Shown: piece after piece, positions 1-64,000 of the stretch | Numbering within the stretch: the stretch's first letter is position 1 | Layout: every line of letters starts with the position of its first letter | IMG/VR virus record: IMGVR_UViG_3300027881_000008 | Location: 1-64,000 of that record | DNA length: 64,000 nt | Source: a virus | Reading direction: 5' to 3' (one strand) | Translations under genes and position numbers: made by a program | The notes under the pieces: generated by a model | Database searches by the model: none | What the model was told of the DNA's origin: nothing | The model's input: the letters and a program-made list of their open reading frames with translations, nothing else

Positions 1-762
1 CTTGGTGATCGTCGGCGGAGGGATGTAAGTGGTCGGGGGGTACCACGGGTACCAGGGCGTGGTGGTGCCTGGGGGGATCCCCGGGAGCTGGCCCGCGCCT
101 CCTCCGCCGCCCGAAGGCCAGGAGGGGGAGAGTGCGGCGGGCGGTGGGCCGTCGGCCTTGCCCAGGAGCGCGTCGGCGCTCCAATCGGCGGGTCCGCAGG
201 GCGTGAGGTCCACGTAGGTCTGGTCGCGTGGGGTAGGACGAGCCGGTTCCAGGCCAGGAGGCGGCGGAGGAAAGTCGGGGCAAGCGGGGCCGAGGAGCTT
301 CCCGCGAGCTTCGACGTACGCCATGCCGCCGCCCGGGACGTGGACGATGGAAGCGTCGTCAGTCAGGTCGGTAACGTCGTTGGCGGTCACGAACGGGATC
401 GCGCGGGCGTCGTAGCCTGGGAGCGAGTAGTGGCTCGTGAAGACACCCATGTTCGTGTTGGCAGTTCCGGGCCGGTGGTAGGGATCGAAGACGCCGCTGC
501 CGAGGACATCGTCCTGCTGCTCAAGGTCGTAGATTTCTGCGTGCTCATCGCGCTCGATCACTTGTTCGGATTTCATGGGTGCCGCTCCTAAACCGGGAAG
601 ATACCGCCCGTTCTGGGCGGCGTACTGGTGCGCGAACTCGGGGTTGAGCTGGCCCGTGAGAGCCAAGCGCGAACTCACCGGCGACGAGTCGTACGCGGGC
701 CCGTAGTGCAGTTGGTTAGACGGCGCTTGCAGGTCGTCGTACTCGTTGGATGTCCTAGACAT
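1..762 (-). CDS. Partial low-complexity Pro/Gly-rich protein (runs off window start), probably virion-associated
   Basis: Not in the ORF track. My translation from the minus-strand ATG at 762 (MSRTSNEYDDLQAPSNQLHYG...YLPGLGAAP...GSGVFDP...) is open to position 1. It carries the PGLG and GVF motifs shared with neighbours. Confidence 0.7.
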   Translation of the reverse strand, partial: MSRTSNEYDDLQAPSNQLHYGPAYDSSPVSSRLALTGQLNPEFAHQYAAQNGRYLPGLGAAPMKSEQVIERDEHAEIYDLEQQDDVLGSGVFDPYHRPGTANTNMGVFTSHYSLPGYDARAIPFVTANDVTDLTDDASIVHVPGGGMAYVEARGKLLGPACPDFPPPPPGLEPARPTPRDQTYVDLTPCGPADWSADALLGKADGPPPAALSPSWPSGGGGGAGQLPGIPPGTTTPWYPWYPPTTYIPPPTITK

Positions 763-798
763 GCGTTAGTAGCCCCCGCCCGGGAGGCCCCCAAAGGG

Positions 799-1827
799 TC
801 ATTGCCCTAGCCCGTCCGGACCGCTTCCGAAGCCCGAGGCAGCTGTGAGCGCCGCGTATTGGTTTGTGGCGGGAACCGGGTCGGAGGATGGGTTTATCGT
901 CATCTGAGCGGGCACGTTTCCGGGCCGGAACTCGTAGACCGGGGTGGAGAAGATGCTCTTAGCCAGGCGGCGGTTTCCCGGAACGGACCCTCCGAAGATG
1001 GACGACGCTACGCCGCGCCGTTGGATGACCCGGGACTGGCGCTCGGGGTACGGGCGCGGCGAAATGGGGCGCGGCGCCCTGGCAGGGCCGCCTCTCGGTG
1101 TGTACTCGCCCATGCCGCTCATCGGCTGGGGGATCCCCCAACCGACCTGGGGGATAGGCTCCATGTTAGTCGGGTTGGGGAGCACGTTGATTTGCGTCGG
1201 CGGGAGCATGACGTGAGGACTCGCGCCGTGGTAATAGGCGCTCGTGGGGCTCTGGCCTCGGATGTTTAGCGAGTTGCCGTCGAGCACGCCGCCGCGGGGG
1301 GTGCTCGAACCGGGCCAGTCCTCTTGCGCCGTGAGGGGGCCCGTCCAAACCGCTTGGGTGCGGTTGTCGATGAGGCGCATGGGGTCCATGAGCTGCATCC
1401 CCGGGTTCACTCCGGGCGCGGAGATGTTACCCAAGCCGGCAGCAGCGATGGCCGCGTTCGCCCGCTCCCATTGCTGAGTCTCGGCTCGGGTGGGGTAGCC
1501 GAGGGCGATGTCACGCGGCTGAAAGCCTACCCGCTGCTCGTGCGGCCAGCCGGGCACCGCGCTTACCTCAGCTCCGGTGGGCACGCCGTTGCGCGCTACC
1601 AAGGGCCAGGTGCGCATCGGTACCGTCCCGGTGTAGTCGGTGAAGTAGCCGCACTGGGACCCGGACGAGGCCATCTGCGGACCCTCGAACACGCCGCCGC
1701 GACCCGCGTAGTGACCCTCGGGGAAGCCGGCCCCGGGACCGCACGGCGCTCCGATGGGATGAGAGGAAATCGGCTGCTGAAGAGGAAGCCGGGGGACGGT
1801 GTTGTAGGACTGCAGTCGAGTGGTCAT
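799..1827 (-). CDS. Low-complexity P/G/Q-rich protein with G-phi-G and GxF motifs, putative minor virion/cement protein
   Basis: 342-aa ORF with AGLGN, SGMGEY, SGFGS, terminal DGLGQ, plus GGVFEG, GGVLDG and SSIFGG. Confidence 0.6.
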   Translation of the reverse strand: MTTRLQSYNTVPRLPLQQPISSHPIGAPCGPGAGFPEGHYAGRGGVFEGPQMASSGSQCGYFTDYTGTVPMRTWPLVARNGVPTGAEVSAVPGWPHEQRVGFQPRDIALGYPTRAETQQWERANAAIAAAGLGNISAPGVNPGMQLMDPMRLIDNRTQAVWTGPLTAQEDWPGSSTPRGGVLDGNSLNIRGQSPTSAYYHGASPHVMLPPTQINVLPNPTNMEPIPQVGWGIPQPMSGMGEYTPRGGPARAPRPISPRPYPERQSRVIQRRGVASSIFGGSVPGNRRLAKSIFSTPVYEFRPGNVPAQMTINPSSDPVPATNQYAALTAASGFGSGPDGLGQ

Positions 1828-1844
1828 AATCGAATCGATTCCTT

Positions 1845-2255
1845 TTAGACGCGGTGGCCTGAGCGAGTGAATACCTCTGTGTGGTAGCAGCCCCCGTAAC
1901 GCGAACCTTGAAAGCCAGGGTGAGTATCAAGGTCGATGAGCTGGGCCGTCTTGGCCCCCATATAAAAATACCCCAAGAACGCCTTGTCGACGGGCCCGAA
2001 GAGATGGAACCACCCGCGAGGGCCCTCGTAGGTTGGGCTGCCGGGGAGCCACGCCTTGTCCCAAAGGCTCTTCGCGGGCGACGTTTCAAAGAGGCGGTAA
2101 GGTGCCGGGTTGTTGAGCCCGCAGTTGTAATTGAACCGGTGGGCCATTGCGTCGCTCACCCACGCCCACCCAACGAAGCGCCATTTGAGAGAGCCGAACG
2201 GGTCCCACGAGCGCATCCCGGGGTCGTTTTGCCAAAGCTTGTACCATTTCGTCAT
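1845..2255 (-). CDS. Hypothetical aromatic-rich protein
   Basis: ATG at 2255 overlaps the upstream stop (TGATG coupling); W/Y/F-rich. Confidence 0.55.
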   Translation of the reverse strand: MTKWYKLWQNDPGMRSWDPFGSLKWRFVGWAWVSDAMAHRFNYNCGLNNPAPYRLFETSPAKSLWDKAWLPGSPTYEGPRGWFHLFGPVDKAFLGYFYMGAKTAQLIDLDTHPGFQGSRYGGCYHTEVFTRSGHRV

Positions 2256-2881
2256 CAGTCGAGGCTCCAAACTAGGATCTTCTTGGCCTTCCGCGCGGCC
2301 TCGCGCTCGCGTGGTCCAGCGACGCTGTCCATCAAGATCCACGCATTACTCTTTGGCTCTTTCACCCGCACCGCCACATGGGTGAGAGCGTCGCCCCCGA
2401 ACCCCATCGCGATGAACTCGACCTCGCGCCCGATGGCGAGCGCCATGGTGGCGGCCATCATCGCGCTCTCGTCACAGTCGACGGCGGTGGTGCCCGCCTG
2501 CATGATTTCTTCGACCTGGCGCAGGGGGTCCTTGACAAACTCCACATGGCGGGGGTCGTTGGTGTAGCGAAATAGGGGAGTCCCCGGACGCATCGGGCTA
2601 GACTGCACGAACACGTTACGGATGGCTAGGATCTCCCCCAGGTAGTCTTTGGGCCAAACGTCGGCCAAAACCCAGGTGGTGAAGGCGCGCACTACCGGGC
2701 TCTGTTCGCCCCGAGGGCCCAGCGCGAGCCTCGTCATCACGCGCAGGGTGTCGCGCGCTCCCCGAAAGGGAGCGAGTTCGGCGGACGGAAGCTTGCCCAG
2801 AAACGAGGCACGCGAGTCGCCCGTGACAGTGGGGGCGCCGCGGGTCGAAGGGCGAAATGGGGGTGCGAAATGGTGCATCAC
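2255..2881 (-). CDS. Transglutaminase-like (papain-fold) cysteine enzyme, candidate maturation protease
   Basis: Triad motifs DCDESAMM (Cys), THVAVRV (His) and WILMDS (Asp), plus RYTNDP..VEFVKDP. Confidence 0.8.
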   Translation of the reverse strand: MMHHFAPPFRPSTRGAPTVTGDSRASFLGKLPSAELAPFRGARDTLRVMTRLALGPRGEQSPVVRAFTTWVLADVWPKDYLGEILAIRNVFVQSSPMRPGTPLFRYTNDPRHVEFVKDPLRQVEEIMQAGTTAVDCDESAMMAATMALAIGREVEFIAMGFGGDALTHVAVRVKEPKSNAWILMDSVAGPREREAARKAKKILVWSLD

Positions 2882-2974
2882 AAACGCAGGTCTACGTCAT
2901 GGACCCTGCGCTCGCCACTCTCCCACTGGTCCGCCCGCTAGGCTACCGCAGGCGCGGGCGCTGCACAACCCACA

Positions 2975-5362
2975 TCACGACGCAGGAGTGGCGCCGACCT
3001 TGGAGGCAGCCACCGCCCAGAGCGCCCGGACGTACCGCCGCCCGTGGCGCGTGACGATGGCGCTGTCGGCGCTGATCTGTCGCGCCGTCTCCACAACGTC
3101 GGACATGGCGAACTTCTCAAGCAGCTCGCGGGTAGCCTCGGCGCCGATCCGGCCGACGATCCCGTCGGCGAAAAGCTCGGGGGTTATCGTCTTTCCTGCG
3201 ATAGCCGAGTCAAGCTCAGTGAAGAAGAGCGTAACCGACTCGCCGTCTAGCGGGGTAGGGGCGTCCGGGGTCCCCTCTGCGTGGGGCTCGGCGGCAGCCT
3301 CCTGTTCCGCGGGCGGCGGGAGGGCCTCCTGCTCCACGGGCTCCTGCGCGCCTTCTTGGATGGGAAGACCTTCGACGGCCGGCTGGAGGGGCGAGCTAAC
3401 CATGGGCGGGTGCGCCCCCAGGGGCGGGGGAGTCACGGCGCCGAAAGAGGCGGCGCCAATCGGAAGCGGCGAGTATTGGGGGGGCGCCCCGAAAGGCGCG
3501 GCGCCGGCGCCCTCTTGGTAGGCGGCGGGCGACGGGGCCGCGGGCGGCGCCGCGGCCAGCTGGCGGGTGGGTGCCTGGCGCTCCTGCTGTTGCCGTTGAA
3601 TCTGTTGCTGCCGAAACTGCTGCTGCTGAGCGAGGTGGGCGCGTGCGCGCTCCGCCTGCTCCTGGTTCTGGACGCGGTTGTGGGCGACCTTCTCCAAAAT
3701 CTCGGGGACCTTTTCCACTACGCCCCTGGCTAGCCCCACGAGCTGGTCGGCGAGCGAAGAAGGAGGAGCCTCCCCGCCGCCAGTATCGACCTCGCTCGGG
3801 TGGACCATCCCCGACCAGCGCGACATCTCTTGGGCCTCTTGCAATGCTTGCAGCGGCTCCTTGTGGGTCTGTTGGAGGAGGTCGGAGTTGTGGGTCCGCG
3901 CTTCAGATAGCCGCTTTTCCATCTCGGCGACGCGGCGCTCCGCGTCCGCGCGCGCCCTGTCGGAGTCGCGCTGGGCGAGATCGATCTTCCCTCCCGCCAT
4001 CTCTTTGACCAAGGTCGACTGCACCCGTTCCGACTCCCGGACGCTCGCCACCTCCCGCGCGGTCTGCTCGCGTATGGCGGTGAGCTCGCGCTCAGAAGCA
4101 CGTCGCAGATCTTCGAGCCGCGACTCTTGGGTCTCGCGCAACTGGCGGACCTCGATCTCTTTGGCGCGCTCGACTTGGTCGATGCGATGGCGCGCATCTT
4201 CGCGTTGCCGCTCCCGCTCCAGGTTCTGGCCGGACTCGTACCCGCGCCGTTCCTCTTGGTAGCGGCGGGTCATCTCGTCCACCTGGCTGCGGTGGTCCTC
4301 GACGGTCTGCTCGTTCTTGCGTTGGTTCTCCTCAAGGACGCGCCGACGGTCCTCCTCGTATCGCTCTTTGAGTTCGGCAGTGGACCGGCTGTGGGACTCT
4401 CGCAGGTCGTTGTGCCGCTCGTCGAAGCGCTCGCGCATCTCGCGCATGCCCGACGTTTCGATCTGCCGGCTGGTGTTGGCCGCTTCGGTCTCTGCCCGCA
4501 TAAGGCGCTCGCGCAGGCTTCGGATCTCCTCGAGCTGCGCGGCCTCGGTCGCGCGAAGTCTCTCGACCTCTTGTTGCCAGAACGCGAGCTGCGCGTGGTT
4601 CTGTTCTTTGACGTCGCCCCAGGCTCGTTGGACGGTTTGGTTGTAGTGGTCGAGAGCCTCGAAGGAAGGCTGGCTTCCCCCGTTACTGCTCCCGCGTTGG
4701 TCGCGTTCGGCTTGCAAGCGTTCCTCCATCCGGCGCCTGTCCTCGGCTAGTTCTCGCTCGCGCTCTCGCGCAATTTGAAGGCGCGTCACCTCCACCTTTT
4801 CGCTGGGCATCCCGAAATTTCGTGGGTCAAATCTCACCGCTTCGTCCTCGTTGCTCGTAGTAGCTATTCCTTCTAATGTGGGGTCACCCGGGACGCGGAA
4901 CTTGACGTCCTTGACCTGCTTGTAGTCGCTCTGGGTCGCCCCCGTAGCAGAGGAGACGGGACGCATGACCGCGACGATGTACCGCCCCCCGCCGAACTTC
5001 TGAGCGAACTCGTCCATGCTCATTCGCTCGAAGAACTCGCCGAGATAGCCTGCTGTGGCACAGCCGCGAAAACTCGGAGGACTCGTTCGGGTAACTCGGA
5101 TCTTCCAGTCCCCTCGGCCTACCTGGGGGCAAGACGCGTAGAGGTCTTCGAGGGCCTTGGGGCTGGGCGCCGACTCTTCCCGGTGGCGCGGCCTCTGCTC
5201 GTCGATGATCCCGAAAGGCGAGGTGGGCAGCGACGCGAAGGGGACCGGGGCATCCGCCTTTGGGGCTCCGACCTCGGGCAACTCGAAGTCCTGTGCCTGT
5301 TGCTGTCGGGTGATTTCTGCCGCGCCGTCCGAGACTGGGCCACGCTGCTCAGGCACCGTCAC
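2975..5362 (-). CDS. Long coiled-coil protein (scaffold/tape-measure-like, inferred)
   Basis: 795 aa. N-terminal globular region (FGGGRYIV), about 330 aa of E/R/Q-rich heptad-like sequence, a Q/P-rich linker and a small C-terminal helical domain. Confidence 0.65.
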   Translation of the reverse strand: MTVPEQRGPVSDGAAEITRQQQAQDFELPEVGAPKADAPVPFASLPTSPFGIIDEQRPRHREESAPSPKALEDLYASCPQVGRGDWKIRVTRTSPPSFRGCATAGYLGEFFERMSMDEFAQKFGGGRYIVAVMRPVSSATGATQSDYKQVKDVKFRVPGDPTLEGIATTSNEDEAVRFDPRNFGMPSEKVEVTRLQIARERERELAEDRRRMEERLQAERDQRGSSNGGSQPSFEALDHYNQTVQRAWGDVKEQNHAQLAFWQQEVERLRATEAAQLEEIRSLRERLMRAETEAANTSRQIETSGMREMRERFDERHNDLRESHSRSTAELKERYEEDRRRVLEENQRKNEQTVEDHRSQVDEMTRRYQEERRGYESGQNLERERQREDARHRIDQVERAKEIEVRQLRETQESRLEDLRRASERELTAIREQTAREVASVRESERVQSTLVKEMAGGKIDLAQRDSDRARADAERRVAEMEKRLSEARTHNSDLLQQTHKEPLQALQEAQEMSRWSGMVHPSEVDTGGGEAPPSSLADQLVGLARGVVEKVPEILEKVAHNRVQNQEQAERARAHLAQQQQFRQQQIQRQQQERQAPTRQLAAAPPAAPSPAAYQEGAGAAPFGAPPQYSPLPIGAASFGAVTPPPLGAHPPMVSSPLQPAVEGLPIQEGAQEPVEQEALPPPAEQEAAAEPHAEGTPDAPTPLDGESVTLFFTELDSAIAGKTITPELFADGIVGRIGAEATRELLEKFAMSDVVETARQISADSAIVTRHGRRYVRALWAVAASKVGATPAS

Positions 5363-6003
5363 GCGTTCTCCGGCGCGCCGTTCGCGCCTGCCGCGGGGGT
5401 CGCCGGCTCGTCGTCCTCGCCGGCCTCGTCTTCCTCCTCGAAGTCGGGCTCGGCGTCGGCTACCCGGTCAACGAGTAGGTCGCACTTGGCGGCGGCCTCC
5501 ACCAGTTCCTGTTTGGCCCCCTCGTCCAGTCCCGGGTTGCCGGCTAGGTCGGCCTCACAGCGCGCCTTGAGCATCCCGGCGACTTCCAAGATCAGAAGCG
5601 CCGTCTCCTCGTCCCACGGGGACTCTGGGTCGGACTGCTCCAATTCGAGAAGGCGCTCGTTCAGTTCAGCAATATGGGCATCCCGGGCGGGGAATCCCTG
5701 CTGTAACACCCAGTCCCGAAAATGGTGGGCGTTCCCTCGCTCGGTGAGCGCCTCACCGATAAAATCCTGCAAAAGGGGGAGCACCGTGTCGGCGATCTCT
5801 CTGGCAAGCTTGCGGGTTGAAGGATCCTCAAGGGCGCCTAAACGGTCCCGCTCGCGGGGCAGCTCCATGAACAGCGACAAAAGGCCGTCCTCGGCGCTCG
5901 GTGCCGCCTGCTGGGGAGCCGAAGGGGGAGCAGCTGGAGCTGCGGGAGCCTCTGGCGGAGGGGGAACAACCTCGGCTGGTGTAACGTGGGCAGTCTCGGT
6001 CAT
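5359..6003 (-). CDS. Hypothetical acidic helical protein
   Basis: 214-aa ORF with an AGGAG RBS upstream; GTGA overlap with the next gene. Confidence 0.65.
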   Translation of the reverse strand: MTETAHVTPAEVVPPPPEAPAAPAAPPSAPQQAAPSAEDGLLSLFMELPRERDRLGALEDPSTRKLAREIADTVLPLLQDFIGEALTERGNAHHFRDWVLQQGFPARDAHIAELNERLLELEQSDPESPWDEETALLILEVAGMLKARCEADLAGNPGLDEGAKQELVEAAAKCDLLVDRVADAEPDFEEEDEAGEDDEPATPAAGANGAPENA

Positions 6004-6022
6004 GATCTCGTTTTCTCCTCGG

Positions 6023-6883
6023 TCACCCCTTCAAACCGAAGGGGCGTATCAGCTCCAGGTGGCGGCGCCCGTCGAGATGCTCGTCGTCTCGGCGGTCCAA
6101 CTCTTTTGCGACCGACGCCTCGTCATAGGGCTGCCGGTAGTCGCAGGCGTAGACCGCCTCGTTGCTGACGGTCATGAACGCACCGCCGACGCTCCTGCGC
6201 TTTGTGCAGTTGCGGTAGAAGATGAGGTGCCCGAACTCGTCAGGGTCGGGATAGTCGTCGTTGGCCATGAGCTGCCGCTTGTAAAATCGGCACCGTTCTC
6301 GGAGCTGGCGCACAGGGGTGAAGGGTGAGAACCCCTGGAGTCCTTCGTCGGCGTCGCCAGCGGGAACGAGGGGGACACCCCAAAGAAAGACGACTTCCTG
6401 CGGCTTGAAGCGATTCCTCTCCTGGGGCGCGCCATCCTCGTCGTACCGGGGACGGCCAAAAAGAGACATGTCGCCGTCCTGGGCGCCGGGGGCGTCCCAC
6501 GCCCTGGCCTCAGCCGCCTGGCTTTCGTGGTCGCGCGAGCGCCACCCCCGCCCCTCCAGTTCGTCGGCGAACAACTCGACGTACTCGCTGGGGTCCTCGA
6601 CGCACACGCACGTCGCGCGAGTGAACGGATGGGCGAGACTTAGCTTGTCTGTCTCGTCTCTCGGGACCGGCATCCCGTCGGCGGGATGGGGCACCATGAC
6701 GTCGTACCGAGGCTTGAAGGTCTCGAGAATCTCCTCGCGGTGGTCGTACTCCGACTCCGCCGCCGTGCCGTCTCGCTCCGCGGGCGCCACCGCGCACTTC
6801 GCTGGATCAGCATCGCACTCCGACGCATCGGCGTCCGCAAGTGGTTCGTCTTCCAGGTCCTTCCCAGGTTCTTCCTCAGCCAC
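6023..6883 (-). CDS. Hypothetical acidic protein with Cys cluster
   Basis: 286-aa ORF, first gene of the leftward operon. TAGCTT -10-like box 6 nt before the GTG. Confidence 0.6.
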   Translation of the reverse strand: MAEEEPGKDLEDEPLADADASECDADPAKCAVAPAERDGTAAESEYDHREEILETFKPRYDVMVPHPADGMPVPRDETDKLSLAHPFTRATCVCVEDPSEYVELFADELEGRGWRSRDHESQAAEARAWDAPGAQDGDMSLFGRPRYDEDGAPQERNRFKPQEVVFLWGVPLVPAGDADEGLQGFSPFTPVRQLRERCRFYKRQLMANDDYPDPDEFGHLIFYRNCTKRRSVGGAFMTVSNEAVYACDYRQPYDEASVAKELDRRDDEHLDGRRHLELIRPFGLKG

Positions 6884-7301
6884 GGTGCCAAGCTAACCTC
6901 ACAGGCAAAGGAAAGCAACCGCGCCGGCGTCGAATCTATTCCCTAAGCCACCGCGTCACCTATCCGCTCACAACGCCGCGTCACCCTTGGATTTTATCTC
7001 TAAAACCGGCAAGTTGTGGACAACTTGTGCAGATTTTTTGCCCTTGATCTCAACAACGTGGCTCCTTTAGGGTGTCCACTGGCTGAGACCGGCCAAAATA
7101 CGTACCACAAAATGACCTGAAGCGCCCTCAGACTGCAAGGGGCGCTTCAGTTACAACGCGACGACGATGATAGGAGGCGCGGTTGCTAACGACGATCACT
7201 AAAACGAATGACTCCGTGAAGAAACCGGAGACACCCGGACAATACCAACAAGACCCGGGTGTGTCAAAGCCATACGTGGCGTTACCATACGTGGGCGCCT
7301 G
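6884..7301. promoter_or_regulatory. Divergent control region with palindromes
   Basis: AT-richer strand-switch gap. Palindrome CAAGTTGT-GG-ACAACTTG (7010-7027) and hairpin CTGAAGCGCCC-N12-GGGCGCTTCAG (7117-7150). Confidence 0.55.
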
Positions 7302-8375
7302 ATGGCCACATACGCTAAGAGCAAGGCTCGTCGCCGGAGAAAAGGCGAGAGCGAGGCTGCCTTCGCCAAACGCATCACGCGCCTCGACCGCGTGAAACAG
7401 AGGCGCCAGGGGAAAAAGGACCACGACGCGGACCTACAGATCGACGAAGCTTCCGCGTGCGCCGAACTCGTGCTCACCAAGCAGCACGCTATCCAGTCAG
7501 ACGTTTCCGTCCTCGACGCCCGTGAGCTTCCATCTCCTCAAGAAAAAGGAGCGCAGTGGCGCCGGGCTCAGGCTGCGCACTTGGAGCGGGTCGCTGAGAT
7601 CGAGGAGTCGCTCCGTGCCCTGGATGGCGTGTCCCCGAGAGACCCTGCGCCAAGGGTGGTGGTGCCCTCCGCTAGTGCCGAAGTGGTAGTGCCGGCGGCG
7701 GGGAAGAACGGAGTGGTAAAAAAGGAGGGGGGGGACGGAGTACCATCCCCCCTCCTTATACCCCCAAATGATCCCCCTCCCACAGGGTCCAACAGCCCGA
7801 TAATAAAAGAAAAAGAAGAAGAGAAAAAGACCCCTTCTGAAAAAGCCTCTGAAATGAGGGATCATTTGGTGCCAAATGATCCCCCATTTGGCGCCGAAAT
7901 GATCCCCCAAATGATCCCCGCCGATCCGGGAGACGAGAGGGGCCCGCCCGAGGGGGACTCGGTCCTCTCTCGGTTTGACTTCGCGGCAATGTCCCTGCTG
8001 AGCGGTTGGCTCTCTCAGGCCCGCGTCTCTGTCCTCTGTCCCCACCCTCTCTCGCTCACCTTCGGCGCGTTCGAGAAGGAGGCGCTCCGAAGCGCCGTGT
8101 TGAGTATAGCTGGCCCGACCTACGACCTGGGAGAGAGAGCGCAACCAGCAGACTCTGCTCTTCGCGAGTTCGTGGGCCGGCTCTCCGTGGGCTTACGGGA
8201 GATGGGTGGGCGCGTTTGGTCCGTCCCCAGGTTGCTCCAAGCGTGCGAGCGGGCCACCGCGGTGCTGAGGGTTCCTGGGGCCGCTGACCCAGAGCTGGTG
8301 CGGCGGCGCTTTGAGCGACAAGTCGTCGGGGAGTTGAGAACGGGAACTTTTGCGATTCTAGGGAACGGGCGATGA
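7302..8375 (+). CDS. Putative replication initiator (lambda O-like position)
   Basis: Directly upstream of and coupled to the helicase; contains internal iterons and an A-rich tract. No recognisable catalytic motif. Confidence 0.5.
   Translation: MATYAKSKARRRRKGESEAAFAKRITRLDRVKQRRQGKKDHDADLQIDEASACAELVLTKQHAIQSDVSVLDARELPSPQEKGAQWRRAQAAHLERVAEIEESLRALDGVSPRDPAPRVVVPSASAEVVVPAAGKNGVVKKEGGDGVPSPLLIPPNDPPPTGSNSPIIKEKEEEKKTPSEKASEMRDHLVPNDPPFGAEMIPQMIPADPGDERGPPEGDSVLSRFDFAAMSLLSGWLSQARVSVLCPHPLSLTFGAFEKEALRSAVLSIAGPTYDLGERAQPADSALREFVGRLSVGLREMGGRVWSVPRLLQACERATAVLRVPGAADPELVRRRFERQVVGELRTGTFAILGNGR
7764..7919 (+). repeat. Putative replication origin: AAATGATCCCC iterons plus A-rich tract
   Basis: Direct copies at 7766, 7874, 7897 and 7909; inverted copy GGGATCATTT at 7858; purine/A tract 7801-7830. 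Confidence 0.6.
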
Positions 8376-9805
8376 GCGAAGAAGAAGAGAAACTACCGAA
8401 GACGAGCTACCGCGACCTCCTGCTGTGGAGGGCCAACGGCCACGAGGTGGACGAGGTGGAACTCGGACGCTGGCGGCGGGAGGAGGAACTCATTCGGTGC
8501 GCCATAGCCTACTCCTCTCATTTCAGGGGTGTAGCGGTCATACCTAAACACTTCCTTGCGCCTCTGCATGCGCTGGCTTGGGAAGCGATCATGCAGCTCG
8601 TGGAAGACGACCCCTACCGAGGACCGGCCCAAGAGGCGGACGACGCCCGTCTGGACACGGCGGTCATGTTGAGTCTCATGCGGGAGCAGAGCGACGAGCT
8701 TGCCGGCGGGCACCGCGGCGCTGGGTGGATTTTCGCCATCGCTCAAGAGAACCCGGTGAACCCTCGTTACGCCCTCCAACACCTGGTGGTGGAAGTGCGG
8801 CGCCACCATCGCATCAGGTTGTGGGAGGTGCAGGGGTCGGCCCTTCGCCGTAGGGTCTCCACGGACAAAGACCTGGCGTCACTCGAGTTCGACTTTGCTC
8901 ATTTTGGCATGGAGATGGCCTTGGCGTCCCAGGGCGAAGGGAGGGTAGACGTCCCGCTAGAGGAGTTTGACTGGGATCCTCACTCCGACGTGGCAGCGTC
9001 GCTGGTTCCGACGGGGATCAAGATCATCGACAGAAGCGCGGGGGGCGGCCACGGGCGGGGAGAGATGCTCGTCTGGGGAGGCGGCACCGGCCACGGCAAA
9101 AGCTACGCCGCGCGCTCGCTTCTCAAGGCGCAGACCGAACTCGGACAGCGAGCGCTCTACATTAGCTGCGAGGACGCTAAGGAGCTGATGTTTTGCCGAA
9201 CCGTCGCCGACTACTCGGAGCCTAAGCTGGCGCCCCAGGCCGTTCGTCAGAAGACTGCCGATCCCGAGGTAGTGGGACGCGCAATCACCGCCATGAAGGT
9301 CGCGCAGGCCGGCCGCATTCACGTCATCGTGCGGAAGAAGCCAACCATCTCGGAGGTCATGAGCGCAATACACACCTACCGTTACGTGGAAGGAGTCGAC
9401 CTCGTCATCGTGGACTACCTACAGGCGATCCGCGAGGACGAGCCCATGACGAACAAAGTTCAGGAGATGGCCTCTATCACTAGCAAACTCAAGCGCTGCT
9501 TTACCGACGCGGACGTCGCCGGCGTGGTGTTCAGCCAGTACTCGCGGGAGAGTTACAAGGACGGAACGGAGCCTGGGCTCAACGCGTGCAAGTACTGCGG
9601 CGACATTGAAAACGAAAGCGAGATCATGGTGATGATGTGGCGGACGCCGAGCGGTGAACTGATGGTCAAGTTGCCCAAGGCAAAGTGGTCCGCCACGCGG
9701 GACGTGGTTTACGCGATAGACGTGGACCCGACGACGGGCTGCCACCGGGGATGGCTCCCGGCGGAGAGAAGAGAAGAACCCGAAAAGAAACGGAGCAGAA
9801 GATGA
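8372..9805 (+). CDS. dnaB: DnaB-like (SF4) replicative helicase
   Basis: Walker A GGTGHGKS, YISCED, Walker B VIVDYLQ, FSQYSRE and GDIENESE. Confidence 0.9.
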   Translation: MSEEEEKLPKTSYRDLLLWRANGHEVDEVELGRWRREEELIRCAIAYSSHFRGVAVIPKHFLAPLHALAWEAIMQLVEDDPYRGPAQEADDARLDTAVMLSLMREQSDELAGGHRGAGWIFAIAQENPVNPRYALQHLVVEVRRHHRIRLWEVQGSALRRRVSTDKDLASLEFDFAHFGMEMALASQGEGRVDVPLEEFDWDPHSDVAASLVPTGIKIIDRSAGGGHGRGEMLVWGGGTGHGKSYAARSLLKAQTELGQRALYISCEDAKELMFCRTVADYSEPKLAPQAVRQKTADPEVVGRAITAMKVAQAGRIHVIVRKKPTISEVMSAIHTYRYVEGVDLVIVDYLQAIREDEPMTNKVQEMASITSKLKRCFTDADVAGVVFSQYSRESYKDGTEPGLNACKYCGDIENESEIMVMMWRTPSGELMVKLPKAKWSATRDVVYAIDVDPTTGCHRGWLPAERREEPEKKRSRR

Positions 9806-9981
9806 GCGAAGAGACTGGGACAACTGGCCGAGACGACGGCCCCCACCTGACAGACCCGCCTCTCGCGGAGCGCTTGGCTAAGTGCACCGAACTGGGCCTT
9901 CACGACTTCATCAGCCTAGAGGGGTGCGTGCCCCGTTGCCTCTTCTGCGGCGCTCTAAAGGATCAGCGTGCCAGTTCCTGA
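9802..9981 (+). CDS. Small Cys/His-containing hypothetical protein
   Basis: ATGA coupling with the helicase stop; C..H...CLFC. Confidence 0.4.
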   Translation: MSEETGTTGRDDGPHLTDPPLAERLAKCTELGLHDFISLEGCVPRCLFCGALKDQRASS

Positions 9982-10246
9982 GCAAGACGAAAGAGGGCCC
10001 GACGGGGTCATGGAGTGCGGCTCCTGCTTGACCGTTTTTATCGTCGAGCTTGAGGGGGACGACCTCCACCCGTTGTCGGCCGCAGCCGACCGTTTGTGCG
10101 GCGGGTGGCACGGGTCTCCAGTGATCTGCGCCAGGTGTTCGTTCCCCGTATGTCGAGGGTGCAGCACGGAACCTGGGAGGCGGTCCAACATCCACCTTTC
10201 CTGCGCTGGAGGCCAGCCGGGCGTCACGGGGCGCTCATGGAACTGA
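9968..10246 (+). CDS. Small zinc-finger protein
   Basis: CGSC, CARC, CRGC and HLSC motifs. Confidence 0.45.
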   Translation: MPVPEQDERGPDGVMECGSCLTVFIVELEGDDLHPLSAAADRLCGGWHGSPVICARCSFPVCRGCSTEPGRRSNIHLSCAGGQPGVTGRSWN

Positions 10247-11256
10247 CGCTCTGGTCCGTAGGCCGCCTGTTCGGGAAAAGCCTTCCTCCCCTCGGGAAGC
10301 GGAGCTGGTGCCCCATACGGAAACACCGGAAGTCGGCCAAGTCGTTCACCGTCTTCCGCGCCAGGAGCGGAGCGGTGCTCTACAAGTGTCACTCCTGCGA
10401 CCCCCCGGTTGACGTCGGAGACGCGGTCGCCCTGTACGCGGCGCTCGACAACACCGACCGGCGCTCTGCCTGGGCTACTCTCAAGGAACAGGGCTACGCG
10501 GTGCCGGGCCTGAGAGAAAAGGGCGCGCCTTTCCGGCCCGCGCGGCCAGCGCCAGTTCGTCGGCCCGTTGTTCCGACGCGCGGCGAGGAACCGTCGGCTA
10601 CTATTCCCCTGGACCCGCAGCGGTGGGAGGAACACCTGGCGCGGCGCGTGGGGGCGGTGGAGAAGCTCGCGGCGACGCGGCTGCTCGACCCCTCCGTCCT
10701 CCGGGAACTCGACGTAGTGGACATCGACGCCACCCATGTGGGGTTCGGGTACCGAGAGCCCACGCGCGGCGTCGCCTGCCGCGTGAAGGTGCGGGGATTG
10801 GAGAGGAAGTCCTTTTGGGTCGAGCCGCGCGGCGATAGGGGCAAGGCGCTCGCGCCGCTTTATCTCGCCCATGCTCTTGACCAGTCGCTGCGTTTCGCCG
10901 TGGTTCACGAGGGCGAGCTCGACGCCCTCACGCTGGCCCAGGCCCGTCTTCCGAACTCGGTGTCGCTGCCAGATGGCGCCCGCTCGGCGGCGACCGTGGA
11001 CCTGCGACCGCTGAGAAACTACCCGCTTTGGCTGCTAGCGACCGACGCCGACGAGGCGGGGAGACGCGGCGCCGAGGTTCTCGAACGACGAGCCGCGCGC
11101 CTTGGATGCCAGGCGGTTCGCGTCCGCTGGAAGGCGGGAGGCAGCCTTTTCAAGGATGCCAGTGAGGCGTGGGTCGCAGGCGCCCGCCGGGCGACCATGG
11201 CCGCCTGCCTTAGTGACGCCTGCCACGCCGCGCTGGGCTACCGGGTCGAGATATGA
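10237..11256 (+). CDS. DNA primase (CHC2-type Zn finger plus TOPRIM)
   Basis: WCPIRKH...YKCHSC, HEGELDALTL, DADEAG and KDASE. Confidence 0.88.
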   Translation: MELTLWSVGRLFGKSLPPLGKRSWCPIRKHRKSAKSFTVFRARSGAVLYKCHSCDPPVDVGDAVALYAALDNTDRRSAWATLKEQGYAVPGLREKGAPFRPARPAPVRRPVVPTRGEEPSATIPLDPQRWEEHLARRVGAVEKLAATRLLDPSVLRELDVVDIDATHVGFGYREPTRGVACRVKVRGLERKSFWVEPRGDRGKALAPLYLAHALDQSLRFAVVHEGELDALTLAQARLPNSVSLPDGARSAATVDLRPLRNYPLWLLATDADEAGRRGAEVLERRAARLGCQAVRVRWKAGGSLFKDASEAWVAGARRATMAACLSDACHAALGYRVEI

Positions 11257-11825
11257 GGCCGACGACGCCGGCCCCGCCGCCAGACCCGCCGCTTTCCGTC
11301 GAGCAGGAGGACGCCATCAGGCGCGAGCGCCAGCTCGCCGACGACGCTCGGGCTTTGGCGCCAGCTCGGCGGGCGCGCCTTCGGGACCGCCTGAGCATGC
11401 GCCCCAAGGAGCAGTTCGTTCGCGACTTCCTCGCTGCGTCGCGAGTGGGGGCCTACCCTGTCGTCGCAGACGAGGTCGCCGATGCCAACGAGGTGGACTA
11501 CGCGGCTCACTATCCGGGGGAGTCGCTGGTCACGGTCGTGGAGCGCGAGGTAAGGCGCTGTTACGAGCGCCACCAGTTCCCCGGTCAGTCGGCGCGCTCG
11601 GTAGCCTGCGACATCCTAAACAGTTCGTGCGGGTCGTTCCTCTTCTCGTTGCGTGGCTCTCCCGAGACCTCTCTCTCTACGGAGTTGGTCCTGGCCCACC
11701 TCGAGACGCTAGGGTTCGGCCTTCCCCCCGCGGTCGCCTTTTCGGTTGCTGTTAGGGTCACACTCGCGCTGCTCAACCGCGACCTGATCAGCGAGGCGAA
11801 CGGAGAGGACGCGACGCCGTTTTGA
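11253..11825 (+). CDS. Hypothetical protein
   Basis: ATGA- and GTG-coupled within the replication operon. Confidence 0.5.
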   Translation: MRPTTPAPPPDPPLSVEQEDAIRRERQLADDARALAPARRARLRDRLSMRPKEQFVRDFLAASRVGAYPVVADEVADANEVDYAAHYPGESLVTVVEREVRRCYERHQFPGQSARSVACDILNSSCGSFLFSLRGSPETSLSTELVLAHLETLGFGLPPAVAFSVAVRVTLALLNRDLISEANGEDATPF

Positions 11826-12298
11826 AGTGGGGGGACCCCAGGGATTTCTTCGCCGAACGCTGTGCTGACACCGAGGACGAGCGGGAGTGGATGAGCGGCG
11901 GTACGCTTTACGCGCACTACCGCCGGCGCTGCTTCCGGTGTGGCGTTCGAGCCCTGGGACTGGGGCGCTTCCGCGCCGCGTTGGAGAGGCGCACCGAGGG
12001 CGTCGTGGAAGAGGTCCACGGCCACATCATCTACCCGTTGGAGATTTTGGACGAGGAGCACTGGGAACTCGCCGAGGGACCCCCTACGACGCAGGAGCCC
12101 GCTCGCGCACGCGCCTCGTTGAGGGTGTTGGTCACTCAGGCGTACCGCGACGTTCCCATGCCAGCGGGGGAGGTGGTGCGGTGGCTTGAGCCCACCTGGG
12201 GGGAGAAACAACGCTTGGAGCCTGACGACCTGGTGGTGGAGTGGCGGGGTGCTCGGCGCTACATTAAGAGTCGAGCGGCTGAGGTGGTAGACTCGTAG
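11822..12298 (+). CDS. Protein with D5/P4-primase C-terminal-like winged helix
   Basis: FFAERC...SGGTLYAHYRRRC...ALGLGRFRAAL pattern. Confidence 0.55.
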   Translation: MKWGDPRDFFAERCADTEDEREWMSGGTLYAHYRRRCFRCGVRALGLGRFRAALERRTEGVVEEVHGHIIYPLEILDEEHWELAEGPPTTQEPARARASLRVLVTQAYRDVPMPAGEVVRWLEPTWGEKQRLEPDDLVVEWRGARRYIKSRAAEVVDS

Positions 12299-12334
12299 CG
12301 CCGCGCCGTGGTACCGCCGTGGTATAGCCACACC

Positions 12335-12826
12335 ATGGGCCAGCTCGTCGACATAGCAAAACGGATTCTTAGCGAGGCGTTCTACCCCGAGGTGGGAGAC
12401 CTACCTCCCGCAGACGCATCGCTCGGGGGCGACGTGGCTGACCAGGCCGCCGCCATTTGGGAGCACAAGCGCCTCTCCCGCATCAACGCCGAGTACTTCG
12501 TGGTCATTGAGCGCATGGAGGCAGAGCGCGACGAGTGGAAAGAGATGTTTTTCGAGCAGAGCCGCCAGCACCTTGCGGCCCAGGCTATGTTGTCTCGCCA
12601 GCTCGGGGAATCGCGCCAGCAACTCCGCGCGGCGGTCCAACAACTCAACTTCTACCGAAAATGTGCGGACCACGAGCCGATTAAAGAGCCGGCCGGACTG
12701 GATGCGAGCCCCTCGGCGATCCCCGACGGGTACAAGGCTAAGATGGACGCCCTGGTGGCTGGCGCCCCGGAGCCCACGGACGGGAAAGCTGCGCGCGCCC
12801 GCATCGCGAGCGCTCAAAAGTCTTGA
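12335..12826 (+). CDS. Coiled-coil hypothetical protein
   Basis: In-frame ATG at 12335; heptad-like centre. Confidence 0.55.
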   Translation: MGQLVDIAKRILSEAFYPEVGDLPPADASLGGDVADQAAAIWEHKRLSRINAEYFVVIERMEAERDEWKEMFFEQSRQHLAAQAMLSRQLGESRQQLRAAVQQLNFYRKCADHEPIKEPAGLDASPSAIPDGYKAKMDALVAGAPEPTDGKAARARIASAQKS

Positions 12827-12850
12827 CGGCTGGAGGGAGCCCGGTATGCT
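12823..12850 (+). promoter_or_regulatory. Sigma70-like promoter for the structural operon
   Basis: TTGACG-N16-TATGCT about 80 nt upstream of the 12932 start. Confidence 0.5.
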
Positions 12851-12931
12851 CGTCACGGATCTACAGTTGTTGGCTGCACCTTCGGGTTAAGCGGGGCCAA
12901 CGCGCTGTGCCAAGAAAGCACAGGTGCGTTT

Positions 12932-15343
12932 GTGTCTCGCCGAAGAGCGTTAGCAAAGAAAATTACGCGTAAACAGGCTCGCGCCTACGACCGCACCGTT
13001 CCCAATCCGATGGGCGTCACCGCCATCGCCGCGGTGAACGGCCCGGGTAGCTATGCCCGCCGCTACGAGGCCACTCGCCAGCTTCTTGAGCGCGAGCCCT
13101 CCAGCCGACGTCGCCCGGTTCGCCCCAACAAGGCCACGCGCCGGCGCATCAAGACTTGGGCCGAGTTCCAAAAGCTGGCGGCCGTGGCCAACGCTCCCCC
13201 CAAGAAGCGCCGGGCGATGTACAGGTCGTACCACCAGAAGCATACCGGCAGGCTCCCGCCCGCCTCGGCTTGGACAGAAGCGAAGCCCAAGGCGAAGCCC
13301 AAGGCGAAGCCCAAGGCCAAGGCCAAGGCCAAGCCCCGGGCGAAAGCGAAGCCCAAGCCTCGCGCAAAGGCTCCCTTGAAGCGAGCCAAGAAGCGCCAGA
13401 CGAAGGCCGATTGGGTGCGCATGAAGCGCCGCGAGAAGCCTGGCGCCAGCGACGAGCAACTGAACGCTTGGTGGAACAGCAAAAAAAGAGGAGACGAGCG
13501 TCAGCGGGCTATCAGGGCGTCCAAACAGGGGCGAGCAGCGGTTGCCCGCACTCCCGCTGGCCGTGAGGCCGCGCGTAGGAAGCGGATGCTGGGGGCGCAG
13601 AAGAAGACCGGCAAGAAGACCGGCAAGAAGACCGGCAAGAAGCGCCAAACGAAGGCCGACTGGGAGCGCGCACAACGGCGCAAACACCCCGGGGTGAGCG
13701 ACAAGCAGCTCGCCGCCCGGTGGAAGTTGGGGCAGGCGTCCAAGAAGCGCTACGCAGCTTCAAAGCGCCAGCGAGCCGAGGCCAAGCGAAAGAAGCAGGT
13801 CCGGCGCTACGGCAAAGGAAAGTTCAAGGCCGCGCGAGCTCGCGTCGGCAGCGGGGTGCCCACCGACTACTGGACCTACATGTACCGGGACAAGGGCGGT
13901 CGTATGCGGAAGATCCCCGTGTGGGCGCTCGCTGGCTACAGCAGTAGCCGCGCCGCGCAGAAGGTACGAGACGAGGGAAGCCCACGCCGCCAAAGGGCGC
14001 TGGAGAAGCGTCTCGAAGCAATCCGAGTACGGCGGGACAAAGCGGTCGCCGTGGCGAAGAGACAGATCGAAAGAGGCACTGGCCGTTACGCCATGTTCTC
14101 ACCTAACCAAGAACGCACAATTACCTACGAGGAGTGGGAAGAAGACATGAGAGCAAACAGCCGGCGTCGCCGCCGTAAAAAGTCCACGAAGAAACGGCGC
14201 ACCCGTCGCGTTCGCCGCAATCCTGTCCACGCGAGCGCCCGCAAGGCTGCCCCCAAGCGCCGTCGCCGCCGTAAGGCGTCGACCCGCAAGGGAATGGTCC
14301 GCACCACGGCACGTCGAGCTTTCGAGTCGAATCGCCCGAAGCGTAAGCGCAAGCGCAAGAGCACCCGCAAGGGCATGGTGCGCCGCACCTCGCGTCGTGC
14401 GTATCGAAAGAACCAGGCCGCCACGTTCGGTGGGCGCTTCGTAGAGGTGCTTCAGATCGGTGGCGTGGTCGCAGTGGGCTTTGTTGTCCAGAAAGCTGCG
14501 ACCACCGGCATCGTGAAGGCAATCGGAGACAAGTTCCCCGAGAGCGTCTTGAAGTTCAAGGGCTCGCTCGTCGGTCTCGGCGTAGCTGCCGCCGGCGTGC
14601 TTATTGGGAGCGGGATGAAGTCCGCGGCGATGCAGAACTTCGCCGCTGGTATGGGCGCCGGCCTCGTGCACACGGTCGCGAAGGAGGCTCTGGCCGCTTT
14701 CGCCCCTGACTATGCCGACTACCTCGGTGCGCTTCCATCTCAGTACACGAACGCCGAAGGAAACCCGCAGTACAGCGGTTACGGCTCGTATTACGAGTTC
14801 AGCCCCCATCAGGTTTTTGATGGGGTCGGCGAGTACTACGAGACGGCTCCCGCGGCCGTTCCGACGAGCGGCTTCGGCCAGCTTCCCCAGCTCTACCAGG
14901 CTGCGGCGGCATACGGCCAGGCGCCTCCGGGAATCCCGCAGCTCACGCAACAGGCGGCCGGCTACGGCAACCTGGACGTGAACCAGCTCACGCAGGCGGC
15001 AGCTGGACTCGGCGCACCGATGCTCACCCAGGCCGCCGCAGGCGCCATGGGCGAGTATGTGGTGAGCGGAGGCAAAGGGATCGGCGAGTACGAGGAGGTC
15101 ACTCCTGAATACCAGAAGCCGACCACCACGGACGAGGGGATCCACCCCGACCTGACGAGCGCCGAATACGCGCTGTCGATTGCGGAAGCGGCGGCTGGCG
15201 TCGGCGCGTTCGGCGACAGCAACGTACCGCTGCAGAGCATCGTCAATCCAACCGGCCACCCCGAGGCCATCCCAGACATGCCAGGCGGCAGCCGAGCTGG
15301 CACCTTCGCTGGCCCCAACGGAGTCTTCGGACCCGGACACTGA
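12932..15343 (+). CDS. Very basic, membrane-anchored putative DNA-condensing core protein
   Basis: About 490 aa of K/R-rich sequence (AKPK and KKTG repeats, duplicated KKRQTKADW..PG.SD.QL.A.W, poly-Arg), then 2-3 hydrophobic helices, then an acidic G/A/Q tail with many G-phi-G motifs. Possible internal ATG at 14147. Confidence 0.7.
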   Translation: MSRRRALAKKITRKQARAYDRTVPNPMGVTAIAAVNGPGSYARRYEATRQLLEREPSSRRRPVRPNKATRRRIKTWAEFQKLAAVANAPPKKRRAMYRSYHQKHTGRLPPASAWTEAKPKAKPKAKPKAKAKAKPRAKAKPKPRAKAPLKRAKKRQTKADWVRMKRREKPGASDEQLNAWWNSKKRGDERQRAIRASKQGRAAVARTPAGREAARRKRMLGAQKKTGKKTGKKTGKKRQTKADWERAQRRKHPGVSDKQLAARWKLGQASKKRYAASKRQRAEAKRKKQVRRYGKGKFKAARARVGSGVPTDYWTYMYRDKGGRMRKIPVWALAGYSSSRAAQKVRDEGSPRRQRALEKRLEAIRVRRDKAVAVAKRQIERGTGRYAMFSPNQERTITYEEWEEDMRANSRRRRRKKSTKKRRTRRVRRNPVHASARKAAPKRRRRRKASTRKGMVRTTARRAFESNRPKRKRKRKSTRKGMVRRTSRRAYRKNQAATFGGRFVEVLQIGGVVAVGFVVQKAATTGIVKAIGDKFPESVLKFKGSLVGLGVAAAGVLIGSGMKSAAMQNFAAGMGAGLVHTVAKEALAAFAPDYADYLGALPSQYTNAEGNPQYSGYGSYYEFSPHQVFDGVGEYYETAPAAVPTSGFGQLPQLYQAAAAYGQAPPGIPQLTQQAAGYGNLDVNQLTQAAAGLGAPMLTQAAAGAMGEYVVSGGKGIGEYEEVTPEYQKPTTTDEGIHPDLTSAEYALSIAEAAAGVGAFGDSNVPLQSIVNPTGHPEAIPDMPGGSRAGTFAGPNGVFGPGH

Positions 15344-15483
15344 AACCACTGCGTCCGACGGGGAGCGAGCTGGCCTTACGCTCCTCGTCACATGGCGCAA
15401 ACAAAAACTAGGCCAGGGCCGTAGCGGAACCAGGCCGCTTTATCAACGGAAGCCCAGAGAGAACAGAGAACACCATCCCTAAA

Positions 15484-16278
15484 TTGACAAATGTGCGAGA
15501 GCGCGTCCATCAGCCCTTTCGCGATACCCTAGTGCGGACGGCCGGTACACAGACCGGTAACGTCAGTGACAACACCAAGCTGTTTACCGTTGCGGGTAAA
15601 CCAGAAGGTGCAACGAACTTGCCCAACGGATCGACGCTTCCAAGCGATCAGTCGTTCGTCGTGCTGGCTCTGCGCGTCTTCACATGGTTCCGCAACAGCA
15701 TCCAGCGTCCCATGCAGCAGGGCGCGGCCCCAGGCCGGCTCGTCATCCCGCTCCCCGACGGAACCACCATCTTCGCCGGCAACGGCGACTTCAACCTTCC
15801 CTTCGGCGGTGGCCCGGTCACCGGCGCTGCCTTCGCAGCCGTGCTGAACGGGCAGGGAATCGGAGACGTCAACGACGTTCACCGATTGAACTGGCAAGCT
15901 GAAGAGCAGCTCCTATGGAGCTACGGTGCGGGCGATAAATTCTCCCTCACATCCATGCCGTCAGCGTACTTCCCATATGGCGGCGGGCTTCACGGCCAAT
16001 TGCCCTGTTCGACGGATTTGATTCTGTGGAACAACGGCATGCCGTCCCAAGAGGGCATCTTGCGTCTGGCAAGAGCAATCTTGATTCCCCCGCGACAGAA
16101 TATCAAGGCGGAAGCCAACATTGCGCGCCTCGATACCGGCCCCAATGCGGCGACCCTCGCCACCACCCAGGGAGCGCGTGATATGTTCTCCCTTCGCGAC
16201 AACCTCAATGCCCCGGACCTCATCAACAAGGTTATTAGTCTGACCTTTGACGGCTTGTTCAGCCGCGACGTGCAGTGA
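15484..16278 (+). CDS. Candidate major capsid protein (single jelly-roll-like)
   Basis: Beta-strand-like segments (TNLPNGSTLPSDQSFVVLALRV, ILIPPRQNIKAE, ISLTFDG). Follows the core protein, has a long structured leader and a downstream terminator. Start may be ATC at 15475. The fold is inferred. Confidence 0.55.
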   Translation: MTNVRERVHQPFRDTLVRTAGTQTGNVSDNTKLFTVAGKPEGATNLPNGSTLPSDQSFVVLALRVFTWFRNSIQRPMQQGAAPGRLVIPLPDGTTIFAGNGDFNLPFGGGPVTGAAFAAVLNGQGIGDVNDVHRLNWQAEEQLLWSYGAGDKFSLTSMPSAYFPYGGGLHGQLPCSTDLILWNNGMPSQEGILRLARAILIPPRQNIKAEANIARLDTGPNAATLATTQGARDMFSLRDNLNAPDLINKVISLTFDGLFSRDVQ

Positions 16279-16392
16279 GCCGTTAGCAGCGCGCCCGTTT
16301 TATATGCAGCAGAAAAAAAGTAGCAGAACATAACGGCGCGTTGCGCCACACCAAGTCGCCCGGCCTGGCAAGCGCGGGGCCTATTTTCGGGT

Positions 16393-16429
16393 CCCGACCA
16401 AAACCGGGTCGGGCGCCTCGGTTTTTTTC
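16393..16429 (+). terminator. Intrinsic terminator with an overlapping alternative hairpin
   Basis: AAAACCGGG-N8-CTCGGTTTTTTT overlaps CCCGACC-N7-GGTCGGG. Confidence 0.5.
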
Positions 16430-16490
16430 TCCGCCTCTTTTGGCGGTGTCGCCCCAGGCAAGACGCGGTCGTGGGGAATGAAGGAGCGTC

Positions 16491-17522
16491 ATGTACGGAA
16501 ACCAATACGACCCAGGCTTCGCCCAAGCAGTGCAGCAGCTGCGCGCAGAGATCAATCGCAACGCGGGCGGCCTTCGCAAGTACACCGACGAGCAGATGGC
16601 CAAGATGGTCGGACGCCTGGACGAGCTGAGCCGCGTGACCAGCGCCATGAGCGCCATCCGCTCGGGGGCCACCAAGGACCCGGGAGTGCGCCTCATCGAG
16701 GACATACCAGGGCGACGGGTGCCCTACGTCATGCTCGTAGATATACCCCTAGGTGCCGACACGACGAGCATTCGAGAAGGGTCCGTCACCATCTCTCAGG
16801 AGGGACCGTTCGTCGCCGTGCGTCGCATGGCCACCTTCCAGTCGGCCTACGAGTTCCAAGTCACCGACCCGGTGAGCAGCCAAGTGGCGCGTTTCGCAGG
16901 CCGGTCGTTCGGGCGCTACCGCCCCATTCACTCTGTCTGTGACACCAACGACAGTCAGCATAATGCGTGGTCCGACGCGAGCCGTTGGTACCTAGCGGCG
17001 CTCACCAACCCCGACGCGGTGCCAGGCCCCGCGGCCGAACTTCCCTCGGCTGCGCTCAGTCTTCCGAGCAACATGTCGAGCTTCCGCACCATGGAGTTCG
17101 ATGGGCGTATCAGCGTCATCAACGCTGGCTCGAGCTACCCCCGCCAGAACATCAGCGTGCCGTCTAGCTTCTGGGCCAGCGAGTGCAACAGTCCCGTCAC
17201 CCTAGGCGCTTTGGACTTCTTCGAGCGCGGTGAAGTGCTGACCGTTCGGGTTCAGCCCAACCATGTGTCGAATCCGCCAGCCGGAAACGTCGATGGCGAC
17301 TGCATCTTCCCTAACGCGGCGGCCCCAGGTTGGCCCTTTGTCGAGGGCCAGTACGACTCGCACGAAGGGATTTGTACTCCCGACGCAAGCACCCTCGCTA
17401 CCATCCGACCGTTTGAGCCAGCCCTCATCGCCAACGACCCCGTGGCCCGGCTTCCTGACGGTATCCTCACTATCGCATGGGAAGGCTACCGAATCATTCA
17501 GCCTGTTGGGCCGGTTGGATGA
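16491..17522 (+). CDS. Candidate second capsid/penton protein (N-terminal coil plus beta-rich domain)
   Basis: AAGGAG RBS; GSVTISQEGPFVAV, FFERGEVLTVRVQP and LTIAWEGYR beta-type segments. Confidence 0.5.
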   Translation: MYGNQYDPGFAQAVQQLRAEINRNAGGLRKYTDEQMAKMVGRLDELSRVTSAMSAIRSGATKDPGVRLIEDIPGRRVPYVMLVDIPLGADTTSIREGSVTISQEGPFVAVRRMATFQSAYEFQVTDPVSSQVARFAGRSFGRYRPIHSVCDTNDSQHNAWSDASRWYLAALTNPDAVPGPAAELPSAALSLPSNMSSFRTMEFDGRISVINAGSSYPRQNISVPSSFWASECNSPVTLGALDFFERGEVLTVRVQPNHVSNPPAGNVDGDCIFPNAAAPGWPFVEGQYDSHEGICTPDASTLATIRPFEPALIANDPVARLPDGILTIAWEGYRIIQPVGPVG

Positions 17523-18304
17523 GCCATATCCTCGACCGCCGTGCGCCGGAGCAGTTCATCCGTGAGCTGTCCCAAGAGGCGCGCCTCGTCCGTCAGGGCG
17601 CGGCAGGACAGGAGGCCGGCCCCCCAGGGCTCGGTCCCGAGCCTGCGGTGGTCCATCAGCCGGGGGGCGAGCTCCTCAACAAAATCCAAGACCCGGCGTT
17701 CGATACGGTCGAGCATCTTTTTCGGGCGCTCCCCGAGGACAGTTGGTTCTCCCCTACCACCTCGACCAAGCGCCCCATCAAGTTCGAGTTCGGCGTCTTC
17801 ACCGTTCCCCAGAGCCAGTATTTTCTGGTGACCGACTACGAGTTCGTGGCGCTTCGGCAGAGCGGCATCGACCCCTTCGACTTCATGCAGGCGGCGCCGT
17901 ACCGCTTCAGCGGCTTCATGGGGTTCGACATCACGCTCGATGGCCGGCGCGTGAGTAACCTCATGTACCAGCTCGACCCCGCCCCAGTGCAGTTCTTCCG
18001 TCAGGCGTTCGCGTCGCCCTTCGATCCTCGCGCGCCCGCCGCGAGCTTCAACCAAGCTGCGGCCAACAGCTTCGGCGCCGTGGCCGGCGAGGGCACGTCG
18101 CTCTTGCCCGTCCGCCCCAACGTACAGGGAAGCCGGAACATGCCCTTCACCATGATCGCCGAGCCTGGCACCAAGGTTGCGCTCTCGTGCGTCATCTTCC
18201 GCCGCGTGACTGCCGCTCTCGCGGGCCTCCAGGCGAGCGTGTCTGGCTACTCGATCCACGCCAACACTATGAGCGCACTGCTCAACCGAATGAGGCCCAG
18301 ATGA
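17519..18304 (+). CDS. Candidate third jelly-roll-like structural protein
   Basis: FEFGVFTVPQSQYFLVTDYEF, IAEPGTKVALSC and ASVSGY; ATGA-coupled. Confidence 0.5.
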   Translation: MSHILDRRAPEQFIRELSQEARLVRQGAAGQEAGPPGLGPEPAVVHQPGGELLNKIQDPAFDTVEHLFRALPEDSWFSPTTSTKRPIKFEFGVFTVPQSQYFLVTDYEFVALRQSGIDPFDFMQAAPYRFSGFMGFDITLDGRRVSNLMYQLDPAPVQFFRQAFASPFDPRAPAASFNQAAANSFGAVAGEGTSLLPVRPNVQGSRNMPFTMIAEPGTKVALSCVIFRRVTAALAGLQASVSGYSIHANTMSALLNRMRPR

Positions 18305-18528
18305 TGCAAGTAGGACCGCCGCCGCGAGGGTTTTATGGGATGGGAACCGACCCGCTTCTGCCGGGAGTCGTCCTCCCTGACTTGCCCGGTTACGTGACCG
18401 AGGAAAAATGTTCTGCGGCCCAGTTGTCGGCTGAAGAAAAAGCCAAGGGCAGCGTGCTTCCCTGGGCGATTGGCGCCGGAGTCGGCGCCCTGGTTCTAGG
18501 ACTCGCCATAGGAAGGATGAGCAAGTGA
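18301..18528 (+). CDS. Small tail-anchored membrane protein
   Basis: FYGMG motif; C-terminal TM helix followed by RMSK; paralog of the next gene (PGYVT). Confidence 0.7.
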   Translation: MMQVGPPPRGFYGMGTDPLLPGVVLPDLPGYVTEEKCSAAQLSAEEKAKGSVLPWAIGAGVGALVLGLAIGRMSK

Positions 18529-18965
18529 TGTACGGACTTGGAGAAAATGGAGCGCCTCCGGGCGGACCACCACCGCCCCCCACCCCCGGTGCCCCACCGG
18601 CCATACCCACGCCGATCCCCGGGGCCACGGACCAGGCGAGCTGCGCGCAGCACGGCGGAACCTGGCAGGGACTCCCCCCGCCTGCGCCGCCGGGAATGGG
18701 CGTGTGTCTATCGGGCGCGTTGCCCCCCATTCCTGGGGCTCCCCCCGTACCAGGTGGCCTTCCGGCTCTTCCTCCGGGAGTCCAGAAGCCGGAGATCCCG
18801 GGATACGTGACGAAGGAGCACTTAGCCGCGTCGCTTCAGGGCGCCGCCACGCAGTGCAACACCGCGCGCGCCGAATCCAGGCGCATGTCCATCTACGTGG
18901 CCGTTGGTGTCGGCTTGGCGGGCGTGCTCATCGGTGCCGTCGTCGGAAAGAACATGAAGAAGTGA
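18525..18965 (+). CDS. Pro-rich tail-anchored membrane protein
   Basis: MYGLG, Cys pair, PGYVT, TM helix followed by KNMKK. Confidence 0.75.
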   Translation: MMYGLGENGAPPGGPPPPPTPGAPPAIPTPIPGATDQASCAQHGGTWQGLPPPAPPGMGVCLSGALPPIPGAPPVPGGLPALPPGVQKPEIPGYVTKEHLAASLQGAATQCNTARAESRRMSIYVAVGVGLAGVLIGAVVGKNMKK

Positions 18966-19098
18966 GATTGACGAGCCGCAAGAGCCGGGCCCTCGGTTTG
19001 GTGTTCCGGGGGCTGTCCGCAAAAGTGATGGCCTTCCTCAGCCGCTCCGGCCGGGAGCTCGACTCTTGCGGCTCGTCGAAACACGCGGGGGAGGCGTA

Positions 19099-20037
19099 AT
19101 GTACCGCGGCATAGGCCGGCCGCTGGGCGCGACCACGCGGGGCCTCGGTGCCCGAGAGTGGGACGACGTCCAGGAGTGGTGTCCTGGGGTGTTTGTGGAG
19201 TCCGAGAAGGACTTCTGTCCTTTTTCGCGCGCGCTTTGGTCGACCGACGAGGTCTACGTCATGCGCTTCCATGTTACTGGACTCGACGGAGGCATTCAGA
19301 CGGCCTCCCAGGGGCTCAGGTGGGCGAACGCTTACGGCAACACGCTCATGACGGCGTGCCTGCCCTTCGGCTGTCCTTCCATCGAACGCCAAGACGTCAA
19401 GGGGATCGTGTTTGACAGTCAGGGCGGACCGGGCGTCTACGGCGTCGACCTCGTCGTGACCACGCAGGAGGGCGGTGCGCCCGTCTTTGGTCAGCGGGGG
19501 GTGGAAGCTACCGTTAAGATGCTCAACAAGGACCCGGACCTGCTCAGCGTCTGGCCGAATTTGCACGTAAACGACTTCCAGCCTCTTCTGATGCTCGACG
19601 AGACGGCAGCGCAGAAGGCTAGGATCACCGACTGGCGCGCAGCGCCGACGGTTTGGAGCTGGGAGCTTTGGGAACAGAACGAGGACGCGCCCGAGAGGAC
19701 CAGGGGAAAGACCGACGCCTACGGAAAAGGCGAAGGGGTCTGGCTCGGTGGGACGGCGGCGCACCCCCAGGCGCGGCTCAAGCCCAAGGCGCCCACCCCC
19801 GTCGGTCCTCCCACGCCCAAACCTCCCACGCCCAAACCTCCCACGCCCAAGCCTCCCACGCCCAAGCCTCCCGAGCCGGGACCGTTGCCTTCCAAGGCCG
19901 GCCTCAACGCGGGCACCGTTGCGGGGGTCGCCCTGGTCGCCGGGGTTGGATGGTTCGCTTTCGGCACACGTATTCGAGACCACCTGAGTGGCAAGAAGCA
20001 AAAGGAAAAACAGCATGTCCTACAAAAGCCTTGGTAA
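19099..20037 (+). CDS. Tail-anchored protein with globular head and (PTPKP)n stalk
   Basis: MYRGIG..RGLG; 15-nt repeats at 19807-19872; TM helix and basic tail. Confidence 0.75.
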   Translation: MYRGIGRPLGATTRGLGAREWDDVQEWCPGVFVESEKDFCPFSRALWSTDEVYVMRFHVTGLDGGIQTASQGLRWANAYGNTLMTACLPFGCPSIERQDVKGIVFDSQGGPGVYGVDLVVTTQEGGAPVFGQRGVEATVKMLNKDPDLLSVWPNLHVNDFQPLLMLDETAAQKARITDWRAAPTVWSWELWEQNEDAPERTRGKTDAYGKGEGVWLGGTAAHPQARLKPKAPTPVGPPTPKPPTPKPPTPKPPTPKPPEPGPLPSKAGLNAGTVAGVALVAGVGWFAFGTRIRDHLSGKKQKEKQHVLQKPW

Positions 20038-20689
20038 CCCGCTCGGGTCTTACTACGAGTTCAGCCCCCACCAGGTTTTCGACGGGGTGGGCGAGTATTA
20101 CGAAACAGCGCCCATGAGCGGGCTGGGGTCTTACTACGAGTTCAGCCCCCACCAGGTCTTCGGCGCCTTCGGGGCCGAGACGACCTTCAACGCCCAACAG
20201 GTCTGGGCCGACGCCCAGCTCGGTGGGAGCTGCTTCACGCCGGGAAACCCGAACTGGAAGAACGAGGCGATGCTGGGCACCTGCAACGCCGCTGGCGGGC
20301 GCGCCACCCGCGAAATCCAAGCGGCACTGAACACTCTCGGCTACTCCACTCCGCTCGACGGAAGGTTCCAGGGGGCCACGAGGGCGAACTGGAACAAGTT
20401 TATGGCCCAGCACGGGCTCTCGAGCGCAATCGGAGAGGTGCAGGAGCAGGGTCTCTTGCTTATCGAAGACCAGCTGCGCCAGGGCATCACCCCGGGGCCG
20501 GACGAGCCTAGGAAGACCAAGAAGGTCAACGGCAAGTACATCCCCGTCAACGGCGACTCCAAGGCCGGACTGGGGGCGGTGGCGGCCGTCGCGCTCGTGG
20601 GGCTCGCTGCCTTTGGCGGGTACATGGTCTACAAGAAAAAGAAAGGCGGCGCTAAGTCGCGCCGCCCGTTGGTGAGACTGAAGCCGTGA
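20015..20689 (+). CDS. Tail-anchored protein with peptidoglycan-binding domain
   Basis: TREIQAALNTLGY..LDGRFQGATRA; duplicated GSYYEFSPHQVF leader; TM helix followed by KKKK. Confidence 0.72.
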   Translation: MSYKSLGNPLGSYYEFSPHQVFDGVGEYYETAPMSGLGSYYEFSPHQVFGAFGAETTFNAQQVWADAQLGGSCFTPGNPNWKNEAMLGTCNAAGGRATREIQAALNTLGYSTPLDGRFQGATRANWNKFMAQHGLSSAIGEVQEQGLLLIEDQLRQGITPGPDEPRKTKKVNGKYIPVNGDSKAGLGAVAAVALVGLAAFGGYMVYKKKKGGAKSRRPLVRLKP

Positions 20690-20695
20690 GAAAGA

Positions 20696-20923
20696 ATGGA
20701 AACGAAACACATCATCCAGGTTTTGGAAGCAGCCAACCAGGGCTCGCCTCAGATCCTGCATGCTGCGGGCCGCGTGTTCGGATTGGGCGAGGCGGAGCGG
20801 GATGCGCTGGCGAAGCGGACGTTTCCGGCTTGGGCGGCGGGACTGCTTGGGATCTCGGTGGGGATCCTAGCGGGCGCAGCCATACAGCGGCGTTGGCCGG
20901 GGAAGATCCTTCCGGGGGCCTGA
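20696..20923 (+). CDS. Small membrane protein
   Basis: FGLG motif; single TM helix followed by QRRW. Confidence 0.6.
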   Translation: METKHIIQVLEAANQGSPQILHAAGRVFGLGEAERDALAKRTFPAWAAGLLGISVGILAGAAIQRRWPGKILPGA

Positions 20924-20924
20924 T

Positions 20925-21467
20925 ATGAGCTACGTAGGACTAGGAAACGCTTTCGGGTCGACTGTCTCGTTACCAGCAGGGTTCGACGCGGGTAAACTCC
21001 CCTATTGCGGCACTGTGCGGGCCCTTCAAACCACGTTGGGCGGCATCGGCTACGACGTCGGCAAGGTAGACGGTAAGTGGGGGACGAATACGGCCAAGGG
21101 GGCCACCGCCTTCGCGCAGGCTAAGGGTCTGAACGTGAGCGGAGGCATTACCAAGAACTTCTGTCAGGCGCTGCAGAGCGAGTGGGTGGCCTCGATGGCT
21201 CCCCCGACTCCCTCTGTCCCAGCGCCCCCGGCTCCAGTGCCGGGAGCAAAGGAACCGCCACCGGCGGGAAGGCACCCGGCTCCCCCCGCCGAAAAGGGGG
21301 CGGGGCCCGATCGACTTGACGCCTCGGGTGGCGCGCCCCCACCCCCCGTCAAGGCTGGGCTCTCGACGGGCGCTAAGGTCGCAATTGGCGGCGCGGCGCT
21401 CGTGGTCGTCTTCGGTGTCGTGGCAATCGCCAGCGGCTACGCCGACAAAGGGAGAACATCGCGGTGA
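20925..21467 (+). CDS. Tail-anchored protein with peptidoglycan-binding domain
   Basis: MSYVGLG; VRALQTTLGGIGYDVGKVDGKWGTNT; Pro stalk; TM helix. Confidence 0.8.
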   Translation: MSYVGLGNAFGSTVSLPAGFDAGKLPYCGTVRALQTTLGGIGYDVGKVDGKWGTNTAKGATAFAQAKGLNVSGGITKNFCQALQSEWVASMAPPTPSVPAPPAPVPGAKEPPPAGRHPAPPAEKGAGPDRLDASGGAPPPPVKAGLSTGAKVAIGGAALVVVFGVVAIASGYADKGRTSR

Positions 21468-22687
21468 ATTACACAGGAATAGGAATGCCCTTCGGCGCCT
21501 TCGGGCGCGTGCCCGAGGACCAGCCGTGTTGCGAACCGACCTGCGAGCAGCCGTGTCCTTTGGGCACCGGAACGCATTGCGGCAGCGTCTACGCCATGCA
21601 GACCATGCTTGGGGTCTTGGGCTTTCTCCATCCCCTCGACGAGACGAGCATCGACGGAAGGAACGGCCCGAAGACACGCGGGGCCGTGGCGGCCTACGCG
21701 CTGGCAAAAGGGATCCCCGTGGACCCGAACAAGCCGTCGGGCCTCTTCTGCGTGGCCCTGATCGCTGACTACAACGCCTATGTGGATCCTGGTCCCGGTG
21801 CGACCGACCCCAACGAATGCGCCCCGGGCCAGTGGGGCGCCCCGCCCTTCTGCTTCGGCCAACCGTCGTCGGTGCCGCCCCCCCCCAAGGAGGCTGGCGC
21901 CTGCCCCCCTCCCACCGTGGGGCTCCCGCCTTACTGCGTGACGTTGCCCGGCGGAGGGGCTCCCCCCGTGCCACCGGGCGCCTCGGCGTGTCCACCCGGC
22001 ACCCTCGGACTACCCCCGCATTGTTTCGGCGTGCCTGGTGGCGTCCCTCCCACCACGCCTCCCGGGACTCCGCCAAAGCCCCCCCCAGGGCCAAAGCCCC
22101 CAGGGCCAAAGCCCCCGGGACCCAAGCCCCCGGGACCCAAGCCCCCGGGACCCAAGCCTCCCGCAGGACCCCCGCCCCCGACCCCAGGTCCCGTGCCCGC
22201 AAACGGGTTCTGGGAAAGCCGGAGCGACGGAGAGAAGGCGCTACTGCTAGGCGGCGGCGCTGCTGTCGGCTTGCTCTTGGTGGCTGCTCTGATGTCAGGC
22301 AGGCGCCGAAAGCCCAGCTCTAAGAAGCTCCCCGCGCTGACCTCCAACCCTAGAGGGCGCCGAAAGACGAAGCGCCGCCGGGCAAAGCTGCGCAAGGCTT
22401 CCAAGCGCCGCACCAAACGCCGCACCAAGCGCGTCCGCCGCAAGAAGAAGTGGGCCCAGGCAGTCGACCGGAGCATGCAAGAGCGCGGCACCGTCGGGTC
22501 TTTCACCAAACAGGCCCGCAACGCCGGCTACTCGGACACCATGGAGTTCGCGCGCAAGGTGATGGCCGGCTGGAGAGACGGAAGCAAGACCGTCTACAAC
22601 AAACGGACGCGCCGCAACATGCGGATCACCAAGCGCACCATGTACCGCGCCAACTTCGCTATCAACATCCAGAAGCGTCGGCGTTAG
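21464..22687 (+). CDS. Membrane protein: PG-binding domain, Cys-Pro repeats, (PGPKP)n stalk, TM helix and long basic tail
   Basis: MNYTGIG; MQTMLGVLGF..IDGRNGPKTRGAV; three CxPGxxGxPPxC-like repeats; 15-nt repeats at 22082-22156. Confidence 0.78.
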   Translation: MNYTGIGMPFGAFGRVPEDQPCCEPTCEQPCPLGTGTHCGSVYAMQTMLGVLGFLHPLDETSIDGRNGPKTRGAVAAYALAKGIPVDPNKPSGLFCVALIADYNAYVDPGPGATDPNECAPGQWGAPPFCFGQPSSVPPPPKEAGACPPPTVGLPPYCVTLPGGGAPPVPPGASACPPGTLGLPPHCFGVPGGVPPTTPPGTPPKPPPGPKPPGPKPPGPKPPGPKPPGPKPPAGPPPPTPGPVPANGFWESRSDGEKALLLGGGAAVGLLLVAALMSGRRRKPSSKKLPALTSNPRGRRKTKRRRAKLRKASKRRTKRRTKRVRRKKKWAQAVDRSMQERGTVGSFTKQARNAGYSDTMEFARKVMAGWRDGSKTVYNKRTRRNMRITKRTMYRANFAINIQKRRR

Positions 22688-22696
22688 GAGACCCTC

Positions 22697-23386
22697 ATGA
22701 CCGTACCCGCATACACCAACATCGCCCACTTTCGAGCCCCTTACAAAAACTCCTACGTCTACACAGGGGTGGGTCAGGACGACGTGCCCGTGGGACCCCC
22801 AGGCGGTCCGCCCCCGCCAGACGATACGGACCCAGCTCAAAAGGAACTGATGAAGCACATCACCGTCGGTAAGAGCGGCGAGCTGAGCTGGAACACCGAC
22901 ACGGCCAACCTCATCCGAAAGGCCCTGAAGGGGTACGGAACGGTCCACCTGTCCAACGAGGCGGTCGAGGTTATCCCGTTCACCCCGGTAGAGATCAACG
23001 CTGCGATGACGGACCCGAAACTGGCCGCCCTCCTCAAGGCCCGTAGCGGGGCCACCTGGGTGGACCAACGCGCCGCAGAAGGGAAGGTGGTCTTCGCCTC
23101 CGTGGGGATGTTCGTACCAGGCGCAGGGGCCAAGAACCTAGCGGCCCTGGACCCCGGTGACCGCGAGCGAGTGGACGCCACGTCGCGGGTGATGCCCATC
23201 GTCGCCCTGCCTGGCGCCGTCACTCCCCCCACTCCTACGCCAGGAAAGGTTACCCCCACCTCGAAGGCTTCGATCTTCGACAGTCCGACGGCGTTGGCCG
23301 TGGGAGTCGTGGTGGTGGGCACCGTTTCTTTCGTCGTTTACAAGGGCTTCCAGAGTAAGAAGAAGCTCCCCCCCCTCAAGGTTTGA
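22697..23386 (+). CDS. Tail-anchored membrane protein
   Basis: YTGVG motif; Pro/Thr stalk; TM helix followed by KKK. Confidence 0.7.
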   Translation: MTVPAYTNIAHFRAPYKNSYVYTGVGQDDVPVGPPGGPPPPDDTDPAQKELMKHITVGKSGELSWNTDTANLIRKALKGYGTVHLSNEAVEVIPFTPVEINAAMTDPKLAALLKARSGATWVDQRAAEGKVVFASVGMFVPGAGAKNLAALDPGDRERVDATSRVMPIVALPGAVTPPTPTPGKVTPTSKASIFDSPTALAVGVVVVGTVSFVVYKGFQSKKKLPPLKV

Positions 23387-23389
23387 GCC

Positions 23390-24604
23390 ATGGCGTCCCT
23401 ATCCTCCACATCTCGCGCGTCGGACTCCGCTAAGGACGCGGCTGCCCTAGTCGGCCAACTCGTTCAGGTGCGGGCGGAGGGGGCGGCTACGGGGAGCCAA
23501 GACGCTGCGGTCGACGCGGCCATCGGGACCGACTCGAGCCATTGGAGGAAGAATGTGCGCGCCACGTTGGGCCAAACCGTGGCCCAGTCGGGGCGCCAGC
23601 AAGCGGCCGTGACTGCCGGGTACGTGGCGGATACTCTCCGAGGGTCGACGAACATTCCTCAACCCACCGTGGTCGCTATTTTGCGCGCGGACCTAGAGCG
23701 AGCCGAGAGAGAGGTCACCGACGCGGCGGCCGGTGCTTCGCGCTACCAACTGCCGCGCGACTTTGCGAGGGTAAAAATGAAAAACGAAATGACCTCAGAA
23801 TCAATAGCTCCAAGCCAGACGGTCGCCACGGCGCGCCTCATCACCCGGCCGTCCACGGTCGCGCTCACCTATCCGGCCACCACCTCAGTACCTTATCCAG
23901 GCCCCACATCAGACCCCATCGTGGGCGCCAACGGGGGGCTAATCCCCAACGGCAATGGGGGGAGCGACGTCGCTGGGCCCGACCTCAATGGGTTCGAGAC
24001 CCTCTTCCCCGGGGGCTTCGCCGCTGGCGTCGTCGAGCCGGCGACGTGCAACGGATTATCCTACATGCGCATCGCTCCAGGTCACGCCGCGGCGGTCGCG
24101 CAGACGCTGAGCCAAGCGATGGCGACCCCCGACTTCTGCTCGGTCGTGCAGTGCCCCCCGGGCAAAGACGGCAAGATCAGCTCGGTGTTCTGTATGGCGG
24201 ACGCCGAAGCCATAGCGGCCAACGAGGCGCAGCCGGTCGGACCTCTGCTAGCGAAGCTCCGGGCCGAAGGTCGCGCCTGCGTGCTCATCGCAGCTGAGCC
24301 CTTTGGCACCTGCCTCGCCGGCGTTCCCCCTACGGGCCTCCCTGACATCGCGGGGAAAGGGTTCCACGCCGTGGTGCTGAGCGAGCCGACGGGGGGCTGG
24401 CAGCCGCCGTGCGGCGGTGCGCCGGTTCCCAAGCCTCCCGCTCCACCGACCCCCACCGCCACAGCGGGGATGAGCACGGGCACGAAGCTCCTCTTGGGGG
24501 GGATCGGCCTGGGCCTGGTGGGCACCGTGGTCTACCTAGCCACCCGCGACATGAAGAAGAAGTCGCCCTCCCTCACCTCCAACCGCCGCCGCCGACGTAG
24601 CTGA
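23390..24604 (+). CDS. Tail-anchored membrane protein with Cys-containing head
   Basis: Pro stalk, TM helix, tail KKKSPSLTSNRRRRRS. Confidence 0.7.
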   Translation: MASLSSTSRASDSAKDAAALVGQLVQVRAEGAATGSQDAAVDAAIGTDSSHWRKNVRATLGQTVAQSGRQQAAVTAGYVADTLRGSTNIPQPTVVAILRADLERAEREVTDAAAGASRYQLPRDFARVKMKNEMTSESIAPSQTVATARLITRPSTVALTYPATTSVPYPGPTSDPIVGANGGLIPNGNGGSDVAGPDLNGFETLFPGGFAAGVVEPATCNGLSYMRIAPGHAAAVAQTLSQAMATPDFCSVVQCPPGKDGKISSVFCMADAEAIAANEAQPVGPLLAKLRAEGRACVLIAAEPFGTCLAGVPPTGLPDIAGKGFHAVVLSEPTGGWQPPCGGAPVPKPPAPPTPTATAGMSTGTKLLLGGIGLGLVGTVVYLATRDMKKKSPSLTSNRRRRRS

Positions 24605-24616
24605 TGAAGGAGTGAG

Positions 24617-25243
24617 GTGAATGTGCATGGGATTGCTGGCATCCAGGGGCTCGGCCAAACGGCGGACCCGAACGCGCGCTTGGGCGCTGCCATGCATTCC
24701 GTGGAGCTTCTCGGACACCAACGCTTTGCCATAAGGCCGAAAGACCGCGACGCGGTCGTCGAGTCCCTGCGGGGGTGGACCCTGGTTAAGACGCTCGACC
24801 ACGCGGGGATAGCGTTCGCGGCTGCCAAACGTGAGGCCCCAGGCGCGTCCCTCTACGAGTGGGCCAGCGGCCAGAACGATACCGGCCGGGGGATCCTTCT
24901 GCGGGGAAACCCCTTCGCCACGGCACCCAACTCGGAGCTGATGGCGTACGCCACCCGGTACTGGGACCTGGGCTTCGCGGGGCCCGCCGTACCCTACATC
25001 CTGCTAGACCCTCCCCGGGGGTGGCGCCATAGCAACCTGCCGGACGCCAACGACGACCCTCGGCCGCCCACGTCCCAGGCGGGTGTTGCCTCGGGGCCTA
25101 GGTTGGTCTTCGCGGTGCTCGCCTTCGCCACTGTTGGCTTTTTCGTCTGGGCCTTGGGAAGAACAAAGGGCGCCACCCGAAGCACCTCAGTCAGCACAGG
25201 CTCCCGCGGGGCGCCTCGTTTGAGCCTGACCTGGCCGGCTTGA
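24617..25243 (+). CDS. Tail-anchored membrane protein
   Basis: QGLG motif; RBS AAGGAG; C-terminal TM helix. Confidence 0.65.
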   Translation: MNVHGIAGIQGLGQTADPNARLGAAMHSVELLGHQRFAIRPKDRDAVVESLRGWTLVKTLDHAGIAFAAAKREAPGASLYEWASGQNDTGRGILLRGNPFATAPNSELMAYATRYWDLGFAGPAVPYILLDPPRGWRHSNLPDANDDPRPPTSQAGVASGPRLVFAVLAFATVGFFVWALGRTKGATRSTSVSTGSRGAPRLSLTWPA

Positions 25244-25273
25244 GCATATCCAGGTAGAAAGAGAAGACTACAA

Positions 25274-25990
25274 ATGCACATCATCGACCGACAACCCGAG
25301 CGACACTGGGGCTCCTACCAGTCCGTTGACCACGGCTACGACAACCGCGTACGCGAGGTGGCCATGGGGACGCCCCCAAGTTTGCCCCCACTGCCGGGGT
25401 CGACGCCCGACCTTAGCGCCCTTGTATCCCCAGAGGTGCGGGGTCAACTCCAGTTCGTCCGCGCCGACCTCCAGCCCCACCTGGTGGCCGCGCTGAACAT
25501 GACCGACTTCGTGCCTACGAGCGGGCCCCATGTGACCCAGGGGACGATCCAGCTCACGACTAGCGTGGTGGGCCAGAATTGGCTCCAAGCCGAAGTGGGA
25601 GCCGGCGGGGCCGTCATGGTGGACATCCTCAGCGTCACTCAGGGCCCCGTTACGCCCTCGGGCGGCGCCGCGGGTCCGATGTTCGTGTTGAGCAAGGACC
25701 CCCAGGAGATCGCCCGCTTCGCGCGGCCAGGTGGTCCTCTCTTGATCGTAGCCATCGCGCCAGGGATGGAGGCCGCTGCCCAGCAGGCGGTTCCCCCCAC
25801 GCCAGTTCCCGTGGTCCCGCCGCCCCCGGGCCGGCCCGTGCCCCCTCCGCCAGGGCCGCGCCCCGGTGGACCTCCGGCCCCTCCGCCGCCGTCGGAACTC
25901 CCTCCAGCAGCTATGGTGGGGGGCGGCGTTCTCATCTTGGGCCTCGTCGGCCTCGCCACCTATATGGTCTACACGAGCCGAAGGAAGTAG
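25274..25990 (+). CDS. Tail-anchored membrane protein with poly-Pro stalk
   Basis: VAMG variant motif; TM helix followed by SRRK. Confidence 0.7.
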   Translation: MHIIDRQPERHWGSYQSVDHGYDNRVREVAMGTPPSLPPLPGSTPDLSALVSPEVRGQLQFVRADLQPHLVAALNMTDFVPTSGPHVTQGTIQLTTSVVGQNWLQAEVGAGGAVMVDILSVTQGPVTPSGGAAGPMFVLSKDPQEIARFARPGGPLLIVAIAPGMEAAAQQAVPPTPVPVVPPPPGRPVPPPPGPRPGGPPAPPPPSELPPAAMVGGGVLILGLVGLATYMVYTSRRK

Positions 25991-25996
25991 CCACCC

Positions 25997-26620
25997 GTGA
26001 TCCAACAGTTTCTCGGTCAGTTGTTTGGGCAAGCGGCCCAACACGCGGCGCGCCACGGCGGTCTGGAGGACCCCGAGGTACGTCGCGGGTTGCAGGTATT
26101 GGGGAATATCCAGCAGCACCTCTACGGCCGCTGGCTTCAGGCTCGGTCTACGCGGGTGGCCTGTTCGATCCGCCTCAACCACCCTCAGCACGGGGTGCTC
26201 CGCTGCGCAGAGTCGATGGCTGGCCTGTGCACCGCGTGCGACAATCCCGTGTGCATCGAACACGCTGCCGTCGTGGTGGCGACGGGCGACCCGGTGTGCT
26301 TCGCGTGCATCGACCTGGCGCGCGCTGCGGTCACCGAGCGCGGACACGCTGTGCCGCCCGGCTCGTCGACCGGCGCGGCTGACGAGATAGACGCCAAGCA
26401 ACGGACGAAGCTGCGGCGCAAGTACCTTCGGCGCCTCGGACTGAAAGCCAACGCCGACCAGGCTCAGATAAACGCGGCCTTCAAGAAGAAAGCCGCAGCG
26501 GCTCACCCGGATAAGGCGGCTCCTGGTCCGGCCAGGGACCGAGCGCATGAGCGCTTCGTCGAGCTCGGGCGTGCCCGCGAGTGGCTGCTCGAGGACTTGG
26601 AAAAGAGGGAGGCAGCGTGA
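25997..26620 (+). CDS. Zn-finger plus C-terminal J-domain (DnaJ-like co-chaperone)
   Basis: CTAC..VCIEH..CFAC; LGLKANADQAQINAAFKKKAAAAHPDK with an intact HPD. Confidence 0.85.
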   Translation: MIQQFLGQLFGQAAQHAARHGGLEDPEVRRGLQVLGNIQQHLYGRWLQARSTRVACSIRLNHPQHGVLRCAESMAGLCTACDNPVCIEHAAVVVATGDPVCFACIDLARAAVTERGHAVPPGSSTGAADEIDAKQRTKLRRKYLRRLGLKANADQAQINAAFKKKAAAAHPDKAAPGPARDRAHERFVELGRAREWLLEDLEKREAA

Positions 26621-27003
26621 CGAAACGCCGTGCCGAGCTAAAGGATAGTCTGCGCGCAGCGGCCATGTTCCGCGTGTTCCAGCCACTGGACGCGGCGGGG
26701 ATCGCGCCGGTTCCCGCACCCATAGGCGTCACCAACTGGGCGGTCTTCGACATCGAGGGATATACGCCCTCGGACGCCGTTGTGACACGCCTCGACGAGC
26801 TGGGAATAGCGACTCTCGATTACGAGCCCCAGCGCGACGACGCCGAGGCGCCTGACGACTTCGACGACTCAGACGCGGCGATTGAAGCGCTTTTGGACGG
26901 TTGGTGGCTGTGCGTCGTGCCCGATACTCTGCGGTCTCCCTATTCCCGCCTCCTGGTGGTGGAGCGGGTGACCCCACCTTCCCGCATAGGAGCGAAACCG
27001 TGA
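26617..27003 (+). CDS. Hypothetical acidic protein
   Basis: GTGA coupling on both sides. Confidence 0.55.
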   Translation: MTKRRAELKDSLRAAAMFRVFQPLDAAGIAPVPAPIGVTNWAVFDIEGYTPSDAVVTRLDELGIATLDYEPQRDDAEAPDDFDDSDAAIEALLDGWWLCVVPDTLRSPYSRLLVVERVTPPSRIGAKP

Positions 27004-27527
27004 AGTACGAATTGTTTTACGCGACCGGCGGCCATGGCGGTCCCTACGAGGGAAAGGCCGCGGCCTTGGAGGCAGCACGCAGACTCGTCGGCGGTGCTAA
27101 CGGCAGCTACATCGACGTCGTCCCCTACTCCCAGCCCTGGGAAGCGACCCCGGTGCGTGACCTGCACCTCCTGCGGGGTGTCGAGCGCGTGTACGCTGCA
27201 CCTGACGGCTGGTATTCTGAGGAGTACGAGACTCTAGCCGACAAGATGTTCGCGGAGCGGAACCCAGGCGCGAGAGCGGCGGAGTCCATCTACGTCATGA
27301 AGGCCGGGGAGGGCAACTACTACGCTCGCCGCACCACCAAGCCTCCGAAGTACCTGCGCTGGGAGTTGCAGCTACCCGACCCGCGCTCGTGGGGAGGCGG
27401 GATGAAAAGGGCGCACTACCGCCCGGCCGGCGGAAAGCTCTACTCACGCTCCGGTCTCAGCGCGCGCTTCGAGACCCTCAAAGAGATTAAGAAAGCCTAC
27501 CCCGGCGACTGGCGGAAGGTCCAATGA
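27000..27527 (+). CDS. Hypothetical two-part protein (RNP linker)
   Basis: AGGAG RBS, GTG at 27000. Confidence 0.55.
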   Translation: MKYELFYATGGHGGPYEGKAAALEAARRLVGGANGSYIDVVPYSQPWEATPVRDLHLLRGVERVYAAPDGWYSEEYETLADKMFAERNPGARAAESIYVMKAGEGNYYARRTTKPPKYLRWELQLPDPRSWGGGMKRAHYRPAGGKLYSRSGLSARFETLKEIKKAYPGDWRKVQ

Positions 27528-27802
27528 CCTACTCCCACCAGCAGCAGCAGCAGCACCAGCCCTACGGCCAAATCCCTGGTCTCCCCGTCCCCGGCGCTCC
27601 GGTGGGGGACGAGGTCTTGAAGGACGTCTCGGTGCGAGCGTTCGAGCATATCTGGCCGCTAATGGAGACGCGCCTCGACGAGAAGCTCGCGCGGGAGCGG
27701 TACGTGACGTTTGCGATGAGCGGGCTCGCCATGGCGGGATATTTTGCACTGCTGTGGGCGGTGGGCGTCAAGCTCCCGTGGCAGCGGAAATGGCGACGAT
27801 AG
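27524..27802 (+). CDS. Small membrane protein
   Basis: Q-rich N-terminus (PYG); TM helix followed by RKWRR. Confidence 0.6.
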   Translation: MTYSHQQQQQHQPYGQIPGLPVPGAPVGDEVLKDVSVRAFEHIWPLMETRLDEKLARERYVTFAMSGLAMAGYFALLWAVGVKLPWQRKWRR

Positions 27803-28192
27803 ATGGCATCGTACCGACCCAACTACTGGAACAACTACCCCGAGCCTTTCTACGCGGACTGGCAGCAGGAACCGATCCCCGGGTGGGGCGCCCGCCCGGT
27901 CATGGCGGGCCCAGCTCGCGTGGGGGTGGGCGCCATGATCAGCTTGGCCAAAGAGCAGAAGCTTTCGTCGCACCTTACGTTGGCCAGGATAAAGCCCCAC
28001 ACGTTGGCCAGGATAAATCCCCACGCGATTGTGCGGCTGCCCGGATTCGTGGGAAAGCCGCCGGCCGACGAGGGAGGAGGCGGAACCACCCCTTCAGAGC
28101 CGTCGTCCGGTCTGCGCTGGTTTATCGCGGGTGCGCTCGTCTTGTCGGTCGGCGGCATCGGCTTCTACCGTGGATGGAAGGGAAAGCGATGA
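27803..28192 (+). CDS. Small tail-anchored protein
   Basis: RVGVG motif; TLARIxPH duplication; TM helix followed by KGKR. Confidence 0.65.
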   Translation: MASYRPNYWNNYPEPFYADWQQEPIPGWGARPVMAGPARVGVGAMISLAKEQKLSSHLTLARIKPHTLARINPHAIVRLPGFVGKPPADEGGGGTTPSEPSSGLRWFIAGALVLSVGGIGFYRGWKGKR

Positions 28193-29550
28193 GCTACCAG
28201 GGGATAGGCGCGCCGCCGGGGATGACACTGCTAGGCGGCGGCGCTGGCGCAGTAGGGCGCCGTGACCTCGGCGCAGTCGATGACCGGCCGGGGATGGCAC
28301 TGCTAGGCGGCGGCGCTGGCGCAGGCTGTTCGCTCGGGTACGAGCTGTCGGGGATGGACCCGCAGAGCGCTTCGTGCCCCGGGGGCGGTTGCGACTCGGA
28401 TTATTGCTGCTCTCCCCGAGACTGGCGCGACTCGGTTTATTGGAAGCTCAAGGGCGCGGTAAACTACGCGTACTTTCAAGAGGCATCTATCCGCAAATCT
28501 CTCTACCAGCTCCTCGACGTCCCTACCCCCACCGGGTTTCCGAGTCGTCTGGACGAGTACGCCTACGACGCCTGCGGGGACGAAGAGGGCCCAGCCTTTA
28601 CGCAGAGTCTCGAGGCGCTGCGGGCGCGCCTCAAGCGCGCCGGGTTTAACCTGTGGAATATCTTGCCCCCCGACCGCTGGTCCCGCGAAAAGAAAGGGGT
28701 GCGCTCGGAGTGCCAGAGCGACGGCTGGCTCAGCCAGATGCGTGCTCCCTATCCCTACAAGATCAGCGGCGGGGGCTTCATGGCGCGGTTGGCCTACTGG
28801 CGCGACGGCCCCATCGAGGGAGAGCGGGCGAAGTCCGTCTACAACGTTACGGGCGGCCATCCTGGCGCCTTCAAGGACTGGCTGGCCGACAAGGCGATTC
28901 CCCTGATCGCGACTTCGCCGACGAGCACTCGTATCGAGAACTCGTCCTTCAACCCGGATGGATACGACTCTGGCGGCGACCCTAGGTGGAAGGCCAAGGC
29001 GCCGTGGGCGCTGGTGGACCGTTGGATAGGCACCACCGCGCCGGCAGAGATAGCCCCGCTCATGCTCACCTGCGGTCCCAACTCCCGCCTGGGGGGCTGC
29101 TCCGGGTGCGAGGCCCCACCCGACCGTTGGGCGGCGCAGCACGGCGGCGACCCAGGCAACCGAGTCACGATGCGCGATATGGGGAAAGCCCCCTCGATGC
29201 GCTGGTGGGCTCGCTTCTTGGACGTGTTCGCCCCTTTGCCCGACGTGGGCTGGGAGCCTGCGACGAAGGCCGGTCGCGCTGCCCAACAAAGCCGCTTCGT
29301 TCTCGCTAAAACGCCGGGGCGGGTGGCGGCCCACAGCGCTTCTCTTCCTTCGCTGATGGCGGTTAGGAAGCCAGCCCCTAGGTTCGTGGCTTCGGACGAA
29401 GGGATCGAGCGGCGCGTCGGGGGCGGCACCCCGCCGGCACCGCCGGGCAAAAGCGCCACACAAGGAGCTGTCCCATGGGTCCTGGCGGGACTTGTTGGGG
29501 CGGGCTTGGTTGGCGGCGGCGTGTGGTATTGGAGGAGCAGGGATGTATAG
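28189..29550 (+). CDS. Cys-rich tail-anchored protein, paralog A (spike/receptor-binding candidate)
   Basis: MSYQGIG; shares two near-identical blocks with the next gene; TM helix followed by WYWRSRDV. Confidence 0.75.
   Translation: MSYQGIGAPPGMTLLGGGAGAVGRRDLGAVDDRPGMALLGGGAGAGCSLGYELSGMDPQSASCPGGGCDSDYCCSPRDWRDSVYWKLKGAVNYAYFQEASIRKSLYQLLDVPTPTGFPSRLDEYAYDACGDEEGPAFTQSLEALRARLKRAGFNLWNILPPDRWSREKKGVRSECQSDGWLSQMRAPYPYKISGGGFMARLAYWRDGPIEGERAKSVYNVTGGHPGAFKDWLADKAIPLIATSPTSTRIENSSFNPDGYDSGGDPRWKAKAPWALVDRWIGTTAPAEIAPLMLTCGPNSRLGGCSGCEAPPDRWAAQHGGDPGNRVTMRDMGKAPSMRWWARFLDVFAPLPDVGWEPATKAGRAAQQSRFVLAKTPGRVAAHSASLPSLMAVRKPAPRFVASDEGIERRVGGGTPPAPPGKSATQGAVPWVLAGLVGAGLVGGGVWYWRSRDV
28513..28654 (+). 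repeat. 142-bp direct repeat (second copy at 29822-29963)
   Basis: Two mismatches by eye. A second, less identical block pairs about 29058-29250 with about 30608-30800. Confidence 0.9.
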
Positions 29551-31105
29551 AGCAGTGGGAAAGCCGCCAGGGGTCGGTTTGGGATCGTTTGGTCCCGGCA
29601 CCGCAGGCGCAGGCCCCGGCTGCAGCTTGGGCTACGAGAGGGGGGGGATGGAGCCCGAGAGCAAGGACTGCCCTACCGGGGGGTGCGACAGCGAGTTCGG
29701 CGACGCGAGGGACTGTTGCGGCGTCTCACATTGGCGAGATTCTGTCTACCACAGGATCAAGGGGGGGCAAGCCTATCAGTACTTCCAAGAGGCGGCCATT
29801 CGGAGGGCCCTTTACGACCTGCTCGACGTCCCTACCCCCACCGGGTTTCCGAGTCGTCTGGACGAGTACGCCTACGACGCTTGCGGGGACGAAGAGGGCC
29901 CAGCCTTTACGCAGAGTCTCGAGGCGCTGCGCGCGCGCCTCAAGCGCGCCGGGTTTAACCTGTTCTCGATCCTTCCCCATAGCCGATGGTTCGTGGACGC
30001 CACCGGGACCAAGAGTCCCAAAGCCATCGACGTCGTGCACTTGGCCCCGTGTAGCGACTCTCAAGAAGACGGCTGGTACAGCAAGCGTCGCGTGTACCCC
30101 TACCTGAACGACGACTTCGTTCGGGTCAAGGTGAAAGGAAACGACGGCAAGTACCGGTGGGTCGTGAAGCCTCGCGGCACGACGACGGAAAACAAGAAGT
30201 ATCCGTGGGACACGGGAGAAAGGGAAGGGGGGGAGCCCGTTTGCGCCCGGCAGGACGGGGGTTGGACCGCGCACCCCGCCATGTCCACCATACCCGGTGG
30301 GAGTAATCTGTTCGGCCCTGAAAACTCGGAACTCAAAAAGGGCTTCAAGAACCCCTGCATCGGGGGCGCGCCGACCGTCAACAAAGAGATGGCGATATTT
30401 AACGTCACGGGCGGCAAGCCGGCCAAGTTCTGGGACTGGTGGGAGGACTTCGGAAAACCCCTCATTCGTTTCTCCCCCATCAGCAGCAGGGAACACCACT
30501 ATGGGGGACACCGAGACGCCTCTGCGACGCCGCGCTGGAAAGCGTGGAACCCCGAGCAAACGGAGAAACGGTTCACGGGCACCGTAGGTCCGGCTGAGGT
30601 GGCCCACCTCATGCTCACCTGCGGGCCCAGTTCGCGCTATGGAGCCTGCTCCGGGTGCGAGGCGCCAGCCGACCGTTGGGCGGCGCAGCACGGCGGAGAC
30701 CCAGGCAACCGAGTCACGATGCGCGACATGGGGAAAGACATCTCGATGCGCTGGTGGTCGAGGTTCTTGGACGTTTTCGCCCCTATGCCTGACGTGGGCG
30801 GCGGCGCCCCGAAAATCGACACGAGCAAGCTGAAGGCCGGGCTGAAGTTGTTCACCGCGCCGAAGAAGGGAGCGACTGGGATTTCTATCCACGGGCAGAT
30901 CGCTCCAGGTGCATTAAAAGCTGCGAGCATGGCTGTTTCGAGGCGGCCTGCCCCGGTGTTAGTGGCCCACGACGAGGGCTCCGTAGACGCCCCTCCACTG
31001 CCCCCAGCGCCTGCTCCCAAAAGCAACGTCCCCTACATTCTGGGTGGCATCACGGCGGTCGGCCTGGTCAGCGTAGGGGTCTGGTATTGGAGGAAGGATG
31101 TATAA
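29543..31105 (+). CDS. Cys-rich tail-anchored protein, paralog B
   Basis: MYRAVG..GVGLG; same conserved blocks with a longer variable centre; TM helix followed by WYWRKDV. Confidence 0.75.
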   Translation: MYRAVGKPPGVGLGSFGPGTAGAGPGCSLGYERGGMEPESKDCPTGGCDSEFGDARDCCGVSHWRDSVYHRIKGGQAYQYFQEAAIRRALYDLLDVPTPTGFPSRLDEYAYDACGDEEGPAFTQSLEALRARLKRAGFNLFSILPHSRWFVDATGTKSPKAIDVVHLAPCSDSQEDGWYSKRRVYPYLNDDFVRVKVKGNDGKYRWVVKPRGTTTENKKYPWDTGEREGGEPVCARQDGGWTAHPAMSTIPGGSNLFGPENSELKKGFKNPCIGGAPTVNKEMAIFNVTGGKPAKFWDWWEDFGKPLIRFSPISSREHHYGGHRDASATPRWKAWNPEQTEKRFTGTVGPAEVAHLMLTCGPSSRYGACSGCEAPADRWAAQHGGDPGNRVTMRDMGKDISMRWWSRFLDVFAPMPDVGGGAPKIDTSKLKAGLKLFTAPKKGATGISIHGQIAPGALKAASMAVSRRPAPVLVAHDEGSVDAPPLPPAPAPKSNVPYILGGITAVGLVSVGVWYWRKDV

Positions 31106-32795
31106 AGGTATCTGGGTGCCGCCGGGGATGGGCGCGTACGACGACTCTCCCGACGAGGCGGACTGGGGACATCGCAAGGTGCCCTCGCCAGCCTACCCTT
31201 GGGACGGGTGGGACAAAACTGGCAAGCACCCTGACGCGGCGGACTTCGGCTACGACACCGCCTCGGCCTATAGCCTTCTTGACGACGGCTTCCTCAACGA
31301 ACAGACGAAGATCGCGCTACCCGGGATGCCAAACACCGGCGAGTTGATACAGCTGGTGGGACCACCTTCCCAGTCTGCGGTTCTCGGCGTCAGGTCGGCT
31401 CTCGAAGGGGCGACGGGGCTGCCCGTGGACAAGATCGCTTCTACCATGGGGGTCGACCTCGGCCTCATGGGGTCGATGGTGGGCAATCTGGTAAGAGGAG
31501 AGACCGAGGTCGCCCAACAACAGGCGCTCCAAATGGGAAAGGGGATCCTGAAGGCGGGGCTAGACCTCGCCTTTGGAAACATCCCAATCGTCGGGCAGAT
31601 CGTAGGGATCGCCGCCGACGTCGTGTTCGCTTTGCTGGGAAACGCGGCGAAGTTCCAAGCGGAAAAAATTCACAAGGCGACGCTCGATCAGGTGAGGAAA
31701 GAGCTGCAGAGCCGCTGCGACACGCTTTACTCGATAGGCCAAAATCCCGTGAAGACGGGGATCTCACTAGGGGACGGTTCCCTGATGGCCACGCCCTCCG
31801 ACTTGTTCCGCCCGGTGAGGGAAGCCTACGAATCTGGGAGCGGCGTATTGCCGATGACACCCGCGTCTGTCTACGTGCTCCTGTGCGGCGCGGAGAGCCA
31901 AGGGTTTGGCTTCTCCCGCCAGGAATGGGAACAAAAGAACGCGGGCTACGGCATCACAATACCGCCCCCGGTCCAGCGGCGGATGTGGAAGTGCATCAAA
32001 GCGATCTTCTCAGCGGTCCAACATCCCAGTGCGCAGTACGTTCCGGGCGACGGCGGCAAGTCGTCTTACATGGTCGTCCAAGAACTGGTGCGTACGCAGA
32101 GGGAGTCAAACAACTTCTCCGAAAGATCGATCTGGATGCTCGCCACCGAGCTCGCCGCCCGCGTCACCTATTGGCACCCTGACCCCAAGAAGGAAGAATG
32201 GGGCCCTTCAGGAGCCGGCGAGTACAACCGATACTACGGGGGAAACTGCTCCGGCACCGTGATGTGGCACGGCGCGGGCGGTCAGGGGGAGGAGTGCTTC
32301 AAGCGTGGCGGCTGCCAGACCCCCCAGGTGGTCTTCAAGAAGACGCGCGGGCGCTACATGGAGTGGGAGAAGGCCGAGAAAATCTCGGGCCCGACCGATT
32401 TCGCAGTAGCTCCTCTCGTGCGCGCCATAGCATCTCCTCAGACGGGCACCTTCTGGGTCGGTCAGGGCAAGTGGGCCGCGCTCATGCGCGAAGCTTACAG
32501 GGACCCCAAAAGCGGGCGCTTGGGCCTTTACCCGAACGAGAAGTTCGTGGCCGCACAGGGTCTCGACCAGCCCCGGGAGGCCAACAGCAAGCTGACTTTG
32601 AGCCTCGCGGGCACCCAACACCTCGTCATGAACCTGAAGAAGTCCATCGACGTTCAGGACGAGGGAGCCGAGGGGGAAGAGGAAGGCCCCAGCTTGGTTC
32701 CGTGGGTGTTGGGCACCGCCGTTCTTGGCACCGGAGCCTACTTCGGGGCCCGACAGCTGGGGCGGATGGGACGGAAAAAGGGCTGGGGGAGATAA
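31098..32795 (+). CDS. Large tail-anchored protein with an internal hydrophobic/amphipathic segment
   Basis: MYKGI..PPGMG; IPIVGQIVGIAADVVFALLG; C-terminal TM helix followed by RKK. Confidence 0.7.
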   Translation: MYKGIWVPPGMGAYDDSPDEADWGHRKVPSPAYPWDGWDKTGKHPDAADFGYDTASAYSLLDDGFLNEQTKIALPGMPNTGELIQLVGPPSQSAVLGVRSALEGATGLPVDKIASTMGVDLGLMGSMVGNLVRGETEVAQQQALQMGKGILKAGLDLAFGNIPIVGQIVGIAADVVFALLGNAAKFQAEKIHKATLDQVRKELQSRCDTLYSIGQNPVKTGISLGDGSLMATPSDLFRPVREAYESGSGVLPMTPASVYVLLCGAESQGFGFSRQEWEQKNAGYGITIPPPVQRRMWKCIKAIFSAVQHPSAQYVPGDGGKSSYMVVQELVRTQRESNNFSERSIWMLATELAARVTYWHPDPKKEEWGPSGAGEYNRYYGGNCSGTVMWHGAGGQGEECFKRGGCQTPQVVFKKTRGRYMEWEKAEKISGPTDFAVAPLVRAIASPQTGTFWVGQGKWAALMREAYRDPKSGRLGLYPNEKFVAAQGLDQPREANSKLTLSLAGTQHLVMNLKKSIDVQDEGAEGEEEGPSLVPWVLGTAVLGTGAYFGARQLGRMGRKKGWGR

Positions 32796-32819
32796 CCAAC
32801 CACCTGTAAGGAGCGAACA

Positions 32820-33062
32820 ATGAGCGAAAAAATGAACTGGATACAAAAGCTGTCACATAGGAAAGACCCGGGGCGAGACGCCTTCGACGCGGCCCAGAAG
32901 GCGGCCCAGGAGGCGGCCGGTAAGGCGCCTGTCCAAGAGGCCGAGGCTGACCCTGTCGTGGTAGCCGAGCCCGATCCGGCTCCCGAGCCCGAACCCCCAG
33001 TTGAGGTGGCGCCCGAGCCCGAGCCCGAAAAGCCCAAGCGCGGCAGGTCGCGAAGGCGGTGA
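32820..33062 (+). CDS. Small P/E-rich protein with basic tail
   Basis: AAGGAG RBS. Confidence 0.6.
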   Translation: MSEKMNWIQKLSHRKDPGRDAFDAAQKAAQEAAGKAPVQEAEADPVVVAEPDPAPEPEPPVEVAPEPEPEKPKRGRSRRR

Positions 33063-33598
33063 GTTACGTCGGAGTGGGCAAGCCCCCCGGCGGCGGTGGC
33101 CGTGGCGGCGGTGGCCGTGGCGGCGGTGGCCGTGGCGGTGGAGGGCACGCGGGTATGGGTCCCGGTCCTGGTCCTGGGCCGCATCCTGGGCCCCATCCTC
33201 ACCCTCACCCTCATCCCGGGCCCGGCCCCCATCCTCACCCGGGCCCTCACCACCGGCCTGGCTGGGGTAGGCGCCGTCGGCGGCTACGGTGGGGCGGCTA
33301 TGCGCCGCCTGGCTACTACGACACCACGCCGTGGTACTTCACAACCGGCGACCAGTGCAGCTACTACGGAGGCCGGAAACAATGCGTATTGGCGGGTCCC
33401 AACGACTACGGGGGCGACCCCTTCTGCGACCCTGGTTGGGTGAGGCGGTGCATCGTACCGCTCGGCAGTTGCGCCAGTCTGGGCGGGTACAAGCAGTGCA
33501 TCCCTCTCCTTGCCGGCGACCCGCCTGATCCTCTATGTCCAACCGGGAACTCACGCCAGTGCGTGCTCCCTCCGCTTCGAGGCGGCTACACATGGTAG
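33059..33598 (+). CDS. Gly/Arg- and Pro/His-repeat protein with two Cys-rich repeats
   Basis: MSYVGVG; (GGGGR)3; (PH)n; two C.S.GG.KQC...DP.C...R.C repeats. Confidence 0.65.
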   Translation: MSYVGVGKPPGGGGRGGGGRGGGGRGGGGHAGMGPGPGPGPHPGPHPHPHPHPGPGPHPHPGPHHRPGWGRRRRRLRWGGYAPPGYYDTTPWYFTTGDQCSYYGGRKQCVLAGPNDYGGDPFCDPGWVRRCIVPLGSCASLGGYKQCIPLLAGDPPDPLCPTGNSRQCVLPPLRGGYTW

Positions 33599-33611
33599 GA
33601 AGGCCGAAAAG

Positions 33612-34226
33612 ATGAAACCAGCCGGTCCCACCGCCTCCTACCGGGCCTACATCCGAGGGCTCCAGAAGCAGGCCGCACAGCTGGAGGCGTCCCTGGTGGA
33701 CCTCGGCGCTCGCCGCCCCCGCCCCCCGCCGGGACTGGGGGTGCCTTGGTTGGGGGAGGCATACCAAAAAGTGAGGGAAGCAGGGGCGTACCTGGAACTG
33801 GAAGCGACGATGGGCCAGCCCGGCGACTACGACGAGGACACGCCTGCTCGGGAAGAGTACTGGGACCAGGTCGGAGAAGCCGAGCGCGCAGAGGAGGCGG
33901 TTCGCGCGGCCATGATACGCCTGCGCCCCAAAAACCCGAAGAGCCGCACGGTCCATCCCATCAAGCCGGCCACTATTCGGTCCCAGGTATTCTCCTCTTG
34001 GCTATTCCCGTACCGTGGGCACGGCGCCGTCGAGCCCACGCCGCTTGTCGTCTACGTGTTCACGGAGTCGGGGAACCTCCGCGACCCCTACAGCTACGGC
34101 CTAGCGCCCTACTTCGGCCGGGTAGCGGAGGCCCTCCGAAAGGACCCTCTCTATGGAGACGCTGGGTGGGACAGCGTCAACGCCGCCATCAGCTACTTCT
34201 GGCTTGAGCCGGAGGCGCTCGCGTGA
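33612..34226 (+). CDS. Hypothetical protein
   Basis: ATG at 33612; coupled to the next ORF. Confidence 0.5.
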   Translation: MKPAGPTASYRAYIRGLQKQAAQLEASLVDLGARRPRPPPGLGVPWLGEAYQKVREAGAYLELEATMGQPGDYDEDTPAREEYWDQVGEAERAEEAVRAAMIRLRPKNPKSRTVHPIKPATIRSQVFSSWLFPYRGHGAVEPTPLVVYVFTESGNLRDPYSYGLAPYFGRVAEALRKDPLYGDAGWDSVNAAISYFWLEPEALA

Positions 34227-34411
34227 CCAAGAAGGAGCTGAAAGAGATTGCGATCACCGCCGCCATCACGGCCGCCGCCTCGAGCGTGGCCTCGATCATA
34301 GCTAGCGGCGCAGTGGCCTACTTCATAACGCGGGCCAGCGCGAAAAAGGAGGAGGCGCGCGCGGCCCAGATGACCACCGAAGGAATGTGGCCTGAATGGC
34401 CGCCGGGCTGA
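34223..34411 (+). CDS. Small membrane protein
   Basis: Single hydrophobic helix. Confidence 0.5.
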   Translation: MTKKELKEIAITAAITAAASSVASIIASGAVAYFITRASAKKEEARAAQMTTEGMWPEWPPG

Positions 34412-35076
34412 TCGCGCGCGCCCTGGTGCGCAACGACGCGGGCCTGGTACTAGCCGTGGCCCCGCACCGCCGGCCAGGGCGCCTTACGCTACCCGGAGGG
34501 TTCGTGGACCCCGGCGAGTCGGTAGCTGAGGCCGCAGCGCGTGAGCTTCACGAGGAAACGGGGCTTGTCGCTGAGTCGATGGAGCCGCTGCTAGTGGTCG
34601 AGACCGCCCGGCGCCACACCGTGTTTTTCGCGGTAGCCGCTCGGGGGCGGTTACGCGGGAGCCCAGAAGGGCGCCCGGTCTGGGTGGAGCCAGCCAAGCT
34701 TCTGGGCACCAACCGTTACGCTGCATCGCACCGCGCGGTCTTCGACGCAGCTGGCATGCGCCCCAACCCGGGACGCGTGCGCGGCTACAAGGTTATGGCG
34801 CTGGCGGGCGACCGCCTGGTGTCGGGGGCGAACGCGCGTCTTTCCTTCCCAGCGCGAGAGGGGGCGGTCTTGAGAATGCCGGGCAACGGAATCTACCTCA
34901 GCCCCAACAGGGACTACGTGCTCGATTACTACAGCGGCTTGGCGGAGGACGAGGTGCTGCTCACCCTCGGCTTCCGAACGGCCGACATAAAGTGGGGGAA
35001 CCTCTCGGACCGAGAGTCCGAAGTGGGAGTTAGCCCCGTCACCGTTATCTCCATCGAGCGCATAGACCCAGGCTAA
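34396..35076 (+). CDS. Nudix hydrolase fused to an unknown C-terminal domain
   Basis: Nudix box GGFVDPGESVAEAAARELHEETGL. Confidence 0.88.
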   Translation: MAAGLIARALVRNDAGLVLAVAPHRRPGRLTLPGGFVDPGESVAEAAARELHEETGLVAESMEPLLVVETARRHTVFFAVAARGRLRGSPEGRPVWVEPAKLLGTNRYAASHRAVFDAAGMRPNPGRVRGYKVMALAGDRLVSGANARLSFPAREGAVLRMPGNGIYLSPNRDYVLDYYSGLAEDEVLLTLGFRTADIKWGNLSDRESEVGVSPVTVISIERIDPG

Positions 35077-35081
35077 GCGGG

Positions 35082-35112
35082 GTTGACTTGGTGGCAACTG
35101 CTGAGGCATTCT
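35082..35112 (+). promoter_or_regulatory. Promoter overlapped by a 17-bp operator
   Basis: GTTGAC-TTGGT-GGCAAC covers the TTGACT -35; CATTCT -10 lies 7 nt before the ATG at 35120. Confidence 0.55.
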
Positions 35113-35119
35113 GCGGGCC

Positions 35120-35851
35120 ATGGCTGAACACCTCACGGATACGGCGCCCGACGCCGCTGACACCGAGCCCTCTTTGCGGGAGCCCGACTTTGACATACCC
35201 GAAGGTGAGCACCCGGATTTGGCCCTCACGCCCGGCGAGCTCGCTGCAGCGACGGCGCATCTGAGCGGCGACACCTCCACTCCCATCCCTGACGCGAAGC
35301 GCGGGCCCGACGTGTTCGTCAAGTTCGCGTCAGCCACCACCAGCGCACACGACGACATGATGTCCGCTGCTGTCGAAGACGGCGACCGCCGGCGGGCTGA
35401 AGCCGACGCCGAGCGCGCCACCGCACGCGCGAAGGGGTTGGGCAACGACCCGAACGAAGTCGCGAGCCAACACACCAGCCTCTTCACTGATCATCCCGAG
35501 GTCGAGGAAGGGAAGGTGCATCTGTTTTACATCTCCCGCTTCGGCACCGAGGTGGAGTTCGAGGGGGTCGGCGACATCGTCATCCCCGACGAGCCGGCGT
35601 TCGAGGGCGAGCGGATGCTCATGCTCTTCTGTCCGCGCTGCCTAGAGAGGTACCCGGCAGCTCACTGCATCATCCAGGTGCGGCAGAGCAACAGGTTCTG
35701 GGCCCTAGACGAGAAGACCACGGGCGACCCTTTCGTGTTTGAGGACGAGCACTACGTGAGCGCGGGCATGATCATGGAATCGGAGGAGTTCACCTGCGGT
35801 CGGTGCTCGTGGGCAGCGAATATCGACAAAAACCGAGTGAGGCCGCGATGA
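35120..35851 (+). CDS. Acidic protein with Zn ribbon
   Basis: CPRC ... CGRC. Confidence 0.65.
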   Translation: MAEHLTDTAPDAADTEPSLREPDFDIPEGEHPDLALTPGELAAATAHLSGDTSTPIPDAKRGPDVFVKFASATTSAHDDMMSAAVEDGDRRRAEADAERATARAKGLGNDPNEVASQHTSLFTDHPEVEEGKVHLFYISRFGTEVEFEGVGDIVIPDEPAFEGERMLMLFCPRCLERYPAAHCIIQVRQSNRFWALDEKTTGDPFVFEDEHYVSAGMIMESEEFTCGRCSWAANIDKNRVRPR

Positions 35852-37152
35852 CTGACCCGCAGGCCGCCGATGTTGGCGTCGTCGAACAGATGGCTCCCTA
35901 CGCCCAGGCAGAGGCAAACGTGGGTTTCATCATGAAAGAGGGCACCCCCGCTACGCACGACCGCGGCGTCCTCTTCTTGGGTCCGTGGCAGAAGGCAGGC
36001 GACGGCTTTTCCGAGCACGTCCGTCGGCAAGCTCGGGCGCTCTCTTTGGCCGACGTGCCCGTCCACCTGCGCGCCCCAGCCGCCCGGGTGCAGGAGACGA
36101 CGAAGGATGAGCGGGCGCTGATGGCCGCTTACCAGGACTTGGCGATGAAAAGCGTAGGCACCTACGGCGCACAGGTGAACATGGTGGTGCCCCACAGCGA
36201 CTACCTGACCAAGCTGGTGCGCGGCTCGCTGCGCCACTACTCCGTCGACCAGCAGGCCCACATCAACGCCCACCGAGCGGTCTATACGGTTTGGGAGCGC
36301 CAAGCCGGGATGTCCCCCGGCGACGTCGCCGCGTTCAACGCTTGCGGTCAGGCGTGGGTAGCTAGCAACCAGGCTAAGGCGCTGCTGGCCAGTTCGGGCG
36401 TTGAAACCGACACTCGGGTCTTCCCGTGCCCCTTCTTTCCTGACGACCCACATCTCGCATTCAACGAGAGGGAGCGTTCTCGGGGCCCAGTGACCTTCTA
36501 CCACGTCGGCAAGTGGGAGCCGCGTAAGGCTCAACACCAGATGCTCGGGAGCTTCTTGAGGGCTGTGAAGCCCGGCGAGGCGCTGTTTGTGCTCAAGACC
36601 TCCTCCCGCTTCCCCGTTACCGACGGCGAGTACCCTGACAGCCCCGCCGATAGCCTCGCTCATTGGCTCGATAACGACGCGGCGGTGAGAGCGAACGGCT
36701 GGTCCCGAGAGAGCATCAATAGGGGGGTCATCCTGATCGCCAGTTTCATCTCCGAGGAGAAGATGCTCGCACTTCACCGCACTGGCGACGTCTACCTCAC
36801 GTTGAGTCGCGGCGAGGGGTTCGACATGCCGGCCTTCGACGCCAAGCTCTCGGGCAACCTCATGGTTTACACGCCGAGCGGTGGCCCACAAGACTTCGCG
36901 GGCGAACTGGACCAGCGGGTAGAGTCCACCGGAACGGTGCCGGCCGACCCTTTTTACGACTGGCCCGAAGACGCTACCTACCTCGACTACGACATGGACG
37001 CGGCTGCCGCAGCGATCCAGGCAGCCATGAAAGAGGTGCGTGACGGGCGCCGGATCCGGGGCGTCTCGCTAGCCGGTTTCGAGGCGCACTCGGTAGGGGC
37101 CGCGATGGCGCGCGCCTTGGACGAGATAGGGTGGCGAGGGGATCCAGGGTGA
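35848..37152 (+). CDS. GT-B (GT4-like) glycosyltransferase
   Basis: VGKWEPRK; SRGEGFDMPAFDA. Confidence 0.85.
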   Translation: MTDPQAADVGVVEQMAPYAQAEANVGFIMKEGTPATHDRGVLFLGPWQKAGDGFSEHVRRQARALSLADVPVHLRAPAARVQETTKDERALMAAYQDLAMKSVGTYGAQVNMVVPHSDYLTKLVRGSLRHYSVDQQAHINAHRAVYTVWERQAGMSPGDVAAFNACGQAWVASNQAKALLASSGVETDTRVFPCPFFPDDPHLAFNERERSRGPVTFYHVGKWEPRKAQHQMLGSFLRAVKPGEALFVLKTSSRFPVTDGEYPDSPADSLAHWLDNDAAVRANGWSRESINRGVILIASFISEEKMLALHRTGDVYLTLSRGEGFDMPAFDAKLSGNLMVYTPSGGPQDFAGELDQRVESTGTVPADPFYDWPEDATYLDYDMDAAAAAIQAAMKEVRDGRRIRGVSLAGFEAHSVGAAMARALDEIGWRGDPG

Positions 37153-38918
37153 CAGGCGATCACGTTCCCGTGCGTGTGGCGATGATGGCGTGCGACCGTG
37201 AGGGGGCGTACGTGGCCGAGAGCCTGCGGGGAATTTTTGCGGCCGAGCCGTCCCTCCGGCAGGTGGACATAGTCATCGACGGCGCGGACGCCGCCTTTCT
37301 GGGGCGCTGGGCCACGGACAAGCGCGTGGTGCTCCACCTCCTCGACGACCTTCCACGCGACGATGAGGGAACAGAGTGGAGGACCGTACGCACCTTTCGC
37401 CGCTGTTTGGAGCTTCACCAATCCAAGCAGGACGCGGCGCACCCCGCCTGGCGAGGCCACCACCTGGTGGTGGTCCAAGACGACGTCGAGTTCGCGCCGG
37501 GATGGTTAACGAAGACGCGCGCTGGCCTGTCCTGGTGCGAGAACAACGCACCTAACGCTGCCCCTTGGGTTCTCCAGGTCTACACGCCCTTTGGCCTGCA
37601 CGACCTCCCTGTTCACCAGCTCGACGTCGACCTTTATTATGCCAACGTCGGCTTAGCGATCCCCTGTGGGATTGTAGGCTCCCTGATGGAGCATGTCGGC
37701 GCCCCGGGCGTCCCCCGCGCTGACGACATGGCGGTGGCCCATTACCTGAAGGTGAAGGGCGGCGCGTACCTGGCCCTTAATCCGAGCGTGGTCCAGCATA
37801 CAGGCGACGTGAGCGCCCAGGTGGGGAGAGAAGAAGAGGACTTCGGGCCCCGCCGGAGCCCGACATTTGGGCCTCTACCCAGCCGGCCTTCGTTCCGCGT
37901 TTACGGGTTGACCAAGGGGCACGGAAGCTTCCGGCGTCTCACCGACGGGGTCGTTGGCGCGCTCGGGAAGCTCGAACGGGGCGGCGAGCTTTTTGCCTAC
38001 GACGACCTCGACGGTAACGCCTCCGAGGGGGCCGCCCACCCTTGCGGTATCTTAGTGGGACCAGCGGGTTGCGTGGGCGCCATGACGAGCCGAGGGCGGC
38101 ACCGTCGCCAGTTTGCCGTGGTCGCCCCCAACAGCGAGTGGCTCCCCCGCAAGCTCATGGAGAGCGTGGACTCCCATGCCCAGCTCGTAGCGCCCAGCGA
38201 ATGGGGCGCGCAGGTGTTGGCGCGGTACGTTAGCGGCGGGCGCCAAGTCCCCCCGTTCCGTCACGGAGTAGACGGCGCCTTCAGGCCGGACCCGGACGCT
38301 GTCAGGGACCCGGAGTCCTTCCGGGTGCTTCATCTGTCGTCCACCGACCGCGAGCGCAAGAGCACGCGCGAGCTTCTGGAGGCGTGGGTGCAGCTCGTCG
38401 ACAGCGGGGCGTTGGTGTCCCCGCGCCCGCTCCTCACTGCGGTTGTCGACGCGGCCACCGGCACCTACGGGGCCCTGGGTGAGCACCCGGCCGTGAACCT
38501 TGTCTACCGGCATCTCAACCTAGACCACGAGGGCATGGCCGCCCTGTATCGGAGCGTGGACGTGGTGTGCCAGCCTAGCCGGGCCGAGGGTTTCGGCTTG
38601 TGTCCCCTTGAGGCGCGGGCGTGCGGGACCGTTGTGGTGGCTACGGCCTGCACGGGTCACGCCGACCACATCGCTCCTGGCGACCCGGGCGTGGTGGTCG
38701 TGCCCCACGGCCCTCACGCCCCCATCGACGACGCGCCGAGCCGGGCGGCCACCGCTCCGACCGTGCGGGTGGACGACATTGCCTCGGCGTTGCTACAGGC
38801 GCACGAGCGCTTCGCCGAACTCGACGTCGAAGCCAAAGCCGCCGCCGCCGCCATAGGAGAAAAGTGGGCGTGGCCGGTAGTGACCAGGCAGTGGCTTCAA
38901 GAGATGGATCTCTGGTGA
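37149..38918 (+). CDS. Bifunctional glycosyltransferase (GT-A domain plus GT4-like domain)
   Basis: VVVQDDVEF and PSVVQHTG in the N-terminal domain; SRAEGFGLCPLEARACG in the C-terminal domain. Confidence 0.85.
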   Translation: MTGDHVPVRVAMMACDREGAYVAESLRGIFAAEPSLRQVDIVIDGADAAFLGRWATDKRVVLHLLDDLPRDDEGTEWRTVRTFRRCLELHQSKQDAAHPAWRGHHLVVVQDDVEFAPGWLTKTRAGLSWCENNAPNAAPWVLQVYTPFGLHDLPVHQLDVDLYYANVGLAIPCGIVGSLMEHVGAPGVPRADDMAVAHYLKVKGGAYLALNPSVVQHTGDVSAQVGREEEDFGPRRSPTFGPLPSRPSFRVYGLTKGHGSFRRLTDGVVGALGKLERGGELFAYDDLDGNASEGAAHPCGILVGPAGCVGAMTSRGRHRRQFAVVAPNSEWLPRKLMESVDSHAQLVAPSEWGAQVLARYVSGGRQVPPFRHGVDGAFRPDPDAVRDPESFRVLHLSSTDRERKSTRELLEAWVQLVDSGALVSPRPLLTAVVDAATGTYGALGEHPAVNLVYRHLNLDHEGMAALYRSVDVVCQPSRAEGFGLCPLEARACGTVVVATACTGHADHIAPGDPGVVVVPHGPHAPIDDAPSRAATAPTVRVDDIASALLQAHERFAELDVEAKAAAAAIGEKWAWPVVTRQWLQEMDLW

Positions 38919-39370
38919 GAGACAACCGGCTGACCAGGAGCGCCAGCGTGGTAGCGCCACGGCTCCTTCAAGGAGGGCGTGCCCCCACGGGCGGGTCCAT
39001 CGCAGAAGCGGGGGTGGACCTTTTGGTCCTCGCTGCCCGTGAGCACCAGCCCCCCGCCTCGAGCTTCCCCGGAGTGGACGTCATCCACGTCCCGCTCGAC
39101 GACGTGAACCGTCCCCTTACGCAGCGCCAGCGGCTGGCGGTCAGGCGGGCCAGTCACGAGGTCGCCGAGCGCCTCAAGGCCGGCGAGCGAGTGCTCGTTA
39201 CCTGCCAGATGGGGCTGAACCGCAGCGGGCTTATCGCCGCCGCCGCGTTGACCGAAGCCTACGAACTTCCCCCGTGCGTGGTAGTCGCCCAGATCCGGTC
39301 TAGGCGCAGTTCTTTTGCGCTCAGCAACCGCGCCTTCGTCCGCGAGCTCACCGGCGGGCGCGACTGTTAG
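38915..39370 (+). CDS. Dual-specificity/Cys-based phosphatase
   Basis: VLVTCQMGLNRS (CX5R); PLDD acid loop. Confidence 0.85.
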   Translation: MRDNRLTRSASVVAPRLLQGGRAPTGGSIAEAGVDLLVLAAREHQPPASSFPGVDVIHVPLDDVNRPLTQRQRLAVRRASHEVAERLKAGERVLVTCQMGLNRSGLIAAAALTEAYELPPCVVVAQIRSRRSSFALSNRAFVRELTGGRDC

Positions 39371-39401
39371 TCCCAACTCCAGCGAACCTCGGAGTTGACT
39401 T

Positions 39402-39938
39402 TCAGTCCACCCAGGCGATGCCCGTATGAGGGACGGAAAACGAGTTGTGGCCTTGCCAGAGGTGGGGAGACGGGGCGACTGGCCAGCGGTGGGAGGGAGC
39501 GGGTGAAATCTTCCGCCACATGGGCGGACTATGGGGAGCAAGGTTGCGCTTTGCCCATGCCTCCACGAGGCGGGGCGGCTCGTAGGAGGTGTCGAAAATG
39601 GCGAAGGTGGTGCCGCTCGACGCGAACGTCGAGTAGCTCGAGTAGAGGTCGCTCTTACCAGGTACAAACGGGTAGGGGTTCTTGGCGTTTCCGCTGGCAG
39701 GATTGAGCCACGCTTCGACGTCCTTGGCAGGCGGTGGCGCGTGGAAAAACCACACGGCTCCCCGTCCCTTTGGTCGCCCGAGACCATTGAGCCAGGTGGG
39801 CTCCTCGAAGACCGCCATGTAACGCGCAGGGGGACGGCGCCGGAGCGACGGTTTTCCCCAACGCGACATAACGCTGAAGGGGACGCCGCGTCGGCGCGGC
39901 TTGCGGGGAAGGTGCGAAAAGCGAAAAGGGAACGGCAT
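39402..39938 (-). CDS. Hypothetical aromatic/Pro-rich protein
   Basis: ORF just downstream of the SLT gene. Confidence 0.4.
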   Translation of the reverse strand: MPFPFRFSHLPRKPRRRGVPFSVMSRWGKPSLRRRPPARYMAVFEEPTWLNGLGRPKGRGAVWFFHAPPPAKDVEAWLNPASGNAKNPYPFVPGKSDLYSSYSTFASSGTTFAIFDTSYEPPRLVEAWAKRNLAPHSPPMWRKISPAPSHRWPVAPSPHLWQGHNSFSVPHTGIAWVD

Positions 39939-39947
39939 GGGGAGGTC

Positions 39948-40853
39948 CTATTGGGTAGACGCGCGTCCGGGCGCGCCGGATGCGAGTGAGTCCCACAGTT
40001 CGGCCGCTGCGTAGCCCAGCAGAGCGGCTGCGGCGACGACTGCGACGTCGCGGCCAAGGTCGGCCACCGGGATGGGGGGCGCCGCGGGAGGAGGTAGCGG
40101 GGGCGGCTTGGGTTCGGGTGGTTTAGGGAGGGGCGCGCCGATGAAATTGGTCACCGCGGAGTTGTTCATCTTCATCGCGTTGAGAGGATAGTTGACCGCG
40201 CAGTTGAACTTTCCCGGTACCGCCGCGCTGGGCGCGCAGACGAGGCTCTTGGCAGGCGTGTTGCGCCTGACGCACCCTTGAACCACCCCGAACTGGTCAC
40301 GCGGGCACGGCTCTTTGGGGGCGCTGAAGGTGGTGCTTCCCCCGCACCGGATACTACCCGCGTTGTAGGCCACCGCCCCGTGGACGAAGTCGCCGCCGTA
40401 ACGGTCCATTTGGTGGCGTAGGTACTTCGCTCCGAGGTCGACGTTGAGGTCGTTGTTGTTGCGCAGCTCGTGTTCCGTCAGCCCCTGGCCGTCGTTCATG
40501 AACTTGGCCGTCGTGAGCGTGACGGCCATGAGGCCCATCCCCTCGCGGTGGTTGCACTGGCCGCCGTGGTTGCAGCCTGCCACTCCTTCGCGGTTCTTTG
40601 GGCATTTGAGGCAGAGTCCAGGTCGACCCCCGCTTTCGATCCCCATCACTGCCGCGAGCTGGTGGGGCTGAAGCCCGTGTTTCGCGGCCTTTTCGTTGAT
40701 GAGGTCGCGCCACTGGTTGATCTCGGGCGGCCAGCTTCGGTCGGGGAAAGAACCGTCGAGCTCGACGCGCCCGTCGTTGGTGTAGCGCCAGCGGCCATCC
40801 CCGCACTTTTGGCCCTTGTCGTTGGCGAAACTGACGAAGTCTGTGGCTGCCAT
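39948..40853 (-). CDS. Lytic transglycosylase (SLT/GH23) with Pro stalk and C-terminal hydrophobic anchor
   Basis: AVMGIESGG, GLMAV, NVDLGAKYL and AYNAG. Confidence 0.88.
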   Translation of the reverse strand: MAATDFVSFANDKGQKCGDGRWRYTNDGRVELDGSFPDRSWPPEINQWRDLINEKAAKHGLQPHQLAAVMGIESGGRPGLCLKCPKNREGVAGCNHGGQCNHREGMGLMAVTLTTAKFMNDGQGLTEHELRNNNDLNVDLGAKYLRHQMDRYGGDFVHGAVAYNAGSIRCGGSTTFSAPKEPCPRDQFGVVQGCVRRNTPAKSLVCAPSAAVPGKFNCAVNYPLNAMKMNNSAVTNFIGAPLPKPPEPKPPPLPPPAAPPIPVADLGRDVAVVAAAALLGYAAAELWDSLASGAPGRASTQ

Positions 40854-40878
40854 GGTGCCATGGTAGGCTACCACGGCT

Positions 40879-41406
40879 TTGGAGCCGCAGAAACGAAACT
40901 GGATCTACGGCGGCCTGGCGCACCCTCCGAGCGTGGCTCTGGCCCACCCTCGCACGCGCCGAAGGCTGCCGCCGGGGAGCACCCTGCTCGTGGCGGGCGA
41001 CGACCATGCGTGGGGTCTTGCTCCTTTTCTCAAGCGGCTGGGGGACGACTCGAAGGTGACCACCGTGGTGGACGTCCAGCCCCAGGGGGCCGAACTGCGC
41101 GCCTGGACCAAGTCGGGCCGCCTGGGGGCGGTGGCTACGCGCACGCAGCCTACCATCATCTTGTTGAGCCTCCCTTTTGCTGCTTCTTGCGAGGCGGACC
41201 TGGCCGAGCTTCGGCGCCAAGCGGGTGCGGCCACTCTGGTCTGGGTACGGCCGCCAGGGAGCGAGCCGGGGCTCCGCCGGGCGCTCGACCGGGCGAAGGT
41301 CCCTTCTTTCCATTCCGAGGCCCTTCCCATCCCCACCGCAGGCAGCGCCGTCACTGCTCGTGGGTACGCGGGATGGGCCGGCGCCCTTTGGCGTTGGATC
41401 GGGTAA
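40879..41406 (+). CDS. Degenerate SGNH/GDSL-fold protein
   Basis: LLVAGDDHAWGL (GDS replaced by GDD); C-terminal GYAGWA helix. Confidence 0.45.
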   Translation: MEPQKRNWIYGGLAHPPSVALAHPRTRRRLPPGSTLLVAGDDHAWGLAPFLKRLGDDSKVTTVVDVQPQGAELRAWTKSGRLGAVATRTQPTIILLSLPFAASCEADLAELRRQAGAATLVWVRPPGSEPGLRRALDRAKVPSFHSEALPIPTAGSAVTARGYAGWAGALWRWIG

Positions 41407-41438
41407 TCCCCCTGCGACCTCTCGGCAACGCCACCGGA

Positions 41439-41753
41439 ATGCGCTACGATGCGGCTCGCATGGACAATTGTGGGCCAGACGGGCGCTACCGGCCCGGAGA
41501 CAGCCAGGCCCCGGTCGACATATGGACTGGTTGGCACGCGGCCATCGGGGTGGCGTACGGAGCCGTAGGGGTGCCGTGGGAGTACGCGTTGGGCGCTTCG
41601 GTCCTGTGGGAGGTGGTGGAAAACCCCCTGAAGGACCGGCTGCCGGAGGTCTTCCCCGACGCTTGCCACGACACGCTCGGCAACGCGGTAGCCGATGTGG
41701 CGGCCGTGATGGTAGGATACGCTCTGGGGCGGTATTGGAGAAAAGGACGCTGA
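41439..41753 (+). CDS. Small polytopic membrane protein (H..WE..N..D metal-hydrolase-like)
   Basis: WTGWHAAIG, LWEVVEN and NAVADV. Confidence 0.55.
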   Translation: MRYDAARMDNCGPDGRYRPGDSQAPVDIWTGWHAAIGVAYGAVGVPWEYALGASVLWEVVENPLKDRLPEVFPDACHDTLGNAVADVAAVMVGYALGRYWRKGR

Positions 41754-41995
41754 TGGCAACGATAGGCACTGTGACGCGGACGATGGGCGACACCTACGCC
41801 AGTTCTACGCAGACATTCCAGGGCAACAGGGGCGCCTTTGTCGCGCGCAACGCCGCCGGAGTGACTATCGGGTTCTTTCGATCTGCTGCGGGGGCTCAGG
41901 CGGCGGTTTCAGCCGGACACGGGATCCTCCTGCGATGGACGCGCAAGGACCTGCGTGGCGACATCGAACAGTACATCGCCGACGACGGTTCATGA
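41753..41995 (+). CDS. Hypothetical protein
   Basis: TGATG coupling. Confidence 0.55.
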   Translation: MATIGTVTRTMGDTYASSTQTFQGNRGAFVARNAAGVTIGFFRSAAGAQAAVSAGHGILLRWTRKDLRGDIEQYIADDGS

Positions 41996-42552
41996 CGGCG
42001 CAGCGGCTCATCGTGCCCGACGGCACCGACGTCTTCTTCAAGGAGGGAATGATCTACCTGGCGGCTATCGACAGCCCCCCTTCGATCATCGCGTCCGAAG
42101 AGGACATCGTCGAGGAACTCGAGAAGCGCCGCTTTCAGGTCATCAATTTCTGGGAGTGCGAAGGCCAGGGAGCCCCCTTCAGGGCGCCCGGAAAATGCGG
42201 CGATGAGTACGACTACCTCGGACTGGCGCGCAAGCTCGCGCCGTCGGAGATGCTCCCTGTGCCCGACCTCGGGGTAGCGGGTGGCGTGGCCTGGATCATG
42301 GAGATGGATCCCGCGCCTCCTCCTCAGCCGCCAGGCCCTCAGCCGCCAGGCCCTCAGCCGCCAGGCCCTCAGCCGCCAGGCCCTCAGCCGCCAGGCCCCC
42401 AGCCCTCAGGCCCTCAGCCCTCAGGCCCTCAGCCGACGGCCCCGGTCCGCGTATCCCTTGCGGGGCCCGCGAGCGCTCGGATCCTTGTGTTCGGAGTTGG
42501 AGCGGCCGTCGCCTACGGCGCGCTAGGGATGCGGCAGCGGAGGTCGCGCTGA
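41992..42552 (+). CDS. Tail-anchored protein with (PQPPG)n stalk
   Basis: About seven 15-nt repeats at 42322-42435; TM helix followed by RQRRSR. Confidence 0.7.
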   Translation: MTAQRLIVPDGTDVFFKEGMIYLAAIDSPPSIIASEEDIVEELEKRRFQVINFWECEGQGAPFRAPGKCGDEYDYLGLARKLAPSEMLPVPDLGVAGGVAWIMEMDPAPPPQPPGPQPPGPQPPGPQPPGPQPPGPQPSGPQPSGPQPTAPVRVSLAGPASARILVFGVGAAVAYGALGMRQRRSR

Positions 42553-43042
42553 TGTGGCTGTTGCCGGTCCTCGGGTTCGTGTTGGTGGTGTGGGGTACGT
42601 GGGCGGTGTTCCGCTACGAAGGGAGCGATGGATGAATTTCGAGATGCCAAAATACGACCTGGGGCGTTTTCACCCCTTTCTCAAGGGCACGGATGCCGTC
42701 AATTTGGCGGTGATCGCTCTGACCAGCGTGTTTGGGGTAATGATCATCACCGGGGACTTCCCCTGGGACCAAAAGGGCTACTAGCGTGAACGGAAAAGGT
42801 TCAAAACAGCGCCCCCGAGCGGTGTGCCGTAACCAGTGGGAGCGAAACTGGAACGCGGCCTTCGGCCAACTGACGTGCGCCGCGTGCAAAGGAACGGGCA
42901 CGGTAAGCGCTGGCGGGTGGCGTGGCGCTCGCGCTGGGTGTCAAGAGTGCCGCCAAGCGGGCGCGGGCGAGAAGCGCGGACACGGCGGCGACGCCTCCTG
43001 AGCTACGCCGTTCTTGGCCAGCTATGACCTGGTCTGTCATAC

Positions 43043-43735
43043 CTAGCAGAGGCCGTAAACGGCGCACGCATCGCCGTACCATGCGGCGAAGTCGTCGAGA
43101 GAGTCGCTCACCACGACGCCGTCCTCAAGCTGGCGGTGGTGCGCGACGCCCCAGGCGTTGTCGGCCTCCGAGAGGCCCCCTGTTTGGTACGCGCAGAACA
43201 AGAGCAGCGGGTCGCCGCGGAGGTCCAGGCGAGCGCTGGCGTCCCGCGCCCACGCGGCAGCGAGCGCGAGCGCGGTTGTGGGGTCGCGGAGGATCCCTCG
43301 CCACACCTCTGGAGCCCCTCCGGCGGGCACCGGTTCCGGCGTTACAGTGGGGAACTCGTGCGGGCGGCTCCGGGCGGTCTTGCGCGCCGTGGCTGTCCGC
43401 ATTTTGGCCAGGCCGATCCCCCAGTCTTTGGCTCTTTCGTCGAGCTTCTCTGCGCGCTCGTCACCTCGGCTCTGGGTAGCGACCAGAGCGGCCAGGAACT
43501 GTTCGCTGACGGCGAAACGGTCGGCGCAGGCCAGGATGATGTCGGCGTGGGCCTCGACGACCTTGCGCATCAGGAGCGGCTCTCCCGGGCTGCGCCTCAC
43601 GTCGCCCTCGCCGAACACCAGGATCCCCTCGTCGAGGACGCGCCAATGGTTCCAATCCTCGTCCTCGGCCGCGAGCTCGCGGCCATGGAAGCGGCTTGGC
43701 TCCCAATCGTCACTGTCGGCCAGCTCGATCCTCAC
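43043..43735 (-). CDS. Degenerate (probably inactive) lytic transglycosylase homolog
   Basis: AALVATQSRG (ES replaced by QS), GLAKM and AYQTG. Confidence 0.6.
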   Translation of the reverse strand: MRIELADSDDWEPSRFHGRELAAEDEDWNHWRVLDEGILVFGEGDVRRSPGEPLLMRKVVEAHADIILACADRFAVSEQFLAALVATQSRGDERAEKLDERAKDWGIGLAKMRTATARKTARSRPHEFPTVTPEPVPAGGAPEVWRGILRDPTTALALAAAWARDASARLDLRGDPLLLFCAYQTGGLSEADNAWGVAHHRQLEDGVVVSDSLDDFAAWYGDACAVYGLC

Positions 43736-43759
43736 GCGGCCGTGTTAGCACGGCCCGGC

Positions 43760-44014
43760 TTAGTCGTCGCCTAACACGCCCGGGTAGCGCTCCTTGAGCA
43801 CGGCGATCATCGCCGCGTGGCCGTTGTCCTCGGCCGACCCCAAGGCCGCCTGCATCCGTGCGACGGTGTCCTGGGCGTACGCGGCGCGTGCGGCCTGGAG
43901 GGCCTCCTCGCGCCTCTCCTCTTCGGAGGTTGGCTGGGGGGTTGAGCGGTTCCAGCAGCCGCTCGTACGGCAACACTCGTGCAGCCCAACCCCGAAGCAG
44001 AAGCCGCAGGTCAT
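43760..44014 (-). CDS. Small Cys-rich protein
   Basis: ATGA-coupled; CGFC...ECC....C. Confidence 0.45.
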   Translation of the reverse strand: MTCGFCFGVGLHECCRTSGCWNRSTPQPTSEEERREEALQAARAAYAQDTVARMQAALGSAEDNGHAAMIAVLKERYPGVLGDD

Positions 44015-44622
44015 GGGGCCTCTCCCGGCTCATCGGCGACCACGGCCCACTCCGCCCAATAGGCGTCTACGCCTTGAGCCCGTGAGCGGATCTCGTCCGC
44101 GCTCCACTCCAACGCCTCGCGGTTGCCGCCGGCGAGGTTGGACACGAACCGCTCAGAAGAGAGCGGGGACGGGGGGCCCGACGAGGCGAGCACGGCGACG
44201 ACGACGTGGGTGACGCCATCCTCTACGTGCTCAACGAACTCCTCGCCCTCCGCGTCGACATCCGGGTCGGCCCCGTAGGCGTCCAGGCTGTAGACGACAA
44301 CGGCCAAGCTGTCCGTCTGGGCGGCGTGGGCCCGGCGGAGGAAGGCGTCCGTCCGCCCCCGGTGCTCCCGCACCACGAAGTCGGCCGGGTCGCGCCCGAC
44401 GCGGCTCCCAACGCCGGCCGAAACCGCTCGGTGCGCGCGCTCTGGGAGTGGCAGGAAGTGCTGGCCCGGGACGCGGTCCTCGCTCGGGTCGTGCGCCTCC
44501 AGCGCGAGCGCCAACTCGCCAAAAAAAGCGGCCCGGTCGACGACCCGACTCCCGACGACGCTCGCGTCGAAAGCTGAGCAAACGGAACTGACTCCGAAGC
44601 TGAAACGGTGCTGGTCGGTCAC
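44011..44622 (-). CDS. Conserved-looking phage hypothetical protein (possibly DUF3228-like)
   Basis: VSAGVG, VVREHRG and RFVSNLAGGN..YWAEWAVV; family assignment tentative. Confidence 0.45.
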   Translation of the reverse strand: MTDQHRFSFGVSSVCSAFDASVVGSRVVDRAAFFGELALALEAHDPSEDRVPGQHFLPLPERAHRAVSAGVGSRVGRDPADFVVREHRGRTDAFLRRAHAAQTDSLAVVVYSLDAYGADPDVDAEGEEFVEHVEDGVTHVVVAVLASSGPPSPLSSERFVSNLAGGNREALEWSADEIRSRAQGVDAYWAEWAVVADEPGEAP

Positions 44623-45793
44623 GACGCCACCTCCTGTGGGAGCAGCGAAGAGCCGGGGAAAGCGCGGCGCAGGCGCCGCTGCTGGGGCGCGCTCAACTCC
44701 CCCCACTGCCGCCAGCGTCGGCCAGCGCAGTAGAGCGAGTGCCCGTCCGAATTGGTGTTCACCGCGACCGCGACGAACTGCGCCCGCGGCCCGTAGCGCT
44801 GCCACCGAGGCAGGCGCGCGCCGCAGTCCATGGGCCGCCCCAGGCCCCCGTAGAAGACGTCGTAGAGCATCAGGACCCCTCCTGGGGAGGGAAGCCGTGA
44901 AGTAGGCCCTCCAAGGCCGACTCGGACAGGACGCTGTTGCGCTCGACGAGAGCCTCCCACTCGTCGTCGCTGAGCCCAGCGCCAGCGTCGGGGGCGCCCC
45001 CGAAGGGGTGGTCCTGTTGGGCCGCTCCTGGGAGCGGCACCTCGCCGTGCAGGTCCACCCGGAGGCCGGCAGCCAGGAGCGGCCGGAGCATGTCGCCCAG
45101 GTCGCGCGCGTTGAAGCGCGCGTACTCGGCGGTTAGGTCTTCTTCAGTCATTCGTTCGTGGTCTCCTGCCTACTAGACGTCGCGTCGGCCGCTTTCTGAC
45201 ACCCTAACGTGATTTTTTTGTAGAGCCGCTCGATGCCGCAGTCGTTGCACTGCGAGCGGGGCAGCTGGTGGTCGATGCGCCGCCCGGCGGCGTCGGTCAG
45301 GGTGTAGCCGGTGCGCTTGCCGGGGTAGTAGTTGCCGCGCCGGTAGCGCGAGGGCTGCTCGGCGTAGCGCTCGCGGGCCTCGATGGGGAGACCCAGCGAG
45401 CCGCAACGAGGGCATTGACGGCGCACCGTCACCAGGCGGTCGATCTCAGTGGGCACAGTAGTGCTCCTCGGCCACCTCGGCCACCTCGGCCACCTCGGCC
45501 TCGTCGTCGTGCCAGTCCGTCGGGGCGGTCGCCCCAGCAGCTGGCGGCGCGGTCGTTGGCAGGGGCAGAACGGTGGGCAGATGGGCTGCAGCCCGCGCCT
45601 TGGGAGCGGGGGGCGGCGACGCCATGAGCAGGGCTCCCACGGCCCCTAGCGCCAGCGCTAGGACGGCTAGCGGGCGCGCTAGCACTGTCCCCCCTCCAGC
45701 TCGGCGCGTCGCGGCAGACCGCGCGCGAGAGCCTCGTCTGTGTCCGCCTCTACGCATGCGTGCAGGCCAGAATGATAGCGCGGCTCCTGGCAA
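44619..45793 (-). CDS. Run of small coupled hypothetical genes (44619-44870, 44870-45151, 45148-45456 Zn ribbon, ~45446-45680 with TM)
   Basis: Overlapping stop/start codons with GGAG RBSs; CPRC..CNDC in 45148-45456. Confidence 0.45.
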
Positions 45794-46038
45794 GCCTCAA
45801 AGCGGAGGCGGTCGGTTACGGCCAGCAGCCGCCAGGCGGCGCACTCGTCCTCGGCGCGCGCCACGGTGGCCACGTACGAGTAGTCGTACGCTTCCGGGGC
45901 CGTAGTCCACCACCAGCTGAGTTCGGGCCCCAGCTCGGGCTGCAGCTCGCGCACGCTCACGAGAGCACCTCTTCCACCCGCACGGCGTTCGATGGCGACG
46001 GCCGCGTCGAAATCGGGGTGGTGGTAGAGGCGGCTCAT
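45679..46038 (-). CDS. Hypothetical protein
   Basis: GAGGAGG RBS; its 5' end is duplicated at 47412-47463. Confidence 0.55.
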   Translation of the reverse strand: MSRLYHHPDFDAAVAIERRAGGRGALVSVRELQPELGPELSWWWTTAPEAYDYSYVATVARAEDECAAWRLLAVTDRLRFEACQEPRYHSGLHACVEADTDEALARGLPRRAELEGGQC

Positions 46039-46071
46039 GGCGCCTCCTCGTGAGCCCCGGGCACCTCGGGC
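45988..46071. repeat. 84-bp direct repeat (second copy at 47412-47495)
   Basis: One mismatch; spans the stop, RBS and start of a gene junction. Confidence 0.92.
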
Positions 46072-46487
46072 ACGTCGCGCACCACCTCCATCTCAAGTGG
46101 AAGCAGCGCTTGCGCGAGCGCCGCGTAAAAGTGCTCGCTGGCGTCGTCCGCGCGTTTCGCGGCTACGAGGCGCCACGCGCCCGCCTTGAGCTGCAGATCG
46201 AACAGGGCGTAGTGGGCGCCGCTTGTCCACCATTCGACGGTCGCGTGCCCCGCCACTGGGGGGCCCTCGGTGCAGAGCCGCACACGCATGCTCGCGGGGC
46301 GACCGAACGCGCACTCTGCTGTAATGACGGCGCTCACCTCGGCCCCGTAGGGGGACTTCCCCACTTCAAGGAGTCGCGTCACGGTCTCCCAGTCGGTCAA
46401 CCGGCAGCACCACGGCAGCTGGAACTCCTCGCTGAGGAGTCCTGCCGCCTCTTCCCAGGCGGGGTGGTTTCGGTGCGTGTTATCCAT
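46035..46487 (-). CDS. Hypothetical protein
   Basis: GGAG RBS; ends in PEVPGAHEEAP, as does 47459-47731. Confidence 0.55.
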   Translation of the reverse strand: MDNTHRNHPAWEEAAGLLSEEFQLPWCCRLTDWETVTRLLEVGKSPYGAEVSAVITAECAFGRPASMRVRLCTEGPPVAGHATVEWWTSGAHYALFDLQLKAGAWRLVAAKRADDASEHFYAALAQALLPLEMEVVRDVPEVPGAHEEAP

Positions 46488-46512
46488 ATCTTTGCTCCGG
46501 TGAGTTGTGGTC

Positions 46513-46541
46513 GGGGCGCGGCCCGCGGTGAGCCGCGCCCC
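46513..46541. terminator. GC-rich hairpin between genes
   Basis: GGGGCGCGGC-N9-GCCGCGCCCC; no U-tract. Confidence 0.35.
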
Positions 46542-46551
46542 TAGGGGGTGG

Positions 46552-47400
46552 TCAGGCGTTGAGCAGCGCGGGCGAGCCCCACGCGAGCAGGATGCCCGCC
46601 TCCTGCACGTCGGTGACCTTGCTCTTGCCCGCTGCGATTAGTCTTGCAGCGAGGTCGCGCGCGGCCGTCAGGGGCCTCGGTCGCGGCTTTCGGCCGACCG
46701 AGGCGAGGATCTTGTTGCTGTCGCAGCTGAGCACCAAGCCGGGCGCCAGCTCGGCGACGAGCGCTTGGATGCGGGGCAGGCGCCGGTTGCGCTCGCCCAG
46801 GCCCAGGAGGTGCAGGGCTCGGGGCGGTCGCTCGGTGAGCAGCTCGCGCACCTCAGCGTCCGTCGTAGCGCCCTTCTTGCAGGGCAGGGCGCGGACGAAA
46901 TCGAAGCCAAGCTCCGCTTCGCAGCACCGGTCCATCTCGCTCAGACTGAGCAGGCCGCGCTGCAGGGCGACGAGGACGTGCGCTCCCAGTTCGTGCAGCT
47001 CGCGCACCTCGTCGGCGTAGTCGTGCAGGCGCACCAGCGTGGACGCTTGGCAGCCGACGAGGTCGGGTGCGACGACGTGGAGCTGGCTGCCCAGAGCCAC
47101 CGCGAGGCGGCGGTAGAGGGCGAGCGTACGGACCCAGCGTTCGTGGGTGTAGGGCTTCACGACGACGAGCCGGCCCGCGTGGGGGCAGAACTGCACCTCG
47201 CCGAACGCGCCGCTGTCCACGAACACGGGGACGCCCGTGCCGGCCAACGCGACGAGCGCGGCCTCGGCGCTGGGTCCGACCTCGGTCGCGGCCACGCCGA
47301 TGGGCTGGCCGAGGCGCGAGAAGGCGCGGATTTCGCAGGCCCGGTTGGAGCCGGACGCGAAGTAGAGTGGTGGAGCAGGGTGGTTTCGGTGCTGGTTCAT
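46552..47400 (-). CDS. TGT/DpdA-like guanine transglycosylase-fold protein
   Basis: VFVDSGAF, VVAPDLVG, VALQ, LHLLGLG and SCDS. Confidence 0.7.
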   Translation of the reverse strand: MNQHRNHPAPPLYFASGSNRACEIRAFSRLGQPIGVAATEVGPSAEAALVALAGTGVPVFVDSGAFGEVQFCPHAGRLVVVKPYTHERWVRTLALYRRLAVALGSQLHVVAPDLVGCQASTLVRLHDYADEVRELHELGAHVLVALQRGLLSLSEMDRCCEAELGFDFVRALPCKKGATTDAEVRELLTERPPRALHLLGLGERNRRLPRIQALVAELAPGLVLSCDSNKILASVGRKPRPRPLTAARDLAARLIAAGKSKVTDVQEAGILLAWGSPALLNA

Positions 47401-47458
47401 CGGTCGGTCCCTTCGATGGCGACCGCCGCGTCGAAATCGGGGTGGTGGTAGAGGCGGC

Positions 47459-47731
47459 TCATGGCGCCTCCTCGTGAGCCCCGGGCACCTCGGGCTGCAG
47501 CGCTGCCAAGGCGTGGCCGACAAGATCGACGAAGTTCCTGTCGAGCACGCTTCCTTCTTTCATGACCTCAAGAGCGTCATCCTCTGTGTCGCAGATTGCG
47601 ATCACGGGAGCAGCCTGTAAGACTTCCCATGACCAATTCTTGTTGTAGGCCCGGACAATCCAAGCCTGATTAATGGGTGAGTACTGAGCTATCTGCCCGC
47701 TCAAGTACAGGCTGCGTCGTTTGCGTGTCAT
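47459..47731 (-). CDS. Hypothetical protein (lower GC)
   Basis: AAGGA RBS; first gene of the leftward accessory operon. Confidence 0.55.
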   Translation of the reverse strand: MTRKRRSLYLSGQIAQYSPINQAWIVRAYNKNWSWEVLQAAPVIAICDTEDDALEVMKEGSVLDRNFVDLVGHALAALQPEVPGAHEEAP

Positions 47732-47831
47732 GTTGTGTCCTTCTGCCCCTCCCTCGTTCGCCGAGGGGGGTGTCGAGCCAGCCTCGAGTTGAGGTGGCTC
47801 TACCTATTGGTCATTCGCGTAGGGGGACCAT

Positions 47832-47907
47832 TTAGCGTACGGATAATTAAAAAATATCCGTACGCTAAGAATAGGTGCGTACGGATAATAGGGTATTATC
47901 CGTACGC
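47832..47907. promoter_or_regulatory. Twin palindromes GCGTACGGATA-N9-TATCCGTACGC
   Basis: 14-bp perfect arms at 47832-47845/47855-47868 and 47877-47890/47894-47907, in the AT-rich strand-switch gap. Confidence 0.8.
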
Positions 47908-48268
47908 TGCTAGAGGGTCGCCGCGAGCCAACACTGGTTGAGGCCGCTGCCACGATGCAGCCGCCCACCGAGCTCCTCTCAATTCGGAGGCGAGCCGGTC
48001 CCAGACACCCCACAGGAGGTGGAGCAGAGTCGCTGTGCCGCACCGGGCCCCATGGCCACGGTAACCCGGCGCAAGCTAGCCAACGAGGAGACCTCTCCGG
48101 GCCATCGTTGTCGACCGAACGCCTAGCCGCCAGCTCCCGGGAGCTGGCCCCGCCAAGGCACAACCGACGACGGCGCCGAGAGCCCCCACGGCTACCGGGC
48201 ACAGCGACTCTGCTCCGCACCCTGACCAGACCCCCACCGCGAACCACCACCAGGCAGGAGACCCCGCC

Positions 48269-48658
48269 ATGAACAGCGACAGACACGACAAGACGCGCCC
48301 CCTTCGATGGGGCCTGCAGCCCCCGACCCAGGCCCCCGCCCCGGGCGACCCCCAACCGACCAACCAGCTCAGCGCGGTCGGCCTGGTCCGCCGCGTCGCC
48401 GCCTTGCTCCGCGAGGCCGCCGCCACCCACCGCGACCCCTTCTTTCTGGTGGGCGAGGTGGCTAGCCTGGGTCGCCAGGCACGCCGCCGCGCCGAGTACC
48501 GCGGCAGCGCGGACTTCGCGGACGCCGCCGACGCTGCGGCCGACGCATGTCGCGCGCTGCTGGAGTGCGCCTCGCACTCGGCTCCGCTGGCTGCCCACGC
48601 CCGGGTGGGGTGCGGCCTTCTCGCCGCCTCCTTCGACCGGCTTTGGGGGGCGTCATGA
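48269..48658 (+). CDS. Ala-rich hypothetical protein
   Basis: AGGAG RBS; ATGA-coupled to the methyltransferase. Confidence 0.5.
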   Translation: MNSDRHDKTRPLRWGLQPPTQAPAPGDPQPTNQLSAVGLVRRVAALLREAAATHRDPFFLVGEVASLGRQARRRAEYRGSADFADAADAAADACRALLECASHSAPLAAHARVGCGLLAASFDRLWGAS

Positions 48659-49593
48659 TGCGCACGGCGGATCTCTTCGCCGGGGCCGGCGGCTTCACCG
48701 CTGGGGCCGCGCTGGCGGGCGCCACCCCTGTGTACGCGGCCAACCACCTGCCGTTTGCCGTGGCCACACACAGCCTCAATCACCCCGGCGAGCACGTCTG
48801 CCAAGACCTGCGCCAGGCGGACTGGGCGGCGCTACCGGAGTACGACGTGCTGCTCGCCAGCCCGGCGTGCCAAGGCCACAGCAACGCGAGCCAGCCCAAC
48901 AGGCGGCGGCGTCACTCGCAGGACCGGGCGACCGCTTGGGCGGTCATCGACTGCGCCGAGGTCACGGCGCCCTACGCCATCCTGATCGAGAACGTGCCGC
49001 AGTTTGCCGACTGGAAGCTGTACCCGCGCTGGCGGGCGTGCCTCGAAGACATCGGCTATCACGTCGAGACGCACGTCCTCGACGCGGCCAACTTCGGCGT
49101 CCCTCAGCGAAGGCGGCGCCTGTTCGTAGCGGCTACGCTCGACCGCTTCGGTCCCCTCAGCTACGCCCCACCAACGGGAGTGGAGCAGCCGTTTGGCCCC
49201 TGCATCGACTGGGACGCGGACGCCCGCTGGCTGCGTGTCGCCGACGCGACTGACGGTATCCAGGCCCGCATCGCAAAGGGCAGGCGCAACCACGGCGCCG
49301 TCTTCCTTTCTCAGCATGTCACCGGCCACCCCGGCGTCAGCCTGGATCAGAGCATCCGAACGGTGACGACAAAGGCGCAGTGGAACGTGGTGCGCGGGTC
49401 GGTGTACCGTCCGCTCACCGTGCTCGAACACGCCCGAGCCATGGGCTTCGCCGACGACTACCGCTGGCCGCGGGGCGCCAGCAAGACGGACTGCATCAAG
49501 GGACTGGGCAACGCAGTTTGCCCCCCCGTCGCCGCGTCGCTGGTCGGCGCGCTCGCCGACCACCTGCAACTGAACCTGGCCGCTGCGGCCTGA
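48655..49593 (+). CDS. DNA (cytosine-5) methyltransferase
   Basis: Motif I DLFAGAGG, IV SPACQGHS, VI ENV, VIII QRRRRLF and X GNAV. Confidence 0.92.
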   Translation: MMRTADLFAGAGGFTAGAALAGATPVYAANHLPFAVATHSLNHPGEHVCQDLRQADWAALPEYDVLLASPACQGHSNASQPNRRRRHSQDRATAWAVIDCAEVTAPYAILIENVPQFADWKLYPRWRACLEDIGYHVETHVLDAANFGVPQRRRRLFVAATLDRFGPLSYAPPTGVEQPFGPCIDWDADARWLRVADATDGIQARIAKGRRNHGAVFLSQHVTGHPGVSLDQSIRTVTTKAQWNVVRGSVYRPLTVLEHARAMGFADDYRWPRGASKTDCIKGLGNAVCPPVAASLVGALADHLQLNLAAAA

Positions 49594-49608
49594 AAGGACA
49601 CACGATGA
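49585..49608 (+). repeat. 24-bp junction repeat GCGGCCTGAAAGGACACAC(G/C)ATGA (second copy at 50579-50602)
   Basis: Contains stop, RBS and start; one mismatch. Confidence 0.85.
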
Positions 49609-49778
49609 TAGGGAAGACAAAGGCCGTCGCGGTTCCGTGCGACGAGGAGGACGAGGCTGGTGGCCCCGTCCGCACCTGGGACGTCGTCTACCGCGACCGC
49701 GTCGTTGAGCAGGGCTACCGCACCCGTCGCCAGGCGCGGGCGGCAGCAGCGGCTTTCGCCAGGGGGGCGAGGCCGTGA
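49605..49778 (+). CDS. Small hypothetical protein
   Basis: ATG lies within the junction repeat; GTGA-coupled to the next gene. Confidence 0.5.
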   Translation: MIGKTKAVAVPCDEEDEAGGPVRTWDVVYRDRVVEQGYRTRRQARAAAAAFARGARP

Positions 49779-50587
49779 TCACCAACGTCAACCAGCGCTG
49801 GCGCGAGCGCCGCGCGAGCTACCGCCCGGCGGGCGAGCCCATCGATACCTCGCGCTTCGAGGTGGGGCCCCTGCAGGCCGACCTGGCCGAGGCTCGCGCC
49901 TTCGTCGGGCGCCATCACTACCAGCGGACGTGGCCAGCTGCGCGTGAGAGCTTCGGGCTCTACCGCTCCGACCAACTCGTGGGCGTGGCCGTCTTTGGTG
50001 TGCCCATGCAGTCAAAAGTGATCACCGGGTGCCTGCCTGGCGACCCCCTCGACCACGTCGAGCTGAGCCGCTTCGTGCTGCTCGACGAAGTGCCGGGCAA
50101 CGGCGAGAGCTGGTTCCTCGCGCGTTGCTTCGCCCTACTCCGCCTCCACGGGTACCGGGGCGTCGTCAGCTTCTCCGACCCGCTGCCCCGCAGCGACAGC
50201 GCAGGCCGGGTCACGACGCCTGGGCACGTCGGGTGCATCTATCAGGCGCACAACGCCGTCTACCTCGGGCAGCGAGCGCGCAAGACGATCTACGTGCTCC
50301 CCGACGGACGCACGTTCAACGGCCGAACGATGAGCAAGCTCCGGGGAGGCGAACAGGGGTGGCGCGGAGCCGCCCGGCAGCTCCAAGCCTACGGCGCCCC
50401 CGAACTGGGGCGCAGGCCCAGCGACAGCGCGCGACGCGCCTGGGCAACGCGCTGGCTCGGCCAGCTCACGACCCGGGTGCGTCACCCCGGTAACCACAAA
50501 TACGCCTGGGGCCTCGACCGCGTCACCAAGCGCCACCTCCCCCAGTCCCTCCCCTACCCAAAGCGGCACGCTTCTCTAGCGGCCTGA
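49775..50587 (+). CDS. mom: Mom-family (GNAT-fold) DNA adenine modification enzyme
   Basis: FVGRHHY, LVGVAVFG, ELSRFVL, NGESWF, VVSFSDP and GHVGCIYQA.N..YLG. Confidence 0.85.
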   Translation: MITNVNQRWRERRASYRPAGEPIDTSRFEVGPLQADLAEARAFVGRHHYQRTWPAARESFGLYRSDQLVGVAVFGVPMQSKVITGCLPGDPLDHVELSRFVLLDEVPGNGESWFLARCFALLRLHGYRGVVSFSDPLPRSDSAGRVTTPGHVGCIYQAHNAVYLGQRARKTIYVLPDGRTFNGRTMSKLRGGEQGWRGAARQLQAYGAPELGRRPSDSARRAWATRWLGQLTTRVRHPGNHKYAWGLDRVTKRHLPQSLPYPKRHASLAA

Positions 50588-50598
50588 AAGGACACACC

Positions 50599-50826
50599 AT
50601 GACGTTTTATCTCATCTACGCGGCGGACGGCGCCCCCGTGCGCCTTTGTCGTCCGCTCGCCCTCACCTTCGCGTCGGCCGACGAGGCCAACGCTGCCTGC
50701 GAGCGCGTCTTCGGCGCTGCAGCCGTCAACAACACCGTGCTCGTGGCGGCCTTCGGCGACGACGAGGACGAGGCCCCGAGCCCGAGCCGCGAGCAGTGGC
50801 TTGCCCTGGCGGGAGGTGCGTCATGA
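50599..50826 (+). CDS. Small hypothetical protein
   Basis: ATG lies within the junction repeat. Confidence 0.5.
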   Translation: MTFYLIYAADGAPVRLCRPLALTFASADEANAACERVFGAAAVNNTVLVAAFGDDEDEAPSPSREQWLALAGGAS

Positions 50827-51641
50827 GCCTCCACGAATGGGAGGTGGGGGAACGCCCGCGCCGGGTGCGCCGCCGCCTCGAACGGGGCGACCAGCCGCTT
50901 ACTGTGCTGCTCGCCGAGGGCGCCCACCGCGCCAACATCAAGCGGCACGTGCGCGACCAGGCGCTACGCCTCCTGGCCTGCGAGCGCGTCCCGCGCGGTC
51001 TGCTGCCGCGTCTGCACGCAGCCCGCGAACTGTGGCTGCAGCGCGAGGCCGTCCGCCACGCGCGCCGAGACCCCCTAGCCGAGCCGGCCGCAACGCGGCT
51101 CCCGCGTCTGCTGCTCGCGGTGCTCACCGGCGAGGTGGAGCGGCGCGGCGGTGAGACCACCATCGACGAGGAGCGCCGCACGGTGCATCTGGCCGTCGTG
51201 GGCTCTCCACAGCTCACGCCGACGGGGCGCGCGTACTTGCTCCGGTGCGAGGGGTGGCGCCACTACAGCGGTCGCTTCGGCGCGCGCCGAGCCACGCTGG
51301 CCTACCTCGCGGGCCGCGACGACGGAGGCCGCTGGGCCGCCCGCGTGCCCGGGACGATGGGGTCGGCAGCCGAGGCCCTCGCTTGGTTGGAGCCCGCCGC
51401 CGTCCGCAAGGCCCGCCAGGCGGGGCGCCGGGTCGTGCGCCAGGGGGACGTCTACGCCGTCGAGACCACCTCGGCGCACGACGGCAAGGGCGAGCTGCCC
51501 GAGGACCACCATTGGGACGCCGAGCGGCGCACCCTGACTCACCACACCCACCACCACCTGCGCATCGAACACCCGGTGCGTTTTTTCGCCCAGTCCGTAC
51601 TGGCCATGGGCCGCACTGGCGGCCGACAACGAGGAGACTGA
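50823..51641 (+). CDS. Hypothetical protein with RQGDV and His cluster
   Basis: GGAGG RBS; RQGDVY...HHTHHH. Confidence 0.55.
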   Translation: MSLHEWEVGERPRRVRRRLERGDQPLTVLLAEGAHRANIKRHVRDQALRLLACERVPRGLLPRLHAARELWLQREAVRHARRDPLAEPAATRLPRLLLAVLTGEVERRGGETTIDEERRTVHLAVVGSPQLTPTGRAYLLRCEGWRHYSGRFGARRATLAYLAGRDDGGRWAARVPGTMGSAAEALAWLEPAAVRKARQAGRRVVRQGDVYAVETTSAHDGKGELPEDHHWDAERRTLTHHTHHHLRIEHPVRFFAQSVLAMGRTGGRQRGD

Positions 51642-51642
51642 A

Positions 51643-52074
51643 ATGAATCTCACCACGCTCATCCGAATGCTGCAGGCCCATCGCGACAAGGGCCACGGAG
51701 ACGTCCCCGTCGCCGTTCACGTCTCGGCCGAGGCCGGCTGGGGGCTGGTTCCGCTGCTCGACCAAGTCGGCGCGCTGGGTAGCCTCGACGAGCCCGACGC
51801 CATCCTGCTGGCGGCGCAGGCCGACCAGCTCAACCCCTACGACGACGCCGACCCGCCGTCGGGCACCGCGCGGCTCATCCGCGACGCCCTCGCGCGCTGC
51901 GAGTCCTGCAGTCTCGACGACCCCGCCGACCTGGAGCGCGTCGCGCAGGTCGTCGAGAACATCTTCGCCGAGCTGGTGGACGCCCAGGCCAAGGAGCGCG
52001 TCGCGGAGCTGCGCGCTATCGAGTGCGCGTTGCCCGAGCCGCACGGGCACTGGTGCTGCGGGGGGAGGGCGTGA
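51643..52074 (+). CDS. Hypothetical acidic protein
   Basis: GAGGAG RBS. Confidence 0.55.
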   Translation: MNLTTLIRMLQAHRDKGHGDVPVAVHVSAEAGWGLVPLLDQVGALGSLDEPDAILLAAQADQLNPYDDADPPSGTARLIRDALARCESCSLDDPADLERVAQVVENIFAELVDAQAKERVAELRAIECALPEPHGHWCCGGRA

Positions 52075-52231
52075 GCGCCTCCCGGGGGCTCGACTGGGCC
52101 CAGGCCGTGGACGGCGCGCTAGCCGTGGCCGCCGCCGAGCTGGCGGCGCTAGGGCCCCAGGGGTGGGTGCAGCTTGGCTGCATCGCCGTCGTGTCGTGGC
52201 TGGGCACTCGCGCGATCACGGGGAGCGCCCG

Positions 52232-52486
52232 ATGACCGAGCGCCGCTACCGCGGTCGCGTCTACGTCCAGATCGACCCCGGCGAGCTGGTCGAGGGCGAC
52301 GTGGTCGAGTACCAGGACCGCGGCTTCCGCGTCGGCCGCGTCGAGGCCGTCCACCACGGCCGGAAGCGCCACTGGGTCCGGGTGGCGGCCATCACCTACA
52401 ACGGCGCGGTGGTGCGCCCCCGGCGCAAGTTAGAGCTGCGCGAGGTGCAGACCGCCTGGCGGCGCCGGACGGAGGCGGGGTCGTGA
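52232..52486 (+). CDS. Small SH3/KOW-like protein
   Basis: LVEGDVVEY...GRVEAV. Confidence 0.4.
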   Translation: MTERRYRGRVYVQIDPGELVEGDVVEYQDRGFRVGRVEAVHHGRKRHWVRVAAITYNGAVVRPRRKLELREVQTAWRRRTEAGS

Positions 52487-53247
52487 GCATCGTCGACAAA
52501 GTGGCTGCCCTCCTGCGTCTCGCCGAGGGGCGCGGGACCACCGCAGCGGAAGCAGCGACGGCCGCGAGCGTCGCCCAGCTGCTCATGGCGCGGCACCGCA
52601 TCACGCGGGCCGAACTTCACAGCGGTGACCCGGACCCGATCCGCCACCACCTCGAGCCCCTGCACGAAGGCGCGCGGCTGGTGAGCTGGCGCCGCCGGCT
52701 GATCGCAGGGATAGCTCGAATAAACGGATGCCGCGTCGTCATACGCCAGCGTGGCAGCTGGCGCTCGCTCGAACTCGTGGGGCGCGACGGCGACGCCAAG
52801 GTCGCTCGGTATCTGGTGGAATACGTCGCCCGCGAAATCGACCGCCTCGCCCGTCGAGCTGTCGCCGAGCGGCGCGAACTGGGGGCGGCGGGAGGCGCAC
52901 GCGCCTTTGGCAGCAGCTTCCGCCTTGCCGCTGTCGCCGAAGTGGTGGGGCGGCTGGAGCGCGACACCCGCGCAGCGCCGGCGGGCACGTGCGTAGCGAT
53001 CATAAACGTCGCGAGGGACGGAGAGGCGCTCGACAAGTTCGTCGCGTCGGTGGCGACCGGCACCGAGGCGCGATGGTCCCCCAGCGGCGAACAGGACCGG
53101 GGCGGACGCGCCGCTGGCCGCAGAGCAGGCCGTTCGCTCCCGCTTCGCCGCGGGGTCCCCGGCGGCGACGACGCACCGCCACGGCCGCTTCTTCCGCAGA
53201 AGTGTTGCCCCCCTGGCAACACTTGCGATACAAGGGGTGAGTCATGA
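52483..53247 (+). CDS. DUF2786-family protein
   Basis: IVDKVAALLRLA..T.AEAATA..AQLLMARHRI. Confidence 0.75.
   Translation: MSIVDKVAALLRLAEGRGTTAAEAATAASVAQLLMARHRITRAELHSGDPDPIRHHLEPLHEGARLVSWRRRLIAGIARINGCRVVIRQRGSWRSLELVGRDGDAKVARYLVEYVAREIDRLARRAVAERRELGAAGGARAFGSSFRLAAVAEVVGRLERDTRAAPAGTCVAIINVARDGEALDKFVASVATGTEARWSPSGEQDRGGRAAGRRAGRSLPLRRGVPGGDDAPPRPLLPQKCCPPGNTCDTRGES
53200..53224. promoter_or_regulatory. Operator palindrome
   Basis: AAGTGTTGCC-N5-GGCAACACTT just upstream of the 53244 start. Confidence 0.6.
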
Positions 53248-54375
53248 GCTACTCCGAATGCCCCAGCTGCCAGCGCAAGGGCTGGCACCGCCCGTCCGCA
53301 GCAAAGGCCCAGCGCGCATGGGGCGCCGTAAGCGGGGCCCCGCAGTTCAGGCGTTGCCGCTACTGCGGGCACGACAACCGCCTGCTGCTCGCCGAGCGAG
53401 CGCTCCAGGCCACTTTCGATGCCGCGCATCGAAAGCTCGCCCGGACGTTAGACAAGAATAAGGAGAACGGAAAATGAGAAAACCAAGAACATTCCACTTG
53501 CGTTACGTCACGGCCGTCGACCCCGGAGAGGTGGTGGAACAGACCGTCACGGCCGTCGACCCCGCATGCGCTCTCGGCCTGTTGCTCGACGAGTCCGACG
53601 AGGACGACCTGCAGCTGAAGTGGGTCGCGATCAGCCGAGAGCCCTTCAGGCACTGGCCAGAGGAGACATTATGAGCGACATGGAACAAGTAGCACGGCGA
53701 GCAGTGGACTGTGAGGGCTGGCGCTGTATGCGAGGTATGCTGTGTCTCACCGACGAGGACGGATACGCAGCGCGAATACTTCACGTCAGCCGTTTCAGCT
53801 ACCACGCTGCTCTGCCCGACCTCGCCGACCCTGCAACGCTCGGGTGCCTTCTCCATTTGGTTAGAGAGGCGTGGAAGGATGAAGGGCTCACCGCCGTGGT
53901 TGCCAACTACGATCACGAGAATGGGTATCAATGGCGGGTTGTCGGTGGTCATCACCATGGCTCAACCTTCATGGCAATGGGCCAAAAAAGGTATTCGACC
54001 GAAGCAGAGGCCTTGGTCACAGCGCTGGAGGCAGCAGTTGCGCTCGACGCAAGAGAACGGGTTGAATCCGCATGAATGGCTGGTCTGTCCCCGCCAAACG
54101 CACCCAGGCCCCCTCTCGGCGCCGTTCCGCCGCGAGCGACGATTGGATCTAGCCCGAGATTGGGTTAGGGATGTACCGTGAAACGGTTTGTCGTGCGCGG
54201 TAAAGTGACGCTCGACGTCTCTACGATGGTGGAGGCGGACGACCAGGAGCGGGCCGTGGACGAGGCTGTTTGCGCGTTGGTGGCAGAGCGCGTCCGCGGG
54301 ATGGGGTATCCTACCGACATGGTCGTCGAAGCTACCGCGATGCGAGCGCGCGAAATCCCGCCGCGCCCCAGGTGA
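53244..54375 (+). CDS. Run of small genes (53244-53477 Zn ribbon, 53474-53674, 53671-54075, 54178-54375)
   Basis: ATGA couplings; CPSC..CRYC; PDLADPATLGCLL motif in 53671-54075. Confidence 0.55.
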
Positions 54376-56069
54376 GCAGTGTCGCCCGGGTGACCGGGCG
54401 CGTCGTGCTCGTTCGGCCCGACCAGCTTGGCTCGAGTTTCTCGGTCACCGTTGGTCCGCCGCCCGATCTGTTCTGGTTCCGCTGTTCGCGCAAGCCCCCC
54501 AAGCTGGGGCAGAAGGTGCGGGTAACCGGCGAGCTGGGCGACAAGAGGGACATCGGCACCAGCTCCGTGCCCGCGTCGATCACGACTCTCCACCATGCGC
54601 GCCACGAGGTGCTGCCCGACGCGCACGACACGCGCGTCGTTCCCCCGGCGTGGCTCAAGCGCGTACAGGATGTGATGGCGCGCCCGCTCTATCCTTACCA
54701 AGCCGAGGGCGCCGGCTGGATCTGCTCTCGCCTGTCGAGCGGCGGAGCTATCCTTGGCGACGACCCCGGCCTCGGAAAGAGCGCGCAGACCGTGGCGGCC
54801 ATCTGCGCCATGCGCTCGTTCCCCGTCGTCGTCTGCTGCCCCAGCTCGCTCAAGCCGCACTGGGCACGCGAGTTCGGGTTCGCCAATGACGTGCCCCAGA
54901 TCCAGGTCGTACACGGGAAAAAGGGGCCCCTGTACCAGGCGGACGTTTACGTCATCAACTACGAGCTGCTCCGCTCCCGCGAGGCCGAGCTCAAAGCCTT
55001 GAGGCCGCGCTTGTACGTCTTCGACGAGGCCCAGGCCCTCAAGTCCCCGCTCGCGCGCGGCAAACATCGAGCGGCAGTCGCGACCCGGCTCGTGCGTGAG
55101 ACGCGCGGAGCGGTGCTGCTCTCGGGCACTCCCGTGGTCAACAGGCCCAACGAACTGTGGAGGCTGCTTCACCTCTGCGACCCCAAGGAGTGGCCGTCGT
55201 TCGCCGACTACAAACACCGGTACCTGGAGGGGCGCAAAGGCAAAGAGGTGGGGCGTTCGGTGAGGACCGCAGCGGGCAAGGTCGAGCGCCTCGACGAGCT
55301 GCACGCCAAGGTCGGCCCCTTCCTCTTGCGGCGCCTCAAGAGCCAGGTGCTCACCGACCTGCCGCCCAAGAGTCGCCGGAGCGCGCTGGTGCGGCTGGCG
55401 GAGGCGGATATGGCTCACTACCGGCGCGCGGAGAAGGACGTCGTAGGTTGGCTTCGGTCCATAGGGCACCTGCGCCGGGCGGCCAACGCTCAACGCGCCG
55501 AGAGCATCGTGCGGCTGACGATGCTGCGGCGCATAGCCGCCATGGGCAAGCTCCGCACCGCCATCCCCAATTACCTGCGCACCTGGTTCGCGCGCAGCGA
55601 GGCGGCTCCGCTCGTCCTCTTCGGCTATCACCGCGAGGTGATCAAGGGCCTTTGGCGCATCTGTCAGTCGATGGGACTCCGCGTCACGGGGATCGGAGGA
55701 GCGGAGGGGCCTGACAAGCGCCAGCGCCAGGTTGACGCGTTCATGGACGGACTGGCCGACGTGTTCATCGCCCCGATTGCAACGGCCGGAGTTGGACTCA
55801 ATCTGCAGCGCGCGGCCGACGCTCTCTTCGTGGAGCGAATTTGGACCCCGAGCGGGATGATCCAAGCGGAGGACCGCATCTGGCGCCTGGGGCAGCGTCG
55901 CCCGGTTACAATCACCTACCTGGACGCTGCCGGCACGGTAGACGAACACGTCGCCCAGGTGATCGATGCAAAGCAGCGTTTGATCAACGCCATCGTCGAA
56001 GACGCAGGGGGCGCGGAGTCCATGAAAACGGTCGCGGAGGTCGCTCAGAGGCTCCAAGAGGCGAGCTGA
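54372..56069 (+). CDS. SNF2-family (HARP/SMARCAL1-like) ATPase/helicase
   Basis: GDDPGLGKS, DEAQ, LSGTPVVN, GVGLNL and QAEDRIWRLGQ. Confidence 0.92.
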   Translation: MSSVARVTGRVVLVRPDQLGSSFSVTVGPPPDLFWFRCSRKPPKLGQKVRVTGELGDKRDIGTSSVPASITTLHHARHEVLPDAHDTRVVPPAWLKRVQDVMARPLYPYQAEGAGWICSRLSSGGAILGDDPGLGKSAQTVAAICAMRSFPVVVCCPSSLKPHWAREFGFANDVPQIQVVHGKKGPLYQADVYVINYELLRSREAELKALRPRLYVFDEAQALKSPLARGKHRAAVATRLVRETRGAVLLSGTPVVNRPNELWRLLHLCDPKEWPSFADYKHRYLEGRKGKEVGRSVRTAAGKVERLDELHAKVGPFLLRRLKSQVLTDLPPKSRRSALVRLAEADMAHYRRAEKDVVGWLRSIGHLRRAANAQRAESIVRLTMLRRIAAMGKLRTAIPNYLRTWFARSEAAPLVLFGYHREVIKGLWRICQSMGLRVTGIGGAEGPDKRQRQVDAFMDGLADVFIAPIATAGVGLNLQRAADALFVERIWTPSGMIQAEDRIWRLGQRRPVTITYLDAAGTVDEHVAQVIDAKQRLINAIVEDAGGAESMKTVAEVAQRLQEAS

Positions 56070-56170
56070 GCTTACGTCGCTTAGGTCGCTTACGTCGCTT
56101 AGGTCGCTTAGGTCGCTTCCGTCGCTTACGTCGCTTACGTCGCTTAGGGGCTCCAAGAGGCGAGCTGAGC
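56040..56170 (+). repeat. 9-bp tandem repeat GCTT(A/C)(C/G)GTC, eight copies plus a partial, between 32-bp direct repeats
   Basis: Units at 56070-56148; flanks at 56040-56071 and 56139-56170 (two mismatches). Confidence 0.9.
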
Positions 56171-56186
56171 GTGGTAAGCTTCGCCC

Positions 56187-56849
56187 ATGGCCGAACTAGT
56201 CCTTTACGCGAACCCGTACGAATACGGCGCGAGCGGGTTCTACTTTCGCTCCGCTGAGGAGTACGAGAAGGCGTTCGACAAGCACCGCCCCGTCGAGGAG
56301 TATTCGCTGGAGTTCATCAACGGGTCGAGCGAAGACGTGGACCTGTTCAAGGTGCTCGAGGTGGACGCCTCCAACCTCGAACAGTTCTTCACGTTCGCCG
56401 AGGACATGGACGACAGCCAAAAGGCCGCCCTGTTTTACCTGATCGCCCACCGCGGGAAGGGTCCTGGGGAGACGGTGGACGACCTCATCGAGAAGTCGGA
56501 AGACGTGAGTGTACACCCCGGAGACGTGGGCGACTGGGCCGAGAGCTTCATCGAAGACCAGGGAGGAGTTGCGGAGTTCCCGCGCGAGTTCATCGAGCAA
56601 CACTTCGACTACGCGGCCTACGGAAAGCTCATCAAAGAGGACATGGAAGAGGGCGACTACCGCGCGGATATGAGCGACGAGGATGCGGGGTACGAGTTCG
56701 TGGACGACGTTGGGATCAAAAACATCCCCAAAGCGGACCTCGAATACCACTTCGACGTCGACTCGTGGGTGAGGGACCTCGCTGCGGGCAGCGACGTAAC
56801 CGCGTTCGAGTTCGGCGGGGCGCAATACGCCACCGACTACTCCGGCTGA
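56187..56849 (+). CDS. ardA: ArdA-like antirestriction DNA-mimic protein
   Basis: Extremely acidic; YANPY..GFYF N-terminus; twin FDYAAYG and FDVDSWVRDL motifs. Confidence 0.75.
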   Translation: MAELVLYANPYEYGASGFYFRSAEEYEKAFDKHRPVEEYSLEFINGSSEDVDLFKVLEVDASNLEQFFTFAEDMDDSQKAALFYLIAHRGKGPGETVDDLIEKSEDVSVHPGDVGDWAESFIEDQGGVAEFPREFIEQHFDYAAYGKLIKEDMEEGDYRADMSDEDAGYEFVDDVGIKNIPKADLEYHFDVDSWVRDLAAGSDVTAFEFGGAQYATDYSG

Positions 56850-57751
56850 GGCACCGTCCACGCCAGCCGCACGATGCCCCCATCAAGACCGATTTGGGCC
56901 TCGCCGACCAAAATCCTCTGACCGAAATTAAATCGGACACCGCCCGTGCTTGTCCTTTCAGCCCAACGTGGCGAAACGCAGGCGCGCCAGCGGCGACGGC
57001 CTCGTTCGCGAGCAGCCCTATTACGTCTATCACGAGCGTCCCTTAGGCGTGCCTTCATCGTAGCCGCGAAACGCGCGGACGAGCGACCCAACGGCCCGCT
57101 ACGCGCCAGCGAGCACTTTTCGGCATTCCAGGCATTCCATTCGGCGTCGCTACGGCGACGGCCGTGGTATCCCTCTTCCACGCACCTGGGACAAGGGCGC
57201 TTGCGCGTGAGACGTGACGTGGGTTCCCAGTTGAAAGGGTCGTCCACCGCAGCGCTCGCTCGGATCTCAGCTAAGGGAACCCCTTCAAGTGCGCGAGCCT
57301 TCCCGTCGTCCACCGGGTGGGTGTGGTAAATCTCCACGGCTGCCTGGATGTGGCCGCCCTTTAGAACGGCGACATCTACGACCCTTGCGTTTGGAAGCCG
57401 GTGCTCCACCGCGACCACGCTTGAAGCGGCGGGTCGAAAATCCGAGGTCCAACTGCCTCCGCACCCGTGTTCGGAGCAGCTGCGGCGGACGCGGATGGCT
57501 TCGCCCCCGTCTCGGGCCACCTCAAGCGCCCAGGCCACCCGCATCTTCGCAACCCGGTGGACGATGCTCTCGTGCGAGCAACCCGAGCCGAGGTGAGCGA
57601 AGTGTCGACACACCTGCGTATCCGGGCCCCCTCGTACCATGAGCTTGCAGCGGCAAGCAGGACATACCAGCTCCTCGGTGTCGCGACTGTCCCCAGGAGG
57701 GACAAGGGTTCCGAGAGAGTCGAGCCCAAATGGAACCTTTAGCTCCTTCAT
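56837..57751 (-). CDS. CoiA-like Zn-finger plus PD-(D/E)xK nuclease
   Basis: CPAC..HFAH..C.HES..H..AK; EHRL...VDVAV...AVEIYHTH. Confidence 0.75.
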   Translation of the reverse strand: MKELKVPFGLDSLGTLVPPGDSRDTEELVCPACRCKLMVRGGPDTQVCRHFAHLGSGCSHESIVHRVAKMRVAWALEVARDGGEAIRVRRSCSEHGCGGSWTSDFRPAASSVVAVEHRLPNARVVDVAVLKGGHIQAAVEIYHTHPVDDGKARALEGVPLAEIRASAAVDDPFNWEPTSRLTRKRPCPRCVEEGYHGRRRSDAEWNAWNAEKCSLARSGPLGRSSARFAATMKARLRDARDRRNRAARERGRRRWRACVSPRWAERTSTGGVRFNFGQRILVGEAQIGLDGGIVRLAWTVPQPE

Positions 57752-57755
57752 TTTC

Positions 57756-58920
57756 TTATGACGACCCCCTCTGGGCGAACCCCTGGGGCCGGAGCCTGCG
57801 CACTACGCAGGGGGGCATCGCGCGAACTACCTCCTCGAACGCTTCGGCCTCCGCCTGCTCGCGCGGAGTCCCGCTCTCCTGCTTTATCGCGGCGCGCTCC
57901 TCCAGCAGGTACGCGAGCTCGGCCTCGTCGTGGGACCGGACCACGTCCGGCGAAAGCTGGCGCGTCACCAGAGCGACTCCTGGCTACCGGGCGCCGGGGT
58001 TCCGCTTTCTAGGGCCGACACGACGGCTTCGTGAGCGTCGCGAGCGGCGGAGCCCTTGCAACAAGTCTTGAACGACGCGGCTGCACCTAGGAGGGCGCCG
58101 CGCAGGTCGTCCTCCGAGGCATCCGGGTCAAGAGCGAGCATGGCCCACGCATCGACGTCGGTCCGCGCCGGCAGTTCGGGGCACGCGGCAGCGAAATAGA
58201 CGGACGCCTGTGGGCCGCGCTCCCACGAGCCGAGACGTTGGCAGAAAGGGCTCATCCTCTCCCCGCACTTCGGGCACGCGACGACGACGCCCAGGGCTAT
58301 CTTTACTACTGCTGGGGGCGCGGGCGGCGCGGGCGCTACGGGCGGCGGCGGCGGCTTCGCAAACGCTGGCGCTCGCCTTATCTGCTCGCTGCAGCCATCG
58401 GCCGCCCGCGCCGCGCTTCGGCGCGCTGCGCTGGGCGCGGGCGCTGCGGTGGACGGCCACTCGTGGGGCGCCTCCATCCGGCGGCGCGGGCGACCGCCCC
58501 TGTTGGAAAAAGCGGTCATGTGACGTTTCTTCACTTCCGGTCCCCGCACACCACGCCGAAAAAGGTGCCCGGCACGGCAGGAGGGAACGGTGAAACCGAG
58601 CACATTACCGCAGCGACCGGCGCCGCAATAAGGACGTGGCCGCCGGTAGGTGGGCGTTTTACGACGTCGCCCTCTCGCCGTCGGCCTCTTCCAGCCTGCA
58701 CCTGAGAGACTGAGCGCACAGTGGGAGGGACACCGGCGAGGTGCCGGAGACGGCTTTTGTAATACCACTTCTCCTCGCGTGGAGCGCAGTCGATGCACCC
58801 GCCGCCCGCGTCCCCGCAGCTGAAGCAAAGAGGCTCCTCGTCGCGAAAAGCGAACGGCTCTTCGCGCAGAAAGGCCGCCGCGCGTTCGACGCAGTCCTTG
58901 GGTACCTCGCTCAAATCCAC
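57756..58920 (-). CDS. Three small genes (57756-57968 EERAAI-type, 57965-58519, 58531-58920 Cys-rich)
   Basis: Co-oriented downstream of the HTH gene; CxxC pairs. Confidence 0.45.
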
Positions 58921-59120
58921 ACCTCGGAACTGACCTGCAACAGGCTGCGCAGGCTCCCCATGTGCTGGCGATCAGGAACGCGGGTGCCCGCCAGCCACCG
59001 GGTGACGGTGGAGGGGGACACCTCAAGCCGGCGGGCCAGCTCGCGCTGACTCCACCCTTTTTGTTGTAGAGCCAGCGCGAGCGCCTTAGCCCCGGCGTTG
59101 GTGTTTTCTGGTTCAGCCAC
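58911..59120 (-). CDS. XRE/Cro-C1 helix-turn-helix regulator
   Basis: GWSQRELARRLEVSPSTVTRWLAG.RVP. Confidence 0.9.
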   Translation of the reverse strand: MAEPENTNAGAKALALALQQKGWSQRELARRLEVSPSTVTRWLAGTRVPDRQHMGSLRSLLQVSSEVWI

Positions 59121-59125
59121 GCCCC

Positions 59126-59205
59126 ATGGTGCCCAGTTGTTGCCTTCAGGTCAACAACCTTGACCTCGGCGATCTCTAGGTCCATGATGTTGCCTTGGTG
59201 GCAAC
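59126..59205. promoter_or_regulatory. Back-to-back promoters with two 17-bp operators
   Basis: Leftward TTGACC-N17-CACCAT; rightward TTGACC(59160)-N17-CATGAT(59183); operators at 59139-59155 and 59189-59205. Confidence 0.7.
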
Positions 59206-59251
59206 GCCGGTCGCGAGCCGCCCACACAACCGCAAAGAATGGAGCCTGAAA

Positions 59252-59842
59252 ATGAAAATGGAATTGATGTTCCCCTCGAAATATCTGCGCGCTGTCGACC
59301 TCGACGGCGAGCGCCTGGTAACAATCGCCGACGTCGTCATGGATGAACTCGTCATGCGAGGAGGTCGGCGGGAGGAAAAGCCGGTCATCCACCTGAAGGG
59401 GGACGACAAGATGCTCGTCCTCAACAAGACGAACGCAGAGACCATCGCCGGCTTGTACGGAGGCGAGAGCGACGAGTGGCGAGGGAAGGAACTCGTTCTT
59501 TTCCCGACCGACGTCACGTTTGGTCGCGAGCGGGTGCTCGCGATCCGGGTGCGCGCTCCTGGGGGCGCAAAGCAGGCCGAGAGCGGCGCTCCTTTTGGCG
59601 CCGACGAGGACGACTGGGCGGCTGCCGACGCCGAGGGGGCGCCTGACTGGTTCGGAGAGGTGGCCGCGTCCCTTTGGCTGCCGTTGGCCGCCGCCTTCGA
59701 CGCAGACGAACTCGCGCGCACGGGGAGCGCCGTGAAAGAGGCTTGGGGGCGCAAGCGGATCAACCAGAACGAGCGCGACGCGCTCAAGAAGAAGTTCGTG
59801 GAGGTGCGCCGCGCTCTCCACAATGAGAGAAACTCCGCGTAG
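59252..59842 (+). CDS. Phage SSB-like/OB-fold protein (tentative)
   Basis: FPSKYLRAVDL, LVLNKTN and W.GK...L...V.F...AIRVR. Confidence 0.6.
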   Translation: MKMELMFPSKYLRAVDLDGERLVTIADVVMDELVMRGGRREEKPVIHLKGDDKMLVLNKTNAETIAGLYGGESDEWRGKELVLFPTDVTFGRERVLAIRVRAPGGAKQAESGAPFGADEDDWAAADAEGAPDWFGEVAASLWLPLAAAFDADELARTGSAVKEAWGRKRINQNERDALKKKFVEVRRALHNERNSA

Positions 59843-59862
59843 GAGGTGGTAGGCTGGCTTTC

Positions 59863-62800
59863 GTGAGCCAAGCCGCTATCGACATCCACCGCCCCGAGGC
59901 GCAGTTAAGCCGCACGGTGTTGGAGCTAAAGCAGCTCGCGACCGTGTGGGGGAGGAGCGCCAAGGGGCGGAGCTATGTGGAGGCACTTCTCACGTTCCTC
60001 AACCGAAAGCAGAACCACAACACTCAGCGGGCGTACGCTTTTGGTCTTCTTGAGTTCTTCGGCTGGTACGAGCTGAAAAAGGGACGGACGCCCCTGCCCG
60101 AAGAGGTACGGCGCGTAGACGCGTATGCGTTCAGCGATTACCTGCAGAAGCGAGACATTGGGCTCGACGAGCAGCGCCTTGCCCAGGACCCGGACCACGC
60201 GCTTGACCTCGCCATCTACCGTTACGTCAAGGGTCACCCGTCGGCGCGGATTAGCGCCATCCGCAAGAAGCTCGTCGCGGACCACCGGTTCACCCAGACT
60301 GTCGAGTTCGAGGCTGGGGGCCGCAAACAGAGCCTGCGGGTGCTCAGCATCGAGGCCGATGACCTTCGTGGCGACGCCTTGGCGGCCTACGTTGCGAAGC
60401 ACGGCTTCGCTCCGCCGGACCCCCTCGACGAGCGCCTCGCGTGCATGGTCGACCACAACCTCTTGCGCAGGACCCCGACGATACGCCGCGTACGAAGCGG
60501 CGACGCCGGACTCGGCCTGGAGCACCCGAGCCGCGCCCAGCTCGACTTCCGTGTCGACCCCGAGGTTTTCTCGTATTTTGTGGACGTCCACACCACCGCG
60601 TCTGGCGCCGAGCGCGCCAATAGCGTAGTGACCCGGCTCAGTGCGTTAGCGAGCTTCTGGACCTACCTGATCACCGAATCAGCGGAGAACGCCGCGGGGA
60701 GCGAGCCCCTCCTCAAACACAACATTTGGACCGAGCCCCGCGCGCAGCTCATGGGCGCAGCCAAGAGCCGCAGCCGTGCCTCGCGCGAGCTGAAGACGCC
60801 GTCTCGTGAGCTGTTTTTAAGGGTCTTGGCGACGACGTTCGTGCGCAGTCACGAGGGCCAGGAGCTGCAGGCGGCCAGCGCGTTTCTCGAAGGCGCCGAC
60901 GTCAGCGGGTCTTCCAGCGGGGAGGCCGGCATTTACGACCTGCGTGACCGGGCGCTGATGGTTTTCGCCTATTGGACCGGCGCGCGCGCCGAGGAGATGC
61001 GGTCGCTGTCTCGCGACGCGGTGCAGCCTGACGGCCTCGTAACGGTGCTGGGGAAAGGAGACAAAACCCGTTCTTTTGCCGTGCCCCCTCCGGCTCTGCG
61101 CGCGATCTCCGACTTCCAGGCAGAGCTTGACGCAAGGTCCGAGGGTTCGTCCGACCCCAATGCCCTGGTCCACAAGCTCACCGCGTCCGCGGCGCCGCTG
61201 TTCCCGCCCCTGAAGCTTTGGGGCCACAACCGAGGAGCCCAGTTGGTGGGACTCTCCGCCGACTCTTTCTCGAAGATGATGCGGCACCGGGGCCTCCGCG
61301 CAGGGGTGGGGCGACAGAGCGCCGAGTGGAAGAAGCTCCACGCCCATGGGGTGCGACACCTGGCCGCGCTCGAAGCCCGGCAAAGGGGGGTCGACCTCGC
61401 CACCATCCAGGGCACCCTCGGTCACTCCAGCCTGTCCACCACGGGGATCTACATCGAGGTGCGCGACCCCCTGAAACGGTCTCTCATGCCTGCGCGCTCC
61501 GCCCCCGGCGGCGCTCCCCCCTTCCAGCGGCGCGCCCCAGGGCACGAGCACCCCGAGGCGGAGGAGGTGATCGAGGAGATAGAGATCGACGAAGAGCCGG
61601 GGCTGGTCGGGGTGGGCGGCCAACCCGAGGTCCCACCTGGCCTCTACGAGGAGGACGAGGAAGCTGGCGACGAGCCTTTCCCACTTGATGAAGAGGAAGA
61701 GGAGGCGCCCGAAGAGGACGCCCTGACGCTCGTCCACCGGGACGCCGAAGAACTCGTGGCGGAGACCGATGCGGTCGAGAAGCTTCTCCAGGTCTACCGG
61801 AGCAACTGGGGCGAAACGGGGAAGCGGGCCAAGCTGGTGGATGCGAAGGGCCTGTTGGGGAGCACGTACGCGGGGCGACCTACGGGGCTTCCGTGGTGGC
61901 AGGGCGCGGCGGGCGCTATGAACGCCTCCTACTCCTACGTTCCCAACGAGGCAGAGACGACGAAGTTCCCGGCCATGCCAGTGATAGGGCCCCAGCAATT
62001 CGTGATGGAAGCCGGGTGGGGCGAAGAAGACTGCGACGAGCCTCTCTGCCAGGCGCTCGGCGAGCTTTATTCGCAGTGGCTCCAGGACCCCGAGCGCGGG
62101 CCCACAGCCGCGGCGGCGTTGACAGAATGGATCTTCACCTCAGCGATGGTGACGCTCGAAGTGGATGCGGTGGTGCGCGAGCGGTCAGGCCACTGGGTGG
62201 CGTTCGACTCCCCGCTCGAAGACACAAAGAGCGGCCAGGGAAAGCCTCGGGTGTTGCGCGAGCACCTCAACGACGCTGTGGTGAGCTGGTTCGAGCGGAC
62301 GGCATGGCAGTTCCGCCGCAGCGCCGACAGCGCCACCGCTCGCGGCTCCGAGCTCACCGTCCCTGCCTGGTACTCAAAGAAAGACCCGCTGCTCGACATC
62401 CCCGCTCCTGAGCGCGCCGAACTCATCGACTGGCTGCAGGTTTTCGTGGGCCTTCCCCCACTCGACAAGACGCCGCGCTTCGACCACGGCGCCTCGCGGG
62501 CCAAGGTGGGAAAGCTGCTGGGCACCCTGTGCGCGTACGACACTCTGGCGACCGACCCCGACCGCACCCGCAAGCGCGAGCAAAAAGAGATCCTCAGCGC
62601 CGTGGAAGATCAGATCACCGCCGACGTGAAGCGAGCAACCAAGGGGCGCGTCGCGGATTTCCGCTACGGCGACACCAAGAAGCGCCGCAAGATCGAAACC
62701 GTCCAGGCCGAAATGGCGCGCGAAAAATCCAAGAGAGAGGGCAGCGAAGAAGCCGCCGAGGCTTCTACCAAATACTCGAAATACCTTGCGACCCACCTCA

Positions 62801-63459
62801 TGGAGGTCGTGGGAGAGGTCTTCGGAAAGAAGGCAGCTGAAGACCCAATCCTCAGCCTATACGCTCTATGCACGGCCGGAGCGCCGCTCAAGTCGCGCGC
62901 CGACAAGTACAAACCACTGTTCCGGGCGGGGGGCGGAACCATCGAGCACACTCCCGAGTTCGCCGAGCAGTTCGCCCAGGAGACGGGCACTCACTCCGAA
63001 TGCGTGGCGCGCCGTCTGGCGCGGCACATCTACGAGGAGGGACGCGCCCCCAAATGGTACAAGCTCCGCAACTGGCCGCGTGACGTTATCCCTTACCTCG
63101 AGTCGCTTTCCGCCTACCGCGTTCCGTGCCCGTCGAGCCAAGAACACGAACTCCGAAAGCGACTCAAAAGCGAAGAGCCACTTCCCGTCTACAGGCGGTG
63201 GCGCGAGGCTAGCCAGCGACTTCTGGGGACATCGGTTCCAGAGTCCACCGAGGTGGAAGAGATGTTCGCGGAGGAGGCGGGGCGGGGAGCGCCCATCCAG
63301 GCTTTCCGCCCGAGGGACGCAGAGGACTACGAGACGCGTCAGGTCTCCTCCGAAGAGAGCGCCGGGGGCCCAGGCGTGGTGGTTCGCCGCCGCCTCGCGA
63401 CCCCCAACGGGATGCAGCTGCTCCCGCTCTTGTTCGCGATGAAAAGGGCACGAGGATGA
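59863..63459 (+). CDS. Giant tyrosine recombinase (Xer/Int catalytic domain, insertion, long C-terminal extension)
   Basis: RDRALM..TGARAEE (R), GKGDKTR (K), HGVRH (HxxR) and LGHSSLSTTGIY (H, Y). Confidence 0.9.
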   Translation: MSQAAIDIHRPEAQLSRTVLELKQLATVWGRSAKGRSYVEALLTFLNRKQNHNTQRAYAFGLLEFFGWYELKKGRTPLPEEVRRVDAYAFSDYLQKRDIGLDEQRLAQDPDHALDLAIYRYVKGHPSARISAIRKKLVADHRFTQTVEFEAGGRKQSLRVLSIEADDLRGDALAAYVAKHGFAPPDPLDERLACMVDHNLLRRTPTIRRVRSGDAGLGLEHPSRAQLDFRVDPEVFSYFVDVHTTASGAERANSVVTRLSALASFWTYLITESAENAAGSEPLLKHNIWTEPRAQLMGAAKSRSRASRELKTPSRELFLRVLATTFVRSHEGQELQAASAFLEGADVSGSSSGEAGIYDLRDRALMVFAYWTGARAEEMRSLSRDAVQPDGLVTVLGKGDKTRSFAVPPPALRAISDFQAELDARSEGSSDPNALVHKLTASAAPLFPPLKLWGHNRGAQLVGLSADSFSKMMRHRGLRAGVGRQSAEWKKLHAHGVRHLAALEARQRGVDLATIQGTLGHSSLSTTGIYIEVRDPLKRSLMPARSAPGGAPPFQRRAPGHEHPEAEEVIEEIEIDEEPGLVGVGGQPEVPPGLYEEDEEAGDEPFPLDEEEEEAPEEDALTLVHRDAEELVAETDAVEKLLQVYRSNWGETGKRAKLVDAKGLLGSTYAGRPTGLPWWQGAAGAMNASYSYVPNEAETTKFPAMPVIGPQQFVMEAGWGEEDCDEPLCQALGELYSQWLQDPERGPTAAAALTEWIFTSAMVTLEVDAVVRERSGHWVAFDSPLEDTKSGQGKPRVLREHLNDAVVSWFERTAWQFRRSADSATARGSELTVPAWYSKKDPLLDIPAPERAELIDWLQVFVGLPPLDKTPRFDHGASRAKVGKLLGTLCAYDTLATDPDRTRKREQKEILSAVEDQITADVKRATKGRVADFRYGDTKKRRKIETVQAEMAREKSKREGSEEAAEASTKYSKYLATHLMEVVGEVFGKKAAEDPILSLYALCTAGAPLKSRADKYKPLFRAGGGTIEHTPEFAEQFAQETGTHSECVARRLARHIYEEGRAPKWYKLRNWPRDVIPYLESLSAYRVPCPSSQEHELRKRLKSEEPLPVYRRWREASQRLLGTSVPESTEVEEMFAEEAGRGAPIQAFRPRDAEDYETRQVSSEESAGGPGVVVRRRLATPNGMQLLPLLFAMKRARG

Positions 63460-63932
63460 GACGCGGGTACCTGCGCCTCTACGTCTACGCCAAGAACGGC
63501 GAGCGCATCGTCGCCAGCCCGATTTTGTCGGCGGCGCTTCTTCCCTCTACCACCATCCCTGGGCTTCCCGGCGAAGCTTGGGAGCTGGCCGATAGGAACG
63601 AGGAGGGCCTCCGGCGCGCGGCCGTCGAGCTGCTCGTCCACCGCCGCAAGCGCTCCAACAGCCGCGTGTACGGGATAGCCTTGGTAAAAGGCCCCGCAAG
63701 AAGGAACTCCGCCTACCTCTCGCGGGCCGCGGGCCGCCCGGTGAGCCTCACTGCAACGAACAGTTACATTGCCGCGTTCGCGGCTGTCGGCGACAGCAAC
63801 ACCGTGTGGGCCGGGGATGCGCAACGAGAGACGCTTAGCGACCTGGTGACCCACCTGGGGCGCTGCGTCCGGCACGTACGTACCGAAGAGACCCAGGAGC
63901 CCGGGATGTTCGCGCCTGCTCTGGAGAGATGA
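63456..63932 (+). CDS. Hypothetical protein
   Basis: ATGA-coupled to the recombinase. Confidence 0.5.
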   Translation: MRRGYLRLYVYAKNGERIVASPILSAALLPSTTIPGLPGEAWELADRNEEGLRRAAVELLVHRRKRSNSRVYGIALVKGPARRNSAYLSRAAGRPVSLTATNSYIAAFAAVGDSNTVWAGDAQRETLSDLVTHLGRCVRHVRTEETQEPGMFAPALER

Positions 63933-64000
63933 AGGTGGAGCCCTGGACGCGAGGCAATCGGACAGGCTTTTGAGCGCGCTCCGAGAGCACTCACGGGAGT

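Follow-up and report, generated by a model that had tools for sequence, protein, structure and literature searches.

A very large Xer-like tyrosine recombinase of an uncultivated marine virus carries an inserted winged helix and a conserved C-terminal region outside described families

Few DNA enzymes have been studied as well as the tyrosine recombinases, which also serve widely as tools of genome engineering. To our knowledge, the known forms are 300-450 amino acids (aa) long, and the only addition among them is an N-terminal arm-binding domain. A 64,000-nt stretch of an uncultivated marine virus (positions 1 to 64,000 of IMG/VR record IMGVR_UViG_3300027881_000008; here called the window) encodes a recombinase that breaks this pattern twice, with a winged helix within its core-binding domain and with a conserved 570-aa region that has no known family or fold. 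Is this protein a single, intact recombinase, and on which DNA would it act? The features of the locus are as follows.

54270..56069, + strand: SNF2-family helicase
58911..59120, - strand: 69-aa Cro/CI-type HTH regulator, divergent from the recombinase operon
59195..59842, + strand: 215-aa ORF directly upstream, same direction; only match phrog_21613 (unknown function)
59863..63459, + strand: recombinase gene, 1198 aa, GTG start
59911..60150, + strand: core-binding (SAM-like) domain, first part; helices of aa 17-96, from model and VIA alignments
60151..60606, + strand: winged-helix domain inside the core-binding domain, aa 97-248
60607..60774, + strand: final helix of the core-binding domain (aa 249-271), then the connector to the catalytic domain, from model and VIA
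60775..61497, + strand: Xer-like catalytic domain, aa ~305-545
60985-60987, 61054-61056, 61345-61347, + strand: catalytic codons R375, K398, H495
61354-61356, 61423-61425, 61450-61452, + strand: catalytic codons R498, H521, Y530
61498..61734, + strand: acidic, proline-rich linker, aa 546-624; weakly conserved, length varies
61735..62457, + strand: C-terminal module, alpha+beta sub-domain, aa 625-865
62458..62817, + strand: C-terminal module, long helical hairpin region, aa 866-985; charged, variable
62818..63237, + strand: C-terminal module, helical sub-domain
63238..63456, + strand: low-confidence tail with terminal motif [LVM]-P-[STN]-P-[VI]-x-L-L, family-wide
63456..63932, + strand: 158-aa ORF, start overlapping the recombinase stop; no family match

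An ORF check recovered the recombinase as a genuine, unbroken reading frame of 1198 residues, and its GTG start is trusted because the alignments of relatives begin at residue 1-5. Together with the Xer-like catalytic domain, this bears out the original prediction of a tyrosine recombinase of this length. Contigs from other runs and studies span positions 58526-64000 unbroken and differ by substitutions only, providing independent support for the single ORF at the contig level; near-identical DNA was present in runs of 14 studies. The family comprises about 100 clusters at 50% identity. Its C-terminal module is carried by 99 cluster representatives, both halves of the protein occur in all representatives of at least 1085 aa, and the same architecture is kept in about 75. 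An assembly or sequencing artefact joining a normal integrase to an unrelated downstream gene, for which the unusual length is the sole point, is refuted by these independent contigs and by 74 full-length relatives (24-60% identity) with both halves in one frame. Since the fusion is conserved and the C-terminus matches no described family, the protein is explained neither by an artefact nor by a well-described integrase family at its C-terminus.

The catalytic domain was placed by HMM scores. The Pfam model Phage_integrase (PF00589) matched aa 359-534 with 59.1 bits (cut-off 27.1) and was also found in 31 of 45 scanned relatives, the remainder being C-terminal fragments. The complete R-K-HxxR-H-Y set that had been read from the sequence is indeed present: all 74 full-length relatives keep R375, K398, H495, R498, H521 and Y530, and all but one of them (73 of 74) keep E378. 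XerC, XerA and XerD were the best NCBIfam and PDB sequence matches (E 1e-18 to 1e-22). The NCBIfam equivalog cut-offs were not reached for XerC (78.1 of 335 bits), XerD (63.5 of 330 bits) or XerA (67.4 of 220 bits), and the protein does not match the two-domain form of ~300 aa, in which the Xer enzymes work at dif with FtsK controlling them. In contrast to these enzymes, the present family is four times longer, is virus-encoded, and has a winged helix in the core-binding domain as well as the 570-aa C-terminal region. A protelomerase family match was absent, Pfam searched to E 1 giving only Phage_integrase and one chance match. We consider it near certain, judging from sequence, that the protein is an intact and catalytically competent 'simple' tyrosine site-specific recombinase, consisting of core-binding plus catalytic domain with an Xer-like active site.

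N-terminal to the catalytic domain lies a SAM-like core-binding domain, which aligned with Brujita Int (PDB 5vfz), XerD, lambda Int and XerA in the VIA alignments; Phage_int_SAM_1/4 matches were obtained in 11-12 relatives. An AlphaFold model of aa 1-300 (pLDDT 93.8, pTM 0.84) showed that this domain is split, as had been proposed, by a winged-helix-like stretch of ~150 aa. The motif AYAFSDYL begins at aa 87, within model helix 84-96, and SVVTRLSALASFWTYL begins at aa 254, within model helix 249-271. The inserted domain has a three-helix core with a beta wing, as in winged-helix DNA-binding domains, and holds a variable hairpin/helix insert of its own (aa ~140-185). Note that Foldseek gave no significant match with the N-terminal model, the split domain being recovered by VIA only. 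The model and VIA agree that an arm-binding domain ahead of the core-binding domain is absent, there being no space for one, because the first helix starts as early as residue 17, and lambda Int can be aligned only from its residue 74 onwards, opposite model residue 34.

The region after the catalytic tyrosine had been described as a very acidic linker followed by a large helical part with several cysteines, some 650 aa of unknown C-terminus in all. The linker is as described, with 27 D/E against 2 K/R, and 12 P, in 79 residues, and is disordered. The six cysteines are likewise present, but the first ~240 residues of the folded part are alpha+beta rather than helical, with conserved residues W649, W678, W679, P706, Q712, R799, H801, W809, D841 and R851. 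The absence of a described family also held, and the 650 aa split into the ~80-aa linker, a folded module of ~500 aa and a tail of ~70 aa. The hairpin region (aa 866-985) gave only non-specific, helical matches. Conservation across the protein is highest in the helical sub-domain, at aa 1026-1058; the conserved residues H1029, H/D1044, S1045, E1046, C1047, R1050, R1051, R1054, C1089 and E1094 of this sub-domain suggest a possible Zn site and an Arg-rich helix. Ahead of the terminal motif, most relatives have an x-x-N-[PA]-R motif in one or two copies. Module and tail were without a match in Pfam, NCBIfam, PHROG, PADLOC, PDB and BFVD, and aa 625-1198 and aa 975-1130 without a usable match in the ESM Atlas. 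Among 1.8 billion representative proteins, the module was never found alone or with another partner. Thus, as the original prediction held, this is a multi-domain recombinase with a real winged-helix insertion and a C-terminus outside described families. Three additions near certainly distinguish it: the inserted winged helix, the acidic flexible linker, and the family-specific module of ~500 aa with its conserved terminal peptide.

The recombinase sits in a block of early/DNA-metabolism genes comprising SNF2 and UvrD helicases, an ArdA-like protein, a methyltransferase, ART-PolyVal and the Cro-like HTH gene. The SNF2-family helicase is its most constant neighbour (within 10 kb in 12 of 18 loci). 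Homologues of the Cro/CI-type regulator adjoin the recombinase or the SNF2 helicase in loci L003, L004 and L005, and in 4-5 other loci the recombinase has a homologue of the 158-aa ORF downstream. The PADLOC defence-system models did not match the recombinase, and among its neighbours matched only generic SNF2 and methyltransferase genes. Conserved putative structural genes are located at 15-18 kb, apart from the recombinase block.

Family members were seen only on uncultivated virus contigs, where the recombinase is a single-copy core gene of a dsDNA virus lineage that is apparently widespread in marine and aquatic habitats. Two members, IMG/VR UViG 3300018080_000003 and 3300010400_000001, are complete (136-144 kb) and assemble as circles with a 123-nt terminal overlap, a result that a circular genome and a permuted, terminally redundant linear one would give alike; the longest fragment is 182 kb. 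Of 15 IMG/VR records that contain the gene, none is assigned to the proviruses. No relative was detected among GenBank phages or PLSDB plasmids, and no family member in 185,579 prokaryote species genomes, a scan that reaches close relatives only because two exact peptide patterns were used. A match in Lachnospiraceae (L006) turned out to be an ordinary recombinase, with 30% identity confined to the catalytic domain. No S24-type repressor, ParA, ParB or second site-specific recombinase was found in the complete relatives. PF00589 gave only one match in the window's own record and in most relatives' records, and one 96%-complete relative (G007) has an ordinary tyrosine recombinase (318-aa open frame) beside the large one.

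In our best reading, to which we give a probability of about 0.45, this distribution, the gene content and the early/DNA-metabolism context reflect a recombinase whose target is the viral genome, where it would resolve multimers or bring about cyclisation. Its substrate would be the virus's own replicating genome, not the host chromosome. Recombination at one specific site per genome copy would convert multimers to monomers or cyclise the incoming genome. The winged helix may add a further DNA contact next to the core site, and the tethered C-terminal module, via its possible His/Cys metal site and Arg-rich helix, might set the place and timing of the reaction; such control would resemble that of FtsK-gamma on XerD or of the arm-binding domain of lambda Int. 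In a survey, an arm-binding domain was present in most phage integrases (410 phages, against 27 whose recombinase is simple), and replicon maintenance was the main task of simple Xer-type enzymes (PMC8138268). Of the added roles that the original prediction proposed, dimer resolution or packaging-linked processing appears to fit the distribution best. End (telomere) resolution is the least likely, given the circular assemblies of the complete relatives and the resemblance of the catalytic domain to Xer. Several points weigh against action on the viral genome: neither a recombination site nor, in the contigs, a recombination product was found, the circular assemblies would also suit a permuted linear genome, the absence of prophages could stem from unsequenced hosts or from the reach of the exact-pattern scan, simple recombinases can integrate, with Brujita Int among the best structural matches, and a divergent Cro-like gene by the recombinase operon is the classic layout of a lysogeny module.

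The main alternative is a lysogeny integrase that inserts the viral genome into a host attB, which we regard as rather unlikely. Directionality would then be set by the winged helix together with the C-terminal module, in place of an arm-binding domain and accessory factors. The enzyme is the sole site-specific recombinase in most records, it adjoins the divergent Cro/CI-type HTH gene, its relatives are labelled 'integrase' by the sources, and Brujita Int, a simple recombinase whose core-binding domain is a top structural match, does integrate its phage. However, the absence of proviruses among the 15 records, of a copy in the species genomes by the exact-pattern scan and of an S24 repressor in the complete relatives all argue against integration, as do the additional ordinary recombinase in G007 and the lack of an arm-binding domain (model; PMC8138268).

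Could the recombinase instead be coupled to packaging? In a lineage without a recognisable terminase, it might excise unit-length circles from replication multimers as part of genome maturation, the C-terminal module and terminal peptide docking it to the assembling particle. The Pfam models TerL_ATPase, Terminase_6N, TerL_nuclease, Phage_portal and Pox_A32 found no match in four genomes of at least 90% completeness, the complete genomes of the lineage being without matches to the searched terminase and portal families; the complete relatives are circular assemblies; and the gene is core and single-copy, with a conserved motif at its extreme C-terminus. Against this, a divergent terminase or packaging ATPase may exist because only a few Pfam models were applied, and the gene is placed with early/DNA-metabolism genes rather than with the putative structural ones. 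We hold this explanation to be improbable. If true, it would represent a route to packageable genomes that is not known for large dsDNA viruses of bacteria.

A regulatory use, either in a DNA-inversion switch or as a transcription factor with a recombinase fold similar to MrpR or SroF, also seems quite improbable. Repressors with this fold are known (PMC10516654; bioRxiv 10.1101/2025.11.27.690993), the protein has an additional winged-helix DNA-binding domain, and a double palindrome unique in the contig (47834-47908) lies in a divergent promoter region. MrpR, however, was judged not to function as a recombinase (PMC10516654), and in contrast to it (SPbeta) and to SroF (phi3T), the catalytic residues of the present enzyme are invariant family-wide and activity is predicted. 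The fixed catalytic residues in the 74 relatives (E378 in 73) argue for selection on catalysis. In addition, we found no segment of the window with a pair of inverted sites at its two ends. In a relative (G005), five 70-bp repeats with 12-7-12 palindromes at first appeared shufflon-like. Since each consists of a hairpin, a palindrome, a Shine-Dalgarno sequence and an ATG before a small gene, these cassettes are expression signals, which also speaks against a switch.

For a recombination site we searched the 75-kb contig, where lox-like palindromes occur only at 7855-7886 and 47834-47908, in addition to a GC-rich hairpin at 46511-46543. No tie of these three elements to the recombinase was found, nor of the palindromes that the original prediction gave as 47832-47907, and the convergent gap downstream of the operon contains no inverted repeat. 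The contig data near the gene showed no integration, excision or inversion joints and no recombination product. Knowing the site and role of the enzyme would reveal how these viruses handle their genomes, and could also provide a recombinase that recognises unusually long or bipartite sites.

Action on the viral genome would have precedents. In bacteria, Xer/dif converts multimers to monomers. Cre/loxP of phage P1 (about 94 kb) cyclises the genome and resolves dimers without integration; Cre has about 340 aa and no extra domains, and loxP adjoins its gene. The present enzyme resembles Cre as a phage-encoded simple tyrosine recombinase of a large phage, a likeness that would extend to the proposed role. 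It differs from Cre in its extra domains, and a lox-type site next to the gene was not found. Brujita Int and lambda Int are integrases of about 300-350 aa, whereas no prophage form of the present family was seen; the N-terminal arm-binding domain of lambda Int is absent here. The 'large' tyrosine recombinases of Tn554, SE and GInt are also longer than ordinary ones and are located on mobile DNA (PMC10214605). No similarity to them was detected beyond the catalytic domain. On small bacterial integrative elements, they share an operon with a second recombinase of the ordinary type, whereas here there is one recombinase per viral genome of 130-180 kb.

The recombinase lies in an IMG/VR virus record, a linear fragment of 75,008 bp (CheckV completeness 52%, 66% G+C) whose first 64 kb make up the window. 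It shows the third-position G+C excess of the record's other genes, and the GTG start is supported by the alignments of family members, which begin at the first residues. The features considered here are listed below.

Features of the recombinase and its surroundings (window positions, or residues of the protein)
59863-63459 (+): recombinase ORF, 1198 codons open, GTG start
R375, E378, K398, H495, R498, H521, Y530 (+): active-site residues, in the sequence
aa 546-624 (+): linker, acidic and proline-rich (27 D/E, 2 K/R and 12 P in 79 residues)
aa 625-865 (+): alpha+beta sub-domain, in the model of aa 625-1198
aa 866-985 (+): long helical hairpins, same model
aa 986-1125 (+): helical sub-domain, same model
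after aa 1125 (+): tail, low confidence, same model
63394-63456, aa 1178-1198 (+): chain end with the terminal motif [LVM]-P-[STN]-P-[VI]-x-L-L, found in nearly all of 74 members
58911-59120 (-): Cro/CI-type HTH gene, 69 aa, upstream of and divergent from the recombinase operon
47834-47908: double palindrome, two adjacent near-perfect copies of 12-7-12 layout, unique in the contig

When the C-terminal region was run as query in a full HMMER scan of 1.84 billion representatives, 99 proteins were found, 88 of them below 1e-10. Every representative of at least 1085 aa contained the recombinase half; shorter ones are incomplete, most likely owing to gene calls truncated at contig ends. No other partner of the C-terminal module occurred among the 99. 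Near-identical DNA was found in seawater and marine metagenome runs from 14 studies, and in three other runs contigs of a 95-99% identical strain span 58526-64000 unbroken (gap-free in one run). The possibility, raised with the original prediction, that the fusion is a sequencing or assembly artefact is thus excluded, since relatives carry both halves and the contigs of other runs are continuous.

The Pfam model Phage_integrase matched aa 359-534 with 59.1 bits (cut-off 27.1). The closest curated models were XerC (7e-22), XerA and XerD, all far under their equivalog cut-offs; in sequence searches the closest solved proteins were XerD, XerA and a XerC-like protein, with the alignment confined to the catalytic domain. 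The complete R-K-HxxR-H-Y set originally proposed was found family-wide: R375, K398, H495, R498, H521 and Y530 are conserved in 100% of 74 full-length relatives and E378 in 73. We read this near-invariance as a sign of selection on catalysis. The assignment as a predicted active site-specific recombinase with a new architecture is secure.

Modeling of aa 1-300 from a 60-sequence alignment (mean pLDDT 93.8, pTM 0.84), followed by an all-against-all structural search, yielded two interleaved groups of matches, indicating that the core-binding domain is truly split. In the model, a winged-helix domain really does interrupt it between helix 84-96 and helix 249-271, as had been predicted. Note that Foldseek alone missed both the split domain and the winged helix. 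The latter contains a hairpin-plus-helix insert (aa ~140-185) absent in ~60% of relatives. An arm-binding domain is absent from the N-terminus, which is modelled as helices from residue 17 onward.

The composition of aa 546-624 agrees with the very acidic linker described after the catalytic Tyr; it is little conserved and varies in length among relatives. The C-terminal region was modelled in four parts (pLDDT 76, pTM 0.72). Conservation is the highest in the entire protein at aa 1026-1058: H1029, S1045, R1050 and R1051 are kept in 74/74 relatives, E1046, C1047, C1089 and E1094 in 72/74, and H or D occupies position 1044 in 72/74. The model places H1029 at the end of a beta hairpin, H1044 and C1047 at a helix N-terminus and C1089 in a loop, an arrangement that suggests a candidate metal site beside an Arg-rich helix. 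The terminal motif is followed by ~5-8 mostly hydrophobic residues to the chain end and in most members preceded, within 30 residues, by one or two x-x-N-[PA]-R motifs; conceivable roles are those of a docking peptide, membrane-targeting helix or protease site. The C-terminus had been described as of no recognised kind, and this held: there were no matches in Pfam (E up to 5, 45 relatives scanned individually), in NCBIfam, PHROG or PADLOC, or by Foldseek against PDB and BFVD, and ESM Atlas gave no lead. The region was folded as a whole (aa 625-1198), and one of its sub-domains may hide a known fold.

The family is carried by 17 IMG/VR loci and additional metagenome contigs. No member was found in a pattern-limited scan of 185,579 prokaryote species (one genome each), nor in 50,697 GenBank phage records or 72,556 plasmids. 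Among 15 IMG/VR carrier records queried, two (143,727 and 136,226 bp) are complete and bear direct terminal repeats, while another two reach 91-96% completeness. In each complete genome the repeat measures 123 nt and looks like an assembly overlap, implying a circular assembly. Conservation between these genomes and the source record is strongest in putative structural genes (15-18 kb of the window), which places the genomes and the record in one viral lineage. Beta-rich ORFs at 15.4-18.3 kb are the lineage's most conserved genes. HK97 Phage_capsid and FtsK_SpoIIIE gave no match in four fragments tested, and the predicted virion module is unrecognised by the models searched.

The recombinase is located near the end of a rightward operon, between a 215-aa ORF and a 158-aa ORF whose start overlaps its stop; it is single-copy per record, and one relative has an ordinary recombinase as well. 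Homologues of the Cro/CI-type gene adjoin the recombinase or SNF2 helicase in three relatives, and in 12 of 18 loci the recombinase has an SNF2 helicase no more than 10 kb away. Other recurring neighbours are UvrD helicase, ART-PolyVal, GP88-like, ArdA-like, cytosine methyltransferase and endolysin genes. The setting is one of early/DNA-metabolism and anti-restriction functions, separate from the putative virion genes that are conserved in the lineage.

Between the SNF2 helicase and the ArdA-like gene, a 117-nt gap contains ~10 tandem copies of the 9-nt GCTTA(C/G)GTC (56061-56150), flanked by a 41-nt direct repeat (88%; 56031-56071 and 56130-56170). Contigs of other runs break or differ here, one skipping 36 nt; the copies resemble iterons or an array of protein-binding sites. 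A 923-bp segment (56853-57775), present in the source record and one seawater run, is cleanly missing (one base instead) in three other runs that contain the related strain. Its 304-aa ORF (56837-57751, minus strand) has a Cys/His N-terminus and weakly matches CoiA_N (E 2e-4, under cut-off); the segment may be a mobile nuclease gene. Where the source record has the G+C-rich, internally repetitive stretch 58310-58478, the related strain (three runs) has 31 bases of unrelated sequence. Within 57776-59195, clear coding signal is limited to the HTH gene (69 aa) and an ORF of 70 aa.

No recombination target site was found for the recombinase. The double palindrome, AT-rich within the 66% G+C genome, has common 12-nt arms (GCGTACGGATAA) and 7-nt spacers, TTAAAAA and TAGGGTA. 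However, the two spacers differ, and the location is a divergent intergenic promoter region 12 kb from the recombinase; operator, origin and recombination-site functions are all conceivable. Similar-looking repeats in a relative genome, G005, were rejected, each being an expression cassette ahead of a small gene. Each of the five copies of this ~70-bp cassette (G005 86126-89596; L046:6126-9596) runs from a GGGCAGC..GCTGCCC hairpin through a 31-bp palindrome of 12-7-12 layout to GGAGGA and an ATG. Three copies have one orientation and two the opposite one, and two of the five match each other at 100%. The cassette is a recurring signal for expression or regulation. In the window, an 84-nt direct repeat (45988-46071 and 47412-47495; 98.8% identical, 1424 nt apart) lies inside or beside minus-strand genes, and the joints around it differ in related strains (e.g. 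46461 to 47378).

We favour, at a probability of roughly 45%, a Cre/Xer-like role in which the viral genome itself would be the substrate and multimer resolution or cyclisation the outcome. It belongs to the simple, Xer-like recombinases, a type that in a phage survey (27 phages with simple recombinases versus 410 with arm-binding ones) was tied mainly to replicon maintenance (PMC8138268). Moreover, the recombinase is a core gene, none of 15 IMG/VR records queried was classed as a provirus, and genes for lysogeny or partition were not detected (serine recombinase, S24 peptidase and ParA (AAA_31) in genomes at least 90% complete; ParB in the two complete ones). These absences weigh against a lysogeny integrase, a serious rival if a rather unlikely one: the hosts may be unsampled, the gene adjoins a Cro-like gene, and simple integrases of the Brujita type exist. 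Packaging-coupled genome maturation is improbable; it would fit the lack of matches to TerL_ATPase, Terminase_6N, TerL_nuclease, Phage_portal and Pox_A32 in four genomes of 90-144 kb, each no less than 90% complete, but the terminase and portal search took in just a few Pfam models. The active site conserved in 74 relatives argues against a repressor with a recombinase fold, as in MrpR/SroF (PMC10516654).

Elsewhere in the window, ARAGORN called a tRNA-Gly(GCC) at 14963-15039 (minus strand) within an 803-aa plus-strand ORF (12932-15343), so either the call arose by chance or the tRNA and the ORF overlap. Two collinear repeat pairs (28470-28654/29779-29963, 91%; 29041-29250/30590-30799, 87%) indicate that the adjacent ORFs 27754-29550 and 29492-31105 (~540-600 aa) are diverged tandem paralogues.
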